This document shows positions 1 to 64,000 of a stretch of 64,000 bases of DNA, in pieces. This stretch comes from Pseudomonadota bacterium (GTDB taxonomy: Bacteria > Pseudomonadota > Alphaproteobacteria > Caulobacterales > Hyphomonadaceae), in contig JBCCMB010000001.1 in the NCBI GenBank assembly GCA_039026555.1, forward strand, positions 5,631 to 69,630, read 5' to 3'. The position numbers and the translations under genes are program-made. Each line of letters starts with the position of its first letter. Within the stretch, counting starts at the first letter, position 1. The notes below the pieces were generated by a model. The model was not told the origin of the DNA and made no database searches. It saw nothing but the letters and a program-made list of their open reading frames with translations.

Positions 1-972
1 GGCGGAGCAGGCTATATCGGCTCGCATGTGGCCTGGGCCTGCGTAGATGAAGGCCGCCCCGTCGTCGTGCTTGACAGTCTCGCCAACGGTCGGCGCGAGA
101 ACATACCGCCGCAAGCTGTTTTCGTGCAGGCGGACATTGCGGATTATGCGGCCGTCGTTGATGCGCTTCGGGCGAATGATGTGACATCCGTCATGCATTT
201 CGCCGGCAGCATCATCGTTCCTGAATCCGTTGAGAAGCCGCTCGAGTATTATGAGAACAACACGGGCAAGACTGTACAGTTGCTGCAGGCCTGTCGCGAC
301 GCCGGCGTGGCGCGTTTTGTGTTCTCCTCCACCGCGGCCGTTTATGGCCCAACCTTAGCGGATTGCATTGGCGAGGACGCCGACAAGGCGCCCGCCAGCC
401 CCTATGGCGCATCCAAGCTGATGACGGAAACCATTTTGCGCGACATGTCGGCTGCGACGGGGCTGGATTACGCGGTGCTGCGCTATTTCAATGTCGCAGG
501 CGCCGATCCTCTAGGTCGGACGGGTCAATCCATGCGCAACGCGACGCATTTGATTAAAGTTGCGTCGCAGGCGGCGCTTGGCGATCGTCCCGTCTTGGAC
601 ATTTTCGGCGATGATTATCCGACCGCCGACGGCACATGCGTGCGCGATTACATCCATGTCAGTGATTTGGCCGACGCACATTTGCGCGCGCTCGATCATC
701 TGGCGGGACATGGCGGTTGCCTGACGCTGAATTGCGGCTATGGCCGCGGGGCGTCTGTGAAGGAGATCGTCCGAGCGTTTGGCGATTATCTCGGCCGTGA
801 TTTGCCTGTAAGAATAGCGCCGCGGCGCGCTGGCGACCCTCCAAGATTGGTTGCAGACACAACACAGATTACACAGAAACTCCCCGCGTGGACGCCGCGC
901 CTAAAGGCGTATTCCGACATTATCGGGACGGCGTTCGAATGGGAGAAAAAGCTGCGCGCTTCTGTGGATTAG
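1..972 (+). CDS. galE: UDP-glucose 4-epimerase, 5' end truncated by the window edge
   Basis: The frame is open from nt 1 and reads GGAGYIGSHV (Rossmann GxxGxxG). Downstream come SSTAAVYG, the PYGASK catalytic YxxxK and YFNVAGA. The listed ORF 28..972 is only the part after an internal Met. Confidence 0.9.
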   Translation, partial: GGAGYIGSHVAWACVDEGRPVVVLDSLANGRRENIPPQAVFVQADIADYAAVVDALRANDVTSVMHFAGSIIVPESVEKPLEYYENNTGKTVQLLQACRDAGVARFVFSSTAAVYGPTLADCIGEDADKAPASPYGASKLMTETILRDMSAATGLDYAVLRYFNVAGADPLGRTGQSMRNATHLIKVASQAALGDRPVLDIFGDDYPTADGTCVRDYIHVSDLADAHLRALDHLAGHGGCLTLNCGYGRGASVKEIVRAFGDYLGRDLPVRIAPRRAGDPPRLVADTTQITQKLPAWTPRLKAYSDIIGTAFEWEKKLRASVD

Positions 973-1205
973 GCGAAGCTTTACCGTCGTGGCTGGTCTT
1001 CGGGATGCCATGTAATGGCGGCGCCGGTCGCGCGCATTAACTATTAATCACTCGCAATCGGCCGTTTTGCAGTTCAAACACTGGGCGATGGGTCAGATTA
1101 TTAACACTTTTTCTGTTGTATAGCCCCAGCATAACGTGTGTGCGAGGCCTGGGCGTCGGACAGTGTTGATTGGCCATTTGGCTTACTTCGGGTGGTGAAA
1201 CACCG

Positions 1206-2492
1206 ATGACGAATAGAATTGTTTTGGGCCTTTTGGGCTCGTGTGCGGCCGTTAGTTTTGCGGCGCCAGCATTGGCGCAGGACGGCGATGACAGCTATTT
1301 CCGGCGTGACCGCAACGTCTCTGTTCAAGAACGCCCGCGTCCGGAGTACCAGGTGCCGCCCATCCAGGCCGGCGCTTTCCTCTATCAACCGCGTCTCGCG
1401 ATCGACGCTGATTCCACCGACAATGTTTTCGCGACGGAGAATGACGAAGAAAGCGACGTCATCCTCAGCATCGTGCCGTCATTGAACATGTCGACGGCGT
1501 GGTTGCGTCACGCTTTATCAGGACGCGCGTCGGTTAATCACCGCGAATATCTAGATTTCGGCGATGAGAGCGTGACGGATTTCGACATAGGGGCGAACGG
1601 ACGTTTGGATTTTGCGTCGAATACGGAAGTCGACGGCGGTCTAAACTACGCTTTATTACATGAGCCGCGGACGTCCGCGGGCGCGGCGACCCGCTCGCTT
1701 GAGCCGATTGAGTATCAAGCCTTGGGCGCTTATGTCGGCGCGGAGCGAGAGTTTGGCCGCACGCGGTTCGGCGGAACTTTCGACATAAGATCGTTTGATT
1801 TTGACGACGGTGAATTGCTTGGCGGCGTTGAAATCGACCAAGACAACCGCGACCGCGAGGATTACAGCCTTGAGCTTCGCGGCGACTATGCTCTTAGCTC
1901 GGACACTGCAATTTTCACGCGCGCGCGCTATCTGGCGCGAGAGTATGATTCGGTTTTTGACGATGCATCCGGCGATGATTTTACGCGGAATTCGAGTGGT
2001 TACACATTCGATGTGGGCGCTGATTTCGATCTGTCGAATTTGGTCCGCGGACAAGTCGGCGTCGGCTATCTGACGCGTTCATTTGACGACAATGACCTAG
2101 CCGAAGTCGACGGACTAAGCGTGGATGGGTTGCTCGAATGGTTCGCAACCCCGCTAATGACTGCGACCTTCCGCGCGGGTCGGGCGCTGCAGCCATCCGC
2201 AATTATCGGATCGGGCGTATACACGGGAACCGCAGCGTCTGCGGAGCTCGATTACGAATTGCTCGACAACGTTGTTCTCAACGGTGGCCTCAGCTACGCG
2301 GAAGATGATTATGAAGGCATTGATCGTGCGGACGAGCGCATAGGCGCGAATTTCGGCGGCACGTATCTGTTGAGCCGAAATGTCGGCGTCTCGGCGAATT
2401 ACTATTATTCCGACCAAGATTCGACCGGTCTGGCGGGTCAGCAAGATTATAGCGTCAATCGCTTTGTGGTCAGTTTGACGCTGCAGCGCTAG
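1206..2492 (+). CDS. Outer-membrane beta-barrel family protein (uncharacterised)
   Basis: Start moved to ATG 1206, giving the signal peptide MTNRIVLGLLGSCAAVSFAAPALAQ. The protein is Asp/Gly/Tyr-rich with alternating beta-strand-like segments over ~430 aa. Confidence 0.5.
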   Translation: MTNRIVLGLLGSCAAVSFAAPALAQDGDDSYFRRDRNVSVQERPRPEYQVPPIQAGAFLYQPRLAIDADSTDNVFATENDEESDVILSIVPSLNMSTAWLRHALSGRASVNHREYLDFGDESVTDFDIGANGRLDFASNTEVDGGLNYALLHEPRTSAGAATRSLEPIEYQALGAYVGAEREFGRTRFGGTFDIRSFDFDDGELLGGVEIDQDNRDREDYSLELRGDYALSSDTAIFTRARYLAREYDSVFDDASGDDFTRNSSGYTFDVGADFDLSNLVRGQVGVGYLTRSFDDNDLAEVDGLSVDGLLEWFATPLMTATFRAGRALQPSAIIGSGVYTGTAASAELDYELLDNVVLNGGLSYAEDDYEGIDRADERIGANFGGTYLLSRNVGVSANYYYSDQDSTGLAGQQDYSVNRFVVSLTLQR

Positions 2493-2537
2493 GTTTCAGT
2501 AGGACCGCAGCGGCGGTCCGACATTTGTCATCCAACG

Positions 2538-2589
2538 AAAAAAACAGAAGGGTGCCGCCTACGTATCTGGAGGCGGCGCCTTTTTGTTT
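2538..2589. terminator. Bidirectional rho-independent terminator between convergent genes
   Basis: Stem GGTGCCGCCT / AGGCGGCGCC (one G-U pair) is flanked by an A-run upstream and TTTTTGTTT downstream. It lies between the ORF ending at 2492 (+) and the ORF ending at 2643 (-). Confidence 0.55.
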
Positions 2590-2642
2590 GGATGAAACGG
2601 GATCATCGCTTCGAAGATAGCGTCCGTAGGCGTTTGCTTCGG

Positions 2643-3095
2643 CTATTGTGCGGTCGGTGGGACGATCTCGCATTCGTCGACGGCGAGAGTCAAAGCGGCG
2701 CTGCAAGCCTCTACGGCAGCTTCTTGGGTGGCCCAAGCGCCCAGCTGAACGCGATAATAATCCTGTCCGACCGCTCGCGTCGTGGTGATCTCGGCGTGGC
2801 CAAGTTCGCCAAGCTTCTCATAGGCCGCTTCAGCGTCCGCAATCTGCTCAAACGCGCCTGCTTGGAGCAGGTAGCCGGCACGGCCTTCCGGCAGCGGCGA
2901 TGGGGCCGAAGTCGGAGGCGCCGATTTCATAATCGTGTAGACAAGCGTTTGCTTGCGCCGTTTTTCCGATTTCGGGCGTATCGAAAGAGACGCTTCCTTG
3001 ATCGGTTTAACGGTCGATTCCGCACGCGCGGTCGGCGTTTCAATCACAAATGTTGCGGCGACCGCGGCGAGGCCAAATTTCAAAAGCGGCGGCAA
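2643..3095 (-). CDS. SPOR domain-containing protein
   Basis: N-terminal signal-like MPPLLKFGLAAVAATFVIETPTARA. The C-terminus reads YLLQAGAFEQIADAEAAYEKL...DYYRVQLGAWATQEAA, typical of a SPOR repeat. Confidence 0.7.
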   Translation of the reverse strand: MPPLLKFGLAAVAATFVIETPTARAESTVKPIKEASLSIRPKSEKRRKQTLVYTIMKSAPPTSAPSPLPEGRAGYLLQAGAFEQIADAEAAYEKLGELGHAEITTTRAVGQDYYRVQLGAWATQEAAVEACSAALTLAVDECEIVPPTAQ

Positions 3096-3212
3096 AGTTC
3101 CAGCTCCTAAGCTGCAAATATCTATCCCTGGACACAGAGATTGGCGCTAATCGGTCAATGAGGCATTAACCTGACGAAATTCGTGCATGAAACGGGCTGA
3201 TTGGAGCTCATT

Positions 3213-3719
3213 ATGGAAATTGGCGCAGAGACTGCGGGAGCTGAGGCCGCCTTCGAAAGGGCGACGCGTTATCGCGAGTTAAAAGTTGAGATCGAATCGA
3301 TTGTAAGAGGAGAACCGTCGCACACGGCGCGCTATGCTTCCGCGGCCTGCTTGCTCGCGCACGCATTTGCGCCACGCTTCTTTTGGACCGGGTTTTACGT
3401 TGTCGACCCCAACAGGCCCGACGAATTAGTGGTGGGCCCCTATCAAGGAACGTTGGGGTGTTTGCGGATTCCCTTTGGCAAGGGCGTATGCGGAACAGCC
3501 GCTGCGCGCCGAGAGACGCAATTGGTCGCCAATGTTCATGAGTTTCCCGGCCACATCGCCTGCGACGCGCGGTCGCAATCTGAAATCGTGGCGCCCGTCT
3601 TTGATGCGGAAGGGCGCTTGGCGGCCGTTCTGGATGTAGATTCTGAACGCCTCAACGCGTTCGACGCGGTCGATCAAGCCGGTCTTGAGGCGATTTGCGG
3701 TGATCTGCTGACCGTTTAA
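3213..3719 (+). CDS. GAF domain protein, free methionine-(R)-sulfoxide reductase-like
   Basis: FWTGFYVV...LVVGPYQG..GC.RIPFGKGVCGTAA...V.NVHEFPGHIACD..S.SEIV.PV matches the YebR/fRMsr family. ATG 3213 is preceded by GGAG; TTG 3201 is an alternative start. Confidence 0.75.
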   Translation: MEIGAETAGAEAAFERATRYRELKVEIESIVRGEPSHTARYASAACLLAHAFAPRFFWTGFYVVDPNRPDELVVGPYQGTLGCLRIPFGKGVCGTAAARRETQLVANVHEFPGHIACDARSQSEIVAPVFDAEGRLAAVLDVDSERLNAFDAVDQAGLEAICGDLLTV

Positions 3720-4276
3720 GCGCGTCCGCCCGAAACCTGCAGCTGATGCGGGGAAACGCCTATGCGGGCGAGCGCGCGGCTCCATTTCGTGTCGAAGGAT
3801 CGATCGAACACAATCTCCATGTCTGGATCGCCGACCAGCCAGACATTGCCGGCGAGCTCCTCTTCCAATTGCCCGGCGCCCCAACCGGAATAGCCTAAGG
3901 CCAAGACCGCGCGTTCCGGCGGCAAATCAGACGCCATTGCGTGAAGCACGTCTTTGGTGGCGGTAAGGCACACGCCTTCTATGACGGGAAGCGTGGCGCC
4001 CTCGCTGTCGAAATCCTCTGAATGGAGAACAAAGCCGCGATCCCGACCGACCGGACCGCCCACGAGGATGGGGTCTTCTTCGCTGGCGCCCTCGCCGTCC
4101 ACGCCGAGCTGATCCAGCAAATCGGGCAGGGTCAAATCATCCATTGTGTGATTGAGCACAATGCCCATCGCGTGCTCTTCATTGTGAGCGCATAGCAAAA
4201 TCACCGCCCGCTTAAATCGCGGATCCTCGATCGAGGGCAGCGCAATTAGCAGTTTACCGGCGAGTGATTGGTCCAA
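3716..4276 (-). CDS. YqgE/AlgH family protein (UPF0301)
   Basis: LAGKLLIALPSIEDPRFKRAVILLCAHNEEHAMGIVLN and GYSGWGAGQLEEEL are signature stretches of this family. Confidence 0.85.
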   Translation of the reverse strand: MDQSLAGKLLIALPSIEDPRFKRAVILLCAHNEEHAMGIVLNHTMDDLTLPDLLDQLGVDGEGASEEDPILVGGPVGRDRGFVLHSEDFDSEGATLPVIEGVCLTATKDVLHAMASDLPPERAVLALGYSGWGAGQLEEELAGNVWLVGDPDMEIVFDRSFDTKWSRALARIGVSPHQLQVSGGRA

Positions 4277-4482
4277 GCGAATGTCTCCTTCGCATGTCGC
4301 TTATGGTTGACCCAATCATGATGACGCGCAAGGGCGTCATTCGCCTTCTAGGCGATTGCGTCGCGGATTTTATTGTTCCTATCATCGTTTTGGGGGTCGA
4401 TTTATCCGGCTGCGCCCTTAGGTTTCCCTGCAACGTCAAAGCACAACGCGGCGCCAAGCGCCGCAGGGAGAGGATAAGATCC

Positions 4483-4965
4483 ATGGCGATACAAAAAGGC
4501 GATAAACTGCCCGAAGCGGTTTTCATGACCATGACAGCGGACGGCCCAGGCCCGATCAGCATTGCCGACCTCACCGGCGGCAAGACTGTCGCGCTTTTCG
4601 CAGTGCCGGGCGCGTTTACGCCGACCTGTTCGGCCAAACATCTGCCGGGGTTCAAAGAAAAGGCCGATGAGTTTCGCGCGAAGGGCGTCGACACCATCGC
4701 CTGCACCTCCGTGAATGATGTGTTCGTCATGGACGCCTGGGGCAAGGATCAGGGCGTCGGCGAGGATGTGGTCATGCTGGCGGACGGCAATGGCGACTTC
4801 GCGAAGGCCATTGGTCTAGAGATGGATGGGAAAGGTTTTGGCATGGGATCTCGCTCCCAGCGTTATTCAATGGTCGTCAAAGACGGCGTCGTCCAGGAAC
4901 TCAATGTCGAAGACGGTGGAGAGTTTAAAGTTTCATCTGCAGAATACATGCTCGAGCAGCTTTAG
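4483..4965 (+). CDS. Peroxiredoxin (Prx5-like, atypical 2-Cys type)
   Basis: Start moved to ATG 4483 (MAIQKGDKLPE) behind GGGAGAGG. It carries FAVPGAFTPTCSAKHLPGF, the PxxxTxxC peroxidatic motif. Confidence 0.85.
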   Translation: MAIQKGDKLPEAVFMTMTADGPGPISIADLTGGKTVALFAVPGAFTPTCSAKHLPGFKEKADEFRAKGVDTIACTSVNDVFVMDAWGKDQGVGEDVVMLADGNGDFAKAIGLEMDGKGFGMGSRSQRYSMVVKDGVVQELNVEDGGEFKVSSAEYMLEQL

Positions 4966-4997
4966 TCTGGCGCTAAATACAGAATAGTATGCAAAAA

Positions 4998-5037
4998 GAC
5001 GCCGCTCAGTTTTCTAGACTGGGTGGCGTTTTTGTGT
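4998..5037 (+). terminator. Rho-independent terminator after the peroxiredoxin gene
   Basis: ~12-bp stem GACGCCGCTCAG / CTGGGTGGCGTT (with wobbles) followed by TTTTGTGTT. Confidence 0.5.
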
Positions 5038-5074
5038 TAAAATACATGACACTATATGAGGGAGTTTTGAGAAT

Positions 5075-6046
5075 ATGGAATATGCGGTTCCAATTATTGT
5101 ATTTGTACTGGCGTTATTTTTCATTTCGAGCGCCGTTAAGGTCGTTCCGCAAGGTTATCAGTTTACGGTTGAGCGGTTTGGTCGCTTTACGCGGATCCTT
5201 CAGCCCGGTCTTGCGTTCTTAATCCCGTTTTTCGATCGGGTCGGCCGCAAGATGAATATGATGGAGACGGTGCTGGACGTGCCGCGCCAAGAAGTGATCA
5301 CAAAAGACAATGCGATGGTCTCGTGCGACGCTGTTGTCTTTATCCAAGTGGTAGACCCCGTCCCCGCGGCGTATGAGGTGAATGATTTAGAGCGCGCGAT
5401 CACCAATTTGGCGCTGACGAATATTCGGACAGTCGTCGGCTCGATGGATCTGGACGAGGTTTTGTCCAATCGGGACGATATTAATGCGCGGCTTTTGTCC
5501 GTTATAGACGCGGCGACCAATCCTTGGGGCGTGAAGGTCACGCGTATTGAGATCGCGGATTTGTCTCCGCCGGCGGATATCACAGAAGCCATGGCCCGCC
5601 AGATGAAGGCGGAACGGGAAAAGCGCGCGGAAATCTTATCGGCCGAAGGCGAAAAGCAATCGGCGATTCTTCGCGCGGAAGGCGAAAAGCAATCCCAAAT
5701 TCTGGAAGCTGAAGGCCGGCGAGAAGCAGCGTTCCGCGACGCTGAAGCGCGTGAGCGGGAGGCGGAAGCCGAAGCGAAAGCCACTGAAGCCGTCTCTGAA
5801 GCCGTCGCACGCGGCGACGTCAGCGCTATCAACTACTTTTTGGGACAAGGCTATATCGAGGCGTTCAAGGCGTTGGCGACGTCGAAGCAACAGAAAACCG
5901 TCATTATTCCGGCCGAATTCTCCGGCATTGCTGGTGCGATTGAAGGCATTCGCGCGCTGACGGAGGATTTCAAGCCCAAGGGCGATGGTGACGGTCCTAA
6001 CGGGTCCACGCCGCCCAGCGCCAACCCCTGGGGAGGATCGCGATGA
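5075..6046 (+). CDS. SPFH/band 7 (stomatin-like) membrane protein
   Basis: N-terminal TM segment, then VVPQGYQFTVERFGRF...PGLAFLIPFFDRV and a Glu/Ala-rich coiled coil (EGEKQSAILRAEGEKQS). Confidence 0.85.
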   Translation: MEYAVPIIVFVLALFFISSAVKVVPQGYQFTVERFGRFTRILQPGLAFLIPFFDRVGRKMNMMETVLDVPRQEVITKDNAMVSCDAVVFIQVVDPVPAAYEVNDLERAITNLALTNIRTVVGSMDLDEVLSNRDDINARLLSVIDAATNPWGVKVTRIEIADLSPPADITEAMARQMKAEREKRAEILSAEGEKQSAILRAEGEKQSQILEAEGRREAAFRDAEAREREAEAEAKATEAVSEAVARGDVSAINYFLGQGYIEAFKALATSKQQKTVIIPAEFSGIAGAIEGIRALTEDFKPKGDGDGPNGSTPPSANPWGGSR

Positions 6047-6507
6047 TCGACGTTTTAGGCGGATTGACGGCATGGCATTGGTTGGCGCTGGCGTTGGCGC
6101 TGCTGGTTATTGAAGTCTCCGCCGGCACGTTCGATCTGTTGTGGATCGCCATCGCCGCCGCGCTCACATCTGTGTACGCAGCGATCGCGCCCAGCGGCAT
6201 GGATGGATGGCAAGCGCAATTCGCGGTTTTCGCGGTCATCGCGGTGATCTTGGTGATTATGGGCCGCACCGTGTTCGCCGGTATTCGTAGACCGCCGGAG
6301 ACCCACCCCAATCTCAACAATCGCGCGGCTCAAATGGTCGGCAAGCGCGGGCACGCCGCCGCGGCTTTCGATGGCGGCGTCGGCCGGGTGAAGTTGGGCG
6401 ACAGCGAATGGCGCGCTGAAGCGGACGCGGACGCCGTCTTGCTGGAAGGCGCTGAAGTCGTCGTTGAAAGCGCCAAGGGTACAATCCTGAAAGTACGCCC
6501 GACTTAG
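6043..6507 (+). CDS. NfeD family membrane protein
   Basis: 4-nt overlap with the stomatin gene (the classic stomatin-NfeD pair). It has multiple TM helices and a C-terminal OB-like GRVKLGDSEWRAEAD. Confidence 0.8.
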   Translation: MIDVLGGLTAWHWLALALALLVIEVSAGTFDLLWIAIAAALTSVYAAIAPSGMDGWQAQFAVFAVIAVILVIMGRTVFAGIRRPPETHPNLNNRAAQMVGKRGHAAAAFDGGVGRVKLGDSEWRAEADADAVLLEGAEVVVESAKGTILKVRPT

Positions 6508-6601
6508 TTTAAGCCGCCTTCGTCCATCCAAGCGCGATCAGCTCCATTGACGAGGGCGGTGCCCGCCGCTACGCCCCCGTCATCTTTGTCAGGAGCATTA
6601 C

Positions 6602-8209
6602 ATGACCGACGCGGCGATCGCCGATCTTGTCTCTATGGCGGAGGCCGCCAGGGCGTGGCCTTTTGAGCAGGCGCGGGCGCTGAAGAAGAAGCTCGAGATC
6701 GCGGAAAAGCGCGGAAACCCCAAGACCGGGCCAGTGATTTTCGAAACAGGCTACGGACCGTCTGGACTGCCGCACATCGGCACATTCGGCGAAGTGGTAC
6801 GCACAACCATGGTGCGTAATGCGTTTCGCGCGCTGACGGATGATAAGATCCCGACCAAGCTGATCTGCGTTTCGGACGATATGGATGGCATGCGCAAAGT
6901 TCCGGACAACATGCCCAACGCCGACATGCTGACGGAGCATCTGCAAAAGCCGCTGACGGATGTGCCAGATCCCTTCGGTACGCATGAGAGCTATGGCGCG
7001 CACATGAATGCGCGGCTTCAAAGCTTTTTGGACAGTTTCGGGTTTGACTATGAATTCCGCTCCGCGACGGAGCTTTATAAATCCGGCGCGTATGATGCGG
7101 CTTTGCAGCGCGCGCTTGAAAAATTCGACGCCATTATGGACGTCATGCTGCCCACGCTAGGCGAAGAGCGCCGTCAGACCTACAGCCCTTTCCTGCCCAT
7201 CTCACCGAAAACTGGACGCGTTCTCTACGTGCCGACGAAGTCTGTGAAGGCGTCGGACGGGACGATTGTTTTCGATGATGAGGATGGGACTGAAACCGAA
7301 CTTCCGGTTACCGGCGGGCATGTCAAACTACAATGGAAGCCGGATTTCGGCATGCGTTGGGCCGCGCTGGGCGTGGATTTTGAGATGTTCGGCAAGGATC
7401 ATCAGGCCAACGCCGCGATCTATTCGAAAATCTGCCGGATCTTGGGCGCCGAGCCGCCGGTGCAATACGTCTATGAATTATTCTTGGACGATAAGGGCGA
7501 GAAAATCTCCAAATCGAAAGGCAATGGCATTTCGGTCGAGGATTGGCTGGCTTATGCGCCGCAGGAAAGCTTGGCGCTGTTCCAGTTCCAAAAGCCCCGT
7601 ACGGCGAAACGCTTGCATTTCGACGTCATTCCGAAAGCCGTGGACGAGTATTTGACCTTCCTCGACAAATACCATCAGGAGACGGCGGACAAACAGCTCG
7701 AAAACCCAGCCTGGCACATTCATGGCGGCCAACCTCCGACATGGGGAACGCCGCTGTCTTTCGCGTTGTTGTTGAACCTTGTAAGTGTCGCCAACGCCGA
7801 AACAAAAGACGTATTGTGGGGCTTCATCTCGCGTTATGCGCCCGAAGCAACGCCTGAGAACGCGCCCTATCTGGATCAAATGGCGGGCTATGCGATCCGC
7901 TATTATGCGGATTTTGTGAAGCCGCAAAAATCCTATCGAACGCCTGATGAAAAAGAGCGCGCGGCCCTTGCCGATCTCGCCGAACGTCTTGCAGCCTTTG
8001 ATGGTGAGGTGACCGGCGAGGCGTTGCAGACCCTGGTGTTTGAGGTCGGTAAAGCGCATGAATTCGAGCCGCTACGCGACTGGTTCAAAGCGATCTACGA
8101 GGTTTTGCTCGGCCAATCGCAGGGACCGCGCTTTGGCGGCTTCATGGCGCTTTACGGTGTGGAGGAGACACGCGCCCTGATCGAAACGCGTCTCGCAAGC
8201 GGCGCCTAA
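6602..8209 (+). CDS. lysK: Lysine--tRNA ligase, class I
   Basis: [14 protein letters not shown] (HIGH-like) and KISKSKGNG (KMSKS) in a 535-aa class I LysRS layout. Confidence 0.9.
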
Positions 8210-8289
8210 GCTGCAATTTGCTGTGCGGACGCGGTCACATTTCGGTGCGTAGGGTAAACTTCGTCGCATTATGACCTAGGTTTTGATTC

Positions 8290-9087
8290 GTGATGGGACT
8301 CACGAATTGGACGGAGGCTTGGATGAGACAAATTCGGGCGCGAGCAACAGCCGTCATTCTCGCGGCGAGCGTCTGGGCGGCGCCCGCGCTGTCAGAAACG
8401 CCTTATGAGTATTTTTCGGTCGGCGCGTATGAAGACGCCGCGGGTGCGGCGGACGCGCTGGAAACTGCGGACGGACACGCGTTCGCCGCTCGGGCGTTGC
8501 TGGCGGAATACGCCACGGCGGACGAACCCGCATCCGGCGAATTGCTTAGGCGCGCGCAAGCGTCCGCGGAGGCGGCGTTGGCGTTAGAGCCCGACCACGC
8601 CGAGGGACTGATGCAATTGGCGATCTCCTTGTCCATGCAAGCGCGTCCGATGAGCGTTCGCGAAGCTATGGCCAGCGGCAATGGCGAGCGGGCGCGCGAA
8701 TTGGCGGAGATGGTGTTGGACGCAGATCCCAACAATTACTACGCCCACGGATTTCTGGCCGTTTGGCATGTCGAGGTGCGCCGACGCGGCGGCGCGCTGG
8801 GCGCATCGGTGATGGGCGCAAGCGTCAAAAAAGGGCGCGCGCATTATGAGCGGTGCGCTTACCTTGCGCCCGACAACGCCTCTTTGCATTGGCAATACGG
8901 GCGCGCCCTGATTGCGCACAATCCCCAGAAGTTCGGCGCAGAGGCGCAAGAAGCTTTGGACCGCGCGTTGGCGGCGAACACCGACGATCATTTGGAGGCG
9001 ACGTCTCAGGCGCGCGCCGCCTTGATCGCTGATTTGCTGGCGTCTGATGTCAGGTCGGCGTCTGAGCGCGCGGCGGAGATGCTCTAA
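8290..9087 (+). CDS. Secreted hypothetical protein, helical/TPR-like
   Basis: Signal-like AVILAASVWAAPALSE followed by Ala/Leu/Glu-rich helical repeats. I recognise no family motif. Confidence 0.35.
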   Translation: MMGLTNWTEAWMRQIRARATAVILAASVWAAPALSETPYEYFSVGAYEDAAGAADALETADGHAFAARALLAEYATADEPASGELLRRAQASAEAALALEPDHAEGLMQLAISLSMQARPMSVREAMASGNGERARELAEMVLDADPNNYYAHGFLAVWHVEVRRRGGALGASVMGASVKKGRAHYERCAYLAPDNASLHWQYGRALIAHNPQKFGAEAQEALDRALAANTDDHLEATSQARAALIADLLASDVRSASERAAEML

Positions 9088-10250
9088 AGCGTCTTATCGT
9101 CGGTCGGCAGGCCGAATAGGACCCGACCGGTCAATTCATAGGTCGGCGGAGCGATCATCATATGCTGCGTCGCCGTATGCGCATCCCGAAAGCGGCGTTG
9201 AAGAGGGCTGTCCAAGAAGACCGACGAGCCTCCGCCCATATCATAAGCGGCGCGGCACACCTCAGCGCCGGTTCGGGTCATATGAGTCGCCGCAAGTCTA
9301 AGATCCGCCTTAAGCTCGATATCGATTTGACCCGTTTCCTCGGCGCGGTCCCACGCTGCGCCGACTGCGTCGAACAGATATGCGCGCGCGGACCTTAAGG
9401 ACGCTTCCGCCTTCGCAAGATCGATTTGCGCGGCCGCGCGTTCGGCCTGGCTTTTCTTAGCGCCCGGCGCTTTCTTGCTGGTCGCGAGGGTTTTAACGTC
9501 CTCAAGCGCGGCGCGCGCATTGCCCGCGGCGACCGCTGCGATCCCCAACGCTAATAGGCCGAACACCGGAAACGCGTAGAGCGCGCCTTCGACGGTTGGT
9601 TTGTCGACGATGAGGGAGACTGACCGGGCTTTAGGAACCCGCGCGGCCTTCACAGCGATGTCGCCTGACCCCGTGCCTTTGAGTCCCGCGACATTCCAGG
9701 TGTCGATCAGCTCCACATCTTCGCGCGGGAAGATCATCATCCGGTGATTGGGCGATCCATCAGGAAATGTCAGTAGTGTTCCGTCTTCAATCACCACCGA
9801 CCCTCCGACGAGCCAGCTGCAATTGGCCGAACCTGAGGCCCATTTCCACTGGCCGTCGACAATGTACTCGTCACCCTTCGACACGGCTTTGCCCATCGGC
9901 GCGAATACGCCGCCGGTGATTGTGTCCGGGTCGGCGAAGATTTCCGATGCGACGTCGTGCGGCAAATAGGCGCCGTTGAGCGCGGTCGTCGAGCCGATCA
10001 TCAAGCACCAGCCGACAGATGCGTCGGCTCGCGCCAGAATTTCGATTGTTTGCAGCAATTCGGCTGGAGGCGTCTGCAGGCCGCCCAGAGTTTCAGGCAG
10101 AACCATCCGGAAAAGGCCGGCGGAGGCCATTGTACTGGCTATATCCGCGGGCAAGCGGCGCGCATCTTCAATCTCATCCGCGCGCGCGGCGATATCCGGG
10201 GCCAAGTTTTTCGCAACGCTGATTGGGCTATTCGGCGCAAGTCCGTCCAT
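9084..10250 (-). CDS. Acyl-CoA dehydrogenase family protein
   Basis: 388 aa with the ACAD layout: N-terminal helical domain, middle beta domain (WKWASGS, NVAGLKGTGS) and C-terminal helical bundle. Confidence 0.75.
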   Translation of the reverse strand: MDGLAPNSPISVAKNLAPDIAARADEIEDARRLPADIASTMASAGLFRMVLPETLGGLQTPPAELLQTIEILARADASVGWCLMIGSTTALNGAYLPHDVASEIFADPDTITGGVFAPMGKAVSKGDEYIVDGQWKWASGSANCSWLVGGSVVIEDGTLLTFPDGSPNHRMMIFPREDVELIDTWNVAGLKGTGSGDIAVKAARVPKARSVSLIVDKPTVEGALYAFPVFGLLALGIAAVAAGNARAALEDVKTLATSKKAPGAKKSQAERAAAQIDLAKAEASLRSARAYLFDAVGAAWDRAEETGQIDIELKADLRLAATHMTRTGAEVCRAAYDMGGGSSVFLDSPLQRRFRDAHTATQHMMIAPPTYELTGRVLFGLPTDDKTL

Positions 10251-10389
10251 GGCGAATTCCTCCTATTCGACAGAATAGCGACAGCGATTGCGTTTGTCCC
10301 CAACCGTAAGCTGTGACCGCTCGCCCCTAGCCAATTCCCATTTGGACCGTTAGGGCTCAATTTCGCTTATCACGCAAAGGATTGCCGCC

Positions 10390-11616
10390 GTGACTCGTTT
10401 GACGTCGCACCTAGATGCGATTGGGTCCGCAGACGCCCGTATCGCAGAGACTTTAACCGCTTGGTCCAATGTCAATTCCGGTTCCGGCAATCTGCCGGGC
10501 ATAGAACGCATGGCGGATCTGGCGACAGCGGCGTTCGGCGCGCTGAACTATGATGTGCGCAAACTTGTGTCGAACCCGGTGGCGTCGATCGATCCGGCGG
10601 GTCGAGAGGTCATGTCGCCGCGCGGGCCGATGCTGCATTTTTCCACGCGTCCGAACGCGTCGAAACGCATCATGTTGGCGGGACATTTGGATACGGTATT
10701 CCCCGAAACCTCAGCTTTTCAATCCGTGGCGAAGCGTCCGGACGGCACGCTGCACGGACCCGGCGTGGCGGACATGAAGGGTGGACTCTTAATTATGCTT
10801 GAGGCCTTGAAGTGTTTTGAGGCTTCGCCCTTCGCGGCGGATGTAGGGATAGACGTTGTTTTGAACTCCGACGAGGAGATCGCCTCTCACGCGTCTCACG
10901 AGTACATGGAAAAGATCGCGACCGGTGCGGATGCCGGATTTGTTTTCGAGCCGGCCCTTGCGGATGGCACGCTTGCGGGCGCGCGTGCGGGCTCCGGCAA
11001 TTATGACGTTGTCGTGCGCGGGCGCGCCGCCCATGCCGGCCGGGAATTCCTGGCCGGGCGCAACGCGATCGCGGGCGCGGCGCGGGTTATCGGCGCGCTG
11101 GATGCGCTCAACGGTCAGCGTAAAGACGTGACGCTGAACATCGGATTAGTGTCGGGCGGCGTCGCCCTGAATGTGGTGCCGGACACTGCAGTGGTGCGAT
11201 TGAACATACGGGCGCGCACGCCGGAGGATTTGGCGTGGATCGACGCCGCCATCCGCGACACCATCGCGAAGGGCGTGTTTGGTCCCGACATTGAGACCAG
11301 CCTACATGGCCGCATCCACCGGCCGGCTAAACCCATGACGGGCTCTTTGCAAGCTTTGTTCGAGACTGTGAAAGCCGCGGGCGCGGATATCGGCCAGCCG
11401 ATCGCCTGGGCGCCGACGGGGGGATGCTGCGACGGCAATAATCTGTCAGCCGCCGGCCTGCCGAATGTCGACACGATGGGGGTTCGGGGCGCCTATATTC
11501 ACTCCGACGAGGAATACGCCGTTATTGAGAGCTTCACCGAGCGCGCGCGCTTGGCGGCCTTGAGCATGCTGATGTTAGCGTCGGGCGAAGCGCGTTGGCC
11601 GAAGGAGCTGGCGTGA
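10390..11616 (+). CDS. M20 family metallo-hydrolase (ArgE/DapE/CPG2-like)
   Basis: LAGHLDTVFP, GPGVADMKGG and NSDEEIAS are the M20 metal-ligand motifs. Its stop overlaps the astA start. Confidence 0.75.
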   Translation: MTRLTSHLDAIGSADARIAETLTAWSNVNSGSGNLPGIERMADLATAAFGALNYDVRKLVSNPVASIDPAGREVMSPRGPMLHFSTRPNASKRIMLAGHLDTVFPETSAFQSVAKRPDGTLHGPGVADMKGGLLIMLEALKCFEASPFAADVGIDVVLNSDEEIASHASHEYMEKIATGADAGFVFEPALADGTLAGARAGSGNYDVVVRGRAAHAGREFLAGRNAIAGAARVIGALDALNGQRKDVTLNIGLVSGGVALNVVPDTAVVRLNIRARTPEDLAWIDAAIRDTIAKGVFGPDIETSLHGRIHRPAKPMTGSLQALFETVKAAGADIGQPIAWAPTGGCCDGNNLSAAGLPNVDTMGVRGAYIHSDEEYAVIESFTERARLAALSMLMLASGEARWPKELA

Positions 11617-12629
11617 CCGCAGCCTCTGAAAAACCGGTCGTTCGTCCTGCGCGCGAAAGCGATTTGCCCCAATTGGTGGATATGCTCGACAAGGTCGATC
11701 CGGGCATGGTGACGATGCCGCAAACCGAAGCGGATATGGCCGCGCGGATTGAACAATCCCTTGGAGCTTTCGAAAAACCGTCCGGGACGCCGGAGGGCGA
11801 GGCTTACTTCCTAGTGTTAGACGAAGATGGACGTCTTGCGGGAACGTCCAGCATTTTCACCAATCTTGGCGCAACCCGCCCCTTTTACAGCTATCGCATA
11901 TCGCGCCAGTCCAAATTATCGCCGGAAACCTCGTCCAAGGTGGAGTTGGATATTCTTCATCTGGTCAATGATTATCATGGCGACAGCGAGCTTGGGACCT
12001 TGTTCCTTGTGCCGGAAGCGCGGGGCGGCGGACGCGGGAGGCTCCTGTCCTTCGCCCGCTTAATGTTGATCGCCGCAGATCCGATCCGCTTTGGGCCGCG
12101 CGTGATGGCGGAAATCAGGGGCTGGGTGGACGAGACGGGAAAGCCGCCCTTTTGGGAGGCTGTCGGCCGGCATTTTTTCGGTATGGATTTCAATGACGCG
12201 GATGGGCTAAGCGCCCGCGACAGCCGCTTTATCGCCGATCTAATGCCGCGCTATCCGATCTATGTCGACTTGCTGCCGGACGAGGCGCGGGCTGCGATCG
12301 CTCGCCCAAATACGGGCGCCGCGCCTGCGAAAGCGCTGCTGGAAAGCCAGGGTTTTCGCTATAATTCGCAGGTCGATATTTTCGACGGCGGCCCCGATAT
12401 CGACGCCTACACGGAGACCATTTCCATCGTTCGGGATGCGGAACGTGCAAGCGCCGGCGAATGGGCGGGCGGCGATCCGGCAAAGGGCTTATTGTCGTTC
12501 GCGGATTTTAAAAGGTTCGCCGTGGTGCAGACCGGCGATGATGAGGCGCGCGGCGCGGCGCTAGAACGCTTGGGCGCTGGCGCGTCCGACGAGATCTTAT
12601 TTTATCCACTCGGGAGCAAGTCGGCATGA
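11613..12629 (+). CDS. astA: Arginine N-succinyltransferase
   Basis: VVRPARESDL..L, ...SIFTNLG..RPFYSY and LFL.PE.RGGG.GRLLS match the AstA family. GTG 11613 overlaps the upstream TGA and follows GAAGGAG; TTG 11595 is an alternative start. Confidence 0.8.
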   Translation: MTAASEKPVVRPARESDLPQLVDMLDKVDPGMVTMPQTEADMAARIEQSLGAFEKPSGTPEGEAYFLVLDEDGRLAGTSSIFTNLGATRPFYSYRISRQSKLSPETSSKVELDILHLVNDYHGDSELGTLFLVPEARGGGRGRLLSFARLMLIAADPIRFGPRVMAEIRGWVDETGKPPFWEAVGRHFFGMDFNDADGLSARDSRFIADLMPRYPIYVDLLPDEARAAIARPNTGAAPAKALLESQGFRYNSQVDIFDGGPDIDAYTETISIVRDAERASAGEWAGGDPAKGLLSFADFKRFAVVQTGDDEARGAALERLGAGASDEILFYPLGSKSA

Positions 12630-14104
12630 CGAGCCTGACAGGCGAGCATTTCATCGACGGCGCCTGGCGCTGTGAGGGCGCACGGTCGTTTGCGTCCGCG
12701 AGCCCTGTGACGGACGATGTCGTGTGGTCCGGCTATGAAGCGACGGATGAGGAGGTCGACGCGGCGGTTGCGGCGGCTCGCAAAGCCTTTGAAACCTGGT
12801 CCCGCCTGTCTTTCGACGAGCGCTTGAGTTTTATCAACGCCTATTCGGAGATCGCGCTGGCGAAGAAGGAGGATTTGGCCGCCATCATCTCCAAAGAGAG
12901 CGGGAAGGCACTCTGGGACGCCAGAACTGAAGCCGGCGCGGTGGCCGGAAAGGCCGGCTTATCGGTCAAAGCCTACCATGAGCGTACGCCGACAAAAGAA
13001 GCGCCGTCTGGCGCGGCCACTTTGCGTATCAGCCATCATCCGCATGGCGTGATGGCGGTGCTGGGACCGTTTAATTTTCCGGCGCATTTGCCGAACGGAC
13101 ATATCGTTCCGGCGCTCATCGCCGGCAATACGGTGGTCTTTAAACCCAGCGAGCAAACGCCGGCCACGGCCGAGTTTATGGTGCGGATGTGGGAAGAGGC
13201 CGGACTGCCCGCAGGCGTGGTCAATCTGGTGCAGGGCGCGCGGACGCCGGCCGAACAGCTCGTCAGCCATGATGATGTCGACGGCGTTTTGTTCACCGGC
13301 GGCGTCAATGCGGGCCGAGCGATCCACAAAGCGATGGCCGGAAAGCCGGAGAAGATCGTCGCGTTGGAATTGGGCGGCAATAACCCGCTGGTGGCATGGG
13401 ACGTTGAAGACGTCGCGTCGGCCGCGCGGATCATTGTGAAGTCCGCCTTTATCTCGGCGGGGCAGCGCTGCACATGCGCGCGCCGATTGATCGTGCCGGA
13501 CGGCGCAGAGGGCGATCGGATCGTCGCCGCCGTCGTTGAAATGTCGAAGCGTTTAAGCGTCGGCGCCCCGGACGCCGACCCGCAGCCCTTCATCGGATCC
13601 TTGGTGTCGGCGACCGCGGCGCAAAGTGTTCTGACCGCGCAAGAGGGGCTGATCCGCGACGGCGGCGAGGCGTTGAAACCGGTCGAAGCGTTAGATGTTG
13701 GACCCGCCTTCCTCACGCCTGGACTTATCGACGTAACACCGATTGTTGATCGCAAGGATGAGGAGATTTTCGGGCCGCTTTTGCAGGTGATCCGTGTTCC
13801 AAATTTCGAAGCGGCGATCTCGGAGGCCAACGACACCCGCTTTGGCTTGGCGGCGGGATTGATCTCAGATGACGCGGCGCTGTTTGAACAATTTTCCAGC
13901 CAGGTCCGCGCGGGCGTTTTGAACTGGAACCGCCAGACGACAGGGGCGTCGGGCGCCGCGCCGTTTGGCGGTCCGGGCCTTTCGGGCAATCACCGACCGG
14001 CGGGCTATTACGCGGCGGATTATGCGGCGTGGCCGATGGCGAGCTTAATCGCGCCGGGCCCCGCGAAAGATGAAGATCCTATTCCTGGGCTGTTGGACGG
14101 TTGA
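12626..14104 (+). CDS. astD: Succinylglutamate-semialdehyde dehydrogenase
   Basis: Aldehyde dehydrogenase motifs FKPSEQTP, ELGGNNP and GQRCTC. It lies between astA and astB with a 4-nt overlap to astA. Confidence 0.85.
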   Translation: MTSLTGEHFIDGAWRCEGARSFASASPVTDDVVWSGYEATDEEVDAAVAAARKAFETWSRLSFDERLSFINAYSEIALAKKEDLAAIISKESGKALWDARTEAGAVAGKAGLSVKAYHERTPTKEAPSGAATLRISHHPHGVMAVLGPFNFPAHLPNGHIVPALIAGNTVVFKPSEQTPATAEFMVRMWEEAGLPAGVVNLVQGARTPAEQLVSHDDVDGVLFTGGVNAGRAIHKAMAGKPEKIVALELGGNNPLVAWDVEDVASAARIIVKSAFISAGQRCTCARRLIVPDGAEGDRIVAAVVEMSKRLSVGAPDADPQPFIGSLVSATAAQSVLTAQEGLIRDGGEALKPVEALDVGPAFLTPGLIDVTPIVDRKDEEIFGPLLQVIRVPNFEAAISEANDTRFGLAAGLISDDAALFEQFSSQVRAGVLNWNRQTTGASGAAPFGGPGLSGNHRPAGYYAADYAAWPMASLIAPGPAKDEDPIPGLLDG

Positions 14105-14108
14105 GACG

Positions 14109-15446
14109 ATGACGCGCGAGGTTAATTTCGATGGGCTAGTCGGCCCTAGCCACAATTATGGCGGCTTGTCGCAGGGCAATATCGCTTCGATGAGCCATGG
14201 CGGCGGCGTCTCCAATCCCAAATCCGCCGCGAAGCAAGGTCTGGCGAAGATGCGCCGCTTGATCTCGCTGGGTTTGACGCAGGCGGTTTTGCCCCCGCAT
14301 GAACGGCCGCATATCCCGACACTGCATCGCCTGGGGTTTGCAGGGTCGGATCGCGAGATTATCGAACATGCGGCGAAAACGGCTCCCGCGCTGCTGGCGA
14401 ACGTCACCTCCGCATCCTGTATGTGGACCGCGAATGCCGCGACGGTGAGCCCAAGTGCGGACACCGCCGATGGCCGGGTGCATTTCACCCCCGCCAGTCT
14501 GTCCGCCATGTTTCATCGATCGATCGAGCATCCCGTAACCGGGCGCGTTCTGAAGGCGATTTTCGCGGATGATGCACGCTTTGCGCACCACGTCGCTGTT
14601 CCCGCCGGCGGGCGCATGGGGGATGAAGGCGCCGCGAACCATGGACGCATGGGCGCGGCGCATGGCGACGCCTCGCTGGAATTATTCGTCTATGGCCGCT
14701 CCGCGTTCGAGCGCGATGAAGGCGCAAAACGCTTTGATGCGCGGCAGGCCTTGGAATGCAGCGAGGCGGTGGCGTATCAACATCAGCTCAAGCCTGAACA
14801 AACGCTGTTTATTCGCCAGGCGGCCAAAGCGATCGACGCCGGCGCTTTCCACAATGATGTGGTGAGCGTGGCGAACGGACCGGCTCTGATGTTTCACGAA
14901 CATGCGTTTGAAGATCGCGAGGGGACGCTGGACGCCATTCGCGCGGCCGCGGAGCCGCTGGGATTTGAACCGGTTTTCCTAGAAGCGCGCGCCGACGATG
15001 TGTCTTTGGACGACGCCATCACATCTTATCTCTTCAATTCGCAATTGGTGACGCTCCTTGATGGCGGGATGGCGTTAATCCTGCCGACGGAAGCCGAAGA
15101 GACGGCCTCCACAAAGGCTTGGGTCGACGCGCAGATTGCAGCGAACGGTCCTATCAACGAGGCGCATTATCTCGATCTCAAGCAATCTATGAGCAATGGC
15201 GGGGGGCCTGCTTGCCTGCGTTTGCGGGTAGCGCTCAGCGATGAAGAGCTTGATGCCTTAGGCGCGGCGGTGATTTTGGACGATGCCAAGATAAGCGTTT
15301 TAGAAGATTGGGTGGAGCGCCATTATCGCGACCGGCTGGAACCCGCCGATATCTCGGATCCAGATTTATTGGACGAGTGCCGCGCGTCGCTGGACGAGCT
15401 GACGCAGATCCTCGATCTAGGTTCGGTCTACGATTTCCAGCTTTAG
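14109..15446 (+). CDS. astB: N-succinylarginine dihydrolase
   Basis: Start moved to ATG 14109: MTREVNFDGLVGPSHNYGGLS is the canonical AstB N-terminus. GGGPACLRLRV lies near the C-terminus. Confidence 0.85.
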   Translation: MTREVNFDGLVGPSHNYGGLSQGNIASMSHGGGVSNPKSAAKQGLAKMRRLISLGLTQAVLPPHERPHIPTLHRLGFAGSDREIIEHAAKTAPALLANVTSASCMWTANAATVSPSADTADGRVHFTPASLSAMFHRSIEHPVTGRVLKAIFADDARFAHHVAVPAGGRMGDEGAANHGRMGAAHGDASLELFVYGRSAFERDEGAKRFDARQALECSEAVAYQHQLKPEQTLFIRQAAKAIDAGAFHNDVVSVANGPALMFHEHAFEDREGTLDAIRAAAEPLGFEPVFLEARADDVSLDDAITSYLFNSQLVTLLDGGMALILPTEAEETASTKAWVDAQIAANGPINEAHYLDLKQSMSNGGGPACLRLRVALSDEELDALGAAVILDDAKISVLEDWVERHYRDRLEPADISDPDLLDECRASLDELTQILDLGSVYDFQL

Positions 15447-15522
15447 CGCTACATTCCGAATTCCATCCTTTCGCGTCGGCAAGGCTTGGAAGACGGCAGT
15501 CTGCACCTTAGCATCTACGCCA

Positions 15523-16761
15523 ATGACGAGGCCGCAAGACGGCGTCGCAAGCGAATTCGGGCCGGAGGGAAATGGGGTGAGCGGAGCGCTATCCGGATTG
15601 CGCGTTGTGGAGATGGGCCAATTGATCGCCGGCCCGTTTTGCGGCCAGCTCATGGGCGATATGGGCGCAGAGGTCATCAAGCTGGAAGCACCCGGCGCCG
15701 GCGATCCGATGCGTGGCTGGGGTCAGGGGGAAACGCCCGTCTGGTGGCAGGTCATCGCCCGCAACAAAAAATCGGTCTCCGTCAATTTGCGAACGTCCCA
15801 AGGTCAGGCGATCGCGCGGCGATTGATAGCTGAAGCCGACATTTTGATTGAGAATTTTCGACCCGGAACATTGGAAAAATGGGAGATGTCGCCGGAGAGG
15901 CTGCAGCGGGAGAACCCAGGACTGATCATTGTGCGCGTCTCGGGATACGGCCAGGACGGCCCCTACGCACAGCGCGCGGGATTTGGCGGTATTGGCGAAG
16001 CGATGGGAGGCTGGCGCGCCATTGTTGGCGATCCGGACAGACCGCCGTCGCGCATGGGCGTGTCCATCGGCGACACGCTAGCGGCGACCTATGGATGCTT
16101 AGGCGCGCTTGCGGCGCTCAATCATCGCCACCAAACGGGGCGCGGGCAGGTCGTCGACAGCGCGCTTTACGAAGCGGTGTTGCAGGTGATGGAAAGCTCG
16201 GTGGTCGACTATGGCGTCAACGGCGTGGTGCGCCAACGGACGGGGCCGATCCTGCCCAAGATTGCGCCCTCGAATGTTTATCCTTGCAAGGATGGAGAGT
16301 ATCTGATTGGCGCTAATCAAGATGGCGTTTTCGCCCGATTGTGCGAGGCTATGGGTCGGCCGGAATTGGCGGAAGATCCGCGCTACGCCGACCATCACGC
16401 CCGCGGCGAGCGACAGGCTGAGCTTGACGCACTGATCGCGGATTGGACCAGAACGCTGACGATTGATGAGCTCGAAGCGTTGATGACCGAATATGCCGTT
16501 CCGGCCGGGAAAATCTATACGCCGCCGGATATGTTGGAGGACCCGCATTTCAGAGCGCGGGACGCTCTGATCAAAGTGCCGCATCCTCAACATGGCGAAA
16601 TGTCCATGCAGGGCGTTTTTCCAAAGCTCTCAGAAACGCCGGGTCACGTGCGAACGACCGCCCCCGAAACCGTCGGCGCGCACAATGAGGATGTTTTGTC
16701 CGGCCTTCTCGGACTCGGACGCGAGGATCTGGCGGCGCTGAAAAAGGACGGCGTGATTTAG
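15523..16761 (+). CDS. CaiB/BaiF family III CoA-transferase
   Basis: LSGLRVVEMGQLIAGPFCGQLMGDMGAEVIKLE, ENFRPGTLEKW and GYGQDGPY are family III CoA-transferase motifs. Confidence 0.8.
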   Translation: MTRPQDGVASEFGPEGNGVSGALSGLRVVEMGQLIAGPFCGQLMGDMGAEVIKLEAPGAGDPMRGWGQGETPVWWQVIARNKKSVSVNLRTSQGQAIARRLIAEADILIENFRPGTLEKWEMSPERLQRENPGLIIVRVSGYGQDGPYAQRAGFGGIGEAMGGWRAIVGDPDRPPSRMGVSIGDTLAATYGCLGALAALNHRHQTGRGQVVDSALYEAVLQVMESSVVDYGVNGVVRQRTGPILPKIAPSNVYPCKDGEYLIGANQDGVFARLCEAMGRPELAEDPRYADHHARGERQAELDALIADWTRTLTIDELEALMTEYAVPAGKIYTPPDMLEDPHFRARDALIKVPHPQHGEMSMQGVFPKLSETPGHVRTTAPETVGAHNEDVLSGLLGLGREDLAALKKDGVI

Positions 16762-16770
16762 GTCGACGCG

Positions 16771-17514
16771 CTAATCGTCCAGATAATAGGTCACAGTCGT
16801 CACCACACGGACTTTTTTGTTGATCTGCTGTTCTGGGCCGACGCCTGGAATTTCATCTCGCCCTGATACCGAGAAATAGCCCTGGTTGGCGGTTTTGATG
16901 CCGCCAAGCGTCGCGCCGGAATCATTGGCGAATTGTTCGCCCGCCGCACGTGCGTCTTGTGTGGCTTCGGCGATCATGCCCGGCTTGATTTCGTTGAGGC
17001 CGGTGAAAATGAAGCTTGCGCCTTGGGCCGCCCAATCCTCAAACACGACAATGCCCTGCTTGACCAAATCCCCGGTCTTCCGGCTGGTGTCGGCGACAAG
17101 ATCGACGTTTTCCGAGCGCACTAGGAGCGTCTGAATAACGGTATAGCGCTCCACGGGACGGTTATTGCCATAGCCGGGACCTTCATCGCGGACCTCCAGC
17201 TTTTGCGGTTCGATTTCCGATGCGTTGAAGCCCTGATCGATCAGATAGCGGCGTACGGTGACGATGTCGGCGTCGACCGCTTCTTGGGCGGCGACAAGAT
17301 TATTGCCGCGGCGCGCAAACTTTAAAGGCCACATCGCGAGATCGGCTTTCACTTCGCGTTCGGCTAAGCCTTTCACCGTGACAGAGCGGTCGCCCAGGCG
17401 GCTTTCGACAAAGCCTTGGCCGACCTGCATGCCCGCGAATACGAGGCCGATCGCGAGCGCCAGCGCGCCGACAAATCCCCCAAGAATTCCTGGTCCGTTG
17501 TTCATCTCATCCAC
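16771..17514 (-). CDS. SIMPL (DUF541) domain protein
   Basis: N-terminal TM segment, then the RSVTVKGLAEREVKADLA opening and the ...KKVRVVTTVTYYLD ending, both typical of SIMPL proteins. Confidence 0.7.
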   Translation of the reverse strand: MDEMNNGPGILGGFVGALALAIGLVFAGMQVGQGFVESRLGDRSVTVKGLAEREVKADLAMWPLKFARRGNNLVAAQEAVDADIVTVRRYLIDQGFNASEIEPQKLEVRDEGPGYGNNRPVERYTVIQTLLVRSENVDLVADTSRKTGDLVKQGIVVFEDWAAQGASFIFTGLNEIKPGMIAEATQDARAAGEQFANDSGATLGGIKTANQGYFSVSGRDEIPGVGPEQQINKKVRVVTTVTYYLDD

Positions 17515-17597
17515 CCCTTCATGGCCGGTTCATCACCGATGTGAGAGCTTACCCCATATAAGCTGGCGCGCGATAACGGTTTTCCCGTGACGGGATC

Positions 17598-18491
17598 TTG
17601 TTTAAGCTAGGATGGCGCGCCAGGGGAGATGTAATTATGTGCGATTTGCACGAAACTCTAAATGCGGCGGACGGTGAAATGCCGACCTTGCATCGACGCG
17701 ACGTTGTACGCGGTCTGTGGTCGGGTACGATGGTGGCCTATGCGGGTGCGGCGGCCGGTTGCACGACCAACCCAGCGACAGGTCGATCCCAATTGATCAT
17801 GTTCTCCGAAGGGGAATTGGTGCAAATGGCCTCCCAAGCGTGGGCGCAAACCAAGCAAGAAACCCCAATTTCGCGGGATCGCGCGGCGAATGCGAGGCTA
17901 CAGCGCATCGGTAAGAAGATTGCCGCGAACGCCACCGCCCGCTCGCCGCAATTGCAGGGCACGCAATGGGAATTCGTCGTTTTTGACACGGATGACAAAA
18001 ACGCCTTCGTTCTGCCGGGCGGAAAAGTCGGATTCTACAAAGGCCTGATGGATTTTTCGGAGAATGACGACCAAATGGCGGCCGTTCTTGGCCATGAGGT
18101 CGGTCATGTCACCGGACGGCATTCCTCTGAACGCATGAGCCAACAAATGTTGGGGCAGGTCGGTATGGTGGCGGCCGGCGTCGCGGCGGCTTCATCGGAT
18201 TTATCGACGGAACAACAACAATTGCTCCTAGCGCTCGGCGGGGCGGGGCTGACAATGGGCGTGATCTTGCCGTATTCGCGCAAGCATGAGTTAGAGGCGG
18301 ATCTCCTGGGCGTCGATTACATGTATGACAGCGGATACGACGTAACCGAAAGCGTTCGGCTTTGGGAACGAATGGGCGGGGAGAGCCGGTCTTCAACGCC
18401 TGAATGGATGTCGACCCATCCCAGCCCAAATACGCGTGTGCGCGAGCTTAAGAGCTACATCAACTCCCGCGGCTATGCGCTGATGGCTTAG
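17598..18491 (+). CDS. M48 family metallopeptidase, probable lipoprotein
   Basis: HEVGHVTGRH zinc motif with downstream E..AD. A lipobox-like AGAAAGC is present. The start codon is uncertain (17598 or 17637). Confidence 0.8.
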   Translation: MFKLGWRARGDVIMCDLHETLNAADGEMPTLHRRDVVRGLWSGTMVAYAGAAAGCTTNPATGRSQLIMFSEGELVQMASQAWAQTKQETPISRDRAANARLQRIGKKIAANATARSPQLQGTQWEFVVFDTDDKNAFVLPGGKVGFYKGLMDFSENDDQMAAVLGHEVGHVTGRHSSERMSQQMLGQVGMVAAGVAAASSDLSTEQQQLLLALGGAGLTMGVILPYSRKHELEADLLGVDYMYDSGYDVTESVRLWERMGGESRSSTPEWMSTHPSPNTRVRELKSYINSRGYALMA

Positions 18492-18614
18492 CCGACATTT
18501 GGCGCAATCCAACTGTCTGTTCGCATATGCTGTGTCTCACCGCCGAAGCGACTTGCCGCGCTTGCGCGATCAACGTATACCGGCGGCCCTGAAACTGCTT
18601 TTCAACGCCGGTTC

Positions 18615-18691
18615 GCCGCCTTAGCTCAGTTGGTTAGAGCGCTTGATTGTGGATCAAGAGGTCTCCCGTTCGAACCGGGAAGGCGGTACCA
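18615..18691 (+). tRNA. tRNA-His (anticodon GTG)
   Basis: Hand-folded cloverleaf: acceptor GCCGCCT/AGGCGGT, D arm GCTC..GAGC, anticodon arm CTTGA-TTGTGGA-TCAAG, T arm TCCCG-TTCGAAC-CGGGA, A73 and an encoded CCA. Confidence 0.85.
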
Positions 18692-18721
18692 TCCAAGACG
18701 TTGAAAACGTTTCAAAAATTT

Positions 18722-20005
18722 ATGAACCAAAATCCTGAAATTGACAGTTTTTGGCGATTTGGTTCACAATTTGGTTCATTCTCAGGAGTGGACCCATTGC
18801 CTAAGCTCGCCTTTTCCGACCGCTGGATCGCCAATGTGCGGAGCGCGTCCGGGACGACGGAATACGTAGATGCTGCGTGTCCGAATTTGCGGCTCCGCGT
18901 CGGCGCGAGGACGAAAACATTCTCCGTGATGGTGGGCGACGCCGCCAGCAGACGCAGGTTGCGGCTCGGCAAATATCCGGAAATTTCTCTAGCGGATGCG
19001 CGTAAGCGCGCTGAAACGGCGGACGACAGTCCTTCGGTTAAACGTGTTGTTCAGCGCGAAAGCCGTTTCGGAACGGTCCGCGAGCTTTTCGAGTTTGTCG
19101 TTGACCAGATGGAAGCGGAGGGAAAGAACGCCGGCCCGAACCGCACCTATTTGCTTACGGGGCCGCGCGCAGCCGTCGATGCGTTTGGCGAGAACACGTT
19201 AGCGAGAAATGTAACGGCGGAAGACGTCGCTGATTGGCTTCGCGATATCTATCGCTCCGGCGTGCAGACAATTCATCCGCGATCGTTCGTATCGTCGGCG
19301 TTTAGGCGCGGCATGCTAGCAGACAATGATCCGACGAAAGATATCGGTGACGTGTTATTCGGAATTGAAACGAACCCCGTAACAAATGTCGGCGGGGGAG
19401 GCGCGTCGCGTGCGCGTCATCGGAAACTAAGTTTAGATGAGCTGAGAACGCTGTGGTCAGGCTTGCCGACATACGTATCGGCTCAAACAACTTGCGCCAT
19501 CCGGCTCATAATCAGTCTTGGCGGAGTGCGGATCACTGAAGTTCTTCGAAGCGAGAAGGCATGGTGGATAGATGGCGAACCTGTCTGGCTAAAGATCCCG
19601 GCGACGAAGAATGAAACGGAGCACGCGCTGCCGCTCCCGGAGATGGCCGCAGCGCAGCTGAGCGTCGCAAAATTGCTCGCGCATCCCGAAGCGCCTTTCC
19701 TGTTTCCGCACCGCTTTCGGCAGACCGAGATGCACGTGACGCCAAACACCCTGAGCCAGGCGATCCGTCGTTATTGTGACGAGACGGGAATTGAGCGGTT
19801 CCAGCCTCGGGACCTTCGACGCACGATGAAGTCCCATTTGCTCGACAGCAATGACGATCTGCAAGAGGCGTGGTTGGACATCTGGCACAATCACGGACGC
19901 AACGCGACTGTTGCGCGCAAACACTATGATCGCGCCGAATACAGACGTGTAAAAAAGCGGGTCGCTGACGCGATCGATCGGTTGCTGGAGTCAGTCGTGA
20001 AATAA
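18722..20005 (+). CDS. int: Tyrosine-type site-specific integrase
   Basis: Immediately 3' of tRNA-His. The N-terminus reads LSDRWIANV...LRLRVGARTKTFSV, as in an integrase arm-binding domain. The C-terminus has RDLRRTMKSHL and HNHGRNATVARKHYDR (R..H..R..Y). The start is uncertain, because the listed ORF begins inside the tRNA. Confidence 0.85.
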   Translation: MNQNPEIDSFWRFGSQFGSFSGVDPLPKLAFSDRWIANVRSASGTTEYVDAACPNLRLRVGARTKTFSVMVGDAASRRRLRLGKYPEISLADARKRAETADDSPSVKRVVQRESRFGTVRELFEFVVDQMEAEGKNAGPNRTYLLTGPRAAVDAFGENTLARNVTAEDVADWLRDIYRSGVQTIHPRSFVSSAFRRGMLADNDPTKDIGDVLFGIETNPVTNVGGGGASRARHRKLSLDELRTLWSGLPTYVSAQTTCAIRLIISLGGVRITEVLRSEKAWWIDGEPVWLKIPATKNETEHALPLPEMAAAQLSVAKLLAHPEAPFLFPHRFRQTEMHVTPNTLSQAIRRYCDETGIERFQPRDLRRTMKSHLLDSNDDLQEAWLDIWHNHGRNATVARKHYDRAEYRRVKKRVADAIDRLLESVVK

Positions 20006-20067
20006 CCAACTGCGGCTCGCCGTTTGGTTTGCGCCGAATTCATGCTGCGATCGGCGTTTGAACAATC

Positions 20068-20115
20068 TGTCTCCAAAACCGAGGGTCGGGGGTTCGATTC
20101 CCTCTGCCCCTGCCA
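20068..20115 (+). pseudogene. 3' fragment of a tRNA-Trp gene (anticodon loop to CCA)
   Basis: GTCTCCAAAACCGAGGGTCGGGGGTTCGATTCCCTCTGCCCCTGCCA parallels the 3' half of bacterial tRNA-Trp(CCA): CUCCAAA loop, T arm, acceptor 3' strand, G73 and CCA. No matching 5' acceptor strand or D arm lies upstream. Confidence 0.6.
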
Positions 20116-20617
20116 GGCGGAAATATAAGAAAAACAAGGCCTTTGGCCGATCGGCTCGTGCCTTTGAAGAGTCTCGATTTTGTTCGTGGGTCCAATGTGG
20201 GTCCAAACTGAACGCCGTTGTCGGTGTTGGGGGGAGATTCGCGATCACAATTTCGTATCTGTTGTCCACTCGCCAACCTGCCCCGCCGGAGGATAGAGTT
20301 TTTCGGCTCTTTCACATTAACTGGCTGGCTGCGCCGGGAGGTTAGGCGACCAACCTGAAGAAAAACGTCGAATATGCAATTGGCTAGGTCGGCAGGTCCG
20401 CAATAGGACGCAGAAGCGTCGTGTGAGAGCCAAACTCCCGTCTCCTGTTTCGATCGTCCCCGGATTCACCCGACCTCACGCTTGACGCTAAGCCAGCCGC
20501 GCCGGGCCGCAACCCCCGCTGCGCGCCTGCGGTAAAGGGGTTGCGCCCCGCCACGCCCGTCTCCTGCGGCGCGTATCGGCACGGATATCCCGCGCCGATC
20601 GACATAGGAGAAGACCA

Positions 20618-21145
20618 ATGACAGCAACATCCCAATCCGATGCAGCAGAAATTCGCATCTACGTCGCCTGCCTGGCCAGCTACAATAACGCCATGCTTCA
20701 CGGCGCGTGGATCAGTGCAAACCAAGACGAGGCGAACATCCTCGCGGCCATCCGAGCAATGCTCGCCAATTCGCCGATCCCTGACGCAGAGGAATACGCG
20801 ATCCATGATTACGAAGGCTTTGGCCCGCTGAGAATCGGCGAGTATCAGGGTGTCGCCGAAATCGCTGACATCGCCGCATTCATCGCCCAAAAGGGCGATC
20901 TCGCCGCTGAACTTGTCTTTCACTACGGCGATGTCGGGGCCGCACGCGATGCGTTGGAAAACCGATATGCCGGGTCGTACGAAGACCTTGAAGCGTTCGC
21001 GCAGGAATTGACCGAGCAGACAACGCAGATCCCTGAGCCGCTGCAATACTATATCGACTGGCGCGCCATGGCGCGCGATCTCGCAATCAGCGATGCCGAG
21101 ACCTTCGAAATCGCCGGCGAGGTCCATGTGTTTTGGCATCGGTGA
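20618..21145 (+). CDS. ardA: ArdA-like antirestriction protein
   Basis: IRIYVACLASYNNAMLHGAWI followed by an acidic C-terminal half, with AGGAGA upstream of the ATG. This is a typical leading-region gene of ICEs. Confidence 0.65.
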   Translation: MTATSQSDAAEIRIYVACLASYNNAMLHGAWISANQDEANILAAIRAMLANSPIPDAEEYAIHDYEGFGPLRIGEYQGVAEIADIAAFIAQKGDLAAELVFHYGDVGAARDALENRYAGSYEDLEAFAQELTEQTTQIPEPLQYYIDWRAMARDLAISDAETFEIAGEVHVFWHR

Positions 21146-21230
21146 CGGCAGTTACGACGTCGGAGTCAACGACGTAGTCCTCGAAGCCGAAGATGTCGGC
21201 GTTATCTAAAAAAACTGCCAAGCAGCTTCC

Positions 21231-22136
21231 TTGAGCGTATCGCTCTGCTTTCGCCGGCGCGGATTTTGCGTGGAGCCCAAGTGTTTGAAGCGCCGTCTTA
21301 AAGGCGCCGCTTCGTTTGGGGTTGGGGCGATAAACGTGATGCTGACGAGATCGCCGTTTCCGGCGATGCCGAACGCGGCTTGGGCCTGGGAGGGTCTTCG
21401 GCGCAACAACACCTACCGATCGGACTGGCGAGCCGCCTGCGAGCGCGCGCCTAAAGCCGAAACTCTGACGACCGGAGCGCGCCTTCTTCGTCAGGACGGC
21501 CCAGCGCCCCATCCGGAAGAATGGGGCCTTCTCTGTTTTGCAGACCCCGACAAATCCGCCGTCGATGCAGATGTCTTTTGGCGGCCCGATCTGCTCGCCG
21601 GAGCCTTGCAGGTCAGCTTGTCGCCCGTTTCGGATGAGGGCTTCGCAGACGAGGGTGAAATCGTGTTGTCCCGCCTGCAGACGCGGCGAACCTTGCTGAT
21701 GGTCGGAGACGATCTTCTTCATATCCGTCTTGCCGGCCGTCGGTTTTGGATTCAGCTTTTCGCAAAAACGCCGCGGCCTTTGAACGAACACACACGCGTG
21801 GGCATTCGTATCGATGGCGCGCGGTACGCCCGGCGTCGCCTTGATACGGCGACACAATTGCTGTCGCTCCATCGCGCGCAGGGCGGCAAGTTGTCGCTCA
21901 TCGGACGCCGACGGAATACCGAGCCGCTTGCAAACGCGCTGACCGCTTTCGACATTTATGCTTCTGGCGGCGGCCTTAGAGACATCGCAATCACGCTCTA
22001 TGGCGAGGATCGCGTTTCGGAAGCCTGGACAGGTCCGCGCAATTACCTCAAAGACCGAGCGCGTCGCGCACGCAACAAAGGCCGGGCCTTTGTAGACGGC
22101 GGATATCGCGACCTTCTTGCGCAACGTGCGCTCTAG
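21231..22136 (+). CDS. DUF6499/DUF2285 domain protein (FseA-like ICE regulator family)
   Basis: AWAWEGLRRNNTYRSDWRAA is the W-E-x-L-R-R-N motif of this family. Size and position in the ICE backbone fit. The start may be internal (about 21339). Confidence 0.6.
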   Translation: MSVSLCFRRRGFCVEPKCLKRRLKGAASFGVGAINVMLTRSPFPAMPNAAWAWEGLRRNNTYRSDWRAACERAPKAETLTTGARLLRQDGPAPHPEEWGLLCFADPDKSAVDADVFWRPDLLAGALQVSLSPVSDEGFADEGEIVLSRLQTRRTLLMVGDDLLHIRLAGRRFWIQLFAKTPRPLNEHTRVGIRIDGARYARRRLDTATQLLSLHRAQGGKLSLIGRRRNTEPLANALTAFDIYASGGGLRDIAITLYGEDRVSEAWTGPRNYLKDRARRARNKGRAFVDGGYRDLLAQRAL

Positions 22137-22275
22137 CCGGGTTTTTCAACCCCCAAGACGTGGCGATATGGCGACGTCGCGATTTCGCCACTCGCTAAAG
22201 CCTTGAAACCAAAGCTGAATGATCCAGCGCGGGCGCAATCGCCCGGCGCCTAATTCCAAGTGTCGGGGGGACAGT

Positions 22276-22494
22276 ATGGAGCACTTTCGGAGAAGTCCGT
22301 ATCTCACGTCGGAGGAGGCTGGCGACTATTTGCGCCTTGAGCCGCGAACACTCAAAAACATGCGTTGCTGAGGAGAGGGGCCGCGTTATCGCAAGCATGG
22401 CGGCAAAGTCATCTATCATATCGACGATCTAATCGCGTGGTCGCGCCGCCGAAGTTTCGGAACCGATCCGGGTGCGCCTAGCAATGATGGCTGA
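22276..22494 (+). pseudogene. MerR/AlpA-type HTH (excisionase-like) gene interrupted by an in-frame TGA
   Basis: Reads MEHFRRSPYLTSEEAGDYLRLEPRTLKNMRC-TGA-GEGPRYRKHGGKVIYHIDDLIAWSRRR. The stop at 22369-22371 sits where the family has Arg (CGA), and the frame is unchanged after it. Confidence 0.6.
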
Positions 22495-22936
22495 TCGCGA
22501 GCGTCGGTTCACGATCATTGTCTGCGCCTATCGGAAAAACCGTCTCAACAGACGTCTACTGTTCGGGCGGCCCGCATTCGACATACGTCGCGGCTGGCGA
22601 CGGAAATTCGTTTGTTTCGAGCCCGGCGAGATCTTCGCCTACGAAGCGTGGCGCGCTGATCGTTATGGAACCCAGGATTGGCGGCTTGTCGTCGCCCAGA
22701 CCGTTCACGCCGGACCACTCGCGCGATTGCCCGGTGTTTTCCCCGGCGCCGACCCGCTCTTATACGCCTCGGGCGTGACGCAAGTCCGGACTGCGTTGAA
22801 GGCGCTGGACCAGCTTAGACAAAGCGCAGGGGGATTAACGGCAATAACGCCCGCCTATTGGCGGCATCTCCAAAATCGCCTTCAGACGAAGCAAGAGCCG
22901 CACGACTTCACGAGACTGCAGGCCGCGGCCCGGTGA
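22472..22936 (+). CDS. DUF2840-like ICE backbone protein
   Basis: 154 aa between the HTH gene and the S26 peptidase, as in related alphaproteobacterial ICEs. The call rests on synteny and loose sequence memory only. Confidence 0.5.
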   Translation: MRLAMMADRERRFTIIVCAYRKNRLNRRLLFGRPAFDIRRGWRRKFVCFEPGEIFAYEAWRADRYGTQDWRLVVAQTVHAGPLARLPGVFPGADPLLYASGVTQVRTALKALDQLRQSAGGLTAITPAYWRHLQNRLQTKQEPHDFTRLQAAAR

Positions 22937-23697
22937 AACGGTCAAAGCGTATTCGATATGGTTTCGCGTTCGCTGCGGCGGCCGCGGTCTCCGCGGGCGC
23001 AGTCTTTCAGATCATGGCGCCCCCGGTCCCGCGTGTAATCTACAATGCGAGCGAAAGCGCTCCGCGCGGATGGTATTGGCTTAACCCCTCCGGTGAGATC
23101 GTGCCCGGCGTACGGGTCGCAGCCTTCGCGACGCCGGAGGCTCAGGCGTTGGCCGAAGCGCGCGGCTACCTCCCATCCGGCGCGCCGCTTCTCAAAACTG
23201 TTTGGGCGGTCGGTGGAGATAGGATTTGTATCGAGAACCAAACCGTTCGCGCGCCAAACCATCCCGACATCCACGCCTTAGCGCGGGACGGAGCGGGACG
23301 CGACCTGCCGCAATTGTCCCGATGTTTCGAGCTCGCCCCCAACGAGATCTTCCTTGTCTCAAACGATGTGCAGGCCTCTTTCGACAGCCGATATTTCGGT
23401 CCGGTTCACAGAGATCTCGTTTTGGGAACCGTCCGTTATCTCGGCGGCGCGAGGAAGAAGCAGAACAGCGATGGCGTTTCAGACCAGGGCGGGGCGCGGG
23501 GTTTTGGCGCGGAGGGCAAGATAAAAACGAGGAGGCCTCCTAAGGCCTTATCCCCTTGTCTGCACATCTTTTTTGGGAGGGCTCCGCATAAGGCGGGCAG
23601 GCCCGGTAGATGCGTTGTAAGCCCAACATTCGCAGGCGAAAGTGGGAGGCCTCCCAGCCCGCAAAGTCACCTGATGGTCCGGAACGTCACGCCGTGA
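22933..23697 (+). CDS. traF: S26 family signal peptidase, TraF-like
   Basis: NASESAPRGWYWL (catalytic Ser region) and SNDVQASFDSRYFGPV (S26 box E). GTG 22933 overlaps the upstream TGA. The last ~75 codons look non-homologous and may be a read-through extension. Confidence 0.65.
   Translation: MKRSKRIRYGFAFAAAAAVSAGAVFQIMAPPVPRVIYNASESAPRGWYWLNPSGEIVPGVRVAAFATPEAQALAEARGYLPSGAPLLKTVWAVGGDRICIENQTVRAPNHPDIHALARDGAGRDLPQLSRCFELAPNEIFLVSNDVQASFDSRYFGPVHRDLVLGTVRYLGGARKKQNSDGVSDQGGARGFGAEGKIKTRRPPKALSPCLHIFFGRAPHKAGRPGRCVVSPTFAGESGRPPSPQSHLMVRNVTP
23525..23660. promoter_or_regulatory. Palindrome cluster upstream of the relaxase (candidate oriT region)
   Basis: GGAGGCCTCC (23531-23540) abuts TAAGGCCTTA (23541-23550). 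GGGAGGCCTCCC lies at 23644-23655. All are within ~170 nt upstream of the relaxase start. Confidence 0.3.
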
Positions 23698-25613
23698 GCG
23701 AGGGCGATGACGGCTTCGAAATCAGGCTCGGCCGCATCCGCTCCCCCGCCGGCGTTCAGAAATCGCAGCGTTTCTTACGACAGGCCGCCCGCGGCGCAGG
23801 CCGGCTCGCCGGCGTCGGCAAGGGGCGCAATCGCCTGCCACGGTCTTCAGGGCGCGCGCTTCACTTTTATCGCCGCGTCTTGGTCAAAGCCCGTATCGTG
23901 CGCATGGTCGGGCGCGGCGCCGGCGCTCAACGGCTCCATCTCTCCTATATCGCGCGGGACGGCGCCGGACGCGATGGCGGGCGCGCCGGTCTGTTCGATG
24001 CGGCTGGCGAGGCCGACGCTAATGCGTTCTTGGACCGCGGCGCCGGCGACCGCCATCAATTCCGTTTCGTGATTTCGCCGGAGGACGCCGCCGATATGGC
24101 GGACCTTCCAGCCTTCACGCGGGACTTCGTCGCTCAGATGGAGGTTGATCTGGAGACGAGGCTCGATTGGGTCGCCGCAGATCATTACGACACCGACCAC
24201 CCCCATATTCACCTCGTGGTCGCCGGACGGCGCGAGGATGGCCGTGACCTCGTCATGCCTCGCGCCTACATCGCGCATGGCGTACGCGAACGCGCCCAAG
24301 CGCTCGTCGATCTCGAGCTTGGTCCGGTCAGTGAATTCGACGGCAAGCGCCGCCTCGCGCGCATGGTCGGTCAAGACCGCTTAACGGAGATCGATCGAAG
24401 TTTGATTCGTCGCGCGGAGGGCGGCGTTGCTGATCTGAAGGCGACTGGTCGTCCCGGCGAGCACTGGCTTAGACGTATCGAGCGCGCGCGCCTTCGAAAA
24501 CTTGAGCGCTTCGGTCTCGCCGAGGCGCTGGACAGCGATCGCTGGCGGCTTCGGACCGATACGCGCGCGACGCTCGAACGTATGGGCGCGCGCGGAGATG
24601 TCGTCAAAGCGATCAATTGCGGTCTGGCGCGCGCGGGACGGGCGCACACCGTCGACAGCGCGTCAATCTATGATGCGGCCGCTAAAGACGCCTCGGCGAT
24701 GACAGGACGGGTTGTGGCGCTCGGCGTCGCAGACGACGTCGAAGATCGCGCCTACGTCCTGATCGATCGGGAAGACGGGCGCGTCGTCTATGTCGACATT
24801 GGCGGCTCCGATCGCCTCGCTGAGGTTGAGGCGGGCTTCATCGTAACTGTGACGCCCTCGGCGGCGGAGCCGCGACTATCCGACAAAACAATCGCGCGCA
24901 TCGCCGATGAGAATAATGGCCGCTATAGCGCGCAGCTTCATCGCGCCGCCGATCCGGGCGCACGGGCGGAATTTATCAGCGCCCATGTCCGGCGCTTGGA
25001 AGCGATGCGGCGCGTCGGCTGCGCCGTCCGCAGCAGCAACGGCGAATGGACCATTCCCGGCGACTACCTCGCCCGCGCCGCCGCGATCGAACAGGCGAGG
25101 GCGGTTCGACGGCCGGTGGAGATAGACATCCGATCCAAACTCTCCCTGGGCGCCATGAAGACGGCGATCGGCGCGACCTGGTTGGACCGACATCTCAGGG
25201 ATTATGACATCGACGAATCAGCGAGGGGCTTTGGCGGCGACGTCGCAAGGGCGAGGCGGGAGCGCTTGGCGTTTCTGGAACACGGGGGATTTATTAAGCT
25301 AGGGACGAAGAGATTAGCGCCGGAAATTCTCGACGCGCTCAAAGCGCGCGATCTTGAAGAGGCTGGCGCAGACCTCTCAAAGCGCCTGCAGAAACCCTAC
25401 GTCGCCGCGCCAGACGTGGGAGAGGTTCACGGTGTTTACGCAGAGGCGATCGAACGTCCGAGCGGTCGATACGCCCTGATCGAATGGACTAAGGATTTCA
25501 CGCTGGTTCCATGGCGCGATGTGCTTGAGCGCGGTAGGGGCAAAGCGGTGTCGGGTGTCGTGCGCGGCGGAGGGATTTCTTGGAAGCTGACGAAGGGCAG
25601 AAGCGTTTCATAA
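23694..25613 (+). CDS. Conjugative relaxase/mobilisation nuclease (VirD2-like plus DUF3363-like C-terminus)
   Basis: DDGFEIRLGRIRS N-terminus. YIARDG, the Tyr-containing stretch, lies upstream of DHYDTDHPHIHLVV, the relaxase histidine triad. GTG 23694 overlaps the upstream TGA. Confidence 0.8.
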   Translation: MSEGDDGFEIRLGRIRSPAGVQKSQRFLRQAARGAGRLAGVGKGRNRLPRSSGRALHFYRRVLVKARIVRMVGRGAGAQRLHLSYIARDGAGRDGGRAGLFDAAGEADANAFLDRGAGDRHQFRFVISPEDAADMADLPAFTRDFVAQMEVDLETRLDWVAADHYDTDHPHIHLVVAGRREDGRDLVMPRAYIAHGVRERAQALVDLELGPVSEFDGKRRLARMVGQDRLTEIDRSLIRRAEGGVADLKATGRPGEHWLRRIERARLRKLERFGLAEALDSDRWRLRTDTRATLERMGARGDVVKAINCGLARAGRAHTVDSASIYDAAAKDASAMTGRVVALGVADDVEDRAYVLIDREDGRVVYVDIGGSDRLAEVEAGFIVTVTPSAAEPRLSDKTIARIADENNGRYSAQLHRAADPGARAEFISAHVRRLEAMRRVGCAVRSSNGEWTIPGDYLARAAAIEQARAVRRPVEIDIRSKLSLGAMKTAIGATWLDRHLRDYDIDESARGFGGDVARARRERLAFLEHGGFIKLGTKRLAPEILDALKARDLEEAGADLSKRLQKPYVAAPDVGEVHGVYAEAIERPSGRYALIEWTKDFTLVPWRDVLERGRGKAVSGVVRGGGISWKLTKGRSVS

Positions 25614-25953
25614 GCAAGTAGGGGAACGCAGATAAGCCTGGCTCGAGAGGGTATGTGCGGCTATCGCGTCTTTGCGCCGTCGATCTTGTCTGCATGGTTT
25701 ACTTATAGGCGCCTGCGATTTGTTTTAACTACGATGCATTTAGCCGTAACGCTCCAGCTACTATCCAAACCGCGTTGGGGCGGGCTTCAACTATGCGAAG
25801 CCCGCCGCCGTCCCGGCTCGCAGGTCCGGCAAGACGGCGGCGGGGTCTTGACGGCGCGGATCCTACTCCGCGCCCGCTCATCATGCGCGGTCCTGGACGC
25901 ACTCCGGGCGCACCCGGCGGTCCCTTAGGATCGCCGGCTCCGGCCCATTTGTG

Positions 25954-26079
25954 GAGCGTGCTGGCCACACGGAAACCGACATTGTTGTTTCGGTTCGTGG
26001 TGGTGTTCCTGTTGCGGTTCGCCGAGCGAAGGTTCTGCGGATTGTTGTTCCAGGAACCACCGCGGAGAACACGACGCGA
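25954..26079 (-). repeat. DGR template repeat (TR), 126 nt
   Basis: Collinear with the terminal 126 nt of four FGE-domain genes. It is AAY-rich (reads NNNPQNLRSANRNRNTTTNRNNN). By hand alignment, all mismatches to VR1, VR3 and VR4 lie at its adenines. The 3' end (GGCCAGCACGCTCCAC) differs from the VR ends (GGCCAGGACGCTTTRA). Confidence 0.85.
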
Positions 26080-26194
26080 GGGGACCGTGCAGGGATGACG
26101 GCCGACCGCACCGAAGCGCGGGCGTGAAGCAGGCGAAACGCGTTCGAGGCTGCAACCATCATCAATATTGAGATTGATCGGAGTCGCCCGGCAG

Positions 26195-26246
26195 AGCAAA
26201 AAAATCGAACCGGCTTCGCCGGTACAAGACGCGGGCTCTCGCCCGC
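26195..26246 (-). terminator. Post-VR1 module: GNRA-loop hairpin plus rho-independent terminator
   Basis: Coding sense: GCGGGC-GAGA-GCCCGC (26231-26246), then ACCGGCGAAGCCGGT (26209-26223) followed by TCGATTTTTTT. Confidence 0.6.
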
Positions 26247-26263
26247 GCTAAAGGAAAAAGGGG

Positions 26264-28648
26264 TCAAAGCGTCCTGGCCACACGGAAACCGACAAGGCTG
26301 CCTCGGTCCGCGGTGGTGCCCCTGAGGCGGTTCGCCGAGCGAAGGCTCTGCGGAATGTGGCTCCAGGAACCACCGCGGAGAACACGACGCGAACATTCTC
26401 CGATTGTCCAAGCAGAGCCGTTCGACGGACCCCCTGAATAACTGGCGTTCCAGCAATCTTGCGTCCATTCCCAGACATTGCCGATCATATCGTGAAGGCC
26501 AAAAGCGTTTGCCTGATATCTGCCAACCAGCGCTGTTTTTTTGCCTACGCCGTCGTCGCAAGTTGAAGTCGTCCAATTACTATCTTCTCGTTTCGCCGTG
26601 ATGTCGGCCGCATTCGAATACGCGCACCCCCCATTCCTATCGTTTCCCCAAGGATAGGCGCTCGTCGTCCCCGCACGCGCCGCATACTCCCATTCCGCCT
26701 CAGACAGAAGGCGATAGGTCTTACCCGTCTTGCGAGACAGCCAACCCGCATAGGCCTGAGCATCGTTCCAATCGACATTGATCACAGGACGCGATCCGCG
26801 ACCCCAGCCTTCATCCCCGCCTGTGCTCGCCGGCCCCGCATCATCGCACGTCCCGTCGGCGACGCATGCGCCCCATTCCGCCCAAGTCACCTCGTATTTG
26901 CCCACCGCGAACTGGTAGTCGATCCGCACAGTCCGGACCGGGCCTTCATCATCGTCGCGGCCTTCCTCCGACGACGGCGAGCCCATCACAAAACGGCCCG
27001 AGGGGATCACGACCATTTCGGGGCCTTGCCCGCCGCCCGAGAGCGCATCGCGGAACACCTGGCCGGGCGTTGAGGGGCGCTCTATCGCTTTGAGTTTCGC
27101 GCGCGCGGCGGCTGCGTTGGCGCCGGATGCGTGGGACGCTAAATACCGCTCATACCCAGCCTTGGTATCCGTGCGCTGCGCCAGCGCCCAGGCTTGCGCC
27201 TCCGCCTCCCGCGCCGCTTGCGCGCGTTGCTTCGCTGCGGCCGCCTCGGCTTCCGCTTTCAGGGCCGCCAGCCGCGTCCGCGCCCGCGCCGCATTCGGAC
27301 CGTTCGGATAGTCGGACAGGAAGCTCTCAATCGCACGGACGGTGTCGGTGCGTTCGGCGACCATCCACGCAGCGTTTTCAGAGATCTCAAATTCTCGCGC
27401 CGCGCGTTCGGCCCGGTCCGCAAACGCGGCGATGTCGTCCAACGCTCCCGTGGCCAGGTCCGGCGCCGTAAGGCCGGCGTCGCTCGCAAAGCTTGCGGCG
27501 GCGGCGATCGTGCCGCGTCCCGCTGCGCCGTCGACGCTGCTGGTGTAGAGGCCGAGACGCTTTAGCGCCGTCTGAACGCGCCGGATCGCTGACGCTCGCG
27601 CGGCGGGGGCGTCCGCAGAGGCCGCTAGCTCTTCGGTTCCGAGCGCAGTTGTTGATGTTTGCGAAGTTGACGACAGGCGATTAAGCGTTTCGAGCGCCTT
27701 GTCGATATTGTCCTTTAGCGTTTGGTCCGTCGTCTGCCGATCAAGCTGTTGCAGCAGCATCGCCGCTCTTTCCGACGACCTCGACGAGATTGGCGTATCA
27801 AGACGGCTGACGACGTTCGCCACGCCCAACTGCTCGTAGTAAACTTGGCTCTCAACACCCCATTCGACAAATTCCAGAATTGCGGATTCGTCCTCATCGC
27901 CATTGATGTTCTCGGCGATTTTTTCGCGCGCCCGCCTTCGAACAGCAGAAATATCAGACGTCAGATCAGAGATCAGCGCGGGGTCTAATCCAGCCACGGT
28001 TTCGCCGGCTGCGGTGGCTGTAGGTGCGCTCGTCGTCGTATCGCGCCAGCCGAAAGGGTCAAACGTCCAAAGGCCGCCGCCTAGACTGACCAAAAGTAGG
28101 GCGACAACAGCGGCGACAACACCGCCAGGACTCGCCTTCGTATCCGCCCCGGGACTACGACTTGGTTTGTCCGCCGGGACCTGTTGGCCGATGTTCAAGC
28201 CGCGGATCAAAACGCCGACATCATTGTCGAAACTGTCCGCGCGCAGCTTGACGCCGTGGCGCATGGAGAGTTCGCGGATGTCTTCGGGCAGCTCGTCCGC
28301 CTCCGGCACGGCGACGCCGTCCAGCAACACCGGGACGACGGGGATGTCGCGTTTCAACGCCGCCGCGATTTCCGCGCGCACGAAATCACGCGGATCGTCC
28401 AAGCGGCGCTTGCCGGTGTCGGGGTCGGCCGCGTTTAGCCAATTACGGCCGATCATGGCGAGGACCATGTCGCACTGGGCGACCGTCATATCGATCTGTT
28501 GCTTGAAGTTCAGCCCGACCGTCATGGAGTCCAGGTCGTAGAAAATGTCGACCTTGGGATCGTCGACTACCTTGGCCAACGCCTCATAAACCGACTTCGT
28601 CTGCCACTGGCTGTCGTCGCGCCTGTAAGAGATGAAGATCTTCGACAT
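26264..28648 (-). CDS. TIR - TM - PG-binding-like/helical repeats - FGE-sulfatase (C-type lectin fold) protein; DGR target 1
   Basis: Start at ATG 28648: MSKIFISYRRDDS (TIR). TM segment VVAAVVALLLVSLGGGLWTF. RRVQTALKRLGLYTSSVDGAAG is PG_binding_1-like. The C-terminal FGE domain has MVVIPSGRFVMGS, VNVDWNDAQAY, LLSEAEWEYAARAG, GLHDMIGNVWEW and RVLRGGSW. Confidence 0.85.
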   Translation of the reverse strand: MSKIFISYRRDDSQWQTKSVYEALAKVVDDPKVDIFYDLDSMTVGLNFKQQIDMTVAQCDMVLAMIGRNWLNAADPDTGKRRLDDPRDFVRAEIAAALKRDIPVVPVLLDGVAVPEADELPEDIRELSMRHGVKLRADSFDNDVGVLIRGLNIGQQVPADKPSRSPGADTKASPGGVVAAVVALLLVSLGGGLWTFDPFGWRDTTTSAPTATAAGETVAGLDPALISDLTSDISAVRRRAREKIAENINGDEDESAILEFVEWGVESQVYYEQLGVANVVSRLDTPISSRSSERAAMLLQQLDRQTTDQTLKDNIDKALETLNRLSSTSQTSTTALGTEELAASADAPAARASAIRRVQTALKRLGLYTSSVDGAAGRGTIAAAASFASDAGLTAPDLATGALDDIAAFADRAERAAREFEISENAAWMVAERTDTVRAIESFLSDYPNGPNAARARTRLAALKAEAEAAAAKQRAQAAREAEAQAWALAQRTDTKAGYERYLASHASGANAAAARAKLKAIERPSTPGQVFRDALSGGGQGPEMVVIPSGRFVMGSPSSEEGRDDDEGPVRTVRIDYQFAVGKYEVTWAEWGACVADGTCDDAGPASTGGDEGWGRGSRPVINVDWNDAQAYAGWLSRKTGKTYRLLSEAEWEYAARAGTTSAYPWGNDRNGGCAYSNAADITAKREDSNWTTSTCDDGVGKKTALVGRYQANAFGLHDMIGNVWEWTQDCWNASYSGGPSNGSAWTIGECSRRVLRGGSWSHIPQSLRSANRLRGTTADRGSLVGFRVARTL
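26267..26392 (-). repeat. DGR variable repeat VR1
   Basis: Last 42 codons of the gene. I count 15 mismatches to the TR, all at TR adenines, for example AAC AAC AAT to AGC CAC ATT. Confidence 0.85.
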
Positions 28649-28702
28649 ACGTCGTCCCCGCCGAACTCTAGAGAACACGCTAGTCCATCCATGAACGCAA
28701 TG

Positions 28703-29773
28703 TCACCCTAGAATGCGTTTGCCGTACTTTCGTTCGCCTAGAACTGCATTTCGCAGCTTGCGCGTGTGGGCGAAGTTGGCATGAGCCTCCCAGGCCTCGA
28801 TGCGGACGTGAGCGTCAGCCTCTGTCGTGGTTCCGGCGCTCAATTGGTCGCGGAGGCTGCGCAGGCGGTGACGGAAGCGCCGGATAGTCGCCTCGGGCAA
28901 GCGACGTACGCCTTTAGGCGCCAAGACATAGCACAGGAACTCCGCGGGCTCCGCTGTCGGCGCGACCCAAGTCTTCTGCGTATGAAGCTTTAACCGTCGC
29001 CCCTCCAGGAACCGAGCGATCCGATCCCGCCAATCTGCAAGGATTGCAGGATCGTCGTGAAACAATGCGAAATCGTCGACATATCGCACATAGGGCGCGC
29101 GGAGCACTTCAGTACAAAAATGGTCCAGCGGGTCTAGATAGAGATTGGCGAAAAATTGGCTGGTGAGATTTCCGATCGGCAGGCCGCGCCGGCGGGCGAC
29201 TGGCGCGAATAGATCGTCGCCTGGGAAATGTAGCTCCACCAGCTCTTGGCGGTTTGAAGCGTCGATGATGCAGTCCAGTAGGCCGAGCGTGCGCTCGCAT
29301 GCGAGACGCCGACGCAAATCGCGCTTGAGGATGGCGTGGTCGATGGCTGGGAAATAACGAAAGATGTCGCAGCGCAAGACGTAAGCGCAGCGATCACGAT
29401 AGCGCTCATACGCCTCCACCGCCCGGTGTGCGCCCTTGCCCCGCCGGTTGGCGAAGGTGTGAGCGATGAAGCCGCGTTCGAAAATTGGTTCTACGACGGC
29501 GCATACGGCGTGGTGAACCACGCGGTCGCGAAACGGGGCCGCGGAAACGATACGGTGCTTGGGATCGAAAAGTTCGATCTTCACATACCGGCCGGGGCGG
29601 TACTCGCCGCTTAACAGCGCGCGCTCAAGCGCCAAGCATTCCTTCTCTCGATCAGCCAGGAAAGCGGCGGCGCCAGGTTTCGTCTTTTTGCCGAGAGCTG
29701 CGCGGCGCGTCGCCGATACAAGCGCGCTGAAATTAGCGATCTGCGGACAAAGATTACGTTCACGCTTGGGCAT
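28703..29773 (-). CDS. DGR-type reverse transcriptase
   Basis: DPKHRIVSAAPFRDRVVHHAV, RRGLPIGNLTSQFFANLYL (the DGR hallmark I/LGxxxSQ) and YVRYVDDFALF (YxDD). 356 aa. No maturase or endonuclease domain and no intron-like flanks. Confidence 0.9.
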   Translation of the reverse strand: MPKRERNLCPQIANFSALVSATRRAALGKKTKPGAAAFLADREKECLALERALLSGEYRPGRYVKIELFDPKHRIVSAAPFRDRVVHHAVCAVVEPIFERGFIAHTFANRRGKGAHRAVEAYERYRDRCAYVLRCDIFRYFPAIDHAILKRDLRRRLACERTLGLLDCIIDASNRQELVELHFPGDDLFAPVARRRGLPIGNLTSQFFANLYLDPLDHFCTEVLRAPYVRYVDDFALFHDDPAILADWRDRIARFLEGRRLKLHTQKTWVAPTAEPAEFLCYVLAPKGVRRLPEATIRRFRHRLRSLRDQLSAGTTTEADAHVRIEAWEAHANFAHTRKLRNAVLGERKYGKRILG

Positions 29774-30143
29774 GACGCGCGGACGACGCTTTTAGCCAAC
29801 CTCCGATCAGACGTCCGACCTTGTCAATTTCACGAGCAGCGAATTCATAGCGGCGCGGGTCTAAATGGCGGAGATCATAGGCCAAGCGGAAGAGGTGGCG
29901 CAGTTTCTCCAGGCCGAGATTGGCGGCTTTCAGAGCTGGCGCGCGCTCGCGCGAATAGGTCGCGTCGATCAGGCGTTCCAGCACGTCTAGCGCGGTTCCC
30001 TGAATACGGTCGCCGAGGAGGAATTTCTGGCTGCGTGGAAACTTTTCGACCGCGGGGATCAGCCAGCGTAGGAAGCCGTTCATCGCTTCGAGCGCAGGAC
30101 CGATTTTCCGTTGCCCGGATTCATATTTCAGCGCCCCAAACAT
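29760..30143 (-). CDS. avd: Avd-like accessory variability determinant (four-helix-bundle protein)
   Basis: 127 aa, basic and helical (FPRSQKFLLGDRIQGTALDVLERLIDA...). Its 3' end overlaps the RT start by 14 nt. Confidence 0.75.
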   Translation of the reverse strand: MFGALKYESGQRKIGPALEAMNGFLRWLIPAVEKFPRSQKFLLGDRIQGTALDVLERLIDATYSRERAPALKAANLGLEKLRHLFRLAYDLRHLDPRRYEFAAREIDKVGRLIGGWLKASSARHAQA

Positions 30144-30221
30144 GGCGTTATGAAGCCGCGAGTCGCCGATTGCGTCGAGCCCCTATGCGTCGCGAATGTC
30201 CCCGAACATTGGCGGGGACAC

Positions 30222-30551
30222 TCAGGAGATTTCCATCACATCGCCGTCGCCAGATAGTAAGGCTCTTATCGCATCGGCGTGCAGCCGGAGCGACAGAGCG
30301 ATCTGTTGCGTGGCTGCGTTTCCGAGCTTTACCCAGACCAGCCTGGGCGGCGCGCCGCGGGTCTCTACCAGCGCTCGCATGTGGTCGTCTTTCGACAAGA
30401 GGGACAGACCGTTAGCACGGGCGTAGCTCCAGACTACGACGTCGTCCGCGCGCTCCAATCCGCACGCCGTGACATGACGACAGTCCGGAAACTCCACCTC
30501 AAGTATCCCTCCAAGGCGCCAGGAGAGATTTTCGTCGATCAAGAAGGTCAA
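30222..30551 (-). CDS. DUF5615 family PIN-like putative toxin
   Basis: MTFLIDENLS...VVVWSYARANGLSLLSKDDH. 4-nt overlap with the upstream DUF433 gene. Confidence 0.6.
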   Translation of the reverse strand: MTFLIDENLSWRLGGILEVEFPDCRHVTACGLERADDVVVWSYARANGLSLLSKDDHMRALVETRGAPPRLVWVKLGNAATQQIALSLRLHADAIRALLSGDGDVMEIS

Positions 30552-30772
30552 GCAGCGCTGTCCGCCAGTCGCCGCTCCCTGTCGGCCGCATAGGCGAGCG
30601 CCGCGCGAATATCCGCTATTTCGATTTCAGGAAAATCTCCGACGATTTCTTCCGGCGTCATTCCGGCCGAAAGATATTCAAGGATATCGTAGACCGTAAT
30701 CCGCAAATTCCGGATGCAGGGCTTGCCTGAGCGTTTGTCCGCTTCGAAGGTAATAACGTCTCGCCAAGACAT
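30548..30772 (-). CDS. DUF433 domain putative antitoxin
   Basis: GKPCIRNLRITVYDILEYLSAGMTPEEIVGDFPEIEIADIRAALAYA is the DUF433 signature. Confidence 0.75.
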   Translation of the reverse strand: MSWRDVITFEADKRSGKPCIRNLRITVYDILEYLSAGMTPEEIVGDFPEIEIADIRAALAYAADRERRLADSAA

Positions 30773-30849
30773 GGTTGATTATCGCCAGACCCTTGCGCCA
30801 GGTCAATGTCGGCGCGATCTAACCTGCTGAATCGATCGGGCCGCCCTTT

Positions 30850-30901
30850 TTCAAAAAAATCGAACCGGCTTCGCCGGTACAAGGCGCGGGCTTGCGCCCG
30901 C
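30850..30901 (-). terminator. Post-VR2 module: GNRA-loop hairpin plus terminator
   Basis: Coding sense: GCGGGC-GCAA-GCCCGC (30886-30901), then ACCGGCGAAGCCGGT (30864-30878) followed by TCGATTTTTTT. Confidence 0.6.
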
Positions 30902-30918
30902 TATTAAGGAAAAAGGGC

Positions 30919-33858
30919 TTAAAGCGTCCTGGCCACACGGAAACCGACAAGGTTGAACCGGTCGCCTGTGTCGTTCCTGTCGCGGAACGCCGAGCGGAGG
31001 AGCTGCGGATCGTTGAGCCAGGAACCGCCGCGGAGAACACGACGCGAGCAGTCACCGGCCGTGTGCGGAGCACCGTCGGGAGGCTGAGAAGCAAGCGTGT
31101 CACGATAGCAATCCTCCACCCATTCCCAGACATTGCCATGCATGTCGTAAACGCCGAATGCGTTAGGCTTAAAGCTGCCGATGGGTGCGGTCTCCAAGTA
31201 ATTGCCTTCGCAATCCACGACATCCCACGACAAATTGTATTTTTGTTGTGTGTCGGGATTTGCGAGGTTGGCGTAGGTGCATATCTCTGCGGCGTCGTCC
31301 CCCCAGGAATACGCCGTTTGCGTCCCCGCCCTAGCGGCATATTCCCATTCGGCTTCCGTTAACAGGCGATAGGGGCCGCCGCCCGCGTCCTTCGAAATCA
31401 TCCAATTAAGCCAGCGCACATACCCCTGCGCGTCGTTCCAGTTCAGATTGATGGCGGGATAGGTTCCCGTCCCGAAGCCTGCATCGCTGAGCGGCGCGCA
31501 GCCGATTATTGCTTCGCCATCCTCGGCCGCTAACAAGGCCGCTTGATCTGTGAAGGCGACGCATCGCGCCCATTCCTGATGAGTGATCTCGAACTGGCCG
31601 ACGGCGAAACGTTGGATCTCGATCTCTTTCTGCGGCCCCTCATCGCGAAAGCGGCCGGTTTCGTCGTCAGGTGATCCCATGACGAAACTGCCTGCGGGAA
31701 TAACGACCATTTCCGGGCATTGGGCCTCGGCGGCGCACTCTCGGAATGTCGCGCGAGCGTCAAGATCGGCTAAATCCTGAGATGACAGCGCGTAGCGCGC
31801 ATAATCGAAACGCTGCACCCATTCTCGCTTCAGTTCGAACTCAAACGCGTATCCCATACTGCCAAGCACGACCAAAAGGCCCAACGCGCCGACCGTTGCG
31901 CCAAGAAGCCGCCGGCGAGTCTTAGACCGGTTCTCCGACTTCTGCGCAGCAGACAAATAGTTCTGCTCGACCTCCCCAAGCTGGGGGCCATAGCGGGGAT
32001 GGTCCGCCAGCGCCGAGGCCGCCTTCAGCCGTTCGCCGAAATGGGTGAGGTATTCGCCTCTACGCTCCTGGCGCGCCCAGATCGCGGCGGCCTGTTTCAA
32101 CCCGCGCAAGGCTTCCAGCCGGGCTTTTTCGGGCTCCAGCCAAGCCTCCAGGCGCGGCCATTTGCGGAACAAGGCTTCATGCGCGACTTCGACGGTCCCG
32201 CCTTCGTCTCCGCTTTCCTTACGCACCACCAGCCGCCAGCGGTCGAAGCGCTCCAACAACTCCCGCTCTTCCGGCCCGAACGCGCGCCACGCCGCCACGC
32301 GCCGGATCGCTTCGCCGTCGTCATTCACATCCGCCAGCGGCGGCACGAAGACGGCTGCGCCGAGCTTTGTCTGGTGCGCCTTCGCCCCGCCTGCAGGCAG
32401 GGCTGCGTCGCGCTGTTCCGGATCGATCCCGCACAAAGCGCGCTCGGCCGCGTCCTCGATCAGGCCCGAAAGCCCCCCCATGGAGGCGTAGTCCGCATGG
32501 GCGAGCTTGCCCGACACGGCGAACTGGTCCCACAACCTTTGCAGCGCGAAGGCGAGCAGCGGCAGCGCATCCTTGCCCGGCGCATCCTCCATCAGCGCGT
32601 CGGTGAGCGCGGGATCCACCTCCACGCCATAGCGCGCCGCCGGGTCCTCGGCGACGTCGTCGAAGCGGAAGACGGGCAGCGTGCGCAAATCATATCCGCG
32701 CGCCTCCAACCCCTGAAAACGCGGATGCGCCTGCAGCTCCGGAAAGCTGTCTGTCCGGATGGTGAAGGCGAGCCGGATTGGCGAGGCCGCCTCCATAGCG
32801 GCGCGCAGATAATCAGCGAGCGCCTGGCCGTTCTCCCCGTCGGCCCGGGCGATCTCCTCCGCCTGGTCGACGCTGATGAGGAGGGTCGCGCCCGGGCGAT
32901 TGGCGCGCGTGCGCAGGCGGGCGGCTTGATCCTCCAGTGTTGCAACTAGGGCGGCGCGCCCGTCCTCCGTCAGCTCGGCCTTGTCGTCGCGCGGGGCCTG
33001 GCGCCAAGCCTCCAGCAGCGTTCGCTTCAGCGCGCCATGGGCTTCGCGCGTTCCGAAATCCGCCAGCGTCCCAGTGATCGCCTCCGCGAAGTTAAGCAGA
33101 GGGTCCGCCCCCGGCCGGAAGGCGCGCAAGGGCAGCCAGGCCGGCGCTTCTCGCCGCAAACGCGGAATGATCCCAGCCTTCAAGAGCGAGGATTTCCCGG
33201 CGCCAGACGCGCCGAGAATCACCAGGGGACGTTTGTCCGCGGCCGCCCGCATGGCGCGTAATTCTTCAAGCGCTTCGGCGATCTCCCGCGAGCGGCCGAA
33301 GAACAGCGCGGCGTCCGCATCGTCATCGCCAAAACTCTGCAGCCCTGGAAAGGGCGAGGGCCGCGCTGCGCGGTCTATCTCGAACGCCGCTGGATCGAGG
33401 CCCACAGCCGACAGCGCCCCCGCCTCGCGTAGGCCCCGTTTCAGCGTCTCAGCGCGGTCTTCGTCGCGAGCGAGGCTCAAGCCCTCAGGCGTCAGGAAGG
33501 GCGTCAGATCCAGCCCCTGGGCCTCGGCGCGCACGCGGCCCAGCTCGGCGCGCTGTTTCTCGTCCAGCGTCGCCTCTTCGCCCAGCAGGAAAAGCGGAAT
33601 AATCCGCTTGCCCATATACCAGGCGGCCTTGAACTCGGACGGGCATTCGCCTGAGGCGAGCCAATTGGGCGTTACCAGGCACAAGACCACGCGGCAGGCG
33701 CCCGCGTTCGCTCTCAGCGCATCGGCCCACGCTTCGCCGCCGGAAATGCTCGAATGGTCGATAAAAAGATCGGTAAAGCCTTCGGCTCTCAGCCAGGCCT
33801 CAAGCCGGCTGGCCAAATCGTCATCCCGACTGGAATGGGAAATGAAAATCGTCGCCAC
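30919..33858 (-). CDS. TIR - STAND P-loop NTPase - TM - FGE-sulfatase (C-type lectin fold) protein; DGR target 2
   Basis: MATIFISHSSRDDD (TIR). FFGRSREI...RPLVILGASGAGKSSLLKAG (Walker A) and TLLISVDQAEE (Walker B), followed by a long helical region. TM segment LLGATVGALGLLVVLGSMGYAF preceded by KTRRR. The FGE domain has MVVIPAGSFVMGS, INLNWNDAQGY, LLTEAEWEYAARAG and GVYDMHGNVWEW. Confidence 0.85.
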   Translation of the reverse strand: MATIFISHSSRDDDLASRLEAWLRAEGFTDLFIDHSSISGGEAWADALRANAGACRVVLCLVTPNWLASGECPSEFKAAWYMGKRIIPLFLLGEEATLDEKQRAELGRVRAEAQGLDLTPFLTPEGLSLARDEDRAETLKRGLREAGALSAVGLDPAAFEIDRAARPSPFPGLQSFGDDDADAALFFGRSREIAEALEELRAMRAAADKRPLVILGASGAGKSSLLKAGIIPRLRREAPAWLPLRAFRPGADPLLNFAEAITGTLADFGTREAHGALKRTLLEAWRQAPRDDKAELTEDGRAALVATLEDQAARLRTRANRPGATLLISVDQAEEIARADGENGQALADYLRAAMEAASPIRLAFTIRTDSFPELQAHPRFQGLEARGYDLRTLPVFRFDDVAEDPAARYGVEVDPALTDALMEDAPGKDALPLLAFALQRLWDQFAVSGKLAHADYASMGGLSGLIEDAAERALCGIDPEQRDAALPAGGAKAHQTKLGAAVFVPPLADVNDDGEAIRRVAAWRAFGPEERELLERFDRWRLVVRKESGDEGGTVEVAHEALFRKWPRLEAWLEPEKARLEALRGLKQAAAIWARQERRGEYLTHFGERLKAASALADHPRYGPQLGEVEQNYLSAAQKSENRSKTRRRLLGATVGALGLLVVLGSMGYAFEFELKREWVQRFDYARYALSSQDLADLDARATFRECAAEAQCPEMVVIPAGSFVMGSPDDETGRFRDEGPQKEIEIQRFAVGQFEITHQEWARCVAFTDQAALLAAEDGEAIIGCAPLSDAGFGTGTYPAINLNWNDAQGYVRWLNWMISKDAGGGPYRLLTEAEWEYAARAGTQTAYSWGDDAAEICTYANLANPDTQQKYNLSWDVVDCEGNYLETAPIGSFKPNAFGVYDMHGNVWEWVEDCYRDTLASQPPDGAPHTAGDCSRRVLRGGSWLNDPQLLRSAFRDRNDTGDRFNLVGFRVARTL
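30922..31047 (-). repeat. DGR variable repeat VR2 (divergent)
   Basis: Same length and flanks as the other VRs. By my count ~16 mismatches lie at TR adenines and 6 at non-adenine positions (GGT to GGC, CTT to CTC, and within ACC ACC ACG to GAC ACA GGC). Confidence 0.65.
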
Positions 33859-34077
33859 TGGATCGTGTCCCCGCCTTACAATGTCGACATTTTAAGCGGG
33901 CGGTCGAGGCAATGTCCAATCTCGAGAGTTGCTAGCCGACGACTGCTCAAACACATCGCATGATCACTCAATTCGATGCATTAACAGTCATGTCGTCGTC
34001 TCCGCGCTGTTCGCCAGCGCGGAAGAAATGATACGCTGCCGGGGGCAGACGGACCAACAACGCCAAGAAGGACGCCA

Positions 34078-34461
34078 ATGGTTGGGGGAAAGCGCAGCGC
34101 TGCGGAGATCGAAGAGGCCATTGGGCGGCAGATCAGACACGCCCGCCGAAAGCGCAAATTATCGCAAGAGGACTTGGCGGAAGCTCTGGAGCTGATCCAT
34201 CAACAGATCCAGAAATATGAGAAAGGGGTCAACCGGATTGCTTCAGGAACGTTGTTCGATATCGCGCGAATCCTGGACAAACCGATCAGCTATTTCTACG
34301 GCGAATACATCATGGACCCGGTGCTCGAAGACCGAGAGCGAAAAACGCCGGGCTGCCAGGCGTGCTTGACCTTGTTGCAGCAGTTTGAGCGGCCCGCGTC
34401 TTACGCCTTCATCGAAGAATTCCTACACGCTGCTCTGCTGCGCGAGGGCGGCAAGCGTTAA
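34078..34461 (+). CDS. XRE family helix-turn-helix transcriptional regulator
   Basis: IGRQIRHARRKRKLSQEDLAEALELIHQQIQKYEKGVNRIASGTLFDIARIL is a canonical Cro/C1 HTH. Confidence 0.8.
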   Translation: MVGGKRSAAEIEEAIGRQIRHARRKRKLSQEDLAEALELIHQQIQKYEKGVNRIASGTLFDIARILDKPISYFYGEYIMDPVLEDRERKTPGCQACLTLLQQFERPASYAFIEEFLHAALLREGGKR

Positions 34462-34682
34462 CCCTTTTTGTCTTCGTTCAGGATCAGCGCACCGGCGTTC
34501 AACCCCTGCGCCACACGCCACCGCAAGAGTTCGCTTTCTCCAATCGCTAGCGCGCGTTCAACCGCTTCGCGGGTTTCTTCCTCATAGATCTCCGCCGCAT
34601 CCAATATCCAGCGAACGCCCTCAAGATATCTGGCGGCCTCAGCCGCCAGAAGGAGTTTATCGGCGGTGGAATAGGCCATCAT
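34458..34682 (-). CDS. Hypothetical small protein (74 aa)
   Basis: ATGA overlap with the upstream dioxygenase gene suggests translational coupling. No recognisable motif. Confidence 0.3.
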   Translation of the reverse strand: MMAYSTADKLLLAAEAARYLEGVRWILDAAEIYEEETREAVERALAIGESELLRWRVAQGLNAGALILNEDKKG

Positions 34683-35695
34683 GCGGCCCGTTTTGCTGGC
34701 GGCGCGTTCTGCAGGTCATAGAGGTCCGCGATGGACGCATCAGGCCATGGGCGCGGCCAGACCACTGGGTGATCGGGCGAGAGCAACCGATCACCGGGTT
34801 TGAGGAGATTTTGCCCATAGGTCCGCGGCGAAGCGCCCGGACGGTCGACATAACGAACGTCGTCGCCGCAGTAATGGATGGAAAGCGCGCGGCGCATCTG
34901 GTCGGTTGGGTTACCGCCAGCGCCGTGCACGGTGAGGACATGGTGCGCGATTACATCCCCCGGATAAACATCGAAGCTCACAATGTCATAATCGTCTTCA
35001 TTGGCTTCGATATCGGGGCAACGCGGCGCTTGCGCGCCGGGCATGGGGGTCTGCGATACGAACATGTTGGGTGCGTATTCCTTCCCCCATTTGTGCGAGC
35101 CGCGGACATAACGCGTAACGCCGTTCGCAAGCGTGGCGGGATCAAGCGGCACCCAGAAAATAACGCTCTGATCGCCCTCAAACTGGTTATAGCCAAGGTC
35201 CTGATGGAAGGCGGTTTTCTGGCGTGTGTGCGGCGCTTTAACGAAGCTGCCGTCCTCCCAGAAATTGACAACGGATGCGTCCATCAACTGAGCGGCGATA
35301 CGTGGCAGATGCGAGTCGAAGGCGACCTCGCGGATCTCCCGGTGGCGTCGCCAACCTGACGTTTCATAGACAAACGCCCCATTTTGGTCGGCGTCCTGCC
35401 GGGTGTCTAACAAAGGCCGCGCCTCCGGATCGCTCTTGATGACGGCGGCGAAATGATCGATGGCGAAACGTGCCGCATCGCCGATATCGACATTGTTTTT
35501 GCGGGTTTCCCAGACCTGTTCGGCGATGCTTTCCAGATCATAGGCGGTCGGCGATTGACCGACGGAGGCGATTTGTTGATCGACCGCGTTTTGCAAGCCG
35601 ACAAGTTCGGTCATGCCGAGCACATCGCGCAGGCAGACGACGCCGTCGCGGTCGAAAATGGCTTTGTCTTCAGCAGAGAGCTTGAAATTGGTCAT
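34679..35695 (-). CDS. Phytanoyl-CoA dioxygenase (PhyH) family Fe(II)/2-oxoglutarate oxygenase
   Basis: TAFHQDLGY (HxD), RYVRGSHKWG and HHVLTVHGAGGN (distal His) in a 338-aa PhyH-like layout. Confidence 0.7.
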   Translation of the reverse strand: MTNFKLSAEDKAIFDRDGVVCLRDVLGMTELVGLQNAVDQQIASVGQSPTAYDLESIAEQVWETRKNNVDIGDAARFAIDHFAAVIKSDPEARPLLDTRQDADQNGAFVYETSGWRRHREIREVAFDSHLPRIAAQLMDASVVNFWEDGSFVKAPHTRQKTAFHQDLGYNQFEGDQSVIFWVPLDPATLANGVTRYVRGSHKWGKEYAPNMFVSQTPMPGAQAPRCPDIEANEDDYDIVSFDVYPGDVIAHHVLTVHGAGGNPTDQMRRALSIHYCGDDVRYVDRPGASPRTYGQNLLKPGDRLLSPDHPVVWPRPWPDASIADLYDLQNAPPAKRAA

Positions 35696-35697
35696 GA

Positions 35698-36368
35698 TTA
35701 GGCGGCCTCCTGATTGGAACGCAGGGATTCAGGGATGAAGTTGAAGATTGGGGCGAGCGCGAAGGTTATGTGCTCTTGCGGGTCGTTGAGCCGCGCCCGC
35801 ATGGCCGCGAGCGAGGCTTCATCAACTCGTGATAAGGCGGCGATGTAGGTTTCATCATCGTTCTCGTCGTGGCGCGGCAGCCCAAGCGGTTCGATTTGCA
35901 TCACCCGCTTGATGGTCGCGTAAAAGCTGGGGCCGGTGTACCAGGCGATATGGTTGACGCCCGCGGCCAAGCCGTACTCGTTCACGCCGATGCCGATGCG
36001 CCACATCACATCATAGTGCTGCTGGCGCGAGGCCAATCCCGCGACACGACGAACCGCGAGGCTTCCCAAATCGTTCGATCGCGAGGGACCGCCTGAAGGT
36101 CGCATGCGTCTTCAAACAAGTCCGACAACATGGTCGGGCCGGTCGTGGGGTTGAGTCGGCAGCAGCCCAACACTTTCCGCCGGCCTTCATCAAGGTGCAG
36201 GATGTAAACGGTTTCGTCGGTGTCGAACTGGTCTTTGTCGCGACCAGGCGTTGCACCGGGCACCCGCCATCCCCATTTTTTGACGACGACGTCGTACCGC
36301 ATGCGGTACATGTCCTCGATCAGGGGCGCATAACAGCGCCGGTTTCCCGGGGTTACGATTTCGATCAT
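35698..36368 (-). pseudogene. luxI: LuxI-family acyl-homoserine-lactone synthase, apparently frameshifted
   Basis: ORF 36006-36368 gives the N-terminal two thirds (EDMYRMRYDVVVKKWGWRV...DQFD...RLNPTTGPTMLSD...IWEASRFVV). ORF 35698-36105, in another frame, gives the C-terminal part (EYGLAAGVNHIAWYTGPSFYATIKRV...PLGLP). The two ORFs overlap by 100 nt. Confidence 0.65.
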
Positions 36369-36449
36369 GTGCTCCCTCCAAATCGCGAGAGCTGCACAAT
36401 GGTTAATGATCTGAAAATTGGGTATCTAGCCGATCGATGGCTTGACCCG

Positions 36450-37178
36450 TCAGGGTACGATTAAATCTCGCGCAATCGCCCGGGAGACGGCTTGGGTAGT
36501 GTTGACGCAATTCAGTTTACGTCGTGCGCGCACCAGCGCGTCTTTCACCGCCGCCTCGCTGATCGACATAATCACGCTCATCTCCCAGACGGTTTTGCCG
36601 ACTGCGGCGTATTGGAGAACGTCGCGTTCACGAGGCGCGAGCTTTACATCCGGGACGACCGGTACCGGCGGCTGCATATCCTCGAGCCGATAGTAGAAAT
36701 GCATGCTCACCAGCTGCAGCGCCGCAAAATCATCTTTCGAGATATCCACTTTGTTGGTGGCTAAGGAGACCCCGCCATCAACGCTGCCAGGCCTGCGCAT
36801 GGGTAGCATGATCCCGTCATTCAGGTCAAAGTCGCGCGCAATCTGCTGCACCGGACCATTGCCGTATCTTCGCTCGAACTTAAAGGCCTCCGCCCAACTA
36901 AACGGCCGCCGCGAGCGCATGGCGTAGATAATGACGGGGTCGCGGAGCAGATGCCCCTTTTCGAGCTGATACTCGACGATCTGACCTGGAAAATTGGAAT
37001 AGCTCATCGCCTTGTGCAGCTTCGGATTAAGCGGATTGACGAGTTGGCTGACGAAGAAGCGCTCGAACCCAAGCTTTCGGATAAAGCTGGAAAACACCCC
37101 GAGCACGCCATCGGTGGTCCGCGCGTCGTCAATCTCAGCTAAGGTGTCGAGCACCTCAATGCGTTGGCGTACATCCAT
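36450..37178 (-). CDS. luxR: LuxR family transcriptional regulator (autoinducer-binding plus HTH)
   Basis: N-terminal autoinducer-binding-like domain. The C-terminal LAPRERDVLQYAAVGKTVWEMSVIMSISEAAVKDALVRARRKL is a LuxR/GerE HTH. Confidence 0.85.
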   Translation of the reverse strand: MDVRQRIEVLDTLAEIDDARTTDGVLGVFSSFIRKLGFERFFVSQLVNPLNPKLHKAMSYSNFPGQIVEYQLEKGHLLRDPVIIYAMRSRRPFSWAEAFKFERRYGNGPVQQIARDFDLNDGIMLPMRRPGSVDGGVSLATNKVDISKDDFAALQLVSMHFYYRLEDMQPPVPVVPDVKLAPRERDVLQYAAVGKTVWEMSVIMSISEAAVKDALVRARRKLNCVNTTQAVSRAIARDLIVP

Positions 37179-37553
37179 CCGTCATCATAGGCGGCCAAGA
37201 ACGGACGCCGTTCTCCTTAAACATCAGCGCTAACTCACGCCGCCCAGCGAACCGGACGGCGTGAGGCCGCCCCAGCTCCTGGGTTGGGGGATGGAGCCGA
37301 GACGACGCTAAATCTTAACAAAGGCGTCCGATCGCCGGGATTAACCACTGGTTGCAAATTGCCCAATCACTCGCCATGAGAGAATAGCCGAACCGCAGAG
37401 AGTATCCTCCCGGTCGTCGGCAGGCCGGCGTCCAATCATGTCTCAAACTAATTACAGCACGTCCGAAAGCGTCGCTGCGAACGAGACAAATCCTAACATC
37501 AACTGGACTTGCCTCACTTTGATGAAGAGCCTCTGATCAGATGAACGGAGTCA

Positions 37554-38723
37554 ATGATGACAGGACGGAACCGACATTTCATGGATGCGTTCAAGGCTGA
37601 GGCGATGCGGTTTAGCCACGAGAGCGGGCGAACGGTCTACCAGGTGGCGCAGGATTTGGGGGGGGGAATCGACGCTGACGGCTTAGCGGCGACAATTGCG
37701 GGATAAGGTGCAGGCCGGACCTTTTAACAATCCAAAGAAGGAATTTGCTCGGCGCCACCGTGAGCTTGAGACGGTTCGTTAAAAGCGTGACTTATTAAAG
37801 TGAGGCGGACCGTTTGCGGAGCAAACGCAGCCGACGAACGCAACGGCCTTCTTCGCAACTGAGACAAAGAGATGACGTTTCGGTTCATCGCCGAGTCGAA
37901 GACCAGTGCAACGGTTTCCAGAGCCTGCCGGCTGTTCGGCCTCTCGCAGAGCGGATTCTACGCGCGGAAGCATCGTCCCGCCACTGCGCGTCGGCGACAA
38001 GATATGATCCTGCTGGTGCATATCCGAAACGCCTTTTCGCTCTCGAACGAGACTTGTGGCAGTCCACGGATGGCTGCTAACTTGAAAGAGGAAGGGTCTG
38101 CCGTCGGCCGCCGGTGAGCGGCGCGTCTCATGCGTCTCAATTGCCTGCAAGCGCATCGAAAGCCGCGCGTGAAACGCACGACTGACAGTCATTATGCATG
38201 GCCGGTCGCCAGGAAAGTTATTGACCTGGACTTCGCCGCAAGTGCTCCAGATTATAAAAAGGCCGTCGATATCAGCTATGTCTGGACGGCAGAAGTGGGG
38301 CTCTACCTCGCAATCGTAATAGACCCCTTCTCCCTGCGCATAGCCGGCTGGTAGACGTTGGATCGATTGAAACGCGACCTGGCTATCGAAGCCCTGCGCC
38401 GGGCAGTCGCGCTGCGGCGGCCGCCCCCGGGGGCTTATTCACCATTCGGATCGCGGATCGCAGTATTGCTCCGTCGATTACCGAACCGAGCTCGGGCGTA
38501 TGGGGACGACCGCCTCCTTGTCTGTCAAAGGAAGCTGCTACGACAACGCGGTCTTCGAAACATTCTTCAAGACCATCAAGTCGGAACTCGTCTAGCCAAC
38601 GAGCTTTGCAACACACGTCGAAGCAACGAAGTAAATCGCTCAATACATCTACGGCTATTTATAATCCCGTCAGACGACATACAGCGTTCGGCTATCAATC
38701 GACGATCGCTTATGAAAAAATAG
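37554..38723 (+). mobile_element. Degenerate IS3-family insertion sequence (orfA/orfB remnants with multiple frame breaks)
   Basis: An orfA-like HTH stretch (FKAEAMRFSHESGRTVYQVAQDLG) is followed by orfB pieces in different frames: RACRLFGLSQSGFYARK, GSPRMAANLKEEG, DISYVWTAEVGLYLAIVID and KGSCYDNAVFETFFKTIKSELV. Confidence 0.7.
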
Positions 38724-38874
38724 CTGCGTAGTAAAAAAAGGCTCTCCACTAAACCGTAGCAATTCCACTCAGGCGAGGTCTTAAAATAGCGGAAAGGAGA
38801 GGCGGTCACGTCCCGAGGCTAGAGGAAGTCGTAAAATCGGTCAGTTCCGCTGACATTGCCCTTCTCCCTTTTTC

Positions 38875-40776
38875 CTATTTGATAGCAGCCTGCCACAACT
38901 GATCCGCAACTTCCGCCGCCGATTGTGGGCGAAGGTCAGGCTGAAAGCTCGTAAGTTGGAACACAAGACGTCGAATTTCGGTTGCACCGAACCAGCTGTT
39001 GTTTGAAAGCACGCGCCACCGCAACCGCGCCAGGTCTCTAAAACCGGGCAATGTGGCGTTGGGCGCAGCTCTACCTGTTAGGGCGTACCCAAGCATTGAA
39101 CCCGCATAGAAGAGATCTGTGGACTCGGACCCGTTTCCGCGCCGCGTTTCAGGTGCGATGAAAGCTTGTTCAAAGGCGTGCGGATCGCCAAGATCACTGT
39201 CGGCGGCGGAAGCGATCGATATCACGGACGGTTTTTTGAGGCCGATCTGCCCAGCGCGGAGTTCGATAGGCGACTGGCCGGCGCCATGTCGCCTGGCGAG
39301 CTCGTCGAACAGAGCCGCATAGGCCACGTAAACATCCTTAACGTCGGTATTTTTCTCACGAGGTTTAAACGCGAAGATAAGCGGTTCGAAACTGTCCGCT
39401 AAACCTTTTTTTTCAATCGCCTCTTGAGGAGACAGTCGATGTTCTGCCTGACCCAAGGCGTCGATGATGCGTTTTGCTTGGGGATCGTCCATCGTGACGC
39501 CTAGCGCGGCTGCGGCGCGGTCGACGCGGTTAGCCTGATCGTGCGCCGCGCCGAGCGCCAGGGCGCCTTTATGGCCGTCGGGGTCGAGTTCAAACGCGGC
39601 AAGATAAGCTTCGACCGCATAGAGCCGAGCATCCAGCTCGTGCGGCCGTTCGTTGTAGTTAGACAGGTACTTCGCCGCTAAACGTACAAGCGCGTCGCCT
39701 GCGAGAAGCGCATCATCTACGGATTTGGAAGACGCCGCCAAATGTGCGTTCACGAGAAGGTCGGCCGCGTTGCGCCGATAACCAGTGTTGTCTTTGGCGT
39801 CAATATTCGCGCGTAGAGCATACTCGCCGGCATCTTTCAGCGCGTCAGCTTGTGCTTTTCCGGCTGCCGCCAGCCCAGCGAGACCGAGGTCGCGGCGGAT
39901 GATGAACGAACGATAGCGGTCGCTGACGTCCGGATTGCCGCCCGACGCCATGCGAAGGATGTCCATTGCCTCTTGCAGTCGGCGTTCGCCTTCGTCAATG
40001 CGGCCAGCCCTGAAGTGGGCGCTGCCGCTAGAGGCGAGCGCGCGCGCCCTTTTCTTTGCAGATACCTTTGTGACACGCTCAAATGCGTCGACGACGCCGT
40101 CAAATCCGCTGGCTGCGGTGTCGTACCGACGGAGATCGTGGTCTTGCATCGCACGCTCATACTCGATATCCGCTTTGAGCAGCGCGTTGTTTCTAACCGC
40201 CCGAAGCGCCTCGTCCAGATAGGCGCGCGCCAACCCAGAGGCGCCGATCCAGCCGTGCAGTCGGCCGAGCTCTTTGGCGGCCATGCCGCGCGTAAGGTCA
40301 TCACCCTTGCCCGAGTTACGGGCATCCAGGAGCAATTTCTCGGCGCGACTAAAACTTCGATCTTCAGTCAACTTAGCGCCCAAGTGCAGCGCCGCACGCG
40401 CCTGCGCCAACTCAACAAATTCCGACTGTTCTCTTTCTTTCAAATCGTCCAAAATATTTTGCAGACCGGCCCGGTCGGGTTCTCTTTCGATTTTCGCGAG
40501 CGTCTGCCCCCTAGGGTCTTCGTTCTGCGTAAGCCAATCGAGGAGTATATCCACCTGGATGGGCCGCTCGGCGTCCTCGCGTATTTCGGGGCCGTCGATC
40601 GAGGTTCTCCAGCCGAGATGCTTTAACCCAAGGACAGCGAAATAGAGGTCAGCCGCCGGTGAATCGGGCGCGAGGGATTGAGCCTTCGTAATCAGAGCAG
40701 CGTAATCGCCGTTCATCAGCGGTGTTGCAAATTGGCTCTTCGAACGATTTGCAATGAAGTCTGCGGCTTCCGTCAT
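38875..40776 (-). CDS. TPR-like helical repeat protein with a C-terminal protein-kinase C-lobe-like remnant
   Basis: Long Ala/Leu-rich repeats. The C-terminal DLFYAGSMLGYALTGRAAP...DLRPQSAAEV resembles kinase subdomains IX-XI, but I see no VAIK/HRD/DFG. ATGA overlap with the upstream protease gene. Confidence 0.45.
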   Translation of the reverse strand: MTEAADFIANRSKSQFATPLMNGDYAALITKAQSLAPDSPAADLYFAVLGLKHLGWRTSIDGPEIREDAERPIQVDILLDWLTQNEDPRGQTLAKIEREPDRAGLQNILDDLKEREQSEFVELAQARAALHLGAKLTEDRSFSRAEKLLLDARNSGKGDDLTRGMAAKELGRLHGWIGASGLARAYLDEALRAVRNNALLKADIEYERAMQDHDLRRYDTAASGFDGVVDAFERVTKVSAKKRARALASSGSAHFRAGRIDEGERRLQEAMDILRMASGGNPDVSDRYRSFIIRRDLGLAGLAAAGKAQADALKDAGEYALRANIDAKDNTGYRRNAADLLVNAHLAASSKSVDDALLAGDALVRLAAKYLSNYNERPHELDARLYAVEAYLAAFELDPDGHKGALALGAAHDQANRVDRAAAALGVTMDDPQAKRIIDALGQAEHRLSPQEAIEKKGLADSFEPLIFAFKPREKNTDVKDVYVAYAALFDELARRHGAGQSPIELRAGQIGLKKPSVISIASAADSDLGDPHAFEQAFIAPETRRGNGSESTDLFYAGSMLGYALTGRAAPNATLPGFRDLARLRWRVLSNNSWFGATEIRRLVFQLTSFQPDLRPQSAAEVADQLWQAAIK

Positions 40777-42641
40777 AGGGTTTGGTCGAGATCAGAACAG
40801 GCGAACACGCGATATTCGAGCTCGACGTCTGGCGCGCCTTCGGCGGCCAGGTGGGCGTTTCCACTTTCCGTCAGCGTCGTGCTCAGGAATCCCTTACTAA
40901 CCGTCGCCATAAACTGACTTTTTCGTCTTTCCACGCCGTTCAGCGCCACGCCGAACGAGAAGTGACCTGCGGCGTCGCCGCGGTGCTCCATGAGAATGGA
41001 AATGGGTTGGTCGACTGGCAGATTTATAGGCGCTTGCGCATAGCCGTCGCCGTCTAGCCGGAGACGGGCGTCGATAATGGGCGGTCGAGCTACGGCACCG
41101 TTGCATACATCGAGGCGCCATTGGTGCACTGCAAATTCGGCCGGATCGTCGCCGGTGTAGTCTACGAACAGATCACCCCAACGCGCCAACCGATCTGCGC
41201 GCGTCTCTGGGTCCTGACGGAGTTCGTCAATGACGTCGGCGCGGATTGCGTATGTAAAGCCCAAAGGTAAGCGTAGGTTATCCGCATCGCCAACGCGGCA
41301 CGCGCTCGCGGTTAGATAGCCGTTTCGTGGCGCGCACAGCGTGTCGCCGCCGCTGACCATGCCCACGACGCGACCTTCGCGGTTGAGAAGAGGGCTACCG
41401 CTGGACCCGCCTGTCGCCGACAGATCCATTGTCAACATGTGGCGGCGCGCGGGCAGCGCGCCGCCGACGCCAAATTCGTTCGAGACCTTGGCGACGACGC
41501 CGCGCACATAAACAGCTGTGGGCGCTTGTGGTTGGGGCGAGGCGGGCCCGAGATTCTCAAATGGAAAGCCGACATAGCCCAATTCATCGCCGCCGGTGAC
41601 GGCATAGAGGTCCTCCCGCGCGGCGATCTGGAGTCCCTGGCCGAGGCGCACATTGTCTGTCTCCTCAACCGCCGAGAGAAGAGCGACGTCGTATGCGTTG
41701 TAAACGGCGCCGAGCTGGCCCTTTTCCTTCTCCGACAATCCAGATTCCCAGGTTTTCAGCGCGCGATAGTCTGGATGAACAAGAGGGGGCGAGCCCATGT
41801 CGCCGCCGCTCACGCGTATCGGTATCGAGATTGGCCGCTCATCGTCGACGCGGCGGGCGCAGGCGATCTCGCCTGGTCTGGCCAACTGACCTTCGACATG
41901 GGCGTTTGTGACAAGCCGGATGCCGTCGCCGGTGTTTAGCGCCCAACCCGTTCCGACGCGTGTGAGAGACTCGCTTTCGCAAGCTTTTTCGTCGGCCTCT
42001 TGCACTGTGCCGAGTAGCCAAACCTGCGCGGCCGCCATATCCAGGTTTGCCGGCTCCACATAGTTTGGCAGAGCCGCGATGCCGAGCTGTAAAGCCTGAA
42101 GGCGTTCTTGAATGTCTCGCTGGCCTTCGAGTATTTTGCCGTCATTTTCCAGCACCTGATCGATGGCCGCGTCGGCCTCGTAGAAAAATGAGATTATAAT
42201 CCAATAGAGCGGCGCGATCGATATAGCCAAGGCGACGATGCCCGCGACCGCAGCCCCCCAATTGTCCCGTCGCCGGACTTTGTTCTGAGCCAATCGGCGC
42301 GCCGATTGGCGAGGTGATTCGGATAGGCTGCGCCTTCGGCGGCTGATATGTAGGCGCGCCGCAGACAATCGCGCTTCCGTGTTATCGTCTTCGCCTGGTT
42401 GGGCTAGTTTCGCGCCGAGATCGAGCCAGATTTCGTTCTCCTCGTCCTCCAATAGAGGTCGACGCTTCGTTATTTCGTCCGCCTTTTCCGCGCTTGGCCG
42501 CCACAAGAAGGCAGGTTGGTCTTCTCGTGGTTCGAACGCTGCTCCGTCTTGATCAAAGACCAGAGAGCCATGCTCCAATCCAACCGCCTCGGCGTGCAGG
42601 AAGAGCGGCTCCGAACCGTCAGAGTGCGGCGCGGCGCGCAT
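40773..42641 (-). CDS. Membrane-anchored trypsin-like (S1/DegP-type fold) serine protease with a ~130-aa cytoplasmic N-terminal domain
   Basis: TM segment GAAVAGIVALAISIAPLYWIIISFF. The catalytic triad context is LVTNAHV (His), YDVALLS (Asp) and TGGSSGSPLLNREGRVVGMVSGG (Ser). Confidence 0.75.
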   Translation of the reverse strand: MRAAPHSDGSEPLFLHAEAVGLEHGSLVFDQDGAAFEPREDQPAFLWRPSAEKADEITKRRPLLEDEENEIWLDLGAKLAQPGEDDNTEARLSAARLHISRRRRSLSESPRQSARRLAQNKVRRRDNWGAAVAGIVALAISIAPLYWIIISFFYEADAAIDQVLENDGKILEGQRDIQERLQALQLGIAALPNYVEPANLDMAAAQVWLLGTVQEADEKACESESLTRVGTGWALNTGDGIRLVTNAHVEGQLARPGEIACARRVDDERPISIPIRVSGGDMGSPPLVHPDYRALKTWESGLSEKEKGQLGAVYNAYDVALLSAVEETDNVRLGQGLQIAAREDLYAVTGGDELGYVGFPFENLGPASPQPQAPTAVYVRGVVAKVSNEFGVGGALPARRHMLTMDLSATGGSSGSPLLNREGRVVGMVSGGDTLCAPRNGYLTASACRVGDADNLRLPLGFTYAIRADVIDELRQDPETRADRLARWGDLFVDYTGDDPAEFAVHQWRLDVCNGAVARPPIIDARLRLDGDGYAQAPINLPVDQPISILMEHRGDAAGHFSFGVALNGVERRKSQFMATVSKGFLSTTLTESGNAHLAAEGAPDVELEYRVFACSDLDQTL

Positions 42642-42775
42642 AGGGATTGCGCGGCCGATTCGGATCTCTTTCGCTTCGCCGGCATCTATCTTGATCCGCC
42701 GAGCATCGTCGACGCCGCCGTCGACTGTGACAATGAAACCGCCATCGGCGCGCTTTGTGCTCGCTTTGAACAGCG

Positions 42776-44170
42776 TTAGCCTCCAAGTCGCGATAGCAGA
42801 TCGCGGTCGATTATACCGTCTGTCGGCAGGCCTCTATTCTCCTGCCATCTCAAGACGGCGGCGAACGTCTTCAATCCCAAAACGCCCGCTTCGCGCCCGG
42901 CGGGATCATGCAGGGTGGAAAGTTTTGACTGAATGGTTGCGATATCTTCGCCAGACGACCCGAAGCGCCAACGACGCGCATCGGCGATATTCCATCCTTG
43001 GGCGTGCAGCCGCGCTTCGCGGCCCGTGAGGAGCATATAGAAAAAACGTCGGCCTTTATTGAAGCCGCACGTGAGTCCCAATTGATCTTGGAACGGGACG
43101 ATGCTGTCTCTGTAGGGTATCTTGCATACGCCGCCCTCATCTGTCGTCATACAGCCGCCGCCATGTATCACATTGCACCCCGCCGACCCGTGACGAATGC
43201 CGTCTCTGGAGGGCCAGGCTGGGTGAATATTGTCGTTGACGAGTTCGAAATCCCTGTCCCAATCGGTCAAGCGATATCCAAGCCCATCTTTTGCGCGCAG
43301 CACGGGACCATACCAGTTTGCGTCCTGCCGCAATAGGTTTGGGGATGCAGCGTGACGCCCGCAATGCATAACGTGAAGACCTAGACCAAGCTGGTTCGTG
43401 CGCCAATCCAAGATCGCACGGTTTACAACATCGGGATTTGCGCGATCCTCTGATCTTACGGTGGGGTCGGAAAGTTGCAGCAGACCTTTCAAGAAAAGCC
43501 CAATCCGGTATATCTGCATGTTCATTAGATTTGGTGTGGTTGAGGCCGAAAAAGCGCTAACTGTATGCGCTTTGCGGTCCCACACGCCGATGACGCAGTT
43601 AAGCTCCTGGTGATCAATCGCCGCTTCGATGAGGTCGATGCGCTCGGACGGCTGGCCGGCGGCTGATCGGTTTTGGGCGATCCGGCATCCGCGCAATCCG
43701 AAAACGACCTTATCGGCGTTGATCCGCAGTCCGGGAGCGGTCCCTAGGAAGGTTGCATCATACGCGTTCGAGGCCGCCATCGCCTCCAACGTAGCAGATG
43801 TCAGAGGAAAGACGCTTGCTTCTGCGCCCTCTCCGACATGACGCAGATCCGGCGACTGGGCGTCTTCCACGCGCGCTGCGGAGATCTGTCTGTTTTTCAT
43901 CGCCGGAACGACCCGCTTATCGCGAAGCTCCTTGCGCAGAGTTTTATCCGTTTCGAAATCCTCGAACGTAAAATTGCCGACCGCCGAGGCTTGGGGTTCA
44001 TTAACGAGCGCGTCCAATTGCGCATCGATCGCGTCGTCGTCATAGACGAAATCATCGGCGTCGTAATCGGGTAGCAGTCCTGCCGTAACGTCCTGGGCGC
44101 GCGCGCTCAAACTCCCGAGCGCCGCCGCGCTAAGGCCTAGACTAAGCGCTCTTCGTCGATTGATTATCAT
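42776..44170 (-). CDS. Tat-signal exported protein with a C-terminal peptidoglycan-binding domain
   Basis: ATG 44170 gives MIINRRRALSLGLSAAALGSLSARA (twin-arginine) behind GGGAGGGGA. The C-terminal IQSKLSTL...LGLKTFAAVLRWQENRGLPTDGIIDRDLLSRLG is PG_binding_1-like. The central region is unassigned (HGSAGCNVIHG). Confidence 0.6.
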   Translation of the reverse strand: MIINRRRALSLGLSAAALGSLSARAQDVTAGLLPDYDADDFVYDDDAIDAQLDALVNEPQASAVGNFTFEDFETDKTLRKELRDKRVVPAMKNRQISAARVEDAQSPDLRHVGEGAEASVFPLTSATLEAMAASNAYDATFLGTAPGLRINADKVVFGLRGCRIAQNRSAAGQPSERIDLIEAAIDHQELNCVIGVWDRKAHTVSAFSASTTPNLMNMQIYRIGLFLKGLLQLSDPTVRSEDRANPDVVNRAILDWRTNQLGLGLHVMHCGRHAASPNLLRQDANWYGPVLRAKDGLGYRLTDWDRDFELVNDNIHPAWPSRDGIRHGSAGCNVIHGGGCMTTDEGGVCKIPYRDSIVPFQDQLGLTCGFNKGRRFFYMLLTGREARLHAQGWNIADARRWRFGSSGEDIATIQSKLSTLHDPAGREAGVLGLKTFAAVLRWQENRGLPTDGIIDRDLLSRLGG

Positions 44171-44339
44171 GAGCTCCCCTCCCAACCTGCTGCTAAACGT
44201 TAACGGACGGTCCCGCATTGCTCAAGCTTTCAGCTGCGACCCGTTCGGTCGCGGGCGGACAGCCTTGTTCGCCCTGGCGCATCCGCTAGGGTTCTGTATT
44301 GTCGCGTGAAGTGTTCAGCGTGTTGGGGACGAACGAAGC

Positions 44340-45704
44340 GTGGGATGGCTTCTTAGAGCTTTGGTCTGGTCTGTGGCGCTTGTTTGCTGCGCAGGGTTGG
44401 TCGGATGGTTTCTCATCGCCGGGCATAAACATGTTGCGGGTCTAGACGGGCCGGGGCGGCAATTAGAGACCGCGGTGATCTCCGCTGATGGTAGATACGT
44501 CGCTATTTTGCTCAATGATGGGGCGGCGGATGTTCAAACGATTGAGGGGGAGACGCTCGGGCTTATTCGCGGGCACGACGCGCCGTTGGCGGCGGCGCAT
44601 TTTTCGCCCGACGGCGAGATACTGATCACGATTGACGACGCGGGCAGTGTCCGCCGAACGCGGCTGGAGGGGCTCTTTTTTCGAGAAAGGGGGCATGGCG
44701 CCGATATGTCGGCGGCGGTCGAGCAGGCGGTTTGGGGCGATGCGTTGGCCGCACCGGCGGCGCTATTATGGGAGACAAGCGCGATCCATGCGCCCTGGAA
44801 GGCGTCGTCGCAGATTATGGATGCAGACACGCGCGCGCCTGTTTTGCCAAAGGGCGCAGTCCCGCCGCCGAGGAGCATGTTTCGAGATTGCGCAGATTGC
44901 CCGGAAATGCTGGTTGTTCCGCCGGGCGCATTCCTTATGGGCTCTCCTGAAGATGAAGAGGGGCGTGATCCCGATGAGGGCCCGCAGCGAGACGTGCGGA
45001 TCGATTATCCTTTCGCCGCGGCGCGGTTTGAGACGACGCTCGCGGAGTTTCAACGCTTCATGAAAGAGACTGGCCATGCGCCGGCGGGCGGGTGCGTCGC
45101 CGATTCCAACGGCGATGGGTTGTTGTCCGATGAGCCTGAGGCTAATTGGTCAAACACGGGGTTTGAACAAAGCGACGCCCAGCCCGCAGCCTGCGTTTCG
45201 TGGAACGACGCGCAGGCCTATGTGCATTGGCTGTCGCGCAAAACGGGCGAGACGTATCGTCTGCTTTCGGAAGCGGAATGGGAGTATGCGGCTCGGGCTG
45301 GGACGACGAGCGCCTATTTCTGGGGCTCAAGCGCAGATGCCGGCTGCGCTTATATGAACGGAGCGGACGCGACGGCGAAGCGCTCCTATCCTGGCTGGAC
45401 GACCGTGAGTTGCGATGACGGCTATTTGAATACGTCGCCCGTAGGCTCGTTCAACGCGAATGCATTTGGTCTTTACGACATGACGGGCAATGTTTCGGAG
45501 TGGACTGAGGATTGCTGGAATGAGAGCTATTCCGGTGCGCCGATAAATGGCTCGGCGTGGATAAGCGGCGAGTGCTCGCGTCGTGTTCTCCGCGGTGGTT
45601 CCTGGAGCGGCTATCCGCGGAGCCTTCGCTCGGCGCTCCGCGGCTGGAACTCCACCTCGGACCGGTACGACCATGTCGGTTTCCGTGTGGCCAGGACGCT
45701 TTAA
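44340..45704 (+). CDS. N-terminal TM anchor - short WD40-like segment - FGE-sulfatase (C-type lectin fold) protein; DGR target 3
   Basis: GTG start. TM segment LVWSVALVCCAGLVGWFLIAG. The FGE domain has MLVVPPGAFLMGS, VSWNDAQAYVHWLSRKTGETYRLLSEAEWEYAARAG, GLYDMTGNVSEW and RVLRGGSW. Confidence 0.8.
   Translation: MGWLLRALVWSVALVCCAGLVGWFLIAGHKHVAGLDGPGRQLETAVISADGRYVAILLNDGAADVQTIEGETLGLIRGHDAPLAAAHFSPDGEILITIDDAGSVRRTRLEGLFFRERGHGADMSAAVEQAVWGDALAAPAALLWETSAIHAPWKASSQIMDADTRAPVLPKGAVPPPRSMFRDCADCPEMLVVPPGAFLMGSPEDEEGRDPDEGPQRDVRIDYPFAAARFETTLAEFQRFMKETGHAPAGGCVADSNGDGLLSDEPEANWSNTGFEQSDAQPAACVSWNDAQAYVHWLSRKTGETYRLLSEAEWEYAARAGTTSAYFWGSSADAGCAYMNGADATAKRSYPGWTTVSCDDGYLNTSPVGSFNANAFGLYDMTGNVSEWTEDCWNESYSGAPINGSAWISGECSRRVLRGGSWSGYPRSLRSALRGWNSTSDRYDHVGFRVARTL
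45576..45701 (+). repeat. DGR variable repeat VR3
   Basis: I count 18 mismatches to the TR, all at TR adenines. It is on the opposite strand and ~19.5 kb from the TR. Confidence 0.85.
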
Positions 45705-45723
45705 CCCCCTTTTTCCTTTAACA

Positions 45724-45770
45724 GCGGGCGAGAGCCCGCGTCTTGTACCGGCGAAGCCGGTTCGGTTTTC
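45724..45770 (+). terminator. Post-VR3 module: GNRA-loop hairpin plus terminator-like hairpin
   Basis: GCGGGC-GAGA-GCCCGC (45724-45739), then ACCGGCGAAGCCGGT (45747-45761) followed by TCGGTTTTCG. Nearly identical to the module after VR1. Confidence 0.6.
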
Positions 45771-45965
45771 GATCCTCGGACACACACAGCTGAATGGATC
45801 GAAGCGCTTGATCTATTGAAATATTTTGAGATGCGGTTGGGTGTCCCCAGGCGATATCAAACATGGATTATCTCATTTTTTAATTTCAAGGCCGCCGGAA
45901 CGGAGGGCTAGCGTCCAGAGCACGCCGTGTGTAACGTGAAGTTGCGGGGAATGTGGAGCTAGGAC

Positions 45966-47306
45966 GTGTCTTCGGGGACAAGACAACATCAATTTGTTTT
46001 TGTCAGTCATGCGCGGACAGACAAACCCAAAATCAAGGCGATCGTAGACGCCCTTATTTCTGGCGACGATCCAATAAAGGTCTGGCTCGATAACCCATCT
46101 GTCATGGGCTATTCCCAAGCCGAAATCGAAGCATCTTTTATCGATTTGCACGGCGGCGGTCGCTGGGACGACCAAATCAATGATGCGCTGGAAGCCTCCA
46201 TGTGCGTTTTAGCGTGCGCCTCGCACAGCTTCACTAAGCGCTATCATGACGATACGGACAGCAAGAAGGGCAGCGTTATCCGCAAAGAGGTCACGGCCGG
46301 CGAGACGGGCGATAAGCTGGTCTCGTGTCGTATCGACGATCTTCCGTTCGGGAATCTGCCGGGCGCGCTGTCGGAGGCGCAGACGGTCGATTTGCATGAG
46401 ACGCCGGACAAGCTGTCCGCCTTGGTGCGCGATGTCCGCCGAAAGATTAAGACGGTCAATGAGCGCAAGGAAGCCGGCGGATTGCGCAGCGACGCAAAAC
46501 TTTATCTCGTCGACCGCACGCCGCAGGAAAACGCGGCGAAGAAAAGTATTGAAGCTGCAAGCGACGGCGGCGTCCACGCGCTGTTCGTAAAGGCGCCGCA
46601 AAATGAATGCCTAGATCTTTTTCAAGAGCGCCTGCGCGAGGAGACCAGTCGGATTAGCAACCATACCAGATGCGTTTGGCAGGAATTGCACGTGGAGTGG
46701 CCGTCGCTGGCCGCCTCGCGAGATGAGTTTGCAGACGCCTATTTGAGCAATTTGGCGAGCAAACTGGGTGCGCGCGTGTCCGACTTGACTGCAAACCTCT
46801 CCAAGCCTCGCCAGGCGCCGCTGGCGGCTGTTTCCTTCATGAGTATGAGCGAGTGGGGACGGAGCCGGTTGCAAAAGGATCGGTTGCGCGAGTGGCTGGC
46901 CTTATGGCGGCGATTGCAGGAGGATACACGCGAGCTAAAGGCGGTGCCGGTGCTCGCTGTCGAGTTGCCGGAAGCGGCGCCCAAATGGAAAACCACGCCC
47001 AAAGTCAGCGACGGAGGCGTGTCCTCCCTACAGATTTTGAGAGACGTGCGTGCGGTTGAGAAAGAAGCGAAGCGCTCTGACGATTATGTGCCCCTGCGCC
47101 GATTGGACACGCTCCATCCTGTAACGCACCCGGACGCCGTTCGATGGCTGAAACAATGCGGGTACAGCGAATCGAGCAAGCAATGGGACGAGTTGCGGTC
47201 GGCAATTGACGGCGCCTTCGCGCAGGGCCGCAAGCGGCTGAAGCGCATCGCTATGCTGACATTTAAAAGGCGTATGGACGCACTCGTTCGTGATGGGACG
47301 ATATAG
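45966..47306 (+). CDS. TIR-like domain protein with an uncharacterised ~300-aa C-terminal region
   Basis: GTG start. QHQFVFVSHARTDKPKIKAIVDAL...VWLD...CVLACASHSF fits a TIR/TIR_2 N-terminal domain. I recognise no P-loop or other motif in the rest. Confidence 0.6.
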   Translation: MSSGTRQHQFVFVSHARTDKPKIKAIVDALISGDDPIKVWLDNPSVMGYSQAEIEASFIDLHGGGRWDDQINDALEASMCVLACASHSFTKRYHDDTDSKKGSVIRKEVTAGETGDKLVSCRIDDLPFGNLPGALSEAQTVDLHETPDKLSALVRDVRRKIKTVNERKEAGGLRSDAKLYLVDRTPQENAAKKSIEAASDGGVHALFVKAPQNECLDLFQERLREETSRISNHTRCVWQELHVEWPSLAASRDEFADAYLSNLASKLGARVSDLTANLSKPRQAPLAAVSFMSMSEWGRSRLQKDRLREWLALWRRLQEDTRELKAVPVLAVELPEAAPKWKTTPKVSDGGVSSLQILRDVRAVEKEAKRSDDYVPLRRLDTLHPVTHPDAVRWLKQCGYSESSKQWDELRSAIDGAFAQGRKRLKRIAMLTFKRRMDALVRDGTI

Positions 47307-47314
47307 GGGACACA

Positions 47315-48388
47315 ATGATGACCGAACAACGCGCCGCTTATCCCTATTTCAAGCGAGGCATTGCGGGGTATGAGCAGGAGCCCGCGCCGCGAGCGGAAGA
47401 GGCGCGCCCTTATGATCGCAGAAAAGCGGAAGCGTCCGCCGACTATATCCCCCATGAGGATTTGTCTCACGCCGTCAATGTCGCCTTGGCGCTCGGCATG
47501 CCGCTCTTGCTCACCGGCGATCCCGGGACCGGCAAGACCCAACTCGCTTACGCCGTAGCGCATGACCTTCAATGCCCGGTTCACAAATTTGAAACCAAGT
47601 CGACGAGCGCCGCGAAGGATTTGTTCTACACCTATGACGCGCTAACCGCGTTCAAGATTAAGGAGGCGGCCGATCCGCGTCAGTTCATTCGCTACCAAGC
47701 GTTGGGCCGCGCCATATTAGAGGCGTTTCCCTCAAACCATCCCGCCGTCGAAAAGCTATTGCCTCCAGCGGGATCGCCCAACCACACGCATCCAGGGCGA
47801 CCGCGTCGCGCGGTCGTACTCATCGACGAGATCGACAAAGCGCCGCGGGATTTTCCCAATGACTTGCTCAACGAAATAGACCGTCTGCACTTCCGAGTGC
47901 CGGAGCTTCAAAATATCGGGTCCCCCGGAGCGGACGCCGCCGAACGAGGTGAAGACGAAAGCGAGCAAGGCGTGTCGCCGGAATTTCGGCCCATCGTCAT
48001 CCTAACGTCGAACTCCGAAAAGGGATTGCCCGATCCGTTCCTACGCCGCTGCGTTTACTATGACATTCCCTTCCCGGAAGGCGATCAGATGGCGAAAATC
48101 GTAGCGGCGCGCGTGAAAGGCGTGGACGCCGGCGACCCCATGCTCGCGGATGCGCTGGATCTCTTTTATTCGCTGCGCCACGACAAAGGGCTGACCAAGC
48201 TGGCCAAAGAGCCGTCGACGGCCGAATTGCTGAATTGGCTGCATTTGCTGCTTCATCGCGGCGTTGCTGGGGGTAAGTCCCTTAAGACCCAGCCGGATCT
48301 GGTGAAGCAGACAATCTCCACGCTCGTGAAGAATTCGCGCGATCGGGAAGAGGCGATCGCTTTTGTCGATAATTGGAAAGCCGGCTGA
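47315..48388 (+). CDS. MoxR-like AAA+ ATPase
   Basis: PLLLTGDPGTGKTQLAYAVA (Walker A), AVVLIDEIDKAPRDFPNDLLNEID (Walker B and the MoxR-typical stretch) and ILTSN (sensor 1). Confidence 0.85.
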   Translation: MMTEQRAAYPYFKRGIAGYEQEPAPRAEEARPYDRRKAEASADYIPHEDLSHAVNVALALGMPLLLTGDPGTGKTQLAYAVAHDLQCPVHKFETKSTSAAKDLFYTYDALTAFKIKEAADPRQFIRYQALGRAILEAFPSNHPAVEKLLPPAGSPNHTHPGRPRRAVVLIDEIDKAPRDFPNDLLNEIDRLHFRVPELQNIGSPGADAAERGEDESEQGVSPEFRPIVILTSNSEKGLPDPFLRRCVYYDIPFPEGDQMAKIVAARVKGVDAGDPMLADALDLFYSLRHDKGLTKLAKEPSTAELLNWLHLLLHRGVAGGKSLKTQPDLVKQTISTLVKNSRDREEAIAFVDNWKAG

Positions 48389-48412
48389 ACGGGGTAGGGC
48401 GGGATTTGCGCC

Positions 48413-51400
48413 ATGGCCGATGGAGCATCAGCAGCAGAGTTCGAGGACGAAGAGGTCGCGCGCCTTTTGGGCGACGAGCTGGAGCGGCTTTTTGATCGCC
48501 TAGACGAGGCGGGGCTTTTGGTGGGGCCGCGTGAGCGGTCGGCGGCTTACGCCATCGCGTTTCAATGGCTTGGCGGAACGCGCGCGCCGCCCGCCCGCGC
48601 ATCTGAGGCGATGTGGCGGCTTCGCCCGATGCTGGCGCCCGTTCTCGCCCGAACGCAAAATGATCGGGCAGTTTTCTTCCATGTGTTCGACACAAATTAC
48701 GAACCTCAGCCTATTAACCCGCCCGATGAGCCGGACCCACCCTTAAAGGGTTGGCCTTGGCGGCGGATCGTGCTGGGTATCGCGGCCACGATCATGCTCA
48801 GCGGATTGGCAAGCGTTGTCTATCATCGAACTCAGAATGAGGCCGACGTGGTCGTCGTCGAGGACGGCCCAAGCGGCGTCGCCAAAATCGAGCCAATTCA
48901 GACGGATGGCGATGCGCCGGTCGCGACTGAGAGGAGAGCCGCGCCATTGGCGGACCAAACGGCGAATGATTTTCTCAACCGCATTCGCGATGCCGCAACG
49001 GCAATCGATGGCGACGTCTACAGGTACGGCCTTGCTCCCACGCTGGAGGAAGTCGCCAAGGAGCTGATCGACGACTCCAGGTCGTTGCGAAACGCGACGC
49101 CGGCGGATGGTGGAGGCGTCGCGCTATCGTCTCAAACGACTATTTTAGCCGGCGGCGTATTAAGTGGCGCGGCGTTCTCAAATGATGAAACACGCATCCT
49201 CTCATGGAGCTCGGACAACACCGTCAGACTCTGGGACGCGCAGACCGGAGACCAGATCGGGCCGTCCATGCAACATAACTTCATCGTCCGGGGCGCGGTG
49301 TTCTCAAAGGATGACACACGCATCCTCTCATGGAGTGTGGACAACACCGTCAGGCTCTGGGACGCACAGACCGGAGACCAGATCGGACCGTCCATGCAGC
49401 ATGAGGACGCCGTCGGGGGCGCGGCGTTCTCAAATGATGAAACACGCATCCTCTCATGGAGCGACGACGCCACTGTCAGGCTTTGGAACGCACAGACCGG
49501 AAACCAGATCGGGACACTTATGGGACATGGACGCGACGTCTATGGCGCGGCGTTCTCAAAGGATGAGACGCGCATCCTCTCATGGAGCCGGGACGCCACC
49601 GTCAGGCTCTGGGACGCGCAGACCGGAGACCAGATCGGACCGTCCCTGCAACACGAGCACGTCGTCCTGGGCGCGGCGTTTTCAAAAGATGAGACACGCA
49701 TCCTCTCATGGAGCGACGACGCCACCGTGCGGCTTTGGGACGCCAACACAGGCGATCAGATCGGACGGCCAATGGTACATAAGGGCAGGGTATCTGGCGC
49801 AGCGCTCTCAAAGGACGAAAGCCGCATTCTGACTTGGAGTGAAGATGGAAGGATAAGCTCTTGGAGCGACCCGGGGGCCTCTTTAGACGCGGAGTGGAGC
49901 GCCGACGCCTATGCGCGCCGGCTGAGCGACCTTACCGGCTTGCCGGGCGGGGCGCCGTTATCGATTTTTGCGAACAATGGCGCGCTCTGGGCGCGCCTGG
50001 CCCATGCGCTGTCGCGGATGGAGCAGCCGGGTCGAGAGACGTCCTTGTCCCAACTTCGCGCCGACGCTGCCAAATCTCTGGAGGACGTCCAACCCTCGCG
50101 CGTAGATCGGATCGCCGAAAAGCTGCGCGCCCTAGACGCCCCGCCGACGGATCGCGCCGCGCTCTTTGACGCCGTTTTCGCCCTCGATGAAGCAGCCGCG
50201 TCCGATGCGCCCAGCATAGATCAAAACATCGGTTTTGGTCCGGCCTCCGACGTGCTGCGCGCCGCCGCGATCGCCGGCTTGGATGCGGCGCGATATGGCG
50301 ATCCGCCGTGGCTGAACCTTAAGCCGCCGGCGCGTCCGGCCGCTTCGCCCGCGCCGGCCTGGCTGTGGCCTCTTTCTGTTTTGATACCGCTGGCGTTCGC
50401 GTTTTGGGTGGCGTCGTCGCTCGCTTTGAAGCGCGCCTATCTTCGCCGCCGCGCGCCGCGCGTCCCGCCGCTTCATACCAAATTCGTCAGCGAGGCCGGC
50501 CGGAACGTCGCCTATCAAGCGGGTCTCTTCCAGCGCGCCGCGCAGCAATTGCTCACGCGAACGCCCCGCGCCAGCGCCGCAATCGACATTCCTGCGACGG
50601 TCTCGGCGACGCTTGCGGAAGGCGGCGAGATTATCGCGCCGGTTTTTAAGGATGCGCGTCTGCGTCCCGAATATCTGGTGCTGATTGAAGCGAACGCCGC
50701 CGGCGACCAGGAGGCGCGCCGGTTGAGGCGGATGGCCGAGCGTCTAGAGGACATCGTCGATTTAGACGTCTTTTACTATCAGACCGATCCTGGCGAGTTG
50801 GAGAGTGAGGACGGCGCGAACCGCATCACAATTGAACAAGCCCAGTCGCGCTATCCGGACCATCGATTGATCATTCTCGGGACGGGCGGAGGCTTTCTTG
50901 ATGCCGTGGATTTGTCTCTTCGTCCCCCAGCGCAGAAGCTTTTCTATTGGGAGCGGCGCGCGCTGCTGACGCCTATTCCTCTCGCGGAGTGGAGCAAAGA
51001 GGATTACGCGCTGGCCAAAGCGCTAGAGATGCCCATCGGGCGTGCGACGCCTGAGGGTCTGCTCACGCTCGCCGAACTGCTCGGGTTAGAAGGCGCTGAA
51101 GCTGGGACCGAACCCAACCCGAGCGGAGACGGCTTGGCGCGCCCGCTGCCGGACTTGTTTCGCAATCGCTCGCAGCGCTTTTTGTTCAACGCGCCGCCCG
51201 ACCAAGCAACAATAGCCGATCTTCTACGTGAATTGCGCAATTATCTAGATCCGTCGGCGTTCGATTGGTTCGCGTCATTAGCGGTTTATCCGAATGTTCA
51301 ATGGGATTTGACGCTGCTTCTGGGAGTCAAGCTGCCCCGTGCGCCGGGAGAGGACTTTGCCACTAATCCGCTTTATGATGAACGTCGGCTGGCCGCGATC

Positions 51401-54400
51401 ACGCAGTTGCCTTGGCTGCGGTCGGGCCGCATGCCCAACTGGCTCAGACGCACTTTAATTAGCAAGCTGTCGCCCGAGCGGCGCGAGGAGATCAAGGCCG
51501 TTCTGGACGAGCTGCTTGAAAATGCGCGACCTAAGAACAAACACGAAGTCGACGCGATCGAACTCAGTATCCGTCGCGATAAGCCTAAAGACACAACACG
51601 AACTGACCGTTTGCTAGACGACGAAGTCCTGCTCGACTTTCTCGCCTCCGGCCAACGAGAGGATTTTGCGTTGGCGCGGTTCTCACGGTTCGCTGAATTG
51701 TTCGATCGCGGGTTTTGGGATCGGATAGGCGGGCCCGAAGGCGTTGCGGGCGCAGCAGCGCTAGCCTTCTCATTGACCGCGTTTGTCGTTACCCCGCGCG
51801 CCGCAGACGGCGCTGTTGTGACCGGTGCTTATGCGCCGCTATGGCTTTTGGGCGTCGGGGGGCTGCTGGTCTTTGCATTCTGGAAGCCCGACATTGCGGC
51901 GGCTCGTCTCGGCGCCGCGTTCGAGCGCGCCGCGCCTGGCGCTTTGGCTTTGTTCTTGGCGACGCTGGGCCCGCTCGCGGCGGCGTACGTCAGCGCTCGA
52001 TCAGGTGTAGATCCGCTGTCTATAGTCGCGACGTCGAATACCACGTCATTTTGGATCTGGGGCGCGTATATCGCTCAATTTGGTCTTCTCGTCGGCGGGC
52101 TTTGGGTCTCACGTTCGATCTGCACGCGCTTTGGCCTTCGCATCTACGTCGCTGCATCGCTGCCTGATTGGGCCGAGTTGTCGATCAAAGCTGCGGGGCT
52201 GGGCGCGTTCGCTTTGGCGATAACAGCGCTCGCCGGAAATGTTCCCGGCCTAGCCGAGTTTTCGCGCTCGCCACTTGTTGACCCAGACCAATTGGACGCG
52301 TCGGCGATGCTTTGGCTCGGCGGTTGTCTCGCCGTATTTTTGTTGGGCTGGCTGGCTGCGCAGTTCGCGCCGGATATGCAGACGATCCGGGCGGCGAGCG
52401 CCGGCCGCAGCGCAAAGCCCGCACTATTCGCGATTGTCGCACGCGCCCTCGCCGCACTTGTTCCCGTTGTAGCGTCATTGGCGGCCTATTGGCATGTGTC
52501 CTTGACCTCGTCGCGATCAGACCTCGCTATGGATGAGACGGTTTTCCGACCCGCTCTGACCGCAATATCGCCGGACGGCGAGACGCTCGCAGCGGTCGAC
52601 ATCGCCGGGCGGCTTGTCGTTTCGCATGCCAACGCCGCCGCGCCTTACCGCGCCGACCCGACGCAATTGAGCGACGCGCGCGCGCCGTTCACGGCGTTGG
52701 CGGTTGGCGGCGAAGGTGAAGCCGTCATCGCTTTCGCAGATGCAGACGGACGAGTCTTTGAGGCGACGCCGTATCGCGACGCCGTCGCGCCCGTCGTTGA
52801 TCCGTCGGAAAATTCCGGTCGGGCGCGTAGCGACGGCGCGCCGGCCCAACTCGCGTTCGGCCCCAACGCGCAACTCTGGACGGCGATAGAGACAGCGGAA
52901 GTCGGTGTTCGCGTTATCACCGCAGGCCGAGCTTGGAACGACGCGGAGCAGAGCGGCCCGCCACAAGCACTTATTGCTGTGAGTGGAGGCCGAGCGGCCT
53001 TAGCGACACTGGACGGCCGTATTCGTTTGGTGACGCCCACAAGCGACGGTCTCGCCGTTCAGCTGATTGGCGCCAGCGGGTCTCTCGCGCCGTCGCGTCA
53101 GCTCAGTTTCGATCCGGACACGATGACACTTCGCGCTGGTCTGATCGATGGCGAGATATGGGAAGCAAATTTGGTCGACAGCGGCGCTTCGTTCGAATTT
53201 GTAGGCCGCGCCAACGCCATGGCGCTCGGGCCGGCGCCTCTCTACACGACATCTTCTGAGATCTCACCATTTGTTGGGCCCGCCACGCCCTCGGGCAGGC
53301 GGCTCGCGCTTGTAATTGGAAACGCCGAGTACGAGCAATTACCAGACCTGAAGAATCCCTTGAACGATGCGCGCCTCATTTCTGAGTCGTTGGAAAGTTT
53401 AGGTTTCGAAGTATCCCGGCTACAAAACGCGTCGCGCAACGAAATGCTTCAAGCGGTGCGTCAACATGCTCAGAATGTCGCGGCCGCCGGGCGTAATTCT
53501 GTGAGTTTTGTTTATTTTGGGGGACAAGGCGTTGAGATAGACGGTCAAAACTATTTGATTCCAACTGACTTGAGTGCGCACGAGCCAGCCACCGTCCGAA
53601 GCGATTCACTACTTCTCAATGATGTAATAAGTGAAATCGATACGGTCGGGCCAGCGGCTAGCCTTTTCGTACTGGATACCTGCCGAAACGATCCATTTTC
53701 TGGCCAACGCGGATCAATCGGCCAAGGTTTTGCTCCCGCGAACGCGCCGACAAACACCTTCATCGCCTTTGCGGTCGAACCAGGAGGGATAGCGCTCGAC
53801 AGTTTGGATGCGAGGGACAATAACAGTCCTTACACCTCGACGTTGGCGGAGACCTTGCTTATTCCGGGGTTATCTGTGCAGGATGCGTTTGCCGAGGTTC
53901 GCCGCAAGGTGACGGCTGCGACATCAGGCGAACAAGTGCCATGGATATCGGACCGTTTAGCGAGCGAATTTTGTTTCGCTGGCTGCGAGGTGCAAACGCC
54001 CGAGCCGGCCGCCATCCCCTCGGCGCTCCCACCTCGCCTCTATATCCAGATCGCTTCAGAGGCGCAGCGCGAAGACGCGTTACGTGTTCGCGAGGCGTTG
54101 TCGCCGCTCGACGTAGACGTGCCGGAGTTTGAGGTGCGTAGCGCGAGCATGCCGGACCGGGGGGAGTTTCGCTATTTCCGGCGCTCGGAAGAGGGGCTGG
54201 CGCGTGAAACGTACAACGCGCTGCCGGATCTCGACGCCGGCGGTGCCGCCTTTGTCTACGTGTCCGGCTATGAGGACTCCGAGGACATCCGAGACAATCA
54301 TTTCGAGCTTTGGCTGCCCGGTCCTACGATGTTGGAGGACGATTTCCAGCCGGGTTTCGAGTTTCGCGATGTGATTGAGGGCGCGCCGGAGATCGCGACA

Positions 54401-55135
54401 CCCGAGATGGTCGTGATTCCGTCGGGTCGGTTCCTGATGGGTTCGCCGGCGTCTGAGGCCGCGCGCGACGATGATGAAGGCCCGGTTCGGACGGTTCGGA
54501 TCGATTATCAGTTTGCGGTCGGCAAGTATGAAGTGACCTGGGCGGAATGGGAGGCGTGCGTCGCCGACGGCGCGTGCGATGACGCCGGTCCGGTCGGCGC
54601 AGACGGGGATGAAGGCTGGGGGCGCGGGTCGCGTCCTGTGATCAATGTGGATTGGAACGATGCGCAGGCCTATGTGCGCTGGCTGTCGCGCAAAACGGGC
54701 AAGACGTATCGTCTGCTGTCTGAAGCGGAATGGGAGTATGCGGCTCGCGGGGTGACGACCACAGAAGCCGTCTCGACGCGTTTCAGCTGGGGAGACGAGG
54801 ATCCGGTTTGCGAACGCGGCGCGCCGAACGGGGCGGTGTTTAGTCGATGCGAAGGCGGGGGAACGCGGCCCGTTGGGTTTTCGGCTCCGAACGCCTTTGG
54901 TCTTTACGATATGCACGGCAATGTTTGGGAATGGGTGGAGGATTGCTGGAATGACAGCTATTCTGGCGCGCCATCGAACGGCTCAGCTTGGACGCGCGGC
55001 GGATGTTCGCGTCGTGTTCTCCGCGGTGGTTCCTGGGGCAACGATCCGCAGCTCCTTCGCTCGGCGGACCGCCTCAGGAGCACCACCGCGAACCGACTCG
55101 ACTATGTCGGTTTCCGTGTGGCCAGGACGCTTTAA
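48413..55135 (+). CDS. Giant 2240-aa multidomain protein: N-terminal domain - TM - WD40 repeats - TM - large unassigned region - ~7 TM helices - propeller-like region - caspase-like (C14) domain - FGE-sulfatase domain; DGR target 4
   Basis: Six 42-aa WD40 repeats (TRILSWSxDxTVRLWDAQTGDQIG). Hydrophobic helices at about aa 115, 650 and 1130-1400. Caspase-like RRLALVIGNAEYEQLPDLKNPLNDA...VYFGGQG...NYLIPTD...FVLDTCRND. The FGE domain has MVVIPSGRFLMGS...RVLRGGSW. Confidence 0.85.
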   Translation: MADGASAAEFEDEEVARLLGDELERLFDRLDEAGLLVGPRERSAAYAIAFQWLGGTRAPPARASEAMWRLRPMLAPVLARTQNDRAVFFHVFDTNYEPQPINPPDEPDPPLKGWPWRRIVLGIAATIMLSGLASVVYHRTQNEADVVVVEDGPSGVAKIEPIQTDGDAPVATERRAAPLADQTANDFLNRIRDAATAIDGDVYRYGLAPTLEEVAKELIDDSRSLRNATPADGGGVALSSQTTILAGGVLSGAAFSNDETRILSWSSDNTVRLWDAQTGDQIGPSMQHNFIVRGAVFSKDDTRILSWSVDNTVRLWDAQTGDQIGPSMQHEDAVGGAAFSNDETRILSWSDDATVRLWNAQTGNQIGTLMGHGRDVYGAAFSKDETRILSWSRDATVRLWDAQTGDQIGPSLQHEHVVLGAAFSKDETRILSWSDDATVRLWDANTGDQIGRPMVHKGRVSGAALSKDESRILTWSEDGRISSWSDPGASLDAEWSADAYARRLSDLTGLPGGAPLSIFANNGALWARLAHALSRMEQPGRETSLSQLRADAAKSLEDVQPSRVDRIAEKLRALDAPPTDRAALFDAVFALDEAAASDAPSIDQNIGFGPASDVLRAAAIAGLDAARYGDPPWLNLKPPARPAASPAPAWLWPLSVLIPLAFAFWVASSLALKRAYLRRRAPRVPPLHTKFVSEAGRNVAYQAGLFQRAAQQLLTRTPRASAAIDIPATVSATLAEGGEIIAPVFKDARLRPEYLVLIEANAAGDQEARRLRRMAERLEDIVDLDVFYYQTDPGELESEDGANRITIEQAQSRYPDHRLIILGTGGGFLDAVDLSLRPPAQKLFYWERRALLTPIPLAEWSKEDYALAKALEMPIGRATPEGLLTLAELLGLEGAEAGTEPNPSGDGLARPLPDLFRNRSQRFLFNAPPDQATIADLLRELRNYLDPSAFDWFASLAVYPNVQWDLTLLLGVKLPRAPGEDFATNPLYDERRLAAITQLPWLRSGRMPNWLRRTLISKLSPERREEIKAVLDELLENARPKNKHEVDAIELSIRRDKPKDTTRTDRLLDDEVLLDFLASGQREDFALARFSRFAELFDRGFWDRIGGPEGVAGAAALAFSLTAFVVTPRAADGAVVTGAYAPLWLLGVGGLLVFAFWKPDIAAARLGAAFERAAPGALALFLATLGPLAAAYVSARSGVDPLSIVATSNTTSFWIWGAYIAQFGLLVGGLWVSRSICTRFGLRIYVAASLPDWAELSIKAAGLGAFALAITALAGNVPGLAEFSRSPLVDPDQLDASAMLWLGGCLAVFLLGWLAAQFAPDMQTIRAASAGRSAKPALFAIVARALAALVPVVASLAAYWHVSLTSSRSDLAMDETVFRPALTAISPDGETLAAVDIAGRLVVSHANAAAPYRADPTQLSDARAPFTALAVGGEGEAVIAFADADGRVFEATPYRDAVAPVVDPSENSGRARSDGAPAQLAFGPNAQLWTAIETAEVGVRVITAGRAWNDAEQSGPPQALIAVSGGRAALATLDGRIRLVTPTSDGLAVQLIGASGSLAPSRQLSFDPDTMTLRAGLIDGEIWEANLVDSGASFEFVGRANAMALGPAPLYTTSSEISPFVGPATPSGRRLALVIGNAEYEQLPDLKNPLNDARLISESLESLGFEVSRLQNASRNEMLQAVRQHAQNVAAAGRNSVSFVYFGGQGVEIDGQNYLIPTDLSAHEPATVRSDSLLLNDVISEIDTVGPAASLFVLDTCRNDPFSGQRGSIGQGFAPANAPTNTFIAFAVEPGGIALDSLDARDNNSPYTSTLAETLLIPGLSVQDAFAEVRRKVTAATSGEQVPWISDRLASEFCFAGCEVQTPEPAAIPSALPPRLYIQIASEAQREDALRVREALSPLDVDVPEFEVRSASMPDRGEFRYFRRSEEGLARETYNALPDLDAGGAAFVYVSGYEDSEDIRDNHFELWLPGPTMLEDDFQPGFEFRDVIEGAPEIATPEMVVIPSGRFLMGSPASEAARDDDEGPVRTVRIDYQFAVGKYEVTWAEWEACVADGACDDAGPVGADGDEGWGRGSRPVINVDWNDAQAYVRWLSRKTGKTYRLLSEAEWEYAARGVTTTEAVSTRFSWGDEDPVCERGAPNGAVFSRCEGGGTRPVGFSAPNAFGLYDMHGNVWEWVEDCWNDSYSGAPSNGSAWTRGGCSRRVLRGGSWGNDPQLLRSADRLRSTTANRLDYVGFRVARTL
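49150..49900 (+). repeat. Tandem 126-bp in-frame repeats encoding WD40 blades
   Basis: Period 126 nt (units start at 49166, 49292, 49418 and so on). Units 1 and 3 share an identical 45-nt string, GGCGCGGCGTTCTCAAATGATGAAACACGCATCCTCTCATGGAGC. The sixth unit is degenerate. Confidence 0.85.
55007..55132 (+). repeat. DGR variable repeat VR4
   Basis: I count 14 mismatches to the TR, all at TR adenines. It is on the opposite strand and ~29 kb from the TR. Confidence 0.85.
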
Positions 55136-55156
55136 CCCTCTTTTCCTTATGGCTTA

Positions 55157-55206
55157 GCCGCGCAAGCGGCGGGGCTAGAACTCGCGAAGCGGGTCAAGAT
55201 TTTTTT
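55157..55206 (+). terminator. Post-VR4 module: GNRA-loop hairpin plus rho-independent terminator
   Basis: GCCGC-GCAA-GCGGC (55157-55170), then ACTCGC-GAA-GCGGGT (55180-55194) followed by CAAGATTTTTTT. Confidence 0.55.
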
Positions 55207-55249
55207 GGGTGCGTTTTGGCTTCTGGCTCAGTCTGCAATGCCGCCGATT

Positions 55250-55560
55250 GTTTTGAAAAAGTCTGACTGCGACGCCTGCGCTCTCAAGTCGAAATACCGC
55301 TCGGACCTGCCGGTGCGCCGCGTCCTGCGCTCGTTGCACAAAGATGCTCGCGACATCGCCGGACGGAACACGGCGTCTGACGCCTACCTGGTCTCTACGC
55401 GGGAGCGGAATAAAGTGGAGATGCCGTTCGCCCACCTTAAACGCATCCAAAAGTTCGATCGTTTGCGCCTTAGCGGACCAAACGGTGCCAAGGACGAGTT
55501 CTTCCTCGCCGCAACCGCCCAAAACCTCTGAAAACTTGGGAAGCTGTCTATCCGCAGCGT
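55250..55560 (+). pseudogene. C-terminal remnant of an IS5/IS1182-family transposase
   Basis: RERNKVEMPFAHLKRIQKFDRLRLSGPNGAKDEFFLAATAQNL matches the conserved C-terminus of this family. No N-terminal part is present. A TGA sits where the family continues with RKLAK. Confidence 0.65.
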
Positions 55561-55783
55561 CATCCCAGAACCCGCCTGAGGCATGGGGAGCCGATCAGCC
55601 GAAATCAGAGGCGCGGAGAAACCGCCTCGGCAGCCGGTTTTTTCAACACTATCGGCCTGAAGCAGTACTAGTGACAGCTATAGATCATAATCCCGCCATT
55701 CGATGTCTTTCAACGACTGTCCGGTTTCGGCATTTTGAGATGCTCGCGTATAGCGTTTACTGACGGCCATTGGCCCCTCGCGG

Positions 55784-58675
55784 TCATCGGGGCCTCTCGT
55801 CTAGGTCTGGCGGCGTCGCGAAGTCCGAGGGCGAGATTAATCGAGAAGACGGACCCGGAGGAACGCCATCCCAAGCGCTGAAGAATGAAGGCAGCGTGGC
55901 GAGCGGCGGAAGGCCGTTGTCAGATGCGCGATCTGGCGATTTACTCAACTGCTCAAAGGCTGCGCAGTAGTTTCGCCCAAGCGCGACCGTGTGGCTTACG
56001 TCAAGAAGACGAATAGACCCATCTTCCAACGCTAAGCCAAGCGTTGCGCCATCGGTCAAAAATCTGGCGCTCCATACCGGTCGATCATGCTCGACGCTCC
56101 AAAACAAGGTCTTGGCGTCTAGCGGGTCAAACACGCCCACTTCACCCCCGCGCGTCGCGGCAGCGACACGATTGTCTCCTGCCGCGATACAAACACTGGT
56201 GATTGCGTGGCTGGAAATGACTAATCTTCTTTCGATGACTTTTTCATCGCGATTCCACGTGACTACAGCGCCATCGGAGCAACCACCGACGCATGTTATC
56301 CCGTCGGCCGATACGGCTAGCGACGTAAGCGCAACATCTGCAATTACCGTCCGACTAGAAACGTTCAGCGACCGCCCATCCAAGCGGACATCAAAAGCTT
56401 GGCCAGTATCACTGGTAACCAAAAATTCGGTTTCGTTCATTGCCACGACAGCGAGGAGGCTCCCTGCACGAAGGTCTAGCGTTGCGATCCTTTCTCCGTT
56501 TCGCGCGTCTACAACGCTCACGACGCTGTAGCCCGAGACGACCACCACCGCGCGTCCCCGTTCAAGCCAAGCACCGCACCACTGGACAGCGTCGCCTAAA
56601 GCACGCGTGAAGCGCCATGCGTACCGCGACAAATCCAAGACGCCAAGTGAGCCTTTGCCAAAACAAACAAGCGCCGCCTCGCTTCCGGGAGAAATTGTTA
56701 TGTGAGTTGCAACGGCATCAATTCCTGACTCTACAGTGCGACCACATCCTTTGGAGGACGTTGCGCCGACAGAACCATTTCGAAATGCTGCGACCAACGT
56801 TTGGCCGTCTTCGCTGAAATCCAAAGACGTGACACCACCGCCTTGGCACCAGAGTCCCTGCCGCATCACGCTGCGCCGTCCAGCGGTGGCGCGAGCTTGC
56901 CCAAGTGAGACTGGTTGATACCCCTTCGGATCCAAGGTGTCGCGACGCCAAACATCAATCGAGCCTGCCGCCGTCAAACCGACCAAAACAGATCCGTTGC
57001 TTCTAAGAGCGATCTGTTGATATTCCAATCCTGAAGGGACTGTGGCAGCGAGCGTGCCATCAGACGTTTGGACGACGGCAATGCTTTGATCGCCGCGCTG
57101 CAGGGCGAGATAATTTCCGTCTGCCGAAAACGTAAACGCGCGGCCCTCAACAGCCTCAGACGGCAAATCAACAAGCCACTCCAATTCGTGCCGATCCGCA
57201 CCTCTCTTCAGATGATACAGTGAACGCGGCACAAGTGCGTGTGCATGAGGTCTATAACCTTCAACGAAAACAAATCGGCCAGAAGGATCAAAGCGCGCAG
57301 CCCTCACCTCCGGGTTTTGATACCATGGCCTAATTTTTACTGAGCGATCGCTTCCAGCCCTCGAGATTTCTTGAGTCTCGCCTTCTCGCCATTGACGAAG
57401 CACGCCAAAGCCCGACATCGCAACGATCCGACGGGCTACTTCATCGAAATAGGCGTCAACAAACGACGTAAAGCCAGCTTCCGCGTGCGCGATCCGTTGT
57501 CCAGTCTTGGTATCCCAAACCCTCCCATGATTGATCAATTCCATCGTCAGCACCGTCGATCCGCCAGACGTAAACTTGGCGACCTGGGTGATGATCGGTT
57601 TGGTGATAACATGTGTGCCCGTTTGCTTGGACTGTGCATCCCACACAAACACGGCGCCGTCCTCAAACGTGATCAACACGTTCATAGACTCACCAGCTAA
57701 GTCAAACGCTGCGATTGGCCGGTCGAACGTAACAAATTCACGTAGTGATAAATCTACAGAACTGCGAAAGGTGAGTGTAGAATCAGCTGCCGTGACGATG
57801 AGGTCCGCGCTCTCGACGATACCGAGTTTCGCGCCGTCGCTGGCGGCTGCCTTAAATTGATCAAACGGCAATCCAAGGGTCGAAAGCGCCTGAGAGGCCG
57901 CCGCTGTCAGCTGTGGCGCCCACGTGAGCGCCTCATAGCCACGCGCTTCGCCGAACTCGCGCATCCGCCTCAACGCGTCGGCGTATCGTCCGCGCTGCAT
58001 ATCGAGCTGAGCCTCGCCAGCAATTCGCCGGGCTTGGTCCACTTGCGCGCGCAACCGACTTTCCGCGACGAAGGCCATAAGTGTTTCAGTCAGGGGCGCT
58101 GCTGCGCCCGGCACCGTTTTTATGACCGCGTCCGCGTCATCGACGAGTAGGTCTGGCAAGAGCAGGCCGTCCTCGCGACTCGCGCGATCCCATTCTGCTG
58201 CACGAGCGGTGAGATCGGAATGCGCGCGCACCCACTTGATATCGGTGTCGATAGCTCCGCAAAGCTTCTTTAGCGCCATCTCGCTCATCATTGGCGGGTG
58301 GCTATGACCGTTGAGCGGGTCGTCTGAGAAGACCCAATTCAGTTGCCCGAGTAGCGATGGAGCCACAAGCTTCCGCTTGCCGTGCGCAACAGGAAGCAAC
58401 CGCTTGCCGAGCGACGTTGCTCTCTCAACCTCCCATCCACAATGCTCCGAGGAGAGAGAGGCGTCTGTTACAACAAAAACGACGACGTCAGCCCTGAGGA
58501 TCAGGTTCTCCAGCCGCGTCCTCCACGCTTCACCGGCGCCAATGTCCTCCCTATCGATCCAAGCATCATAACCACGGCTGATTAGAGAAGTTCGCAAGCT
58601 GTCCGTGAAGGCGCTGTCCGCTCGGCTGTACGAGATAAAGACACTGATCCGCCGTGTATCGTCGTTGTCGGGCAT
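55784..58675 (-). CDS. TIR domain - helical linker - divergent beta-propeller (WD40-like) repeat protein
   Basis: ATG 58675: MPDNDDTRRISVFISYSRADSAFTDSL...DAWIDREDIGAGEAW...VVVFVVTDASLSSEHCGWEVERA (TIR). About 650 aa of irregular repeats follow (ITSVCIAAGDNRVAAATRGGEVGVFD and similar). No FGE domain and no VR. Confidence 0.75.
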   Translation of the reverse strand: MPDNDDTRRISVFISYSRADSAFTDSLRTSLISRGYDAWIDREDIGAGEAWRTRLENLILRADVVVFVVTDASLSSEHCGWEVERATSLGKRLLPVAHGKRKLVAPSLLGQLNWVFSDDPLNGHSHPPMMSEMALKKLCGAIDTDIKWVRAHSDLTARAAEWDRASREDGLLLPDLLVDDADAVIKTVPGAAAPLTETLMAFVAESRLRAQVDQARRIAGEAQLDMQRGRYADALRRMREFGEARGYEALTWAPQLTAAASQALSTLGLPFDQFKAAASDGAKLGIVESADLIVTAADSTLTFRSSVDLSLREFVTFDRPIAAFDLAGESMNVLITFEDGAVFVWDAQSKQTGTHVITKPIITQVAKFTSGGSTVLTMELINHGRVWDTKTGQRIAHAEAGFTSFVDAYFDEVARRIVAMSGFGVLRQWREGETQEISRAGSDRSVKIRPWYQNPEVRAARFDPSGRFVFVEGYRPHAHALVPRSLYHLKRGADRHELEWLVDLPSEAVEGRAFTFSADGNYLALQRGDQSIAVVQTSDGTLAATVPSGLEYQQIALRSNGSVLVGLTAAGSIDVWRRDTLDPKGYQPVSLGQARATAGRRSVMRQGLWCQGGGVTSLDFSEDGQTLVAAFRNGSVGATSSKGCGRTVESGIDAVATHITISPGSEAALVCFGKGSLGVLDLSRYAWRFTRALGDAVQWCGAWLERGRAVVVVSGYSVVSVVDARNGERIATLDLRAGSLLAVVAMNETEFLVTSDTGQAFDVRLDGRSLNVSSRTVIADVALTSLAVSADGITCVGGCSDGAVVTWNRDEKVIERRLVISSHAITSVCIAAGDNRVAAATRGGEVGVFDPLDAKTLFWSVEHDRPVWSARFLTDGATLGLALEDGSIRLLDVSHTVALGRNYCAAFEQLSKSPDRASDNGLPPLATLPSFFSAWDGVPPGPSSRLISPSDFATPPDLDERPR

Positions 58676-59017
58676 CCAATCTCCCCCAAGTCCGAAATGC
58701 ACGCCAGTCCATTGCATTGGGAGACTAAACACCGATAGCAGATATCGTCCACACGGGACGGTCGTGAACGGCGGGAGCGCGCGTGCGGGAGGGCCGCGCT
58801 GTGTCCGCTCCGCGATTAATCACGGCCGGCGCCGAGGCATCGTCTCAGACGCCTGTTCCGTTGTTCGATGTCCCTCAACGTCACCCAAAGGGCTATGACG
58901 CGACTGGACTGGTCTCGAATTACCTGAATTAAAACAATTTTGACCCGCTTCTTGATCTGGCCGGCGCCGCCTCTCACCCGCACGCTTGCGCTCGTTAGAT
59001 TTAAGGAGCGCCTAGGC

Positions 59018-61036
59018 ATGTCGCCGCAATCCATTCTTGTCGGTCAGATCATCCTCGTCTTTGCGACGATCATCGCCGGCGTATGGTTTGCGACCCAATG
59101 GACGGCGGGACAATTCGCTTACGACGCTCGCCTGGGCCCGGCATGGTTTACCGCCGGCGAAACGCCGATCTACTACCCCTGGCGCTTCTTTGAATGGTGG
59201 TACGCGTTCGACGCCTACGCGCCGGACGTCTTTTCCAAAGGCGGCTACATCGCCGCCGGGAGCGGATTTCTCGGAGCGTTCGTCGCGGCCATCGGATCCG
59301 TTTGGCGCGGTCGACAAGCCAAGCGTCTCACTACTTATGGCTCGTCGCGATGGGCGACGGCGCGCGACATCGCGTCAGCCGGCCTCTTTAAGCCCGCCGG
59401 CGTCTTTCTCGGCCGCTTGAGAGACGCCTATCTCCGCCATGACGGGCCGGAACACGTGATGGCGTTTGCGCCGACGCGTTCCGGGAAGGGCGTCGGCTTG
59501 GTCGTTCCAACGCTTTTGAGCTGGCGCGAGAGCGCCGTCATCCACGACATCAAAGGCGAAAATTGGACGCTGACGGCCGGCTGGCGCGCGCGTTTCTCCC
59601 ATTGCCTGTTTTTCAATCCGACAGATCCAAGCAGCGCCAGATACAATCCGCTTCTGGAGGTTCGGAAAGGCCTGAACGAAGTCCGTGACGTCCAGAATAT
59701 CGCCGACATATTGGTCGATCCCGAAGGCGCCCTGGAGCAGTGCAACCATTGGGAAAAGACAAGTCATTCGCTGCTCGTCGGCGCAATCCTGCACATTCTC
59801 TATGCGGAAGACGAAAAAACACTCGCGCGCGTGGCGTCTTTCTTGTCCGACCCGTCGCGCAGTTTCGAACAGACGCTTTGGGTGATGATGAACACCAATC
59901 ACCTTGGCGACGAGCGCGCCGCCGAAGTTCATCCGGTCGTTGCGCAGGCCGCACGCGAACTCCTCAATAAATCTGAAAATGAACGCTCCGGGGTCCTGTC
60001 GACCGCCATGAGCTTTTTGGGACTTTATCGCGATCCGACGGTCGCGGCGGCCACATCCGCTAGCGATTGGCGGATCGAGGACCTGGTCGGTGGTGAGAAA
60101 CCGTTGTCTCTTTATCTTGTTGTGCCGCCGTCGGATATTTCGCGGACAAAACCGTTGGTACGGCTAATCCTCAATCAGATCGGGCGCCGTCTGACGGAGA
60201 CGCTCGACGACGGTGTCGACGGTCCGCGCCGCCGAGTTCTGCTAATGCTAGACGAGTTTCCGGCACTAGGGCGGCTCGATTTCTTTGAAAGCGCGCTCGC
60301 CTTCATGGCGGGATACGGCTTGCGCGCCTTTCTGATCGCGCAATCGCTTAATCAGATCGAAAAGGCCTATGGGCCGAACAACTCGATCCTGGACAATTGT
60401 CATGTCCGGGTCGCGTTCGCCACAAATGACGAGCGCACGGCCAAACGCATATCCGACGCGCTCGGGACGGCAACGCAAATGCGCGCCATGCGCAATTACG
60501 CGGGCCATCGCCTGGCGCCCTGGCTGTCGCATGTCATGGTCTCGCGCCAGGAAACCGCACGCCAGCTATTGACGCCGGGCGAAGTGATGCAATTGCCTGC
60601 CGAAGACGAGCTCGTGCTTGTTTCGGGCGCGCCGCCGATCCGCGCCAAGAAGCTTCGCTATTTCGAAGATCAGAATTTCACGTCGCGCGTCTCGGGGCCG
60701 CCGGTGTTGCAGGACGCAGATGGAGCGATCCCCTGTGCGCCGGCGCCTCGGCCGAATGATTGGGCCGGCGCCGTTTGCGATGTCGACGATGGCCTGGCGT
60801 TCAACGCCGCGCCGGTCGCCGACGACGCGGAGGAGGGCGGCAAGGAGCTCAAGCCCGAACTTCAAGTCGAACCGCGCACGCACGAGAGCGAAGACGACGC
60901 GCCGACGCCGGACATTGAAAGCGACGACCCAGAAACAGCCGCAAAGCGCGCCGCCGATCTCGCGAAAGCCGACACGATCCGCCGCGCCTATGGCGTCGAG
61001 CGCGCCGCGCCCGACCGCGACCTATTGGATTTTTGA
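59018..61036 (+). CDS. traG: Type IV secretion coupling protein TraG/VirD4
   Basis: ATG 59018 behind AAGGAG. Two N-terminal TM helices, APTRSGKGVGLVVP (Walker A), VLLMLDEFPALG (Walker B) and an acidic C-terminal tail. Confidence 0.9.
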   Translation: MSPQSILVGQIILVFATIIAGVWFATQWTAGQFAYDARLGPAWFTAGETPIYYPWRFFEWWYAFDAYAPDVFSKGGYIAAGSGFLGAFVAAIGSVWRGRQAKRLTTYGSSRWATARDIASAGLFKPAGVFLGRLRDAYLRHDGPEHVMAFAPTRSGKGVGLVVPTLLSWRESAVIHDIKGENWTLTAGWRARFSHCLFFNPTDPSSARYNPLLEVRKGLNEVRDVQNIADILVDPEGALEQCNHWEKTSHSLLVGAILHILYAEDEKTLARVASFLSDPSRSFEQTLWVMMNTNHLGDERAAEVHPVVAQAARELLNKSENERSGVLSTAMSFLGLYRDPTVAAATSASDWRIEDLVGGEKPLSLYLVVPPSDISRTKPLVRLILNQIGRRLTETLDDGVDGPRRRVLLMLDEFPALGRLDFFESALAFMAGYGLRAFLIAQSLNQIEKAYGPNNSILDNCHVRVAFATNDERTAKRISDALGTATQMRAMRNYAGHRLAPWLSHVMVSRQETARQLLTPGEVMQLPAEDELVLVSGAPPIRAKKLRYFEDQNFTSRVSGPPVLQDADGAIPCAPAPRPNDWAGAVCDVDDGLAFNAAPVADDAEEGGKELKPELQVEPRTHESEDDAPTPDIESDDPETAAKRAADLAKADTIRRAYGVERAAPDRDLLDF

Positions 61037-61039
61037 GCC

Positions 61040-61537
61040 ATGCCGTCGACCAACCCCCGCATCCGTCCTTACATTTCGCCCGACAACCATGTTCGGCTTA
61101 AAGCGCTCGCCGAACTGCCCGGCCGCGGCGAAAGTGAGATTGTCGACAAAGCGCTGGCCGCCTTTTTCAGTCATGAACATGACGACAAACGGGACGGCGC
61201 GCTGATCCGGCGCCTCGATCGCATGACACGTCAGATGGAGGGTTTGAAGCGCAACCAGATCATTTACGCCGAGGCGTTCGCGCTCTTCATGCGGTATTTT
61301 CTGACGGTCATTCCGCCTGTGAGCGAGGCGGATAAAGCCGCGGCCCAAGCCCAAGGCGCCGACCGTTACGAAAAATACCTCAAAAGCCTGCGGACCGTCC
61401 TCGCCGACGGGGAACGCATCCTCTTCGATGTTGTCGACGATCTCATCGTCGATGAGAGCGCCTTCTTCACGGCCGAAGAACTCGCCCGGCTCCATGAGCC
61501 GGCGCCGAGCGCGCAGAAGGAGGCGGCCGATGCATAA
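61040..61537 (+). CDS. Ribbon-helix-helix (CopG-like) protein of the Trb operon
   Basis: The position between traG and trbB is typical for this ICE family. The N-terminal PRIRPYISPDNHVRLKALAE fits an RHH beta-strand plus helix. Confidence 0.55.
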   Translation: MPSTNPRIRPYISPDNHVRLKALAELPGRGESEIVDKALAAFFSHEHDDKRDGALIRRLDRMTRQMEGLKRNQIIYAEAFALFMRYFLTVIPPVSEADKAAAQAQGADRYEKYLKSLRTVLADGERILFDVVDDLIVDESAFFTAEELARLHEPAPSAQKEAADA

Positions 61538-62516
61538 TCGCGAGACGACGCTGCGCACGCTCTCCATGCTGAAAACGGCGATGGGGCCGCTCATCGCTAA
61601 TGCGCTCACCGATCCGTCGGTCATTGAGATCATGGTCAATCCCGACGGCCGGCTCTGGATCGAGCGCCACGGCGAAGGCCGAACGCAAGCGTCTAGCGGC
61701 TTGAGCGCCGAACAGGCCGAACGGGTCGTCCGCTTGGTCGCAAGCCATTTGGGACGCGAAGCAAATTCGTCTCAGCCCATTGTCAGTGCGGAATTGCCCG
61801 GCGGCGGAGAACGCTTTGAAGGCGTCTTGCCGCCTGTTTCACAGCGTCCTTGCTTTTCTATTCGCAAGGCCGCCGCGCGGGTGTTCACACTGGACGATTA
61901 TGTGGACGCCGGGATTTTGTCCCGCGCGGGCGCGCTCGCGCTTCGCCAAGCGGTGCAATCCAAGCTCAACATCATGATCGTCGGTGGAACAAGTTCCGGA
62001 AAGACGACGCTCGCCAATGCGCTCTTGCACGAGATCGCCGATCTGGGCGATCGCGTCGTCATCCTGGAGGATACGCGCGAACTGCAATGCGCTGCGCCCG
62101 ACCACGTAGCGCTGCGAACGCAGGCCGGGTCCGTCAGCCTGTCGGATCTTGTCCGGTCAACGCTTCGTTTGCGGCCCGACCGCATCATTATCGGCGAAGT
62201 GCGCGGGCCCGAAGCGCTTGATCTTCTTAAGGCTTGGAACACCGGCCATCCCGGCGGGATTGCGACCATCCACGCCAATTCGGCGCTCGGCGGCCTTCAC
62301 CGTTTGGAACAGCTGATCGGCGAAAAGAGCCTTCGTATCCCCGACGTTCTCATCGCCGAGGCCGTCGATTTGGTCGTCTTCATTTCGGGGCGCAACGCCG
62401 CCCGGAAAGTCGAAACCATCGCCCAATTGAGGGGGCATGACGGTGAGGATTACGTCCTCAGCGATTTTGCGCCCCAAGGCCCCAAGCTCATCCAACTCAA
62501 TGGAGACACCGCATGA
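61530..62516 (+). CDS. trbB: P-type conjugative transfer ATPase TrbB (VirB11 family)
   Basis: ATG 61530 behind GAAGGAGG. IMIVGGTSSGKTTLANAL (Walker A), RVVILEDTREL (Walker B) and RPDRIIIGEVRG..A...L.AWNTGHPG.I.T.HAN. Confidence 0.9.
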   Translation: MHNRETTLRTLSMLKTAMGPLIANALTDPSVIEIMVNPDGRLWIERHGEGRTQASSGLSAEQAERVVRLVASHLGREANSSQPIVSAELPGGGERFEGVLPPVSQRPCFSIRKAAARVFTLDDYVDAGILSRAGALALRQAVQSKLNIMIVGGTSSGKTTLANALLHEIADLGDRVVILEDTRELQCAAPDHVALRTQAGSVSLSDLVRSTLRLRPDRIIIGEVRGPEALDLLKAWNTGHPGGIATIHANSALGGLHRLEQLIGEKSLRIPDVLIAEAVDLVVFISGRNAARKVETIAQLRGHDGEDYVLSDFAPQGPKLIQLNGDTA

Positions 62517-62830
62517 TGAAATCATCTCATGTCGCGCGCGCCGTCGTGCTGGCAGGCATGGCTGCAATGATCGTCGCGCCAGCCTACGCCGCAGGATCCG
62601 GCATGCCCTGGGAAGGGCCGCTCGATCAAATCCTGCAATCGGTCGAAGGGCCGGTCGCCAAGATCATCGGGACGTTGGCGATCATCATAACCGGCCTCAC
62701 GCTGGCGTTCGGCGATAGCGGCGGCGGTTTCCGCAAGCTGATCCAGATCGTGTTGGGCCTGTCGATCGCCTTCACAGCGACCAGCTTCTTTTTATCCTTC
62801 TTCTCCTTCGGCGGTGGCGCGACGCTATGA
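62513..62830 (+). CDS. trbC: TrbC/VirB2 family pilin
   Basis: Signal-like N-terminus ending AYAAG, followed by two hydrophobic helices. 4-nt overlaps on both sides. Confidence 0.75.
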   Translation: MMKSSHVARAVVLAGMAAMIVAPAYAAGSGMPWEGPLDQILQSVEGPVAKIIGTLAIIITGLTLAFGDSGGGFRKLIQIVLGLSIAFTATSFFLSFFSFGGGATL

Positions 62831-63081
62831 CGCCCGAAGGCTTTGTCATCCCCGTCCACCGGGCGCTCACCGAACCGATTCTGCTCGGCGGCGCGCCAAG
62901 GAACGCCGCCATCTTAAATGGAACAATCGCGGCGGCTTTAGGGTTAGGACTCCAGCTTTGGGCGGTTGGCGTTGTCTACTGGATTATCGCCCATGGCGCG
63001 TGCGTCTTTATGACCAAGCGCGATCCGCAATTCTTGGACGTTCTGATCCGACATGTCCGGCACAAGGCGTATCTATCATGA
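62827..63081 (+). CDS. trbD: TrbD/VirB3 family protein
   Basis: PVHRALTEPILLGGAPR and a hydrophobic hairpin. Located between trbC and trbE. Confidence 0.7.
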   Translation: MTPEGFVIPVHRALTEPILLGGAPRNAAILNGTIAAALGLGLQLWAVGVVYWIIAHGACVFMTKRDPQFLDVLIRHVRHKAYLS

Positions 63082-64000
63082 TGCGCCTCGCTGAATATCA
63101 AAAGCGGCCGACGCGGCTCGCCGACTATCTGCCATGGGCGGCCTTGGTCGCGCCGGGCGTCGTGCTCAACAAGGATGGAAGCTTTCAGCGGACGGCGGCC
63201 TATCGCGGACCGGATCTCGAAAGTTCGACGCGCGACGAACTCGTCTCGCTTTGCGCGCGCGTCAATAACGTGCTGCGCCGCTTCGGTTCGGGATGGGCGC
63301 TCTTTTTCGAGGCGGCGCGTCATCCGGCGCCTGATTACCCTCACAGCGCTTGGCGCGAACCCGTCGCTTGGCTGATCGATGAAGAAAGGCGCGGCGTGTT
63401 CGAAGACGCCGACGCGCTGTTCGAGAGCGCCTATTATCTCACCTTCTCCTATCTGCCGCCGGCCGATGCGGTCCACACGCTCGAAGACATGCTCTTGGAA
63501 CGCGCCGAGGATGGAGAGCATCCCGCGGGCGCTGACCAACTCGCAGTCTTCCTCGAAACGACGGATCGAAGCCTGGACTTGCTGGCGAATCTTCTGCCGA
63601 GCGCGCGGTTTTTGGACGACGACGAAACGCTAACCTATCTGCAAAGCTGCGTGTCGCCGAAACCCCATATCGTGCGCGCCCCCGAATTTCCCGCATATCT
63701 CGACGCCGTTCTGGGCGGCGCTGATCTTGTCGGCGGATTGGAGCCCATATTGGGCGGGTCGAATTTGCGCGTCCTTTCCATCCAAGGCTTTCCGAATGGG
63801 ACCGAACCGGGGCTGCTCGACGAGCTCAACAGCCTTGGGTTTTCTTATCGCTGGTGCACGCGGTTCCTGCCGATGGATAAGGCGGAAGCAGTCAGAACGC
63901 TGACGCGCTATCGCCGGCAATGGTTCGCCAAGCGTAAATCCGTCCTCGCCGTCTTGAAAGAAGCGATGACGCAGGAGGGGACTGCGCTCGTCGATGCGGA
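63078..64000 (+). CDS. trbE: TrbE/VirB4 conjugal transfer ATPase, 3' end truncated by the window edge
   Basis: ATG 63078 overlaps the trbD stop. My translation (MMRLAEYQKRPTRLADYLPWAALVAPGVVLNKDGSFQRTAAYRGPDLES...FSYRWCTRF) matches the TrbE N-terminal region. The ORF is open to the end of the window, so it is absent from the track. Confidence 0.85.
   Translation, partial: MMRLAEYQKRPTRLADYLPWAALVAPGVVLNKDGSFQRTAAYRGPDLESSTRDELVSLCARVNNVLRRFGSGWALFFEAARHPAPDYPHSAWREPVAWLIDEERRGVFEDADALFESAYYLTFSYLPPADAVHTLEDMLLERAEDGEHPAGADQLAVFLETTDRSLDLLANLLPSARFLDDDETLTYLQSCVSPKPHIVRAPEFPAYLDAVLGGADLVGGLEPILGGSNLRVLSIQGFPNGTEPGLLDELNSLGFSYRWCTRFLPMDKAEAVRTLTRYRRQWFAKRKSVLAVLKEAMTQEGTALVDA

What the first reader, a model, noticed from the sequence alone, without database searches (positions are those of the whole stretch)
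55007..55206. Remote DGR target VR4 at the end of a 2240-aa gene, ~29 kb from the TR
The terminal 126 nt of the giant ORF match the TR with 14 mismatches, all at TR adenines: AAC to GGC, AAT to GAT, AAC to CTC three times, AAC to GAC twice, AAC to AGC, ACG to GCG and AAT to TAT. The same invariant flanks are present. A GCAA-loop hairpin and a terminator follow, although their sequence differs from the VR1/VR3 version. With VR1-VR3 this makes four candidate targets for one TR, which is a high number for a chromosomal or ICE-borne DGR.
Basis: seen in the sequence. Interest (0 to 1): 0.85.

Follow-up and report, generated by a model that had tools for sequence, protein, structure and literature searches.

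The report
Remote DGR target on giant gene
The last 125 bases of a 2240-residue membrane protein gene are a genuine variable repeat of a diversity-generating retroelement whose template lies 29 kb away on the same integrative conjugative element; this is a clear but ordinary example of a kind of hypermutated immune-sensor system that has already been described.

Summary
Window 55007-55131 (+) aligns without gaps to a 125-nt template repeat (TR) at 26079-25955 (-). There are 15 differences. Fourteen are at TR adenines (p about 1e-9 to 1e-10). All four VRs share it, and so do related DGRs, so it is the TR/VR discriminator and not a refutation.

A complete DGR core (Avd, RT with IGNLTSQ/YVDD, TR with a covarying 3' RNA structure) and three other VRs are present. 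VR4, VRa and VRc are identical at 95 of 95 non-adenine positions, while the 150 nt upstream are only 67-71% identical. That pattern points to recent templated replacement.

The gene belongs to a conserved four-gene module: a short CLec protein, TIR-iSTAND, an AAA ATPase and a giant membrane protein. In a related metagenomic contig (L054) this module sits directly next to its own avd-RT-TR, and both of its FGE genes carry adenine-specific VRs. In the window, an IS fragment occupies that position.

Remote targets, multi-target DGRs and DGR-diversified conflict-system sensors are all published. This is a new member of a known kind. Ongoing diversification could not be tested.

The parts
55007..55131 (+). 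VR4: 125-nt variable repeat covering codons 2199-2240 of the giant ORF
   Evidence: Ungapped alignment to the TR. There are 14 mismatches at TR adenines and 1 C>G discriminator at 55126. p about 1e-9 to 1e-10.
55106..55131 (+). Invariant 3' segment of the VR (IMH-like), GTCGGTTTCCGTGTGGCCAGGACGCT, with the discriminator G at 55126 (C in the TR)
   Evidence: Identical in all four VRs. It differs from the TR only at core position 120. Relatives show the same C/G difference.
48413..55135 (+). Giant target gene (2240 aa; GenBank protein MEM6625117.1). Hydrophobic segments at about 119-137, 654-672 and a block at 1110-1364; WD40 propeller about 250-490; caspase (Peptidase_C14) 1629-1853; FGE-sulfatase/CLec 1996-2238
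   Evidence: Homologs of similar size are P0004, P0006 and P0007.
55157..55170 (+). Post-VR hairpin 1: GCCGC-GCAA-GCGGC, 25 nt after the end of the VR
   Evidence: The counterpart GCCGC-GTCA-GCGGC lies at +27 after a VR in L003.
55180..55206 (+). Post-VR hairpin 2 (ACTCGC-GAA-GCGGGT, with one T.G pair) followed by a T7 run; terminator-like
   Evidence: It is positionally homologous to ACCGGC-GAA-GCCGGT after VRa, VRb and VRc, with one compensatory G-C to C-G swap.
25955..26079 (-). Template repeat (TR): 125 nt with 30 adenines, 28 of them in the mutable part; contains 9 AAC and 2 AAT codons
25878..25954 (-). Structured RNA 3' of the TR. A covarying 10-bp hairpin lies at 25937-25914. A helix pairs the TR 3' end (25961-25956) with 25900-25895. 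An invariant CATGATGA lies at 25885-25878.
   Evidence: RNAalifold on 21 relatives: 17 pairs, 12 of them with compensatory changes. 95% of cells are paired against 77% in shuffles, and 0 of 500 shuffles reach the observed value.
28703..29773 (-). DGR reverse transcriptase (356 aa; MEM6625100.1) with IGNLTSQ and YVDD motifs
   Evidence: RVT_1 E = 2e-14. Sequence shown. 52 related loci were found.
29760..30143 (-). Avd accessory protein (127 aa)
   Evidence: Pfam bAvd E = 2.6e-17. NCBIfam DivGenRetAVD scores 102 bits against a cut-off of 80.
26264..28678 (-). Target A (804 aa: TIR, one TM segment, PG_binding, FGE) with VRa at 26268-26392, lying between the RT and the TR
30919..33858 (-). Target B (979 aa: TIR, nSTAND1, one TM segment, FGE) with VRb at 30923-31047; VRb has 6 extra non-adenine mismatches
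44340..45704 (+). Target C (454 aa: N-terminal TM segment plus FGE only) with VRc at 45576-45700; first gene of the four-gene module that ends with the giant gene
   Evidence: The same gene order is seen in L054 and on the P0007 contig.
45966..47306 (+). TIR-iSTAND protein (446 aa), a module component
   Evidence: PF13676 E = 2e-10 and PF19995 E = 1e-6.
47315..48388 (+). AAA+ ATPase (357 aa; best hit AAA_5) immediately upstream of the giant gene
55205..55531 (+). C-terminal fragment of an IS transposase (DDE_Tnp_1_6), at the position where L054 has avd-RT-TR

Best explanation
VR4 is a functional, non-adjacent variable repeat of the single DGR on this integrative conjugative element.

Inferred mechanism, by analogy with the Bordetella phage BPP-1 DGR:
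1. The minus-strand cassette is transcribed. Its order is target B, a DUF433/DUF5615 pair, avd, RT, target A, TR.
2. The TR RNA folds together with its conserved 3' element.
3. The RT-Avd complex copies the TR into cDNA and misincorporates opposite the 28 mutable adenines.
4. The cDNA replaces the homologous 125 nt at any locus that carries the matching 3' segment (with G rather than C at core position 120) and a downstream GC-rich hairpin.

Because the cDNA acts in trans, distance and strand do not matter. VR4 lies 29 kb from the TR on the opposite strand and is rewritten like the two cassette-proximal VRs.

The result is up to about 7e15 variants of 16 codons in the C-terminal C-type-lectin (FGE-sulfatase fold) domain of a 2240-aa multi-pass membrane protein. 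That protein also carries a WD40 propeller and a caspase domain. It forms a conserved module with a short CLec-only protein (also a target), a TIR-iSTAND protein and an AAA+ ATPase.

The module most likely works as an iSTAND/MoxR-type conflict (immune) system. The hypervariable lectin domain would be the ligand sensor, and caspase and TIR would be the outputs.

What is shown: the sequence anatomy, the adenine specificity, the homogenisation of non-adenine positions, and the homologous module targeted in cis elsewhere. What is inferred: present-day activity, the sensing role, and the membrane topology.
For: - Adenine-specific mismatches: 14 of 15, p = 1.5e-9.
- VR4, VRa and VRc are 95/95 identical at non-adenine positions, although the 150 nt immediately upstream are only 67-71% identical. 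At about 22% divergence, the chance of 0 changes in 94 sites is about 7e-11. This indicates recent templated replacement.
- The DGR core is intact. Avd scores above the NCBIfam equivalog cut-off. The RT has the IGxxxSQ and YVDD motifs. The TR is followed by an RNA structure with 12 of 17 covarying pairs across 21 relatives.
- The C/G discriminator at core position 120 is conserved across the lineage.
- GC-rich hairpins follow 33 of 35 VRs in the lineage, against 3.4 in shuffles. The VR4 hairpin has a near-identical counterpart in L003.
- In L054 the homologous giant protein P0004 (43% identity over residues 252-1619 and 49% over the C-terminal region) sits in the same four-gene module, directly upstream of avd-RT-TR. 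It ends in a VR with 16 adenine-specific mismatches plus the same discriminator.
- The VR lies in an FGE-sulfatase domain (E = 1e-55).
- Published precedents exist for trans targets and for this module type.
Against: - There is no direct evidence of ongoing diversification. The protein is a singleton cluster. No allele above 64% identity exists in the protein collection. The degenerate VR pattern has no exact match in the genome or metagenome collections. Reads were not available.
- The VR4 hairpin stem is only 5 bp, and its GCAA loop does not fit the GRNA consensus. In BPP-1, stems of 8-10 bp were optimal, and shortening the stem or changing the loop abolished homing (PMC3240598).
- The local fold is no better than shuffled sequence.
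- The rest of the genome could not be searched for a second TR.
Confidence: 0.82

Rival explanations
1. VR4 is a recently retired target. It was rewritten by this TR, or by a lost sister TR, not long ago. It is no longer a competent recipient because its downstream recognition hairpin has degenerated and its own avd-RT-TR was deleted by an IS.
For: - The stem is only 5 bp with a GCAA loop, against 6-7 bp stems after VRa, VRb and VRc. The second hairpin contains a T.G pair.
- The BPP-1 data show that short stems and non-consensus loops cripple homing.
- An IS fragment at 55205-55531 occupies the place where L054 has avd-RT-TR.
- VRb shows that targets in this element can drift; it has 6 non-adenine mismatches.
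Against: - There are zero non-adenine differences from the TR outside the discriminator, so any retirement must be very recent.
- The same 5-bp GCCGC/GCGGC hairpin type follows VRs in the related DGRs L003, L002 and L005, so it is a normal variant for this lineage.
Confidence: 0.12
2. VR4 is serviced by a different TR/RT located outside the window, and its match to the TR at 26 kb only reflects two sister DGRs with identical TRs.
For: - Only 64 kb of a 106-kb contig of a MAG was visible.
- Organisms with several related DGRs are documented.
- The homologous module in L054 has its own core.
Against: - The TR in the window already matches at every non-adenine position, so nothing further is needed to explain VR4.
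- No second TR or RT lies in the window.
- The position next to VR4 where a cognate core would sit holds an IS remnant.
Confidence: 0.04
3. The similarity is ordinary paralogy or gene conversion among four FGE-domain genes, or an assembly artefact of a repeated segment in a MAG, and not retrohoming.
For: - The four genes do share paralogous FGE domains, 52-76% identical upstream of the VR.
- The contig comes from a metagenome assembly.
Against: - Divergence by point mutation would not place 14 of 15 differences on TR adenines (p about 1e-9).
- Gene conversion would not leave the adenine positions scrambled. Only 10-16 of the 30 adenine positions are identical between VRs, while all non-adenine positions are identical among VR4, VRa and VRc.
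- Each VR has unique flanks and sits in a continuous ORF.
- The same anatomy recurs in independent assemblies.
Confidence: 0.02

Closest known systems
DGR-diversified sensors of MoxR/iSTAND ternary and STAND conflict systems (Kaur et al. 2020 eLife, PMC7159879; Dore et al. 2024 PNAS, PMC10907252, especially RT clade 5A loci such as Thiohalocapsa PB-PSB1 DGR 8, and the trans targets DGR 4 and DGR 5 served by the DGR 2 TR)
   Same: - An AAA ATPase lies immediately upstream of a target with a very long N-terminal extension.
- There is also a short CLec-only target.
- Adjacent TIR and caspase or trypsin effectors are present.
- The FGS/CLec domain is always C-terminal.
- Some targets have TM segments.
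- Some targets match a TR elsewhere at all non-adenine sites.
   Different: - The host here is an alphaproteobacterial-type MAG, and the whole set is cargo of an ICE.
- One core serves four architecturally different targets.
- No vWA domain could be demonstrated in the giant protein.
- The domain combination of TM segments, WD40, caspase and FGE has no close homolog; the best match is 43% identical and has an M23 peptidase in place of the caspase.
Contig L054 (ENA ERZ27250436, k141_945810), an unpublished metagenomic relative found here
   Same: - It has the same four-gene module: a 463-aa FGE protein, a TIR protein, an AAA ATPase and a 2331-aa giant protein.
- Its RT belongs to the same lineage (62% identity).
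- Both of its FGE genes carry VRs with 16 adenine-specific mismatches and the same C>G discriminator.
- It lies next to conjugative trb genes.
   Different: - In L054 the avd-RT-TR core lies directly downstream of the giant gene, so the target is in cis.
- In the window the core is 19-29 kb away on the other strand, it has two further targets of its own, and an IS fragment sits in the core's place.
Treponema denticola and other DGRs with non-adjacent targets (Wu et al. 2018 NAR, PMC5758913)
   Same: One TR serves several targets that are not next to the RT. Non-adjacent targets are assigned by A-to-N-only differences. The avd-RT-TR order corresponds to their architecture B2.
   Different: According to that survey, the Treponema DGR uses an HRDC accessory gene and has up to seven remote targets. 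In this window all four targets lie within 29 kb, on one mobile element.
Bordetella phage BPP-1 DGR target-recognition elements (Guo et al. 2011, PMC3240598)
   Same: The VR is at the 3' end of the gene. An IMH-like segment differs from the TR copy. A GC-rich hairpin with a 4-nt loop lies 4-34 bp downstream of the VR; here it is 25 nt downstream.
   Different: The stem is 5 bp, not 7-10 bp. The loop is GCAA, which fits GNRA but not GRNA. The TR and VR differ at a single base in the 3' segment.

Membership tests
Diversity-generating retroelement (variable repeat / target) | TR-VR pair whose differences are confined to TR adenines | tested here: met
   14 of 15 mismatches are at adenines. The 15th is the lineage-wide 3' discriminator. 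p = 1.5e-9.
Diversity-generating retroelement (variable repeat / target) | DGR-type reverse transcriptase with the [ILV]GxxxSQ motif and a YxDD catalytic motif. The motif definition is recalled from the DGR literature and was not checked against a DGR-specific profile. | tested here: met
   RVT_1 E = 2e-14. IGNLTSQ and YVDD are visible in the translation. 52 relatives are flanked by homologous TR/VR pairs.
Diversity-generating retroelement (variable repeat / target) | Accessory protein Avd next to the RT | tested here: met
   Pfam bAvd E = 2.6e-17. NCBIfam DivGenRetAVD scores 102.4 bits against a cut-off of 80.
Diversity-generating retroelement (variable repeat / target) | 3' IMH in the VR that differs from IMH* in the TR, which sets the direction of transfer | tested here: met
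   A single C (TR) versus G (all four VRs) difference at core position 120. The same difference is seen in relatives. Its function is inferred.
Diversity-generating retroelement (variable repeat / target) | GC-rich hairpin/cruciform 4-34 bp downstream of the VR, with a 7-10 bp stem and a 4-nt GRNA loop (Guo et al. 2011) | tested here: inconclusive
   A hairpin is present at +25, but its stem is 5 bp and its loop is GCAA. The lineage as a whole has hairpins after 33 of 35 VRs, against 3.4 in shuffles.
Diversity-generating retroelement (variable repeat / target) | Variable codons lie in a C-type-lectin / FGE-sulfatase fold ligand-binding domain | tested here: met
   PF03781 E = 1e-55 over residues 1996-2238. 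The VR covers residues 2199-2240.
Diversity-generating retroelement (variable repeat / target) | Observed diversification of the VR among cells or strains | not testable with these tools
   The cluster is a singleton, no alleles were found, and there were no pattern matches. Reads were unavailable.
iSTAND / MoxR-vWA ternary conflict system (Kaur et al. 2020) | iSTAND component with an N-terminal effector such as TIR | tested here: met
   ORF 45966-47306: TIR_2 E = 2e-10 and iSTAND PF19995 E = 1e-6, 29.7 bits against a cut-off of 24.
iSTAND / MoxR-vWA ternary conflict system (Kaur et al. 2020) | MoxR-clade AAA+ ATPase | tested here: inconclusive
   ORF 47315-48388 hits generic AAA models (AAA_5 E = 4e-10). 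No MoxR-specific model scored above its cut-off.
iSTAND / MoxR-vWA ternary conflict system (Kaur et al. 2020) | vWA domain in the large component that carries the variable C-terminal effectors | tested here: inconclusive
   There is no Pfam vWA hit. The AlphaFold model of residues 660-1092 has a mean pLDDT of 58, with an alpha/beta core at pLDDT 72-81. The Foldseek hits are not significant (E >= 0.03), although vWA-type folds such as TFIIH p44, NorD and ANTXR2 appear among them.
iSTAND / MoxR-vWA ternary conflict system (Kaur et al. 2020) | C-terminal FGS domain and caspase or TIR effectors on the large component, often with TM segments | tested here: met
   Caspase at 1629-1853, FGE at 1996-2238, and several hydrophobic segments. 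Family members swap the C-terminal module.
Integrative conjugative element | Integrase at a tRNA gene, plus a relaxase, a coupling protein and type IV secretion genes | tested here: met
   tRNA-His at 18615-18691 with an adjacent integrase ORF listed at 18647-20005 (the two overlap, so the true start is uncertain). Relaxase/DUF3363 at 23610-25613. TraG-type coupling protein at 58940-61036. VirB11/TrbB-type ATPase at 61428-62516. The far end of the element lies outside the window.

The most novel reading that the evidence does not exclude
The element is a self-transmissible 'hypervariable receptor arsenal'. One DGR core on an ICE keeps four architecturally different membrane-spanning immune sensors diversified: TIR; TIR-STAND; CLec only; and WD40-caspase. 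The sensor module that contains VR4 lost its own avd-RT-TR to an IS event. It was then taken over in trans by the neighbouring core. If so, TR sharing or capture would be a general route by which conflict systems stay diversifiable after rearrangement, and such repertoires could spread by conjugation.
Probability: 0.3. Interest if true: 0.55.

Novelty: new member of a known kind. Interest (0 to 1): 0.35.

Why it matters
This is a clean, fully annotatable example of a DGR acting on a non-adjacent target inside a mobile element. The cis arrangement of the same module is available for comparison in L054.

It extends the published link between DGRs and STAND/MoxR-type conflict systems to alphaproteobacterial ICE cargo. 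It also offers a compact test bed for asking what makes a locus a competent trans recipient: four VRs, two types of downstream hairpin, one drifting VR and one TR.

It does not change current understanding of DGRs.

Tried and rejected
1. I looked for strain variants of VR4.
   - Exact cluster look-up gave singleton clusters.
   - A degenerate VR/TR pattern with N at every TR adenine gave 0 hits in genome contigs and in metagenome contigs.
   - A protein search with the last 223 residues found nothing above 64% identity.
2. The Logan contig L001, from run SRR22824305, carries the RT but ends inside target A and contains no VR.
3. Rfam reported only the tRNA at gathering thresholds. No curated family covers the RNA 3' of the TR.
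4. PADLOC found only domain-level hits (TIR, caspase) and no complete named defence system.
5. I tested for a vWA domain in the giant protein.
   - Pfam on four sub-fragments found nothing.
   - A homolog search of residues 660-1092 found only six proteins.
   - The AlphaFold model was of low confidence, and Foldseek gave no significant match.
   - The result is inconclusive.
6. Folding the VR4 downstream region on its own gave a z-score of -0.37, so single-sequence thermodynamics does not support the hairpin. Comparison across relatives does.
7. I considered and rejected ordinary paralog divergence, gene conversion and assembly artefact, because the scrambling is specific to adenine positions.
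Full report
**1. The observation**

The ORF at 48413-55135 (+) encodes 2240 residues. It is annotated in GenBank as MEM6625117.1, from a 106-kb contig of a 'Pseudomonadota bacterium' MAG.

BLAST of 54900-55210 against the window finds five related copies:
- VR4 itself.
- Three other gene ends: 26268-26392 (-), 30923-31047 (-) and 45576-45700 (+).
- An adenine-rich, 125-nt copy at 26079-25955 (-), which is the template repeat (TR).

VR4 (55007-55131) aligns to the TR without gaps. There are 15 differences. The fifteenth was missed: C in the TR and G in the VR at core position 120 (window 25960 and 55126).

That difference is shared by all four VRs. It recurs in TR/VR pairs of related elements. 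I therefore read it as the IMH/IMH*-type discriminator that distinguishes donor from recipient, not as a refutation.

With 30 adenines among 125 positions, the probability of this distribution is 1.5e-9. If the discriminator is set aside, it is 1.2e-10.

**2. The retroelement**

On the minus strand the order is:
- target B (33858-30919)
- a DUF433/DUF5615 pair
- Avd (30143-29760)
- RT (29773-28703)
- target A (28678-26264)
- TR (26079-25955)

Avd passes the NCBIfam equivalog cut-off for DGR Avd and matches Pfam bAvd. The RT matches RVT_1 and shows IGNLTSQ and YVDD.

A scan of species-representative genomes with the RT found 52 relatives at 51-79% identity over the best aligned segment. Most are alphaproteobacterial MAGs. 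Most carry homologous TR/VR pairs. Several have the same arrangement, with a target between the RT and the TR or with three VRs in under 10 kb (L003, L020, L026).

The TR is followed by a conserved RNA structure. A 10-bp hairpin is present. A helix pairs the 3' end of the TR with a GCGTCC box about 60 nt downstream, leaving the discriminator C unpaired. An invariant CATGATGA follows. Twelve of 17 pairs show compensatory changes. In the real alignment 95% of cells are paired, against 77% in shuffles and 33-45% when the partners are slid.

This looks like the counterpart of the spacer RNA that controls priming in the BPP-1 element. That comparison rests on my own knowledge and was not tested here. 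It supports a working TR.

**3. Evidence that VR4 was rewritten recently**

VR4, VRa and VRc are identical at all 95 non-adenine positions. They agree at only 10-15 of the 30 adenine positions. The 150 nt immediately upstream of the VRs are only 67-71% identical among these three genes.

Ordinary divergence at that rate would leave about 20 differences in the non-adenine positions. The chance of finding none is about 1e-10.

VRb is the exception. It has six extra non-adenine mismatches, so it may be drifting.

The TR can specify 4^28 DNA variants and about 6.6e15 protein variants over 16 codons. None of them can be a stop codon.

**4. Downstream recognition elements**

After the stop codon comes a C/T-rich spacer. 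Then follow GCCGC-GCAA-GCGGC (55157-55170), ACTCGC-GAA-GCGGGT (55180-55194) and a T7 run.

Taken alone this region folds no better than shuffled sequence (z = -0.37). A single terminator-like match is what chance would give.

The comparative picture is stronger.
- 33 of 35 VRs of this RT lineage are followed within 110 nt by a perfect GC-rich hairpin of at least 5 bp, against 3.4 in shuffles. The stem sequences differ between loci.
- VRa, VRb and VRc share one version: GCGGGC-GNNA-GCCCGC followed by ACCGGC-GAA-GCCGGT.
- VR4 has another version. Its close counterpart follows a VR in L003 (GCCGC-GTCA-GCGGC and ACCCGC-GAA-GCGGGT).

Measured against the criteria from BPP-1 (7-10 bp stem, GRNA loop, 4-34 bp from the VR; PMC3240598), VR4 meets the distance criterion. 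It falls short on stem length and on the second loop base.

**5. The gene and its module**

The giant protein has the following features:
- an N-terminal region with one hydrophobic segment (119-137)
- a WD40 propeller (about 250-490)
- a second hydrophobic segment (654-672), followed by a basic stretch
- a 430-residue region with only six database homologs
- a block of about six or seven hydrophobic segments (1110-1364)
- a second repeat region
- a caspase domain (1629-1853)
- the FGE-sulfatase/CLec domain (1996-2238)

Upstream of it lie a 454-aa CLec-only protein (target C), a TIR-iSTAND protein and an AAA+ ATPase.

The same four genes occur in the same order on two other contigs.

The first is L054.
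- The 2331-aa homolog P0004 is 43% identical over residues 252-1619 and 49% identical over the C-terminal region.
- It carries an M23 peptidase in place of the caspase.
- It ends in a VR with 16 adenine-specific mismatches to a TR that lies directly downstream of an adjacent avd-RT. It has one other mismatch plus the same C>G discriminator.
- The short FGE gene of that module is likewise a target.
- The L054 RT is 62% identical to the RT in the window.
- The locus abuts trb conjugation genes.

The second is the contig that carries P0007.
- The module lies beside an integrase, with no RT among the genes called within 10 kb.
- The giant protein ends in a chitinase-like domain and has no FGE domain.
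- P0006, a further homolog whose contig was not examined, ends in M23 alone.

The family therefore swaps C-terminal modules, and a subset are DGR targets. In the window, an IS transposase fragment (55205-55531) sits where L054 has avd-RT-TR.

This matches the published description of iSTAND/MoxR ternary systems. There the large component has highly variable C-terminal effectors, and FGS is the commonest (PMC7159879). It also matches the clade 5A DGR loci, which have a MoxR-like ATPase upstream of a long target plus a short CLec-only target (PMC10907252).

A vWA domain, which defines those systems, could not be shown. Pfam found nothing. A low-confidence model gave only non-significant matches, although vWA-type folds were among them.

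**6. Context**

Housekeeping genes run to about 18.5 kb. Then come, in order:
- tRNA-His (18615-18691)
- an integrase
- DUF2840
- an S26 peptidase
- a DUF3363 relaxase
- about 33 kb of cargo
- a TraG-type coupling protein (58940-61036)
- a VirB11/TrbB-type ATPase

The cargo holds the DGR and all four targets. It also holds trypsin-like, TPR, PG-binding, LuxR and TIR-WD40 genes. The ICE interpretation is consistent with this, although the far end of the element is outside the window.

**7. Comparison with what is known, and verdict**

The following are all published:
- multi-target DGRs
- non-adjacent and remote targets
- targets of up to 2697 aa
- the avd-RT-TR architecture
- trans diversification judged by perfect non-adenine matches
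- TM-containing targets
- DGR-diversified CLec domains on TIR, caspase or STAND conflict proteins

What is specific here:
- the ICE-cargo setting
- one core serving four different architectures
- a giant target with a domain combination that has no close homolog
- the contrast between the remote arrangement here and the cis arrangement in L054

It is a new member of a known kind. Present-day activity remains untested.

Noticed in passing
window 30923-31047 (-): VRb, at the end of the TIR-nSTAND1-FGE gene, has six non-adenine mismatches to the TR (T21C, T51C, C77A, C81A, C83G, G84C) on top of 16 adenine mismatches. The other three VRs have none. It may be a target that has stopped being rewritten.
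   Followed up: partly
window 25878-25964 (-); loci L007-L051: Just 3' of the TR lies a conserved, covarying RNA structure. A 10-bp hairpin is present. A helix pairs the TR 3' end with a GCGTCC box and bulges out the discriminator C. An invariant CATGATGA follows. Rfam has no family for it. It may be the priming/spacer element of this DGR lineage.
   Followed up: yes
window 55205-55531 (+): A C-terminal fragment of a DDE_Tnp_1_6 (IS) transposase lies directly after the VR4 terminator. In the related contig L054 this position holds avd-RT-TR.
   Followed up: partly
window 30222-30772 (-); L001 110-660: A DUF433/DUF5615 gene pair, which looks like a toxin-antitoxin pair, is inserted between target B and avd. 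It is also present on a Logan contig from SRR22824305.
   Followed up: no
P0001, P0004, P0006, P0007; L054 5593-12588: The giant WD40/multi-TM protein family keeps its first 1600 or so residues but swaps the C-terminal module: caspase plus FGE in the window, M23 plus FGE in L054, M23 only in P0006, and a chitinase-like domain in P0007. On the two related contigs examined (L054 and the P0007 contig) it follows a short FGE protein, a TIR protein and an AAA ATPase.
   Followed up: partly
window 50390-51688 (+), residues 660-1092 of the giant protein: This cytoplasmic-looking region has only six homologs among 5.8 billion clusters, some of them stand-alone proteins. A low-confidence model shows an alpha/beta core with weak, non-significant resemblance to vWA-type folds.
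   Followed up: partly
window 26264-28678, 30919-33858, 44340-45704: Targets A, B and C each have a single hydrophobic segment. In A and B it separates the TIR or TIR-STAND part from the FGE domain; in C it lies at the N-terminus, ahead of the FGE domain. This suggests receptors with a periplasmic hypervariable lectin domain and, in A and B, cytoplasmic signalling domains. Target A also has a PG_binding domain after the segment.
   Followed up: no
window 18615-20005: tRNA-His is followed immediately by a tyrosine integrase, which marks the left end of the ICE. The listed integrase ORF start overlaps the tRNA, so the true start is probably further downstream.
   Followed up: no
window 38875-44218 (-) and 55784-58732 (-): Further conflict-system-like cargo surrounds the module: a 633-aa TPR protein, a 622-aa trypsin-like protease, a 480-aa PG_binding protein and a 982-aa TIR-WD40 protein. 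None of them carries a VR.
   Followed up: no
window post-VR regions; L002, L003, L005: Two versions of the post-VR double-hairpin module coexist in the window and in L003. One has GCGGGC stems with ACCGGC-GAA-GCCGGT. The other has GCCGC or GCGGC stems with ACCCGC-GAA-GCGGGT. The module among VRa, VRb and VRc appears better conserved than the coding sequence upstream of the VRs (judged by eye from the alignment; not quantified).
   Followed up: partly
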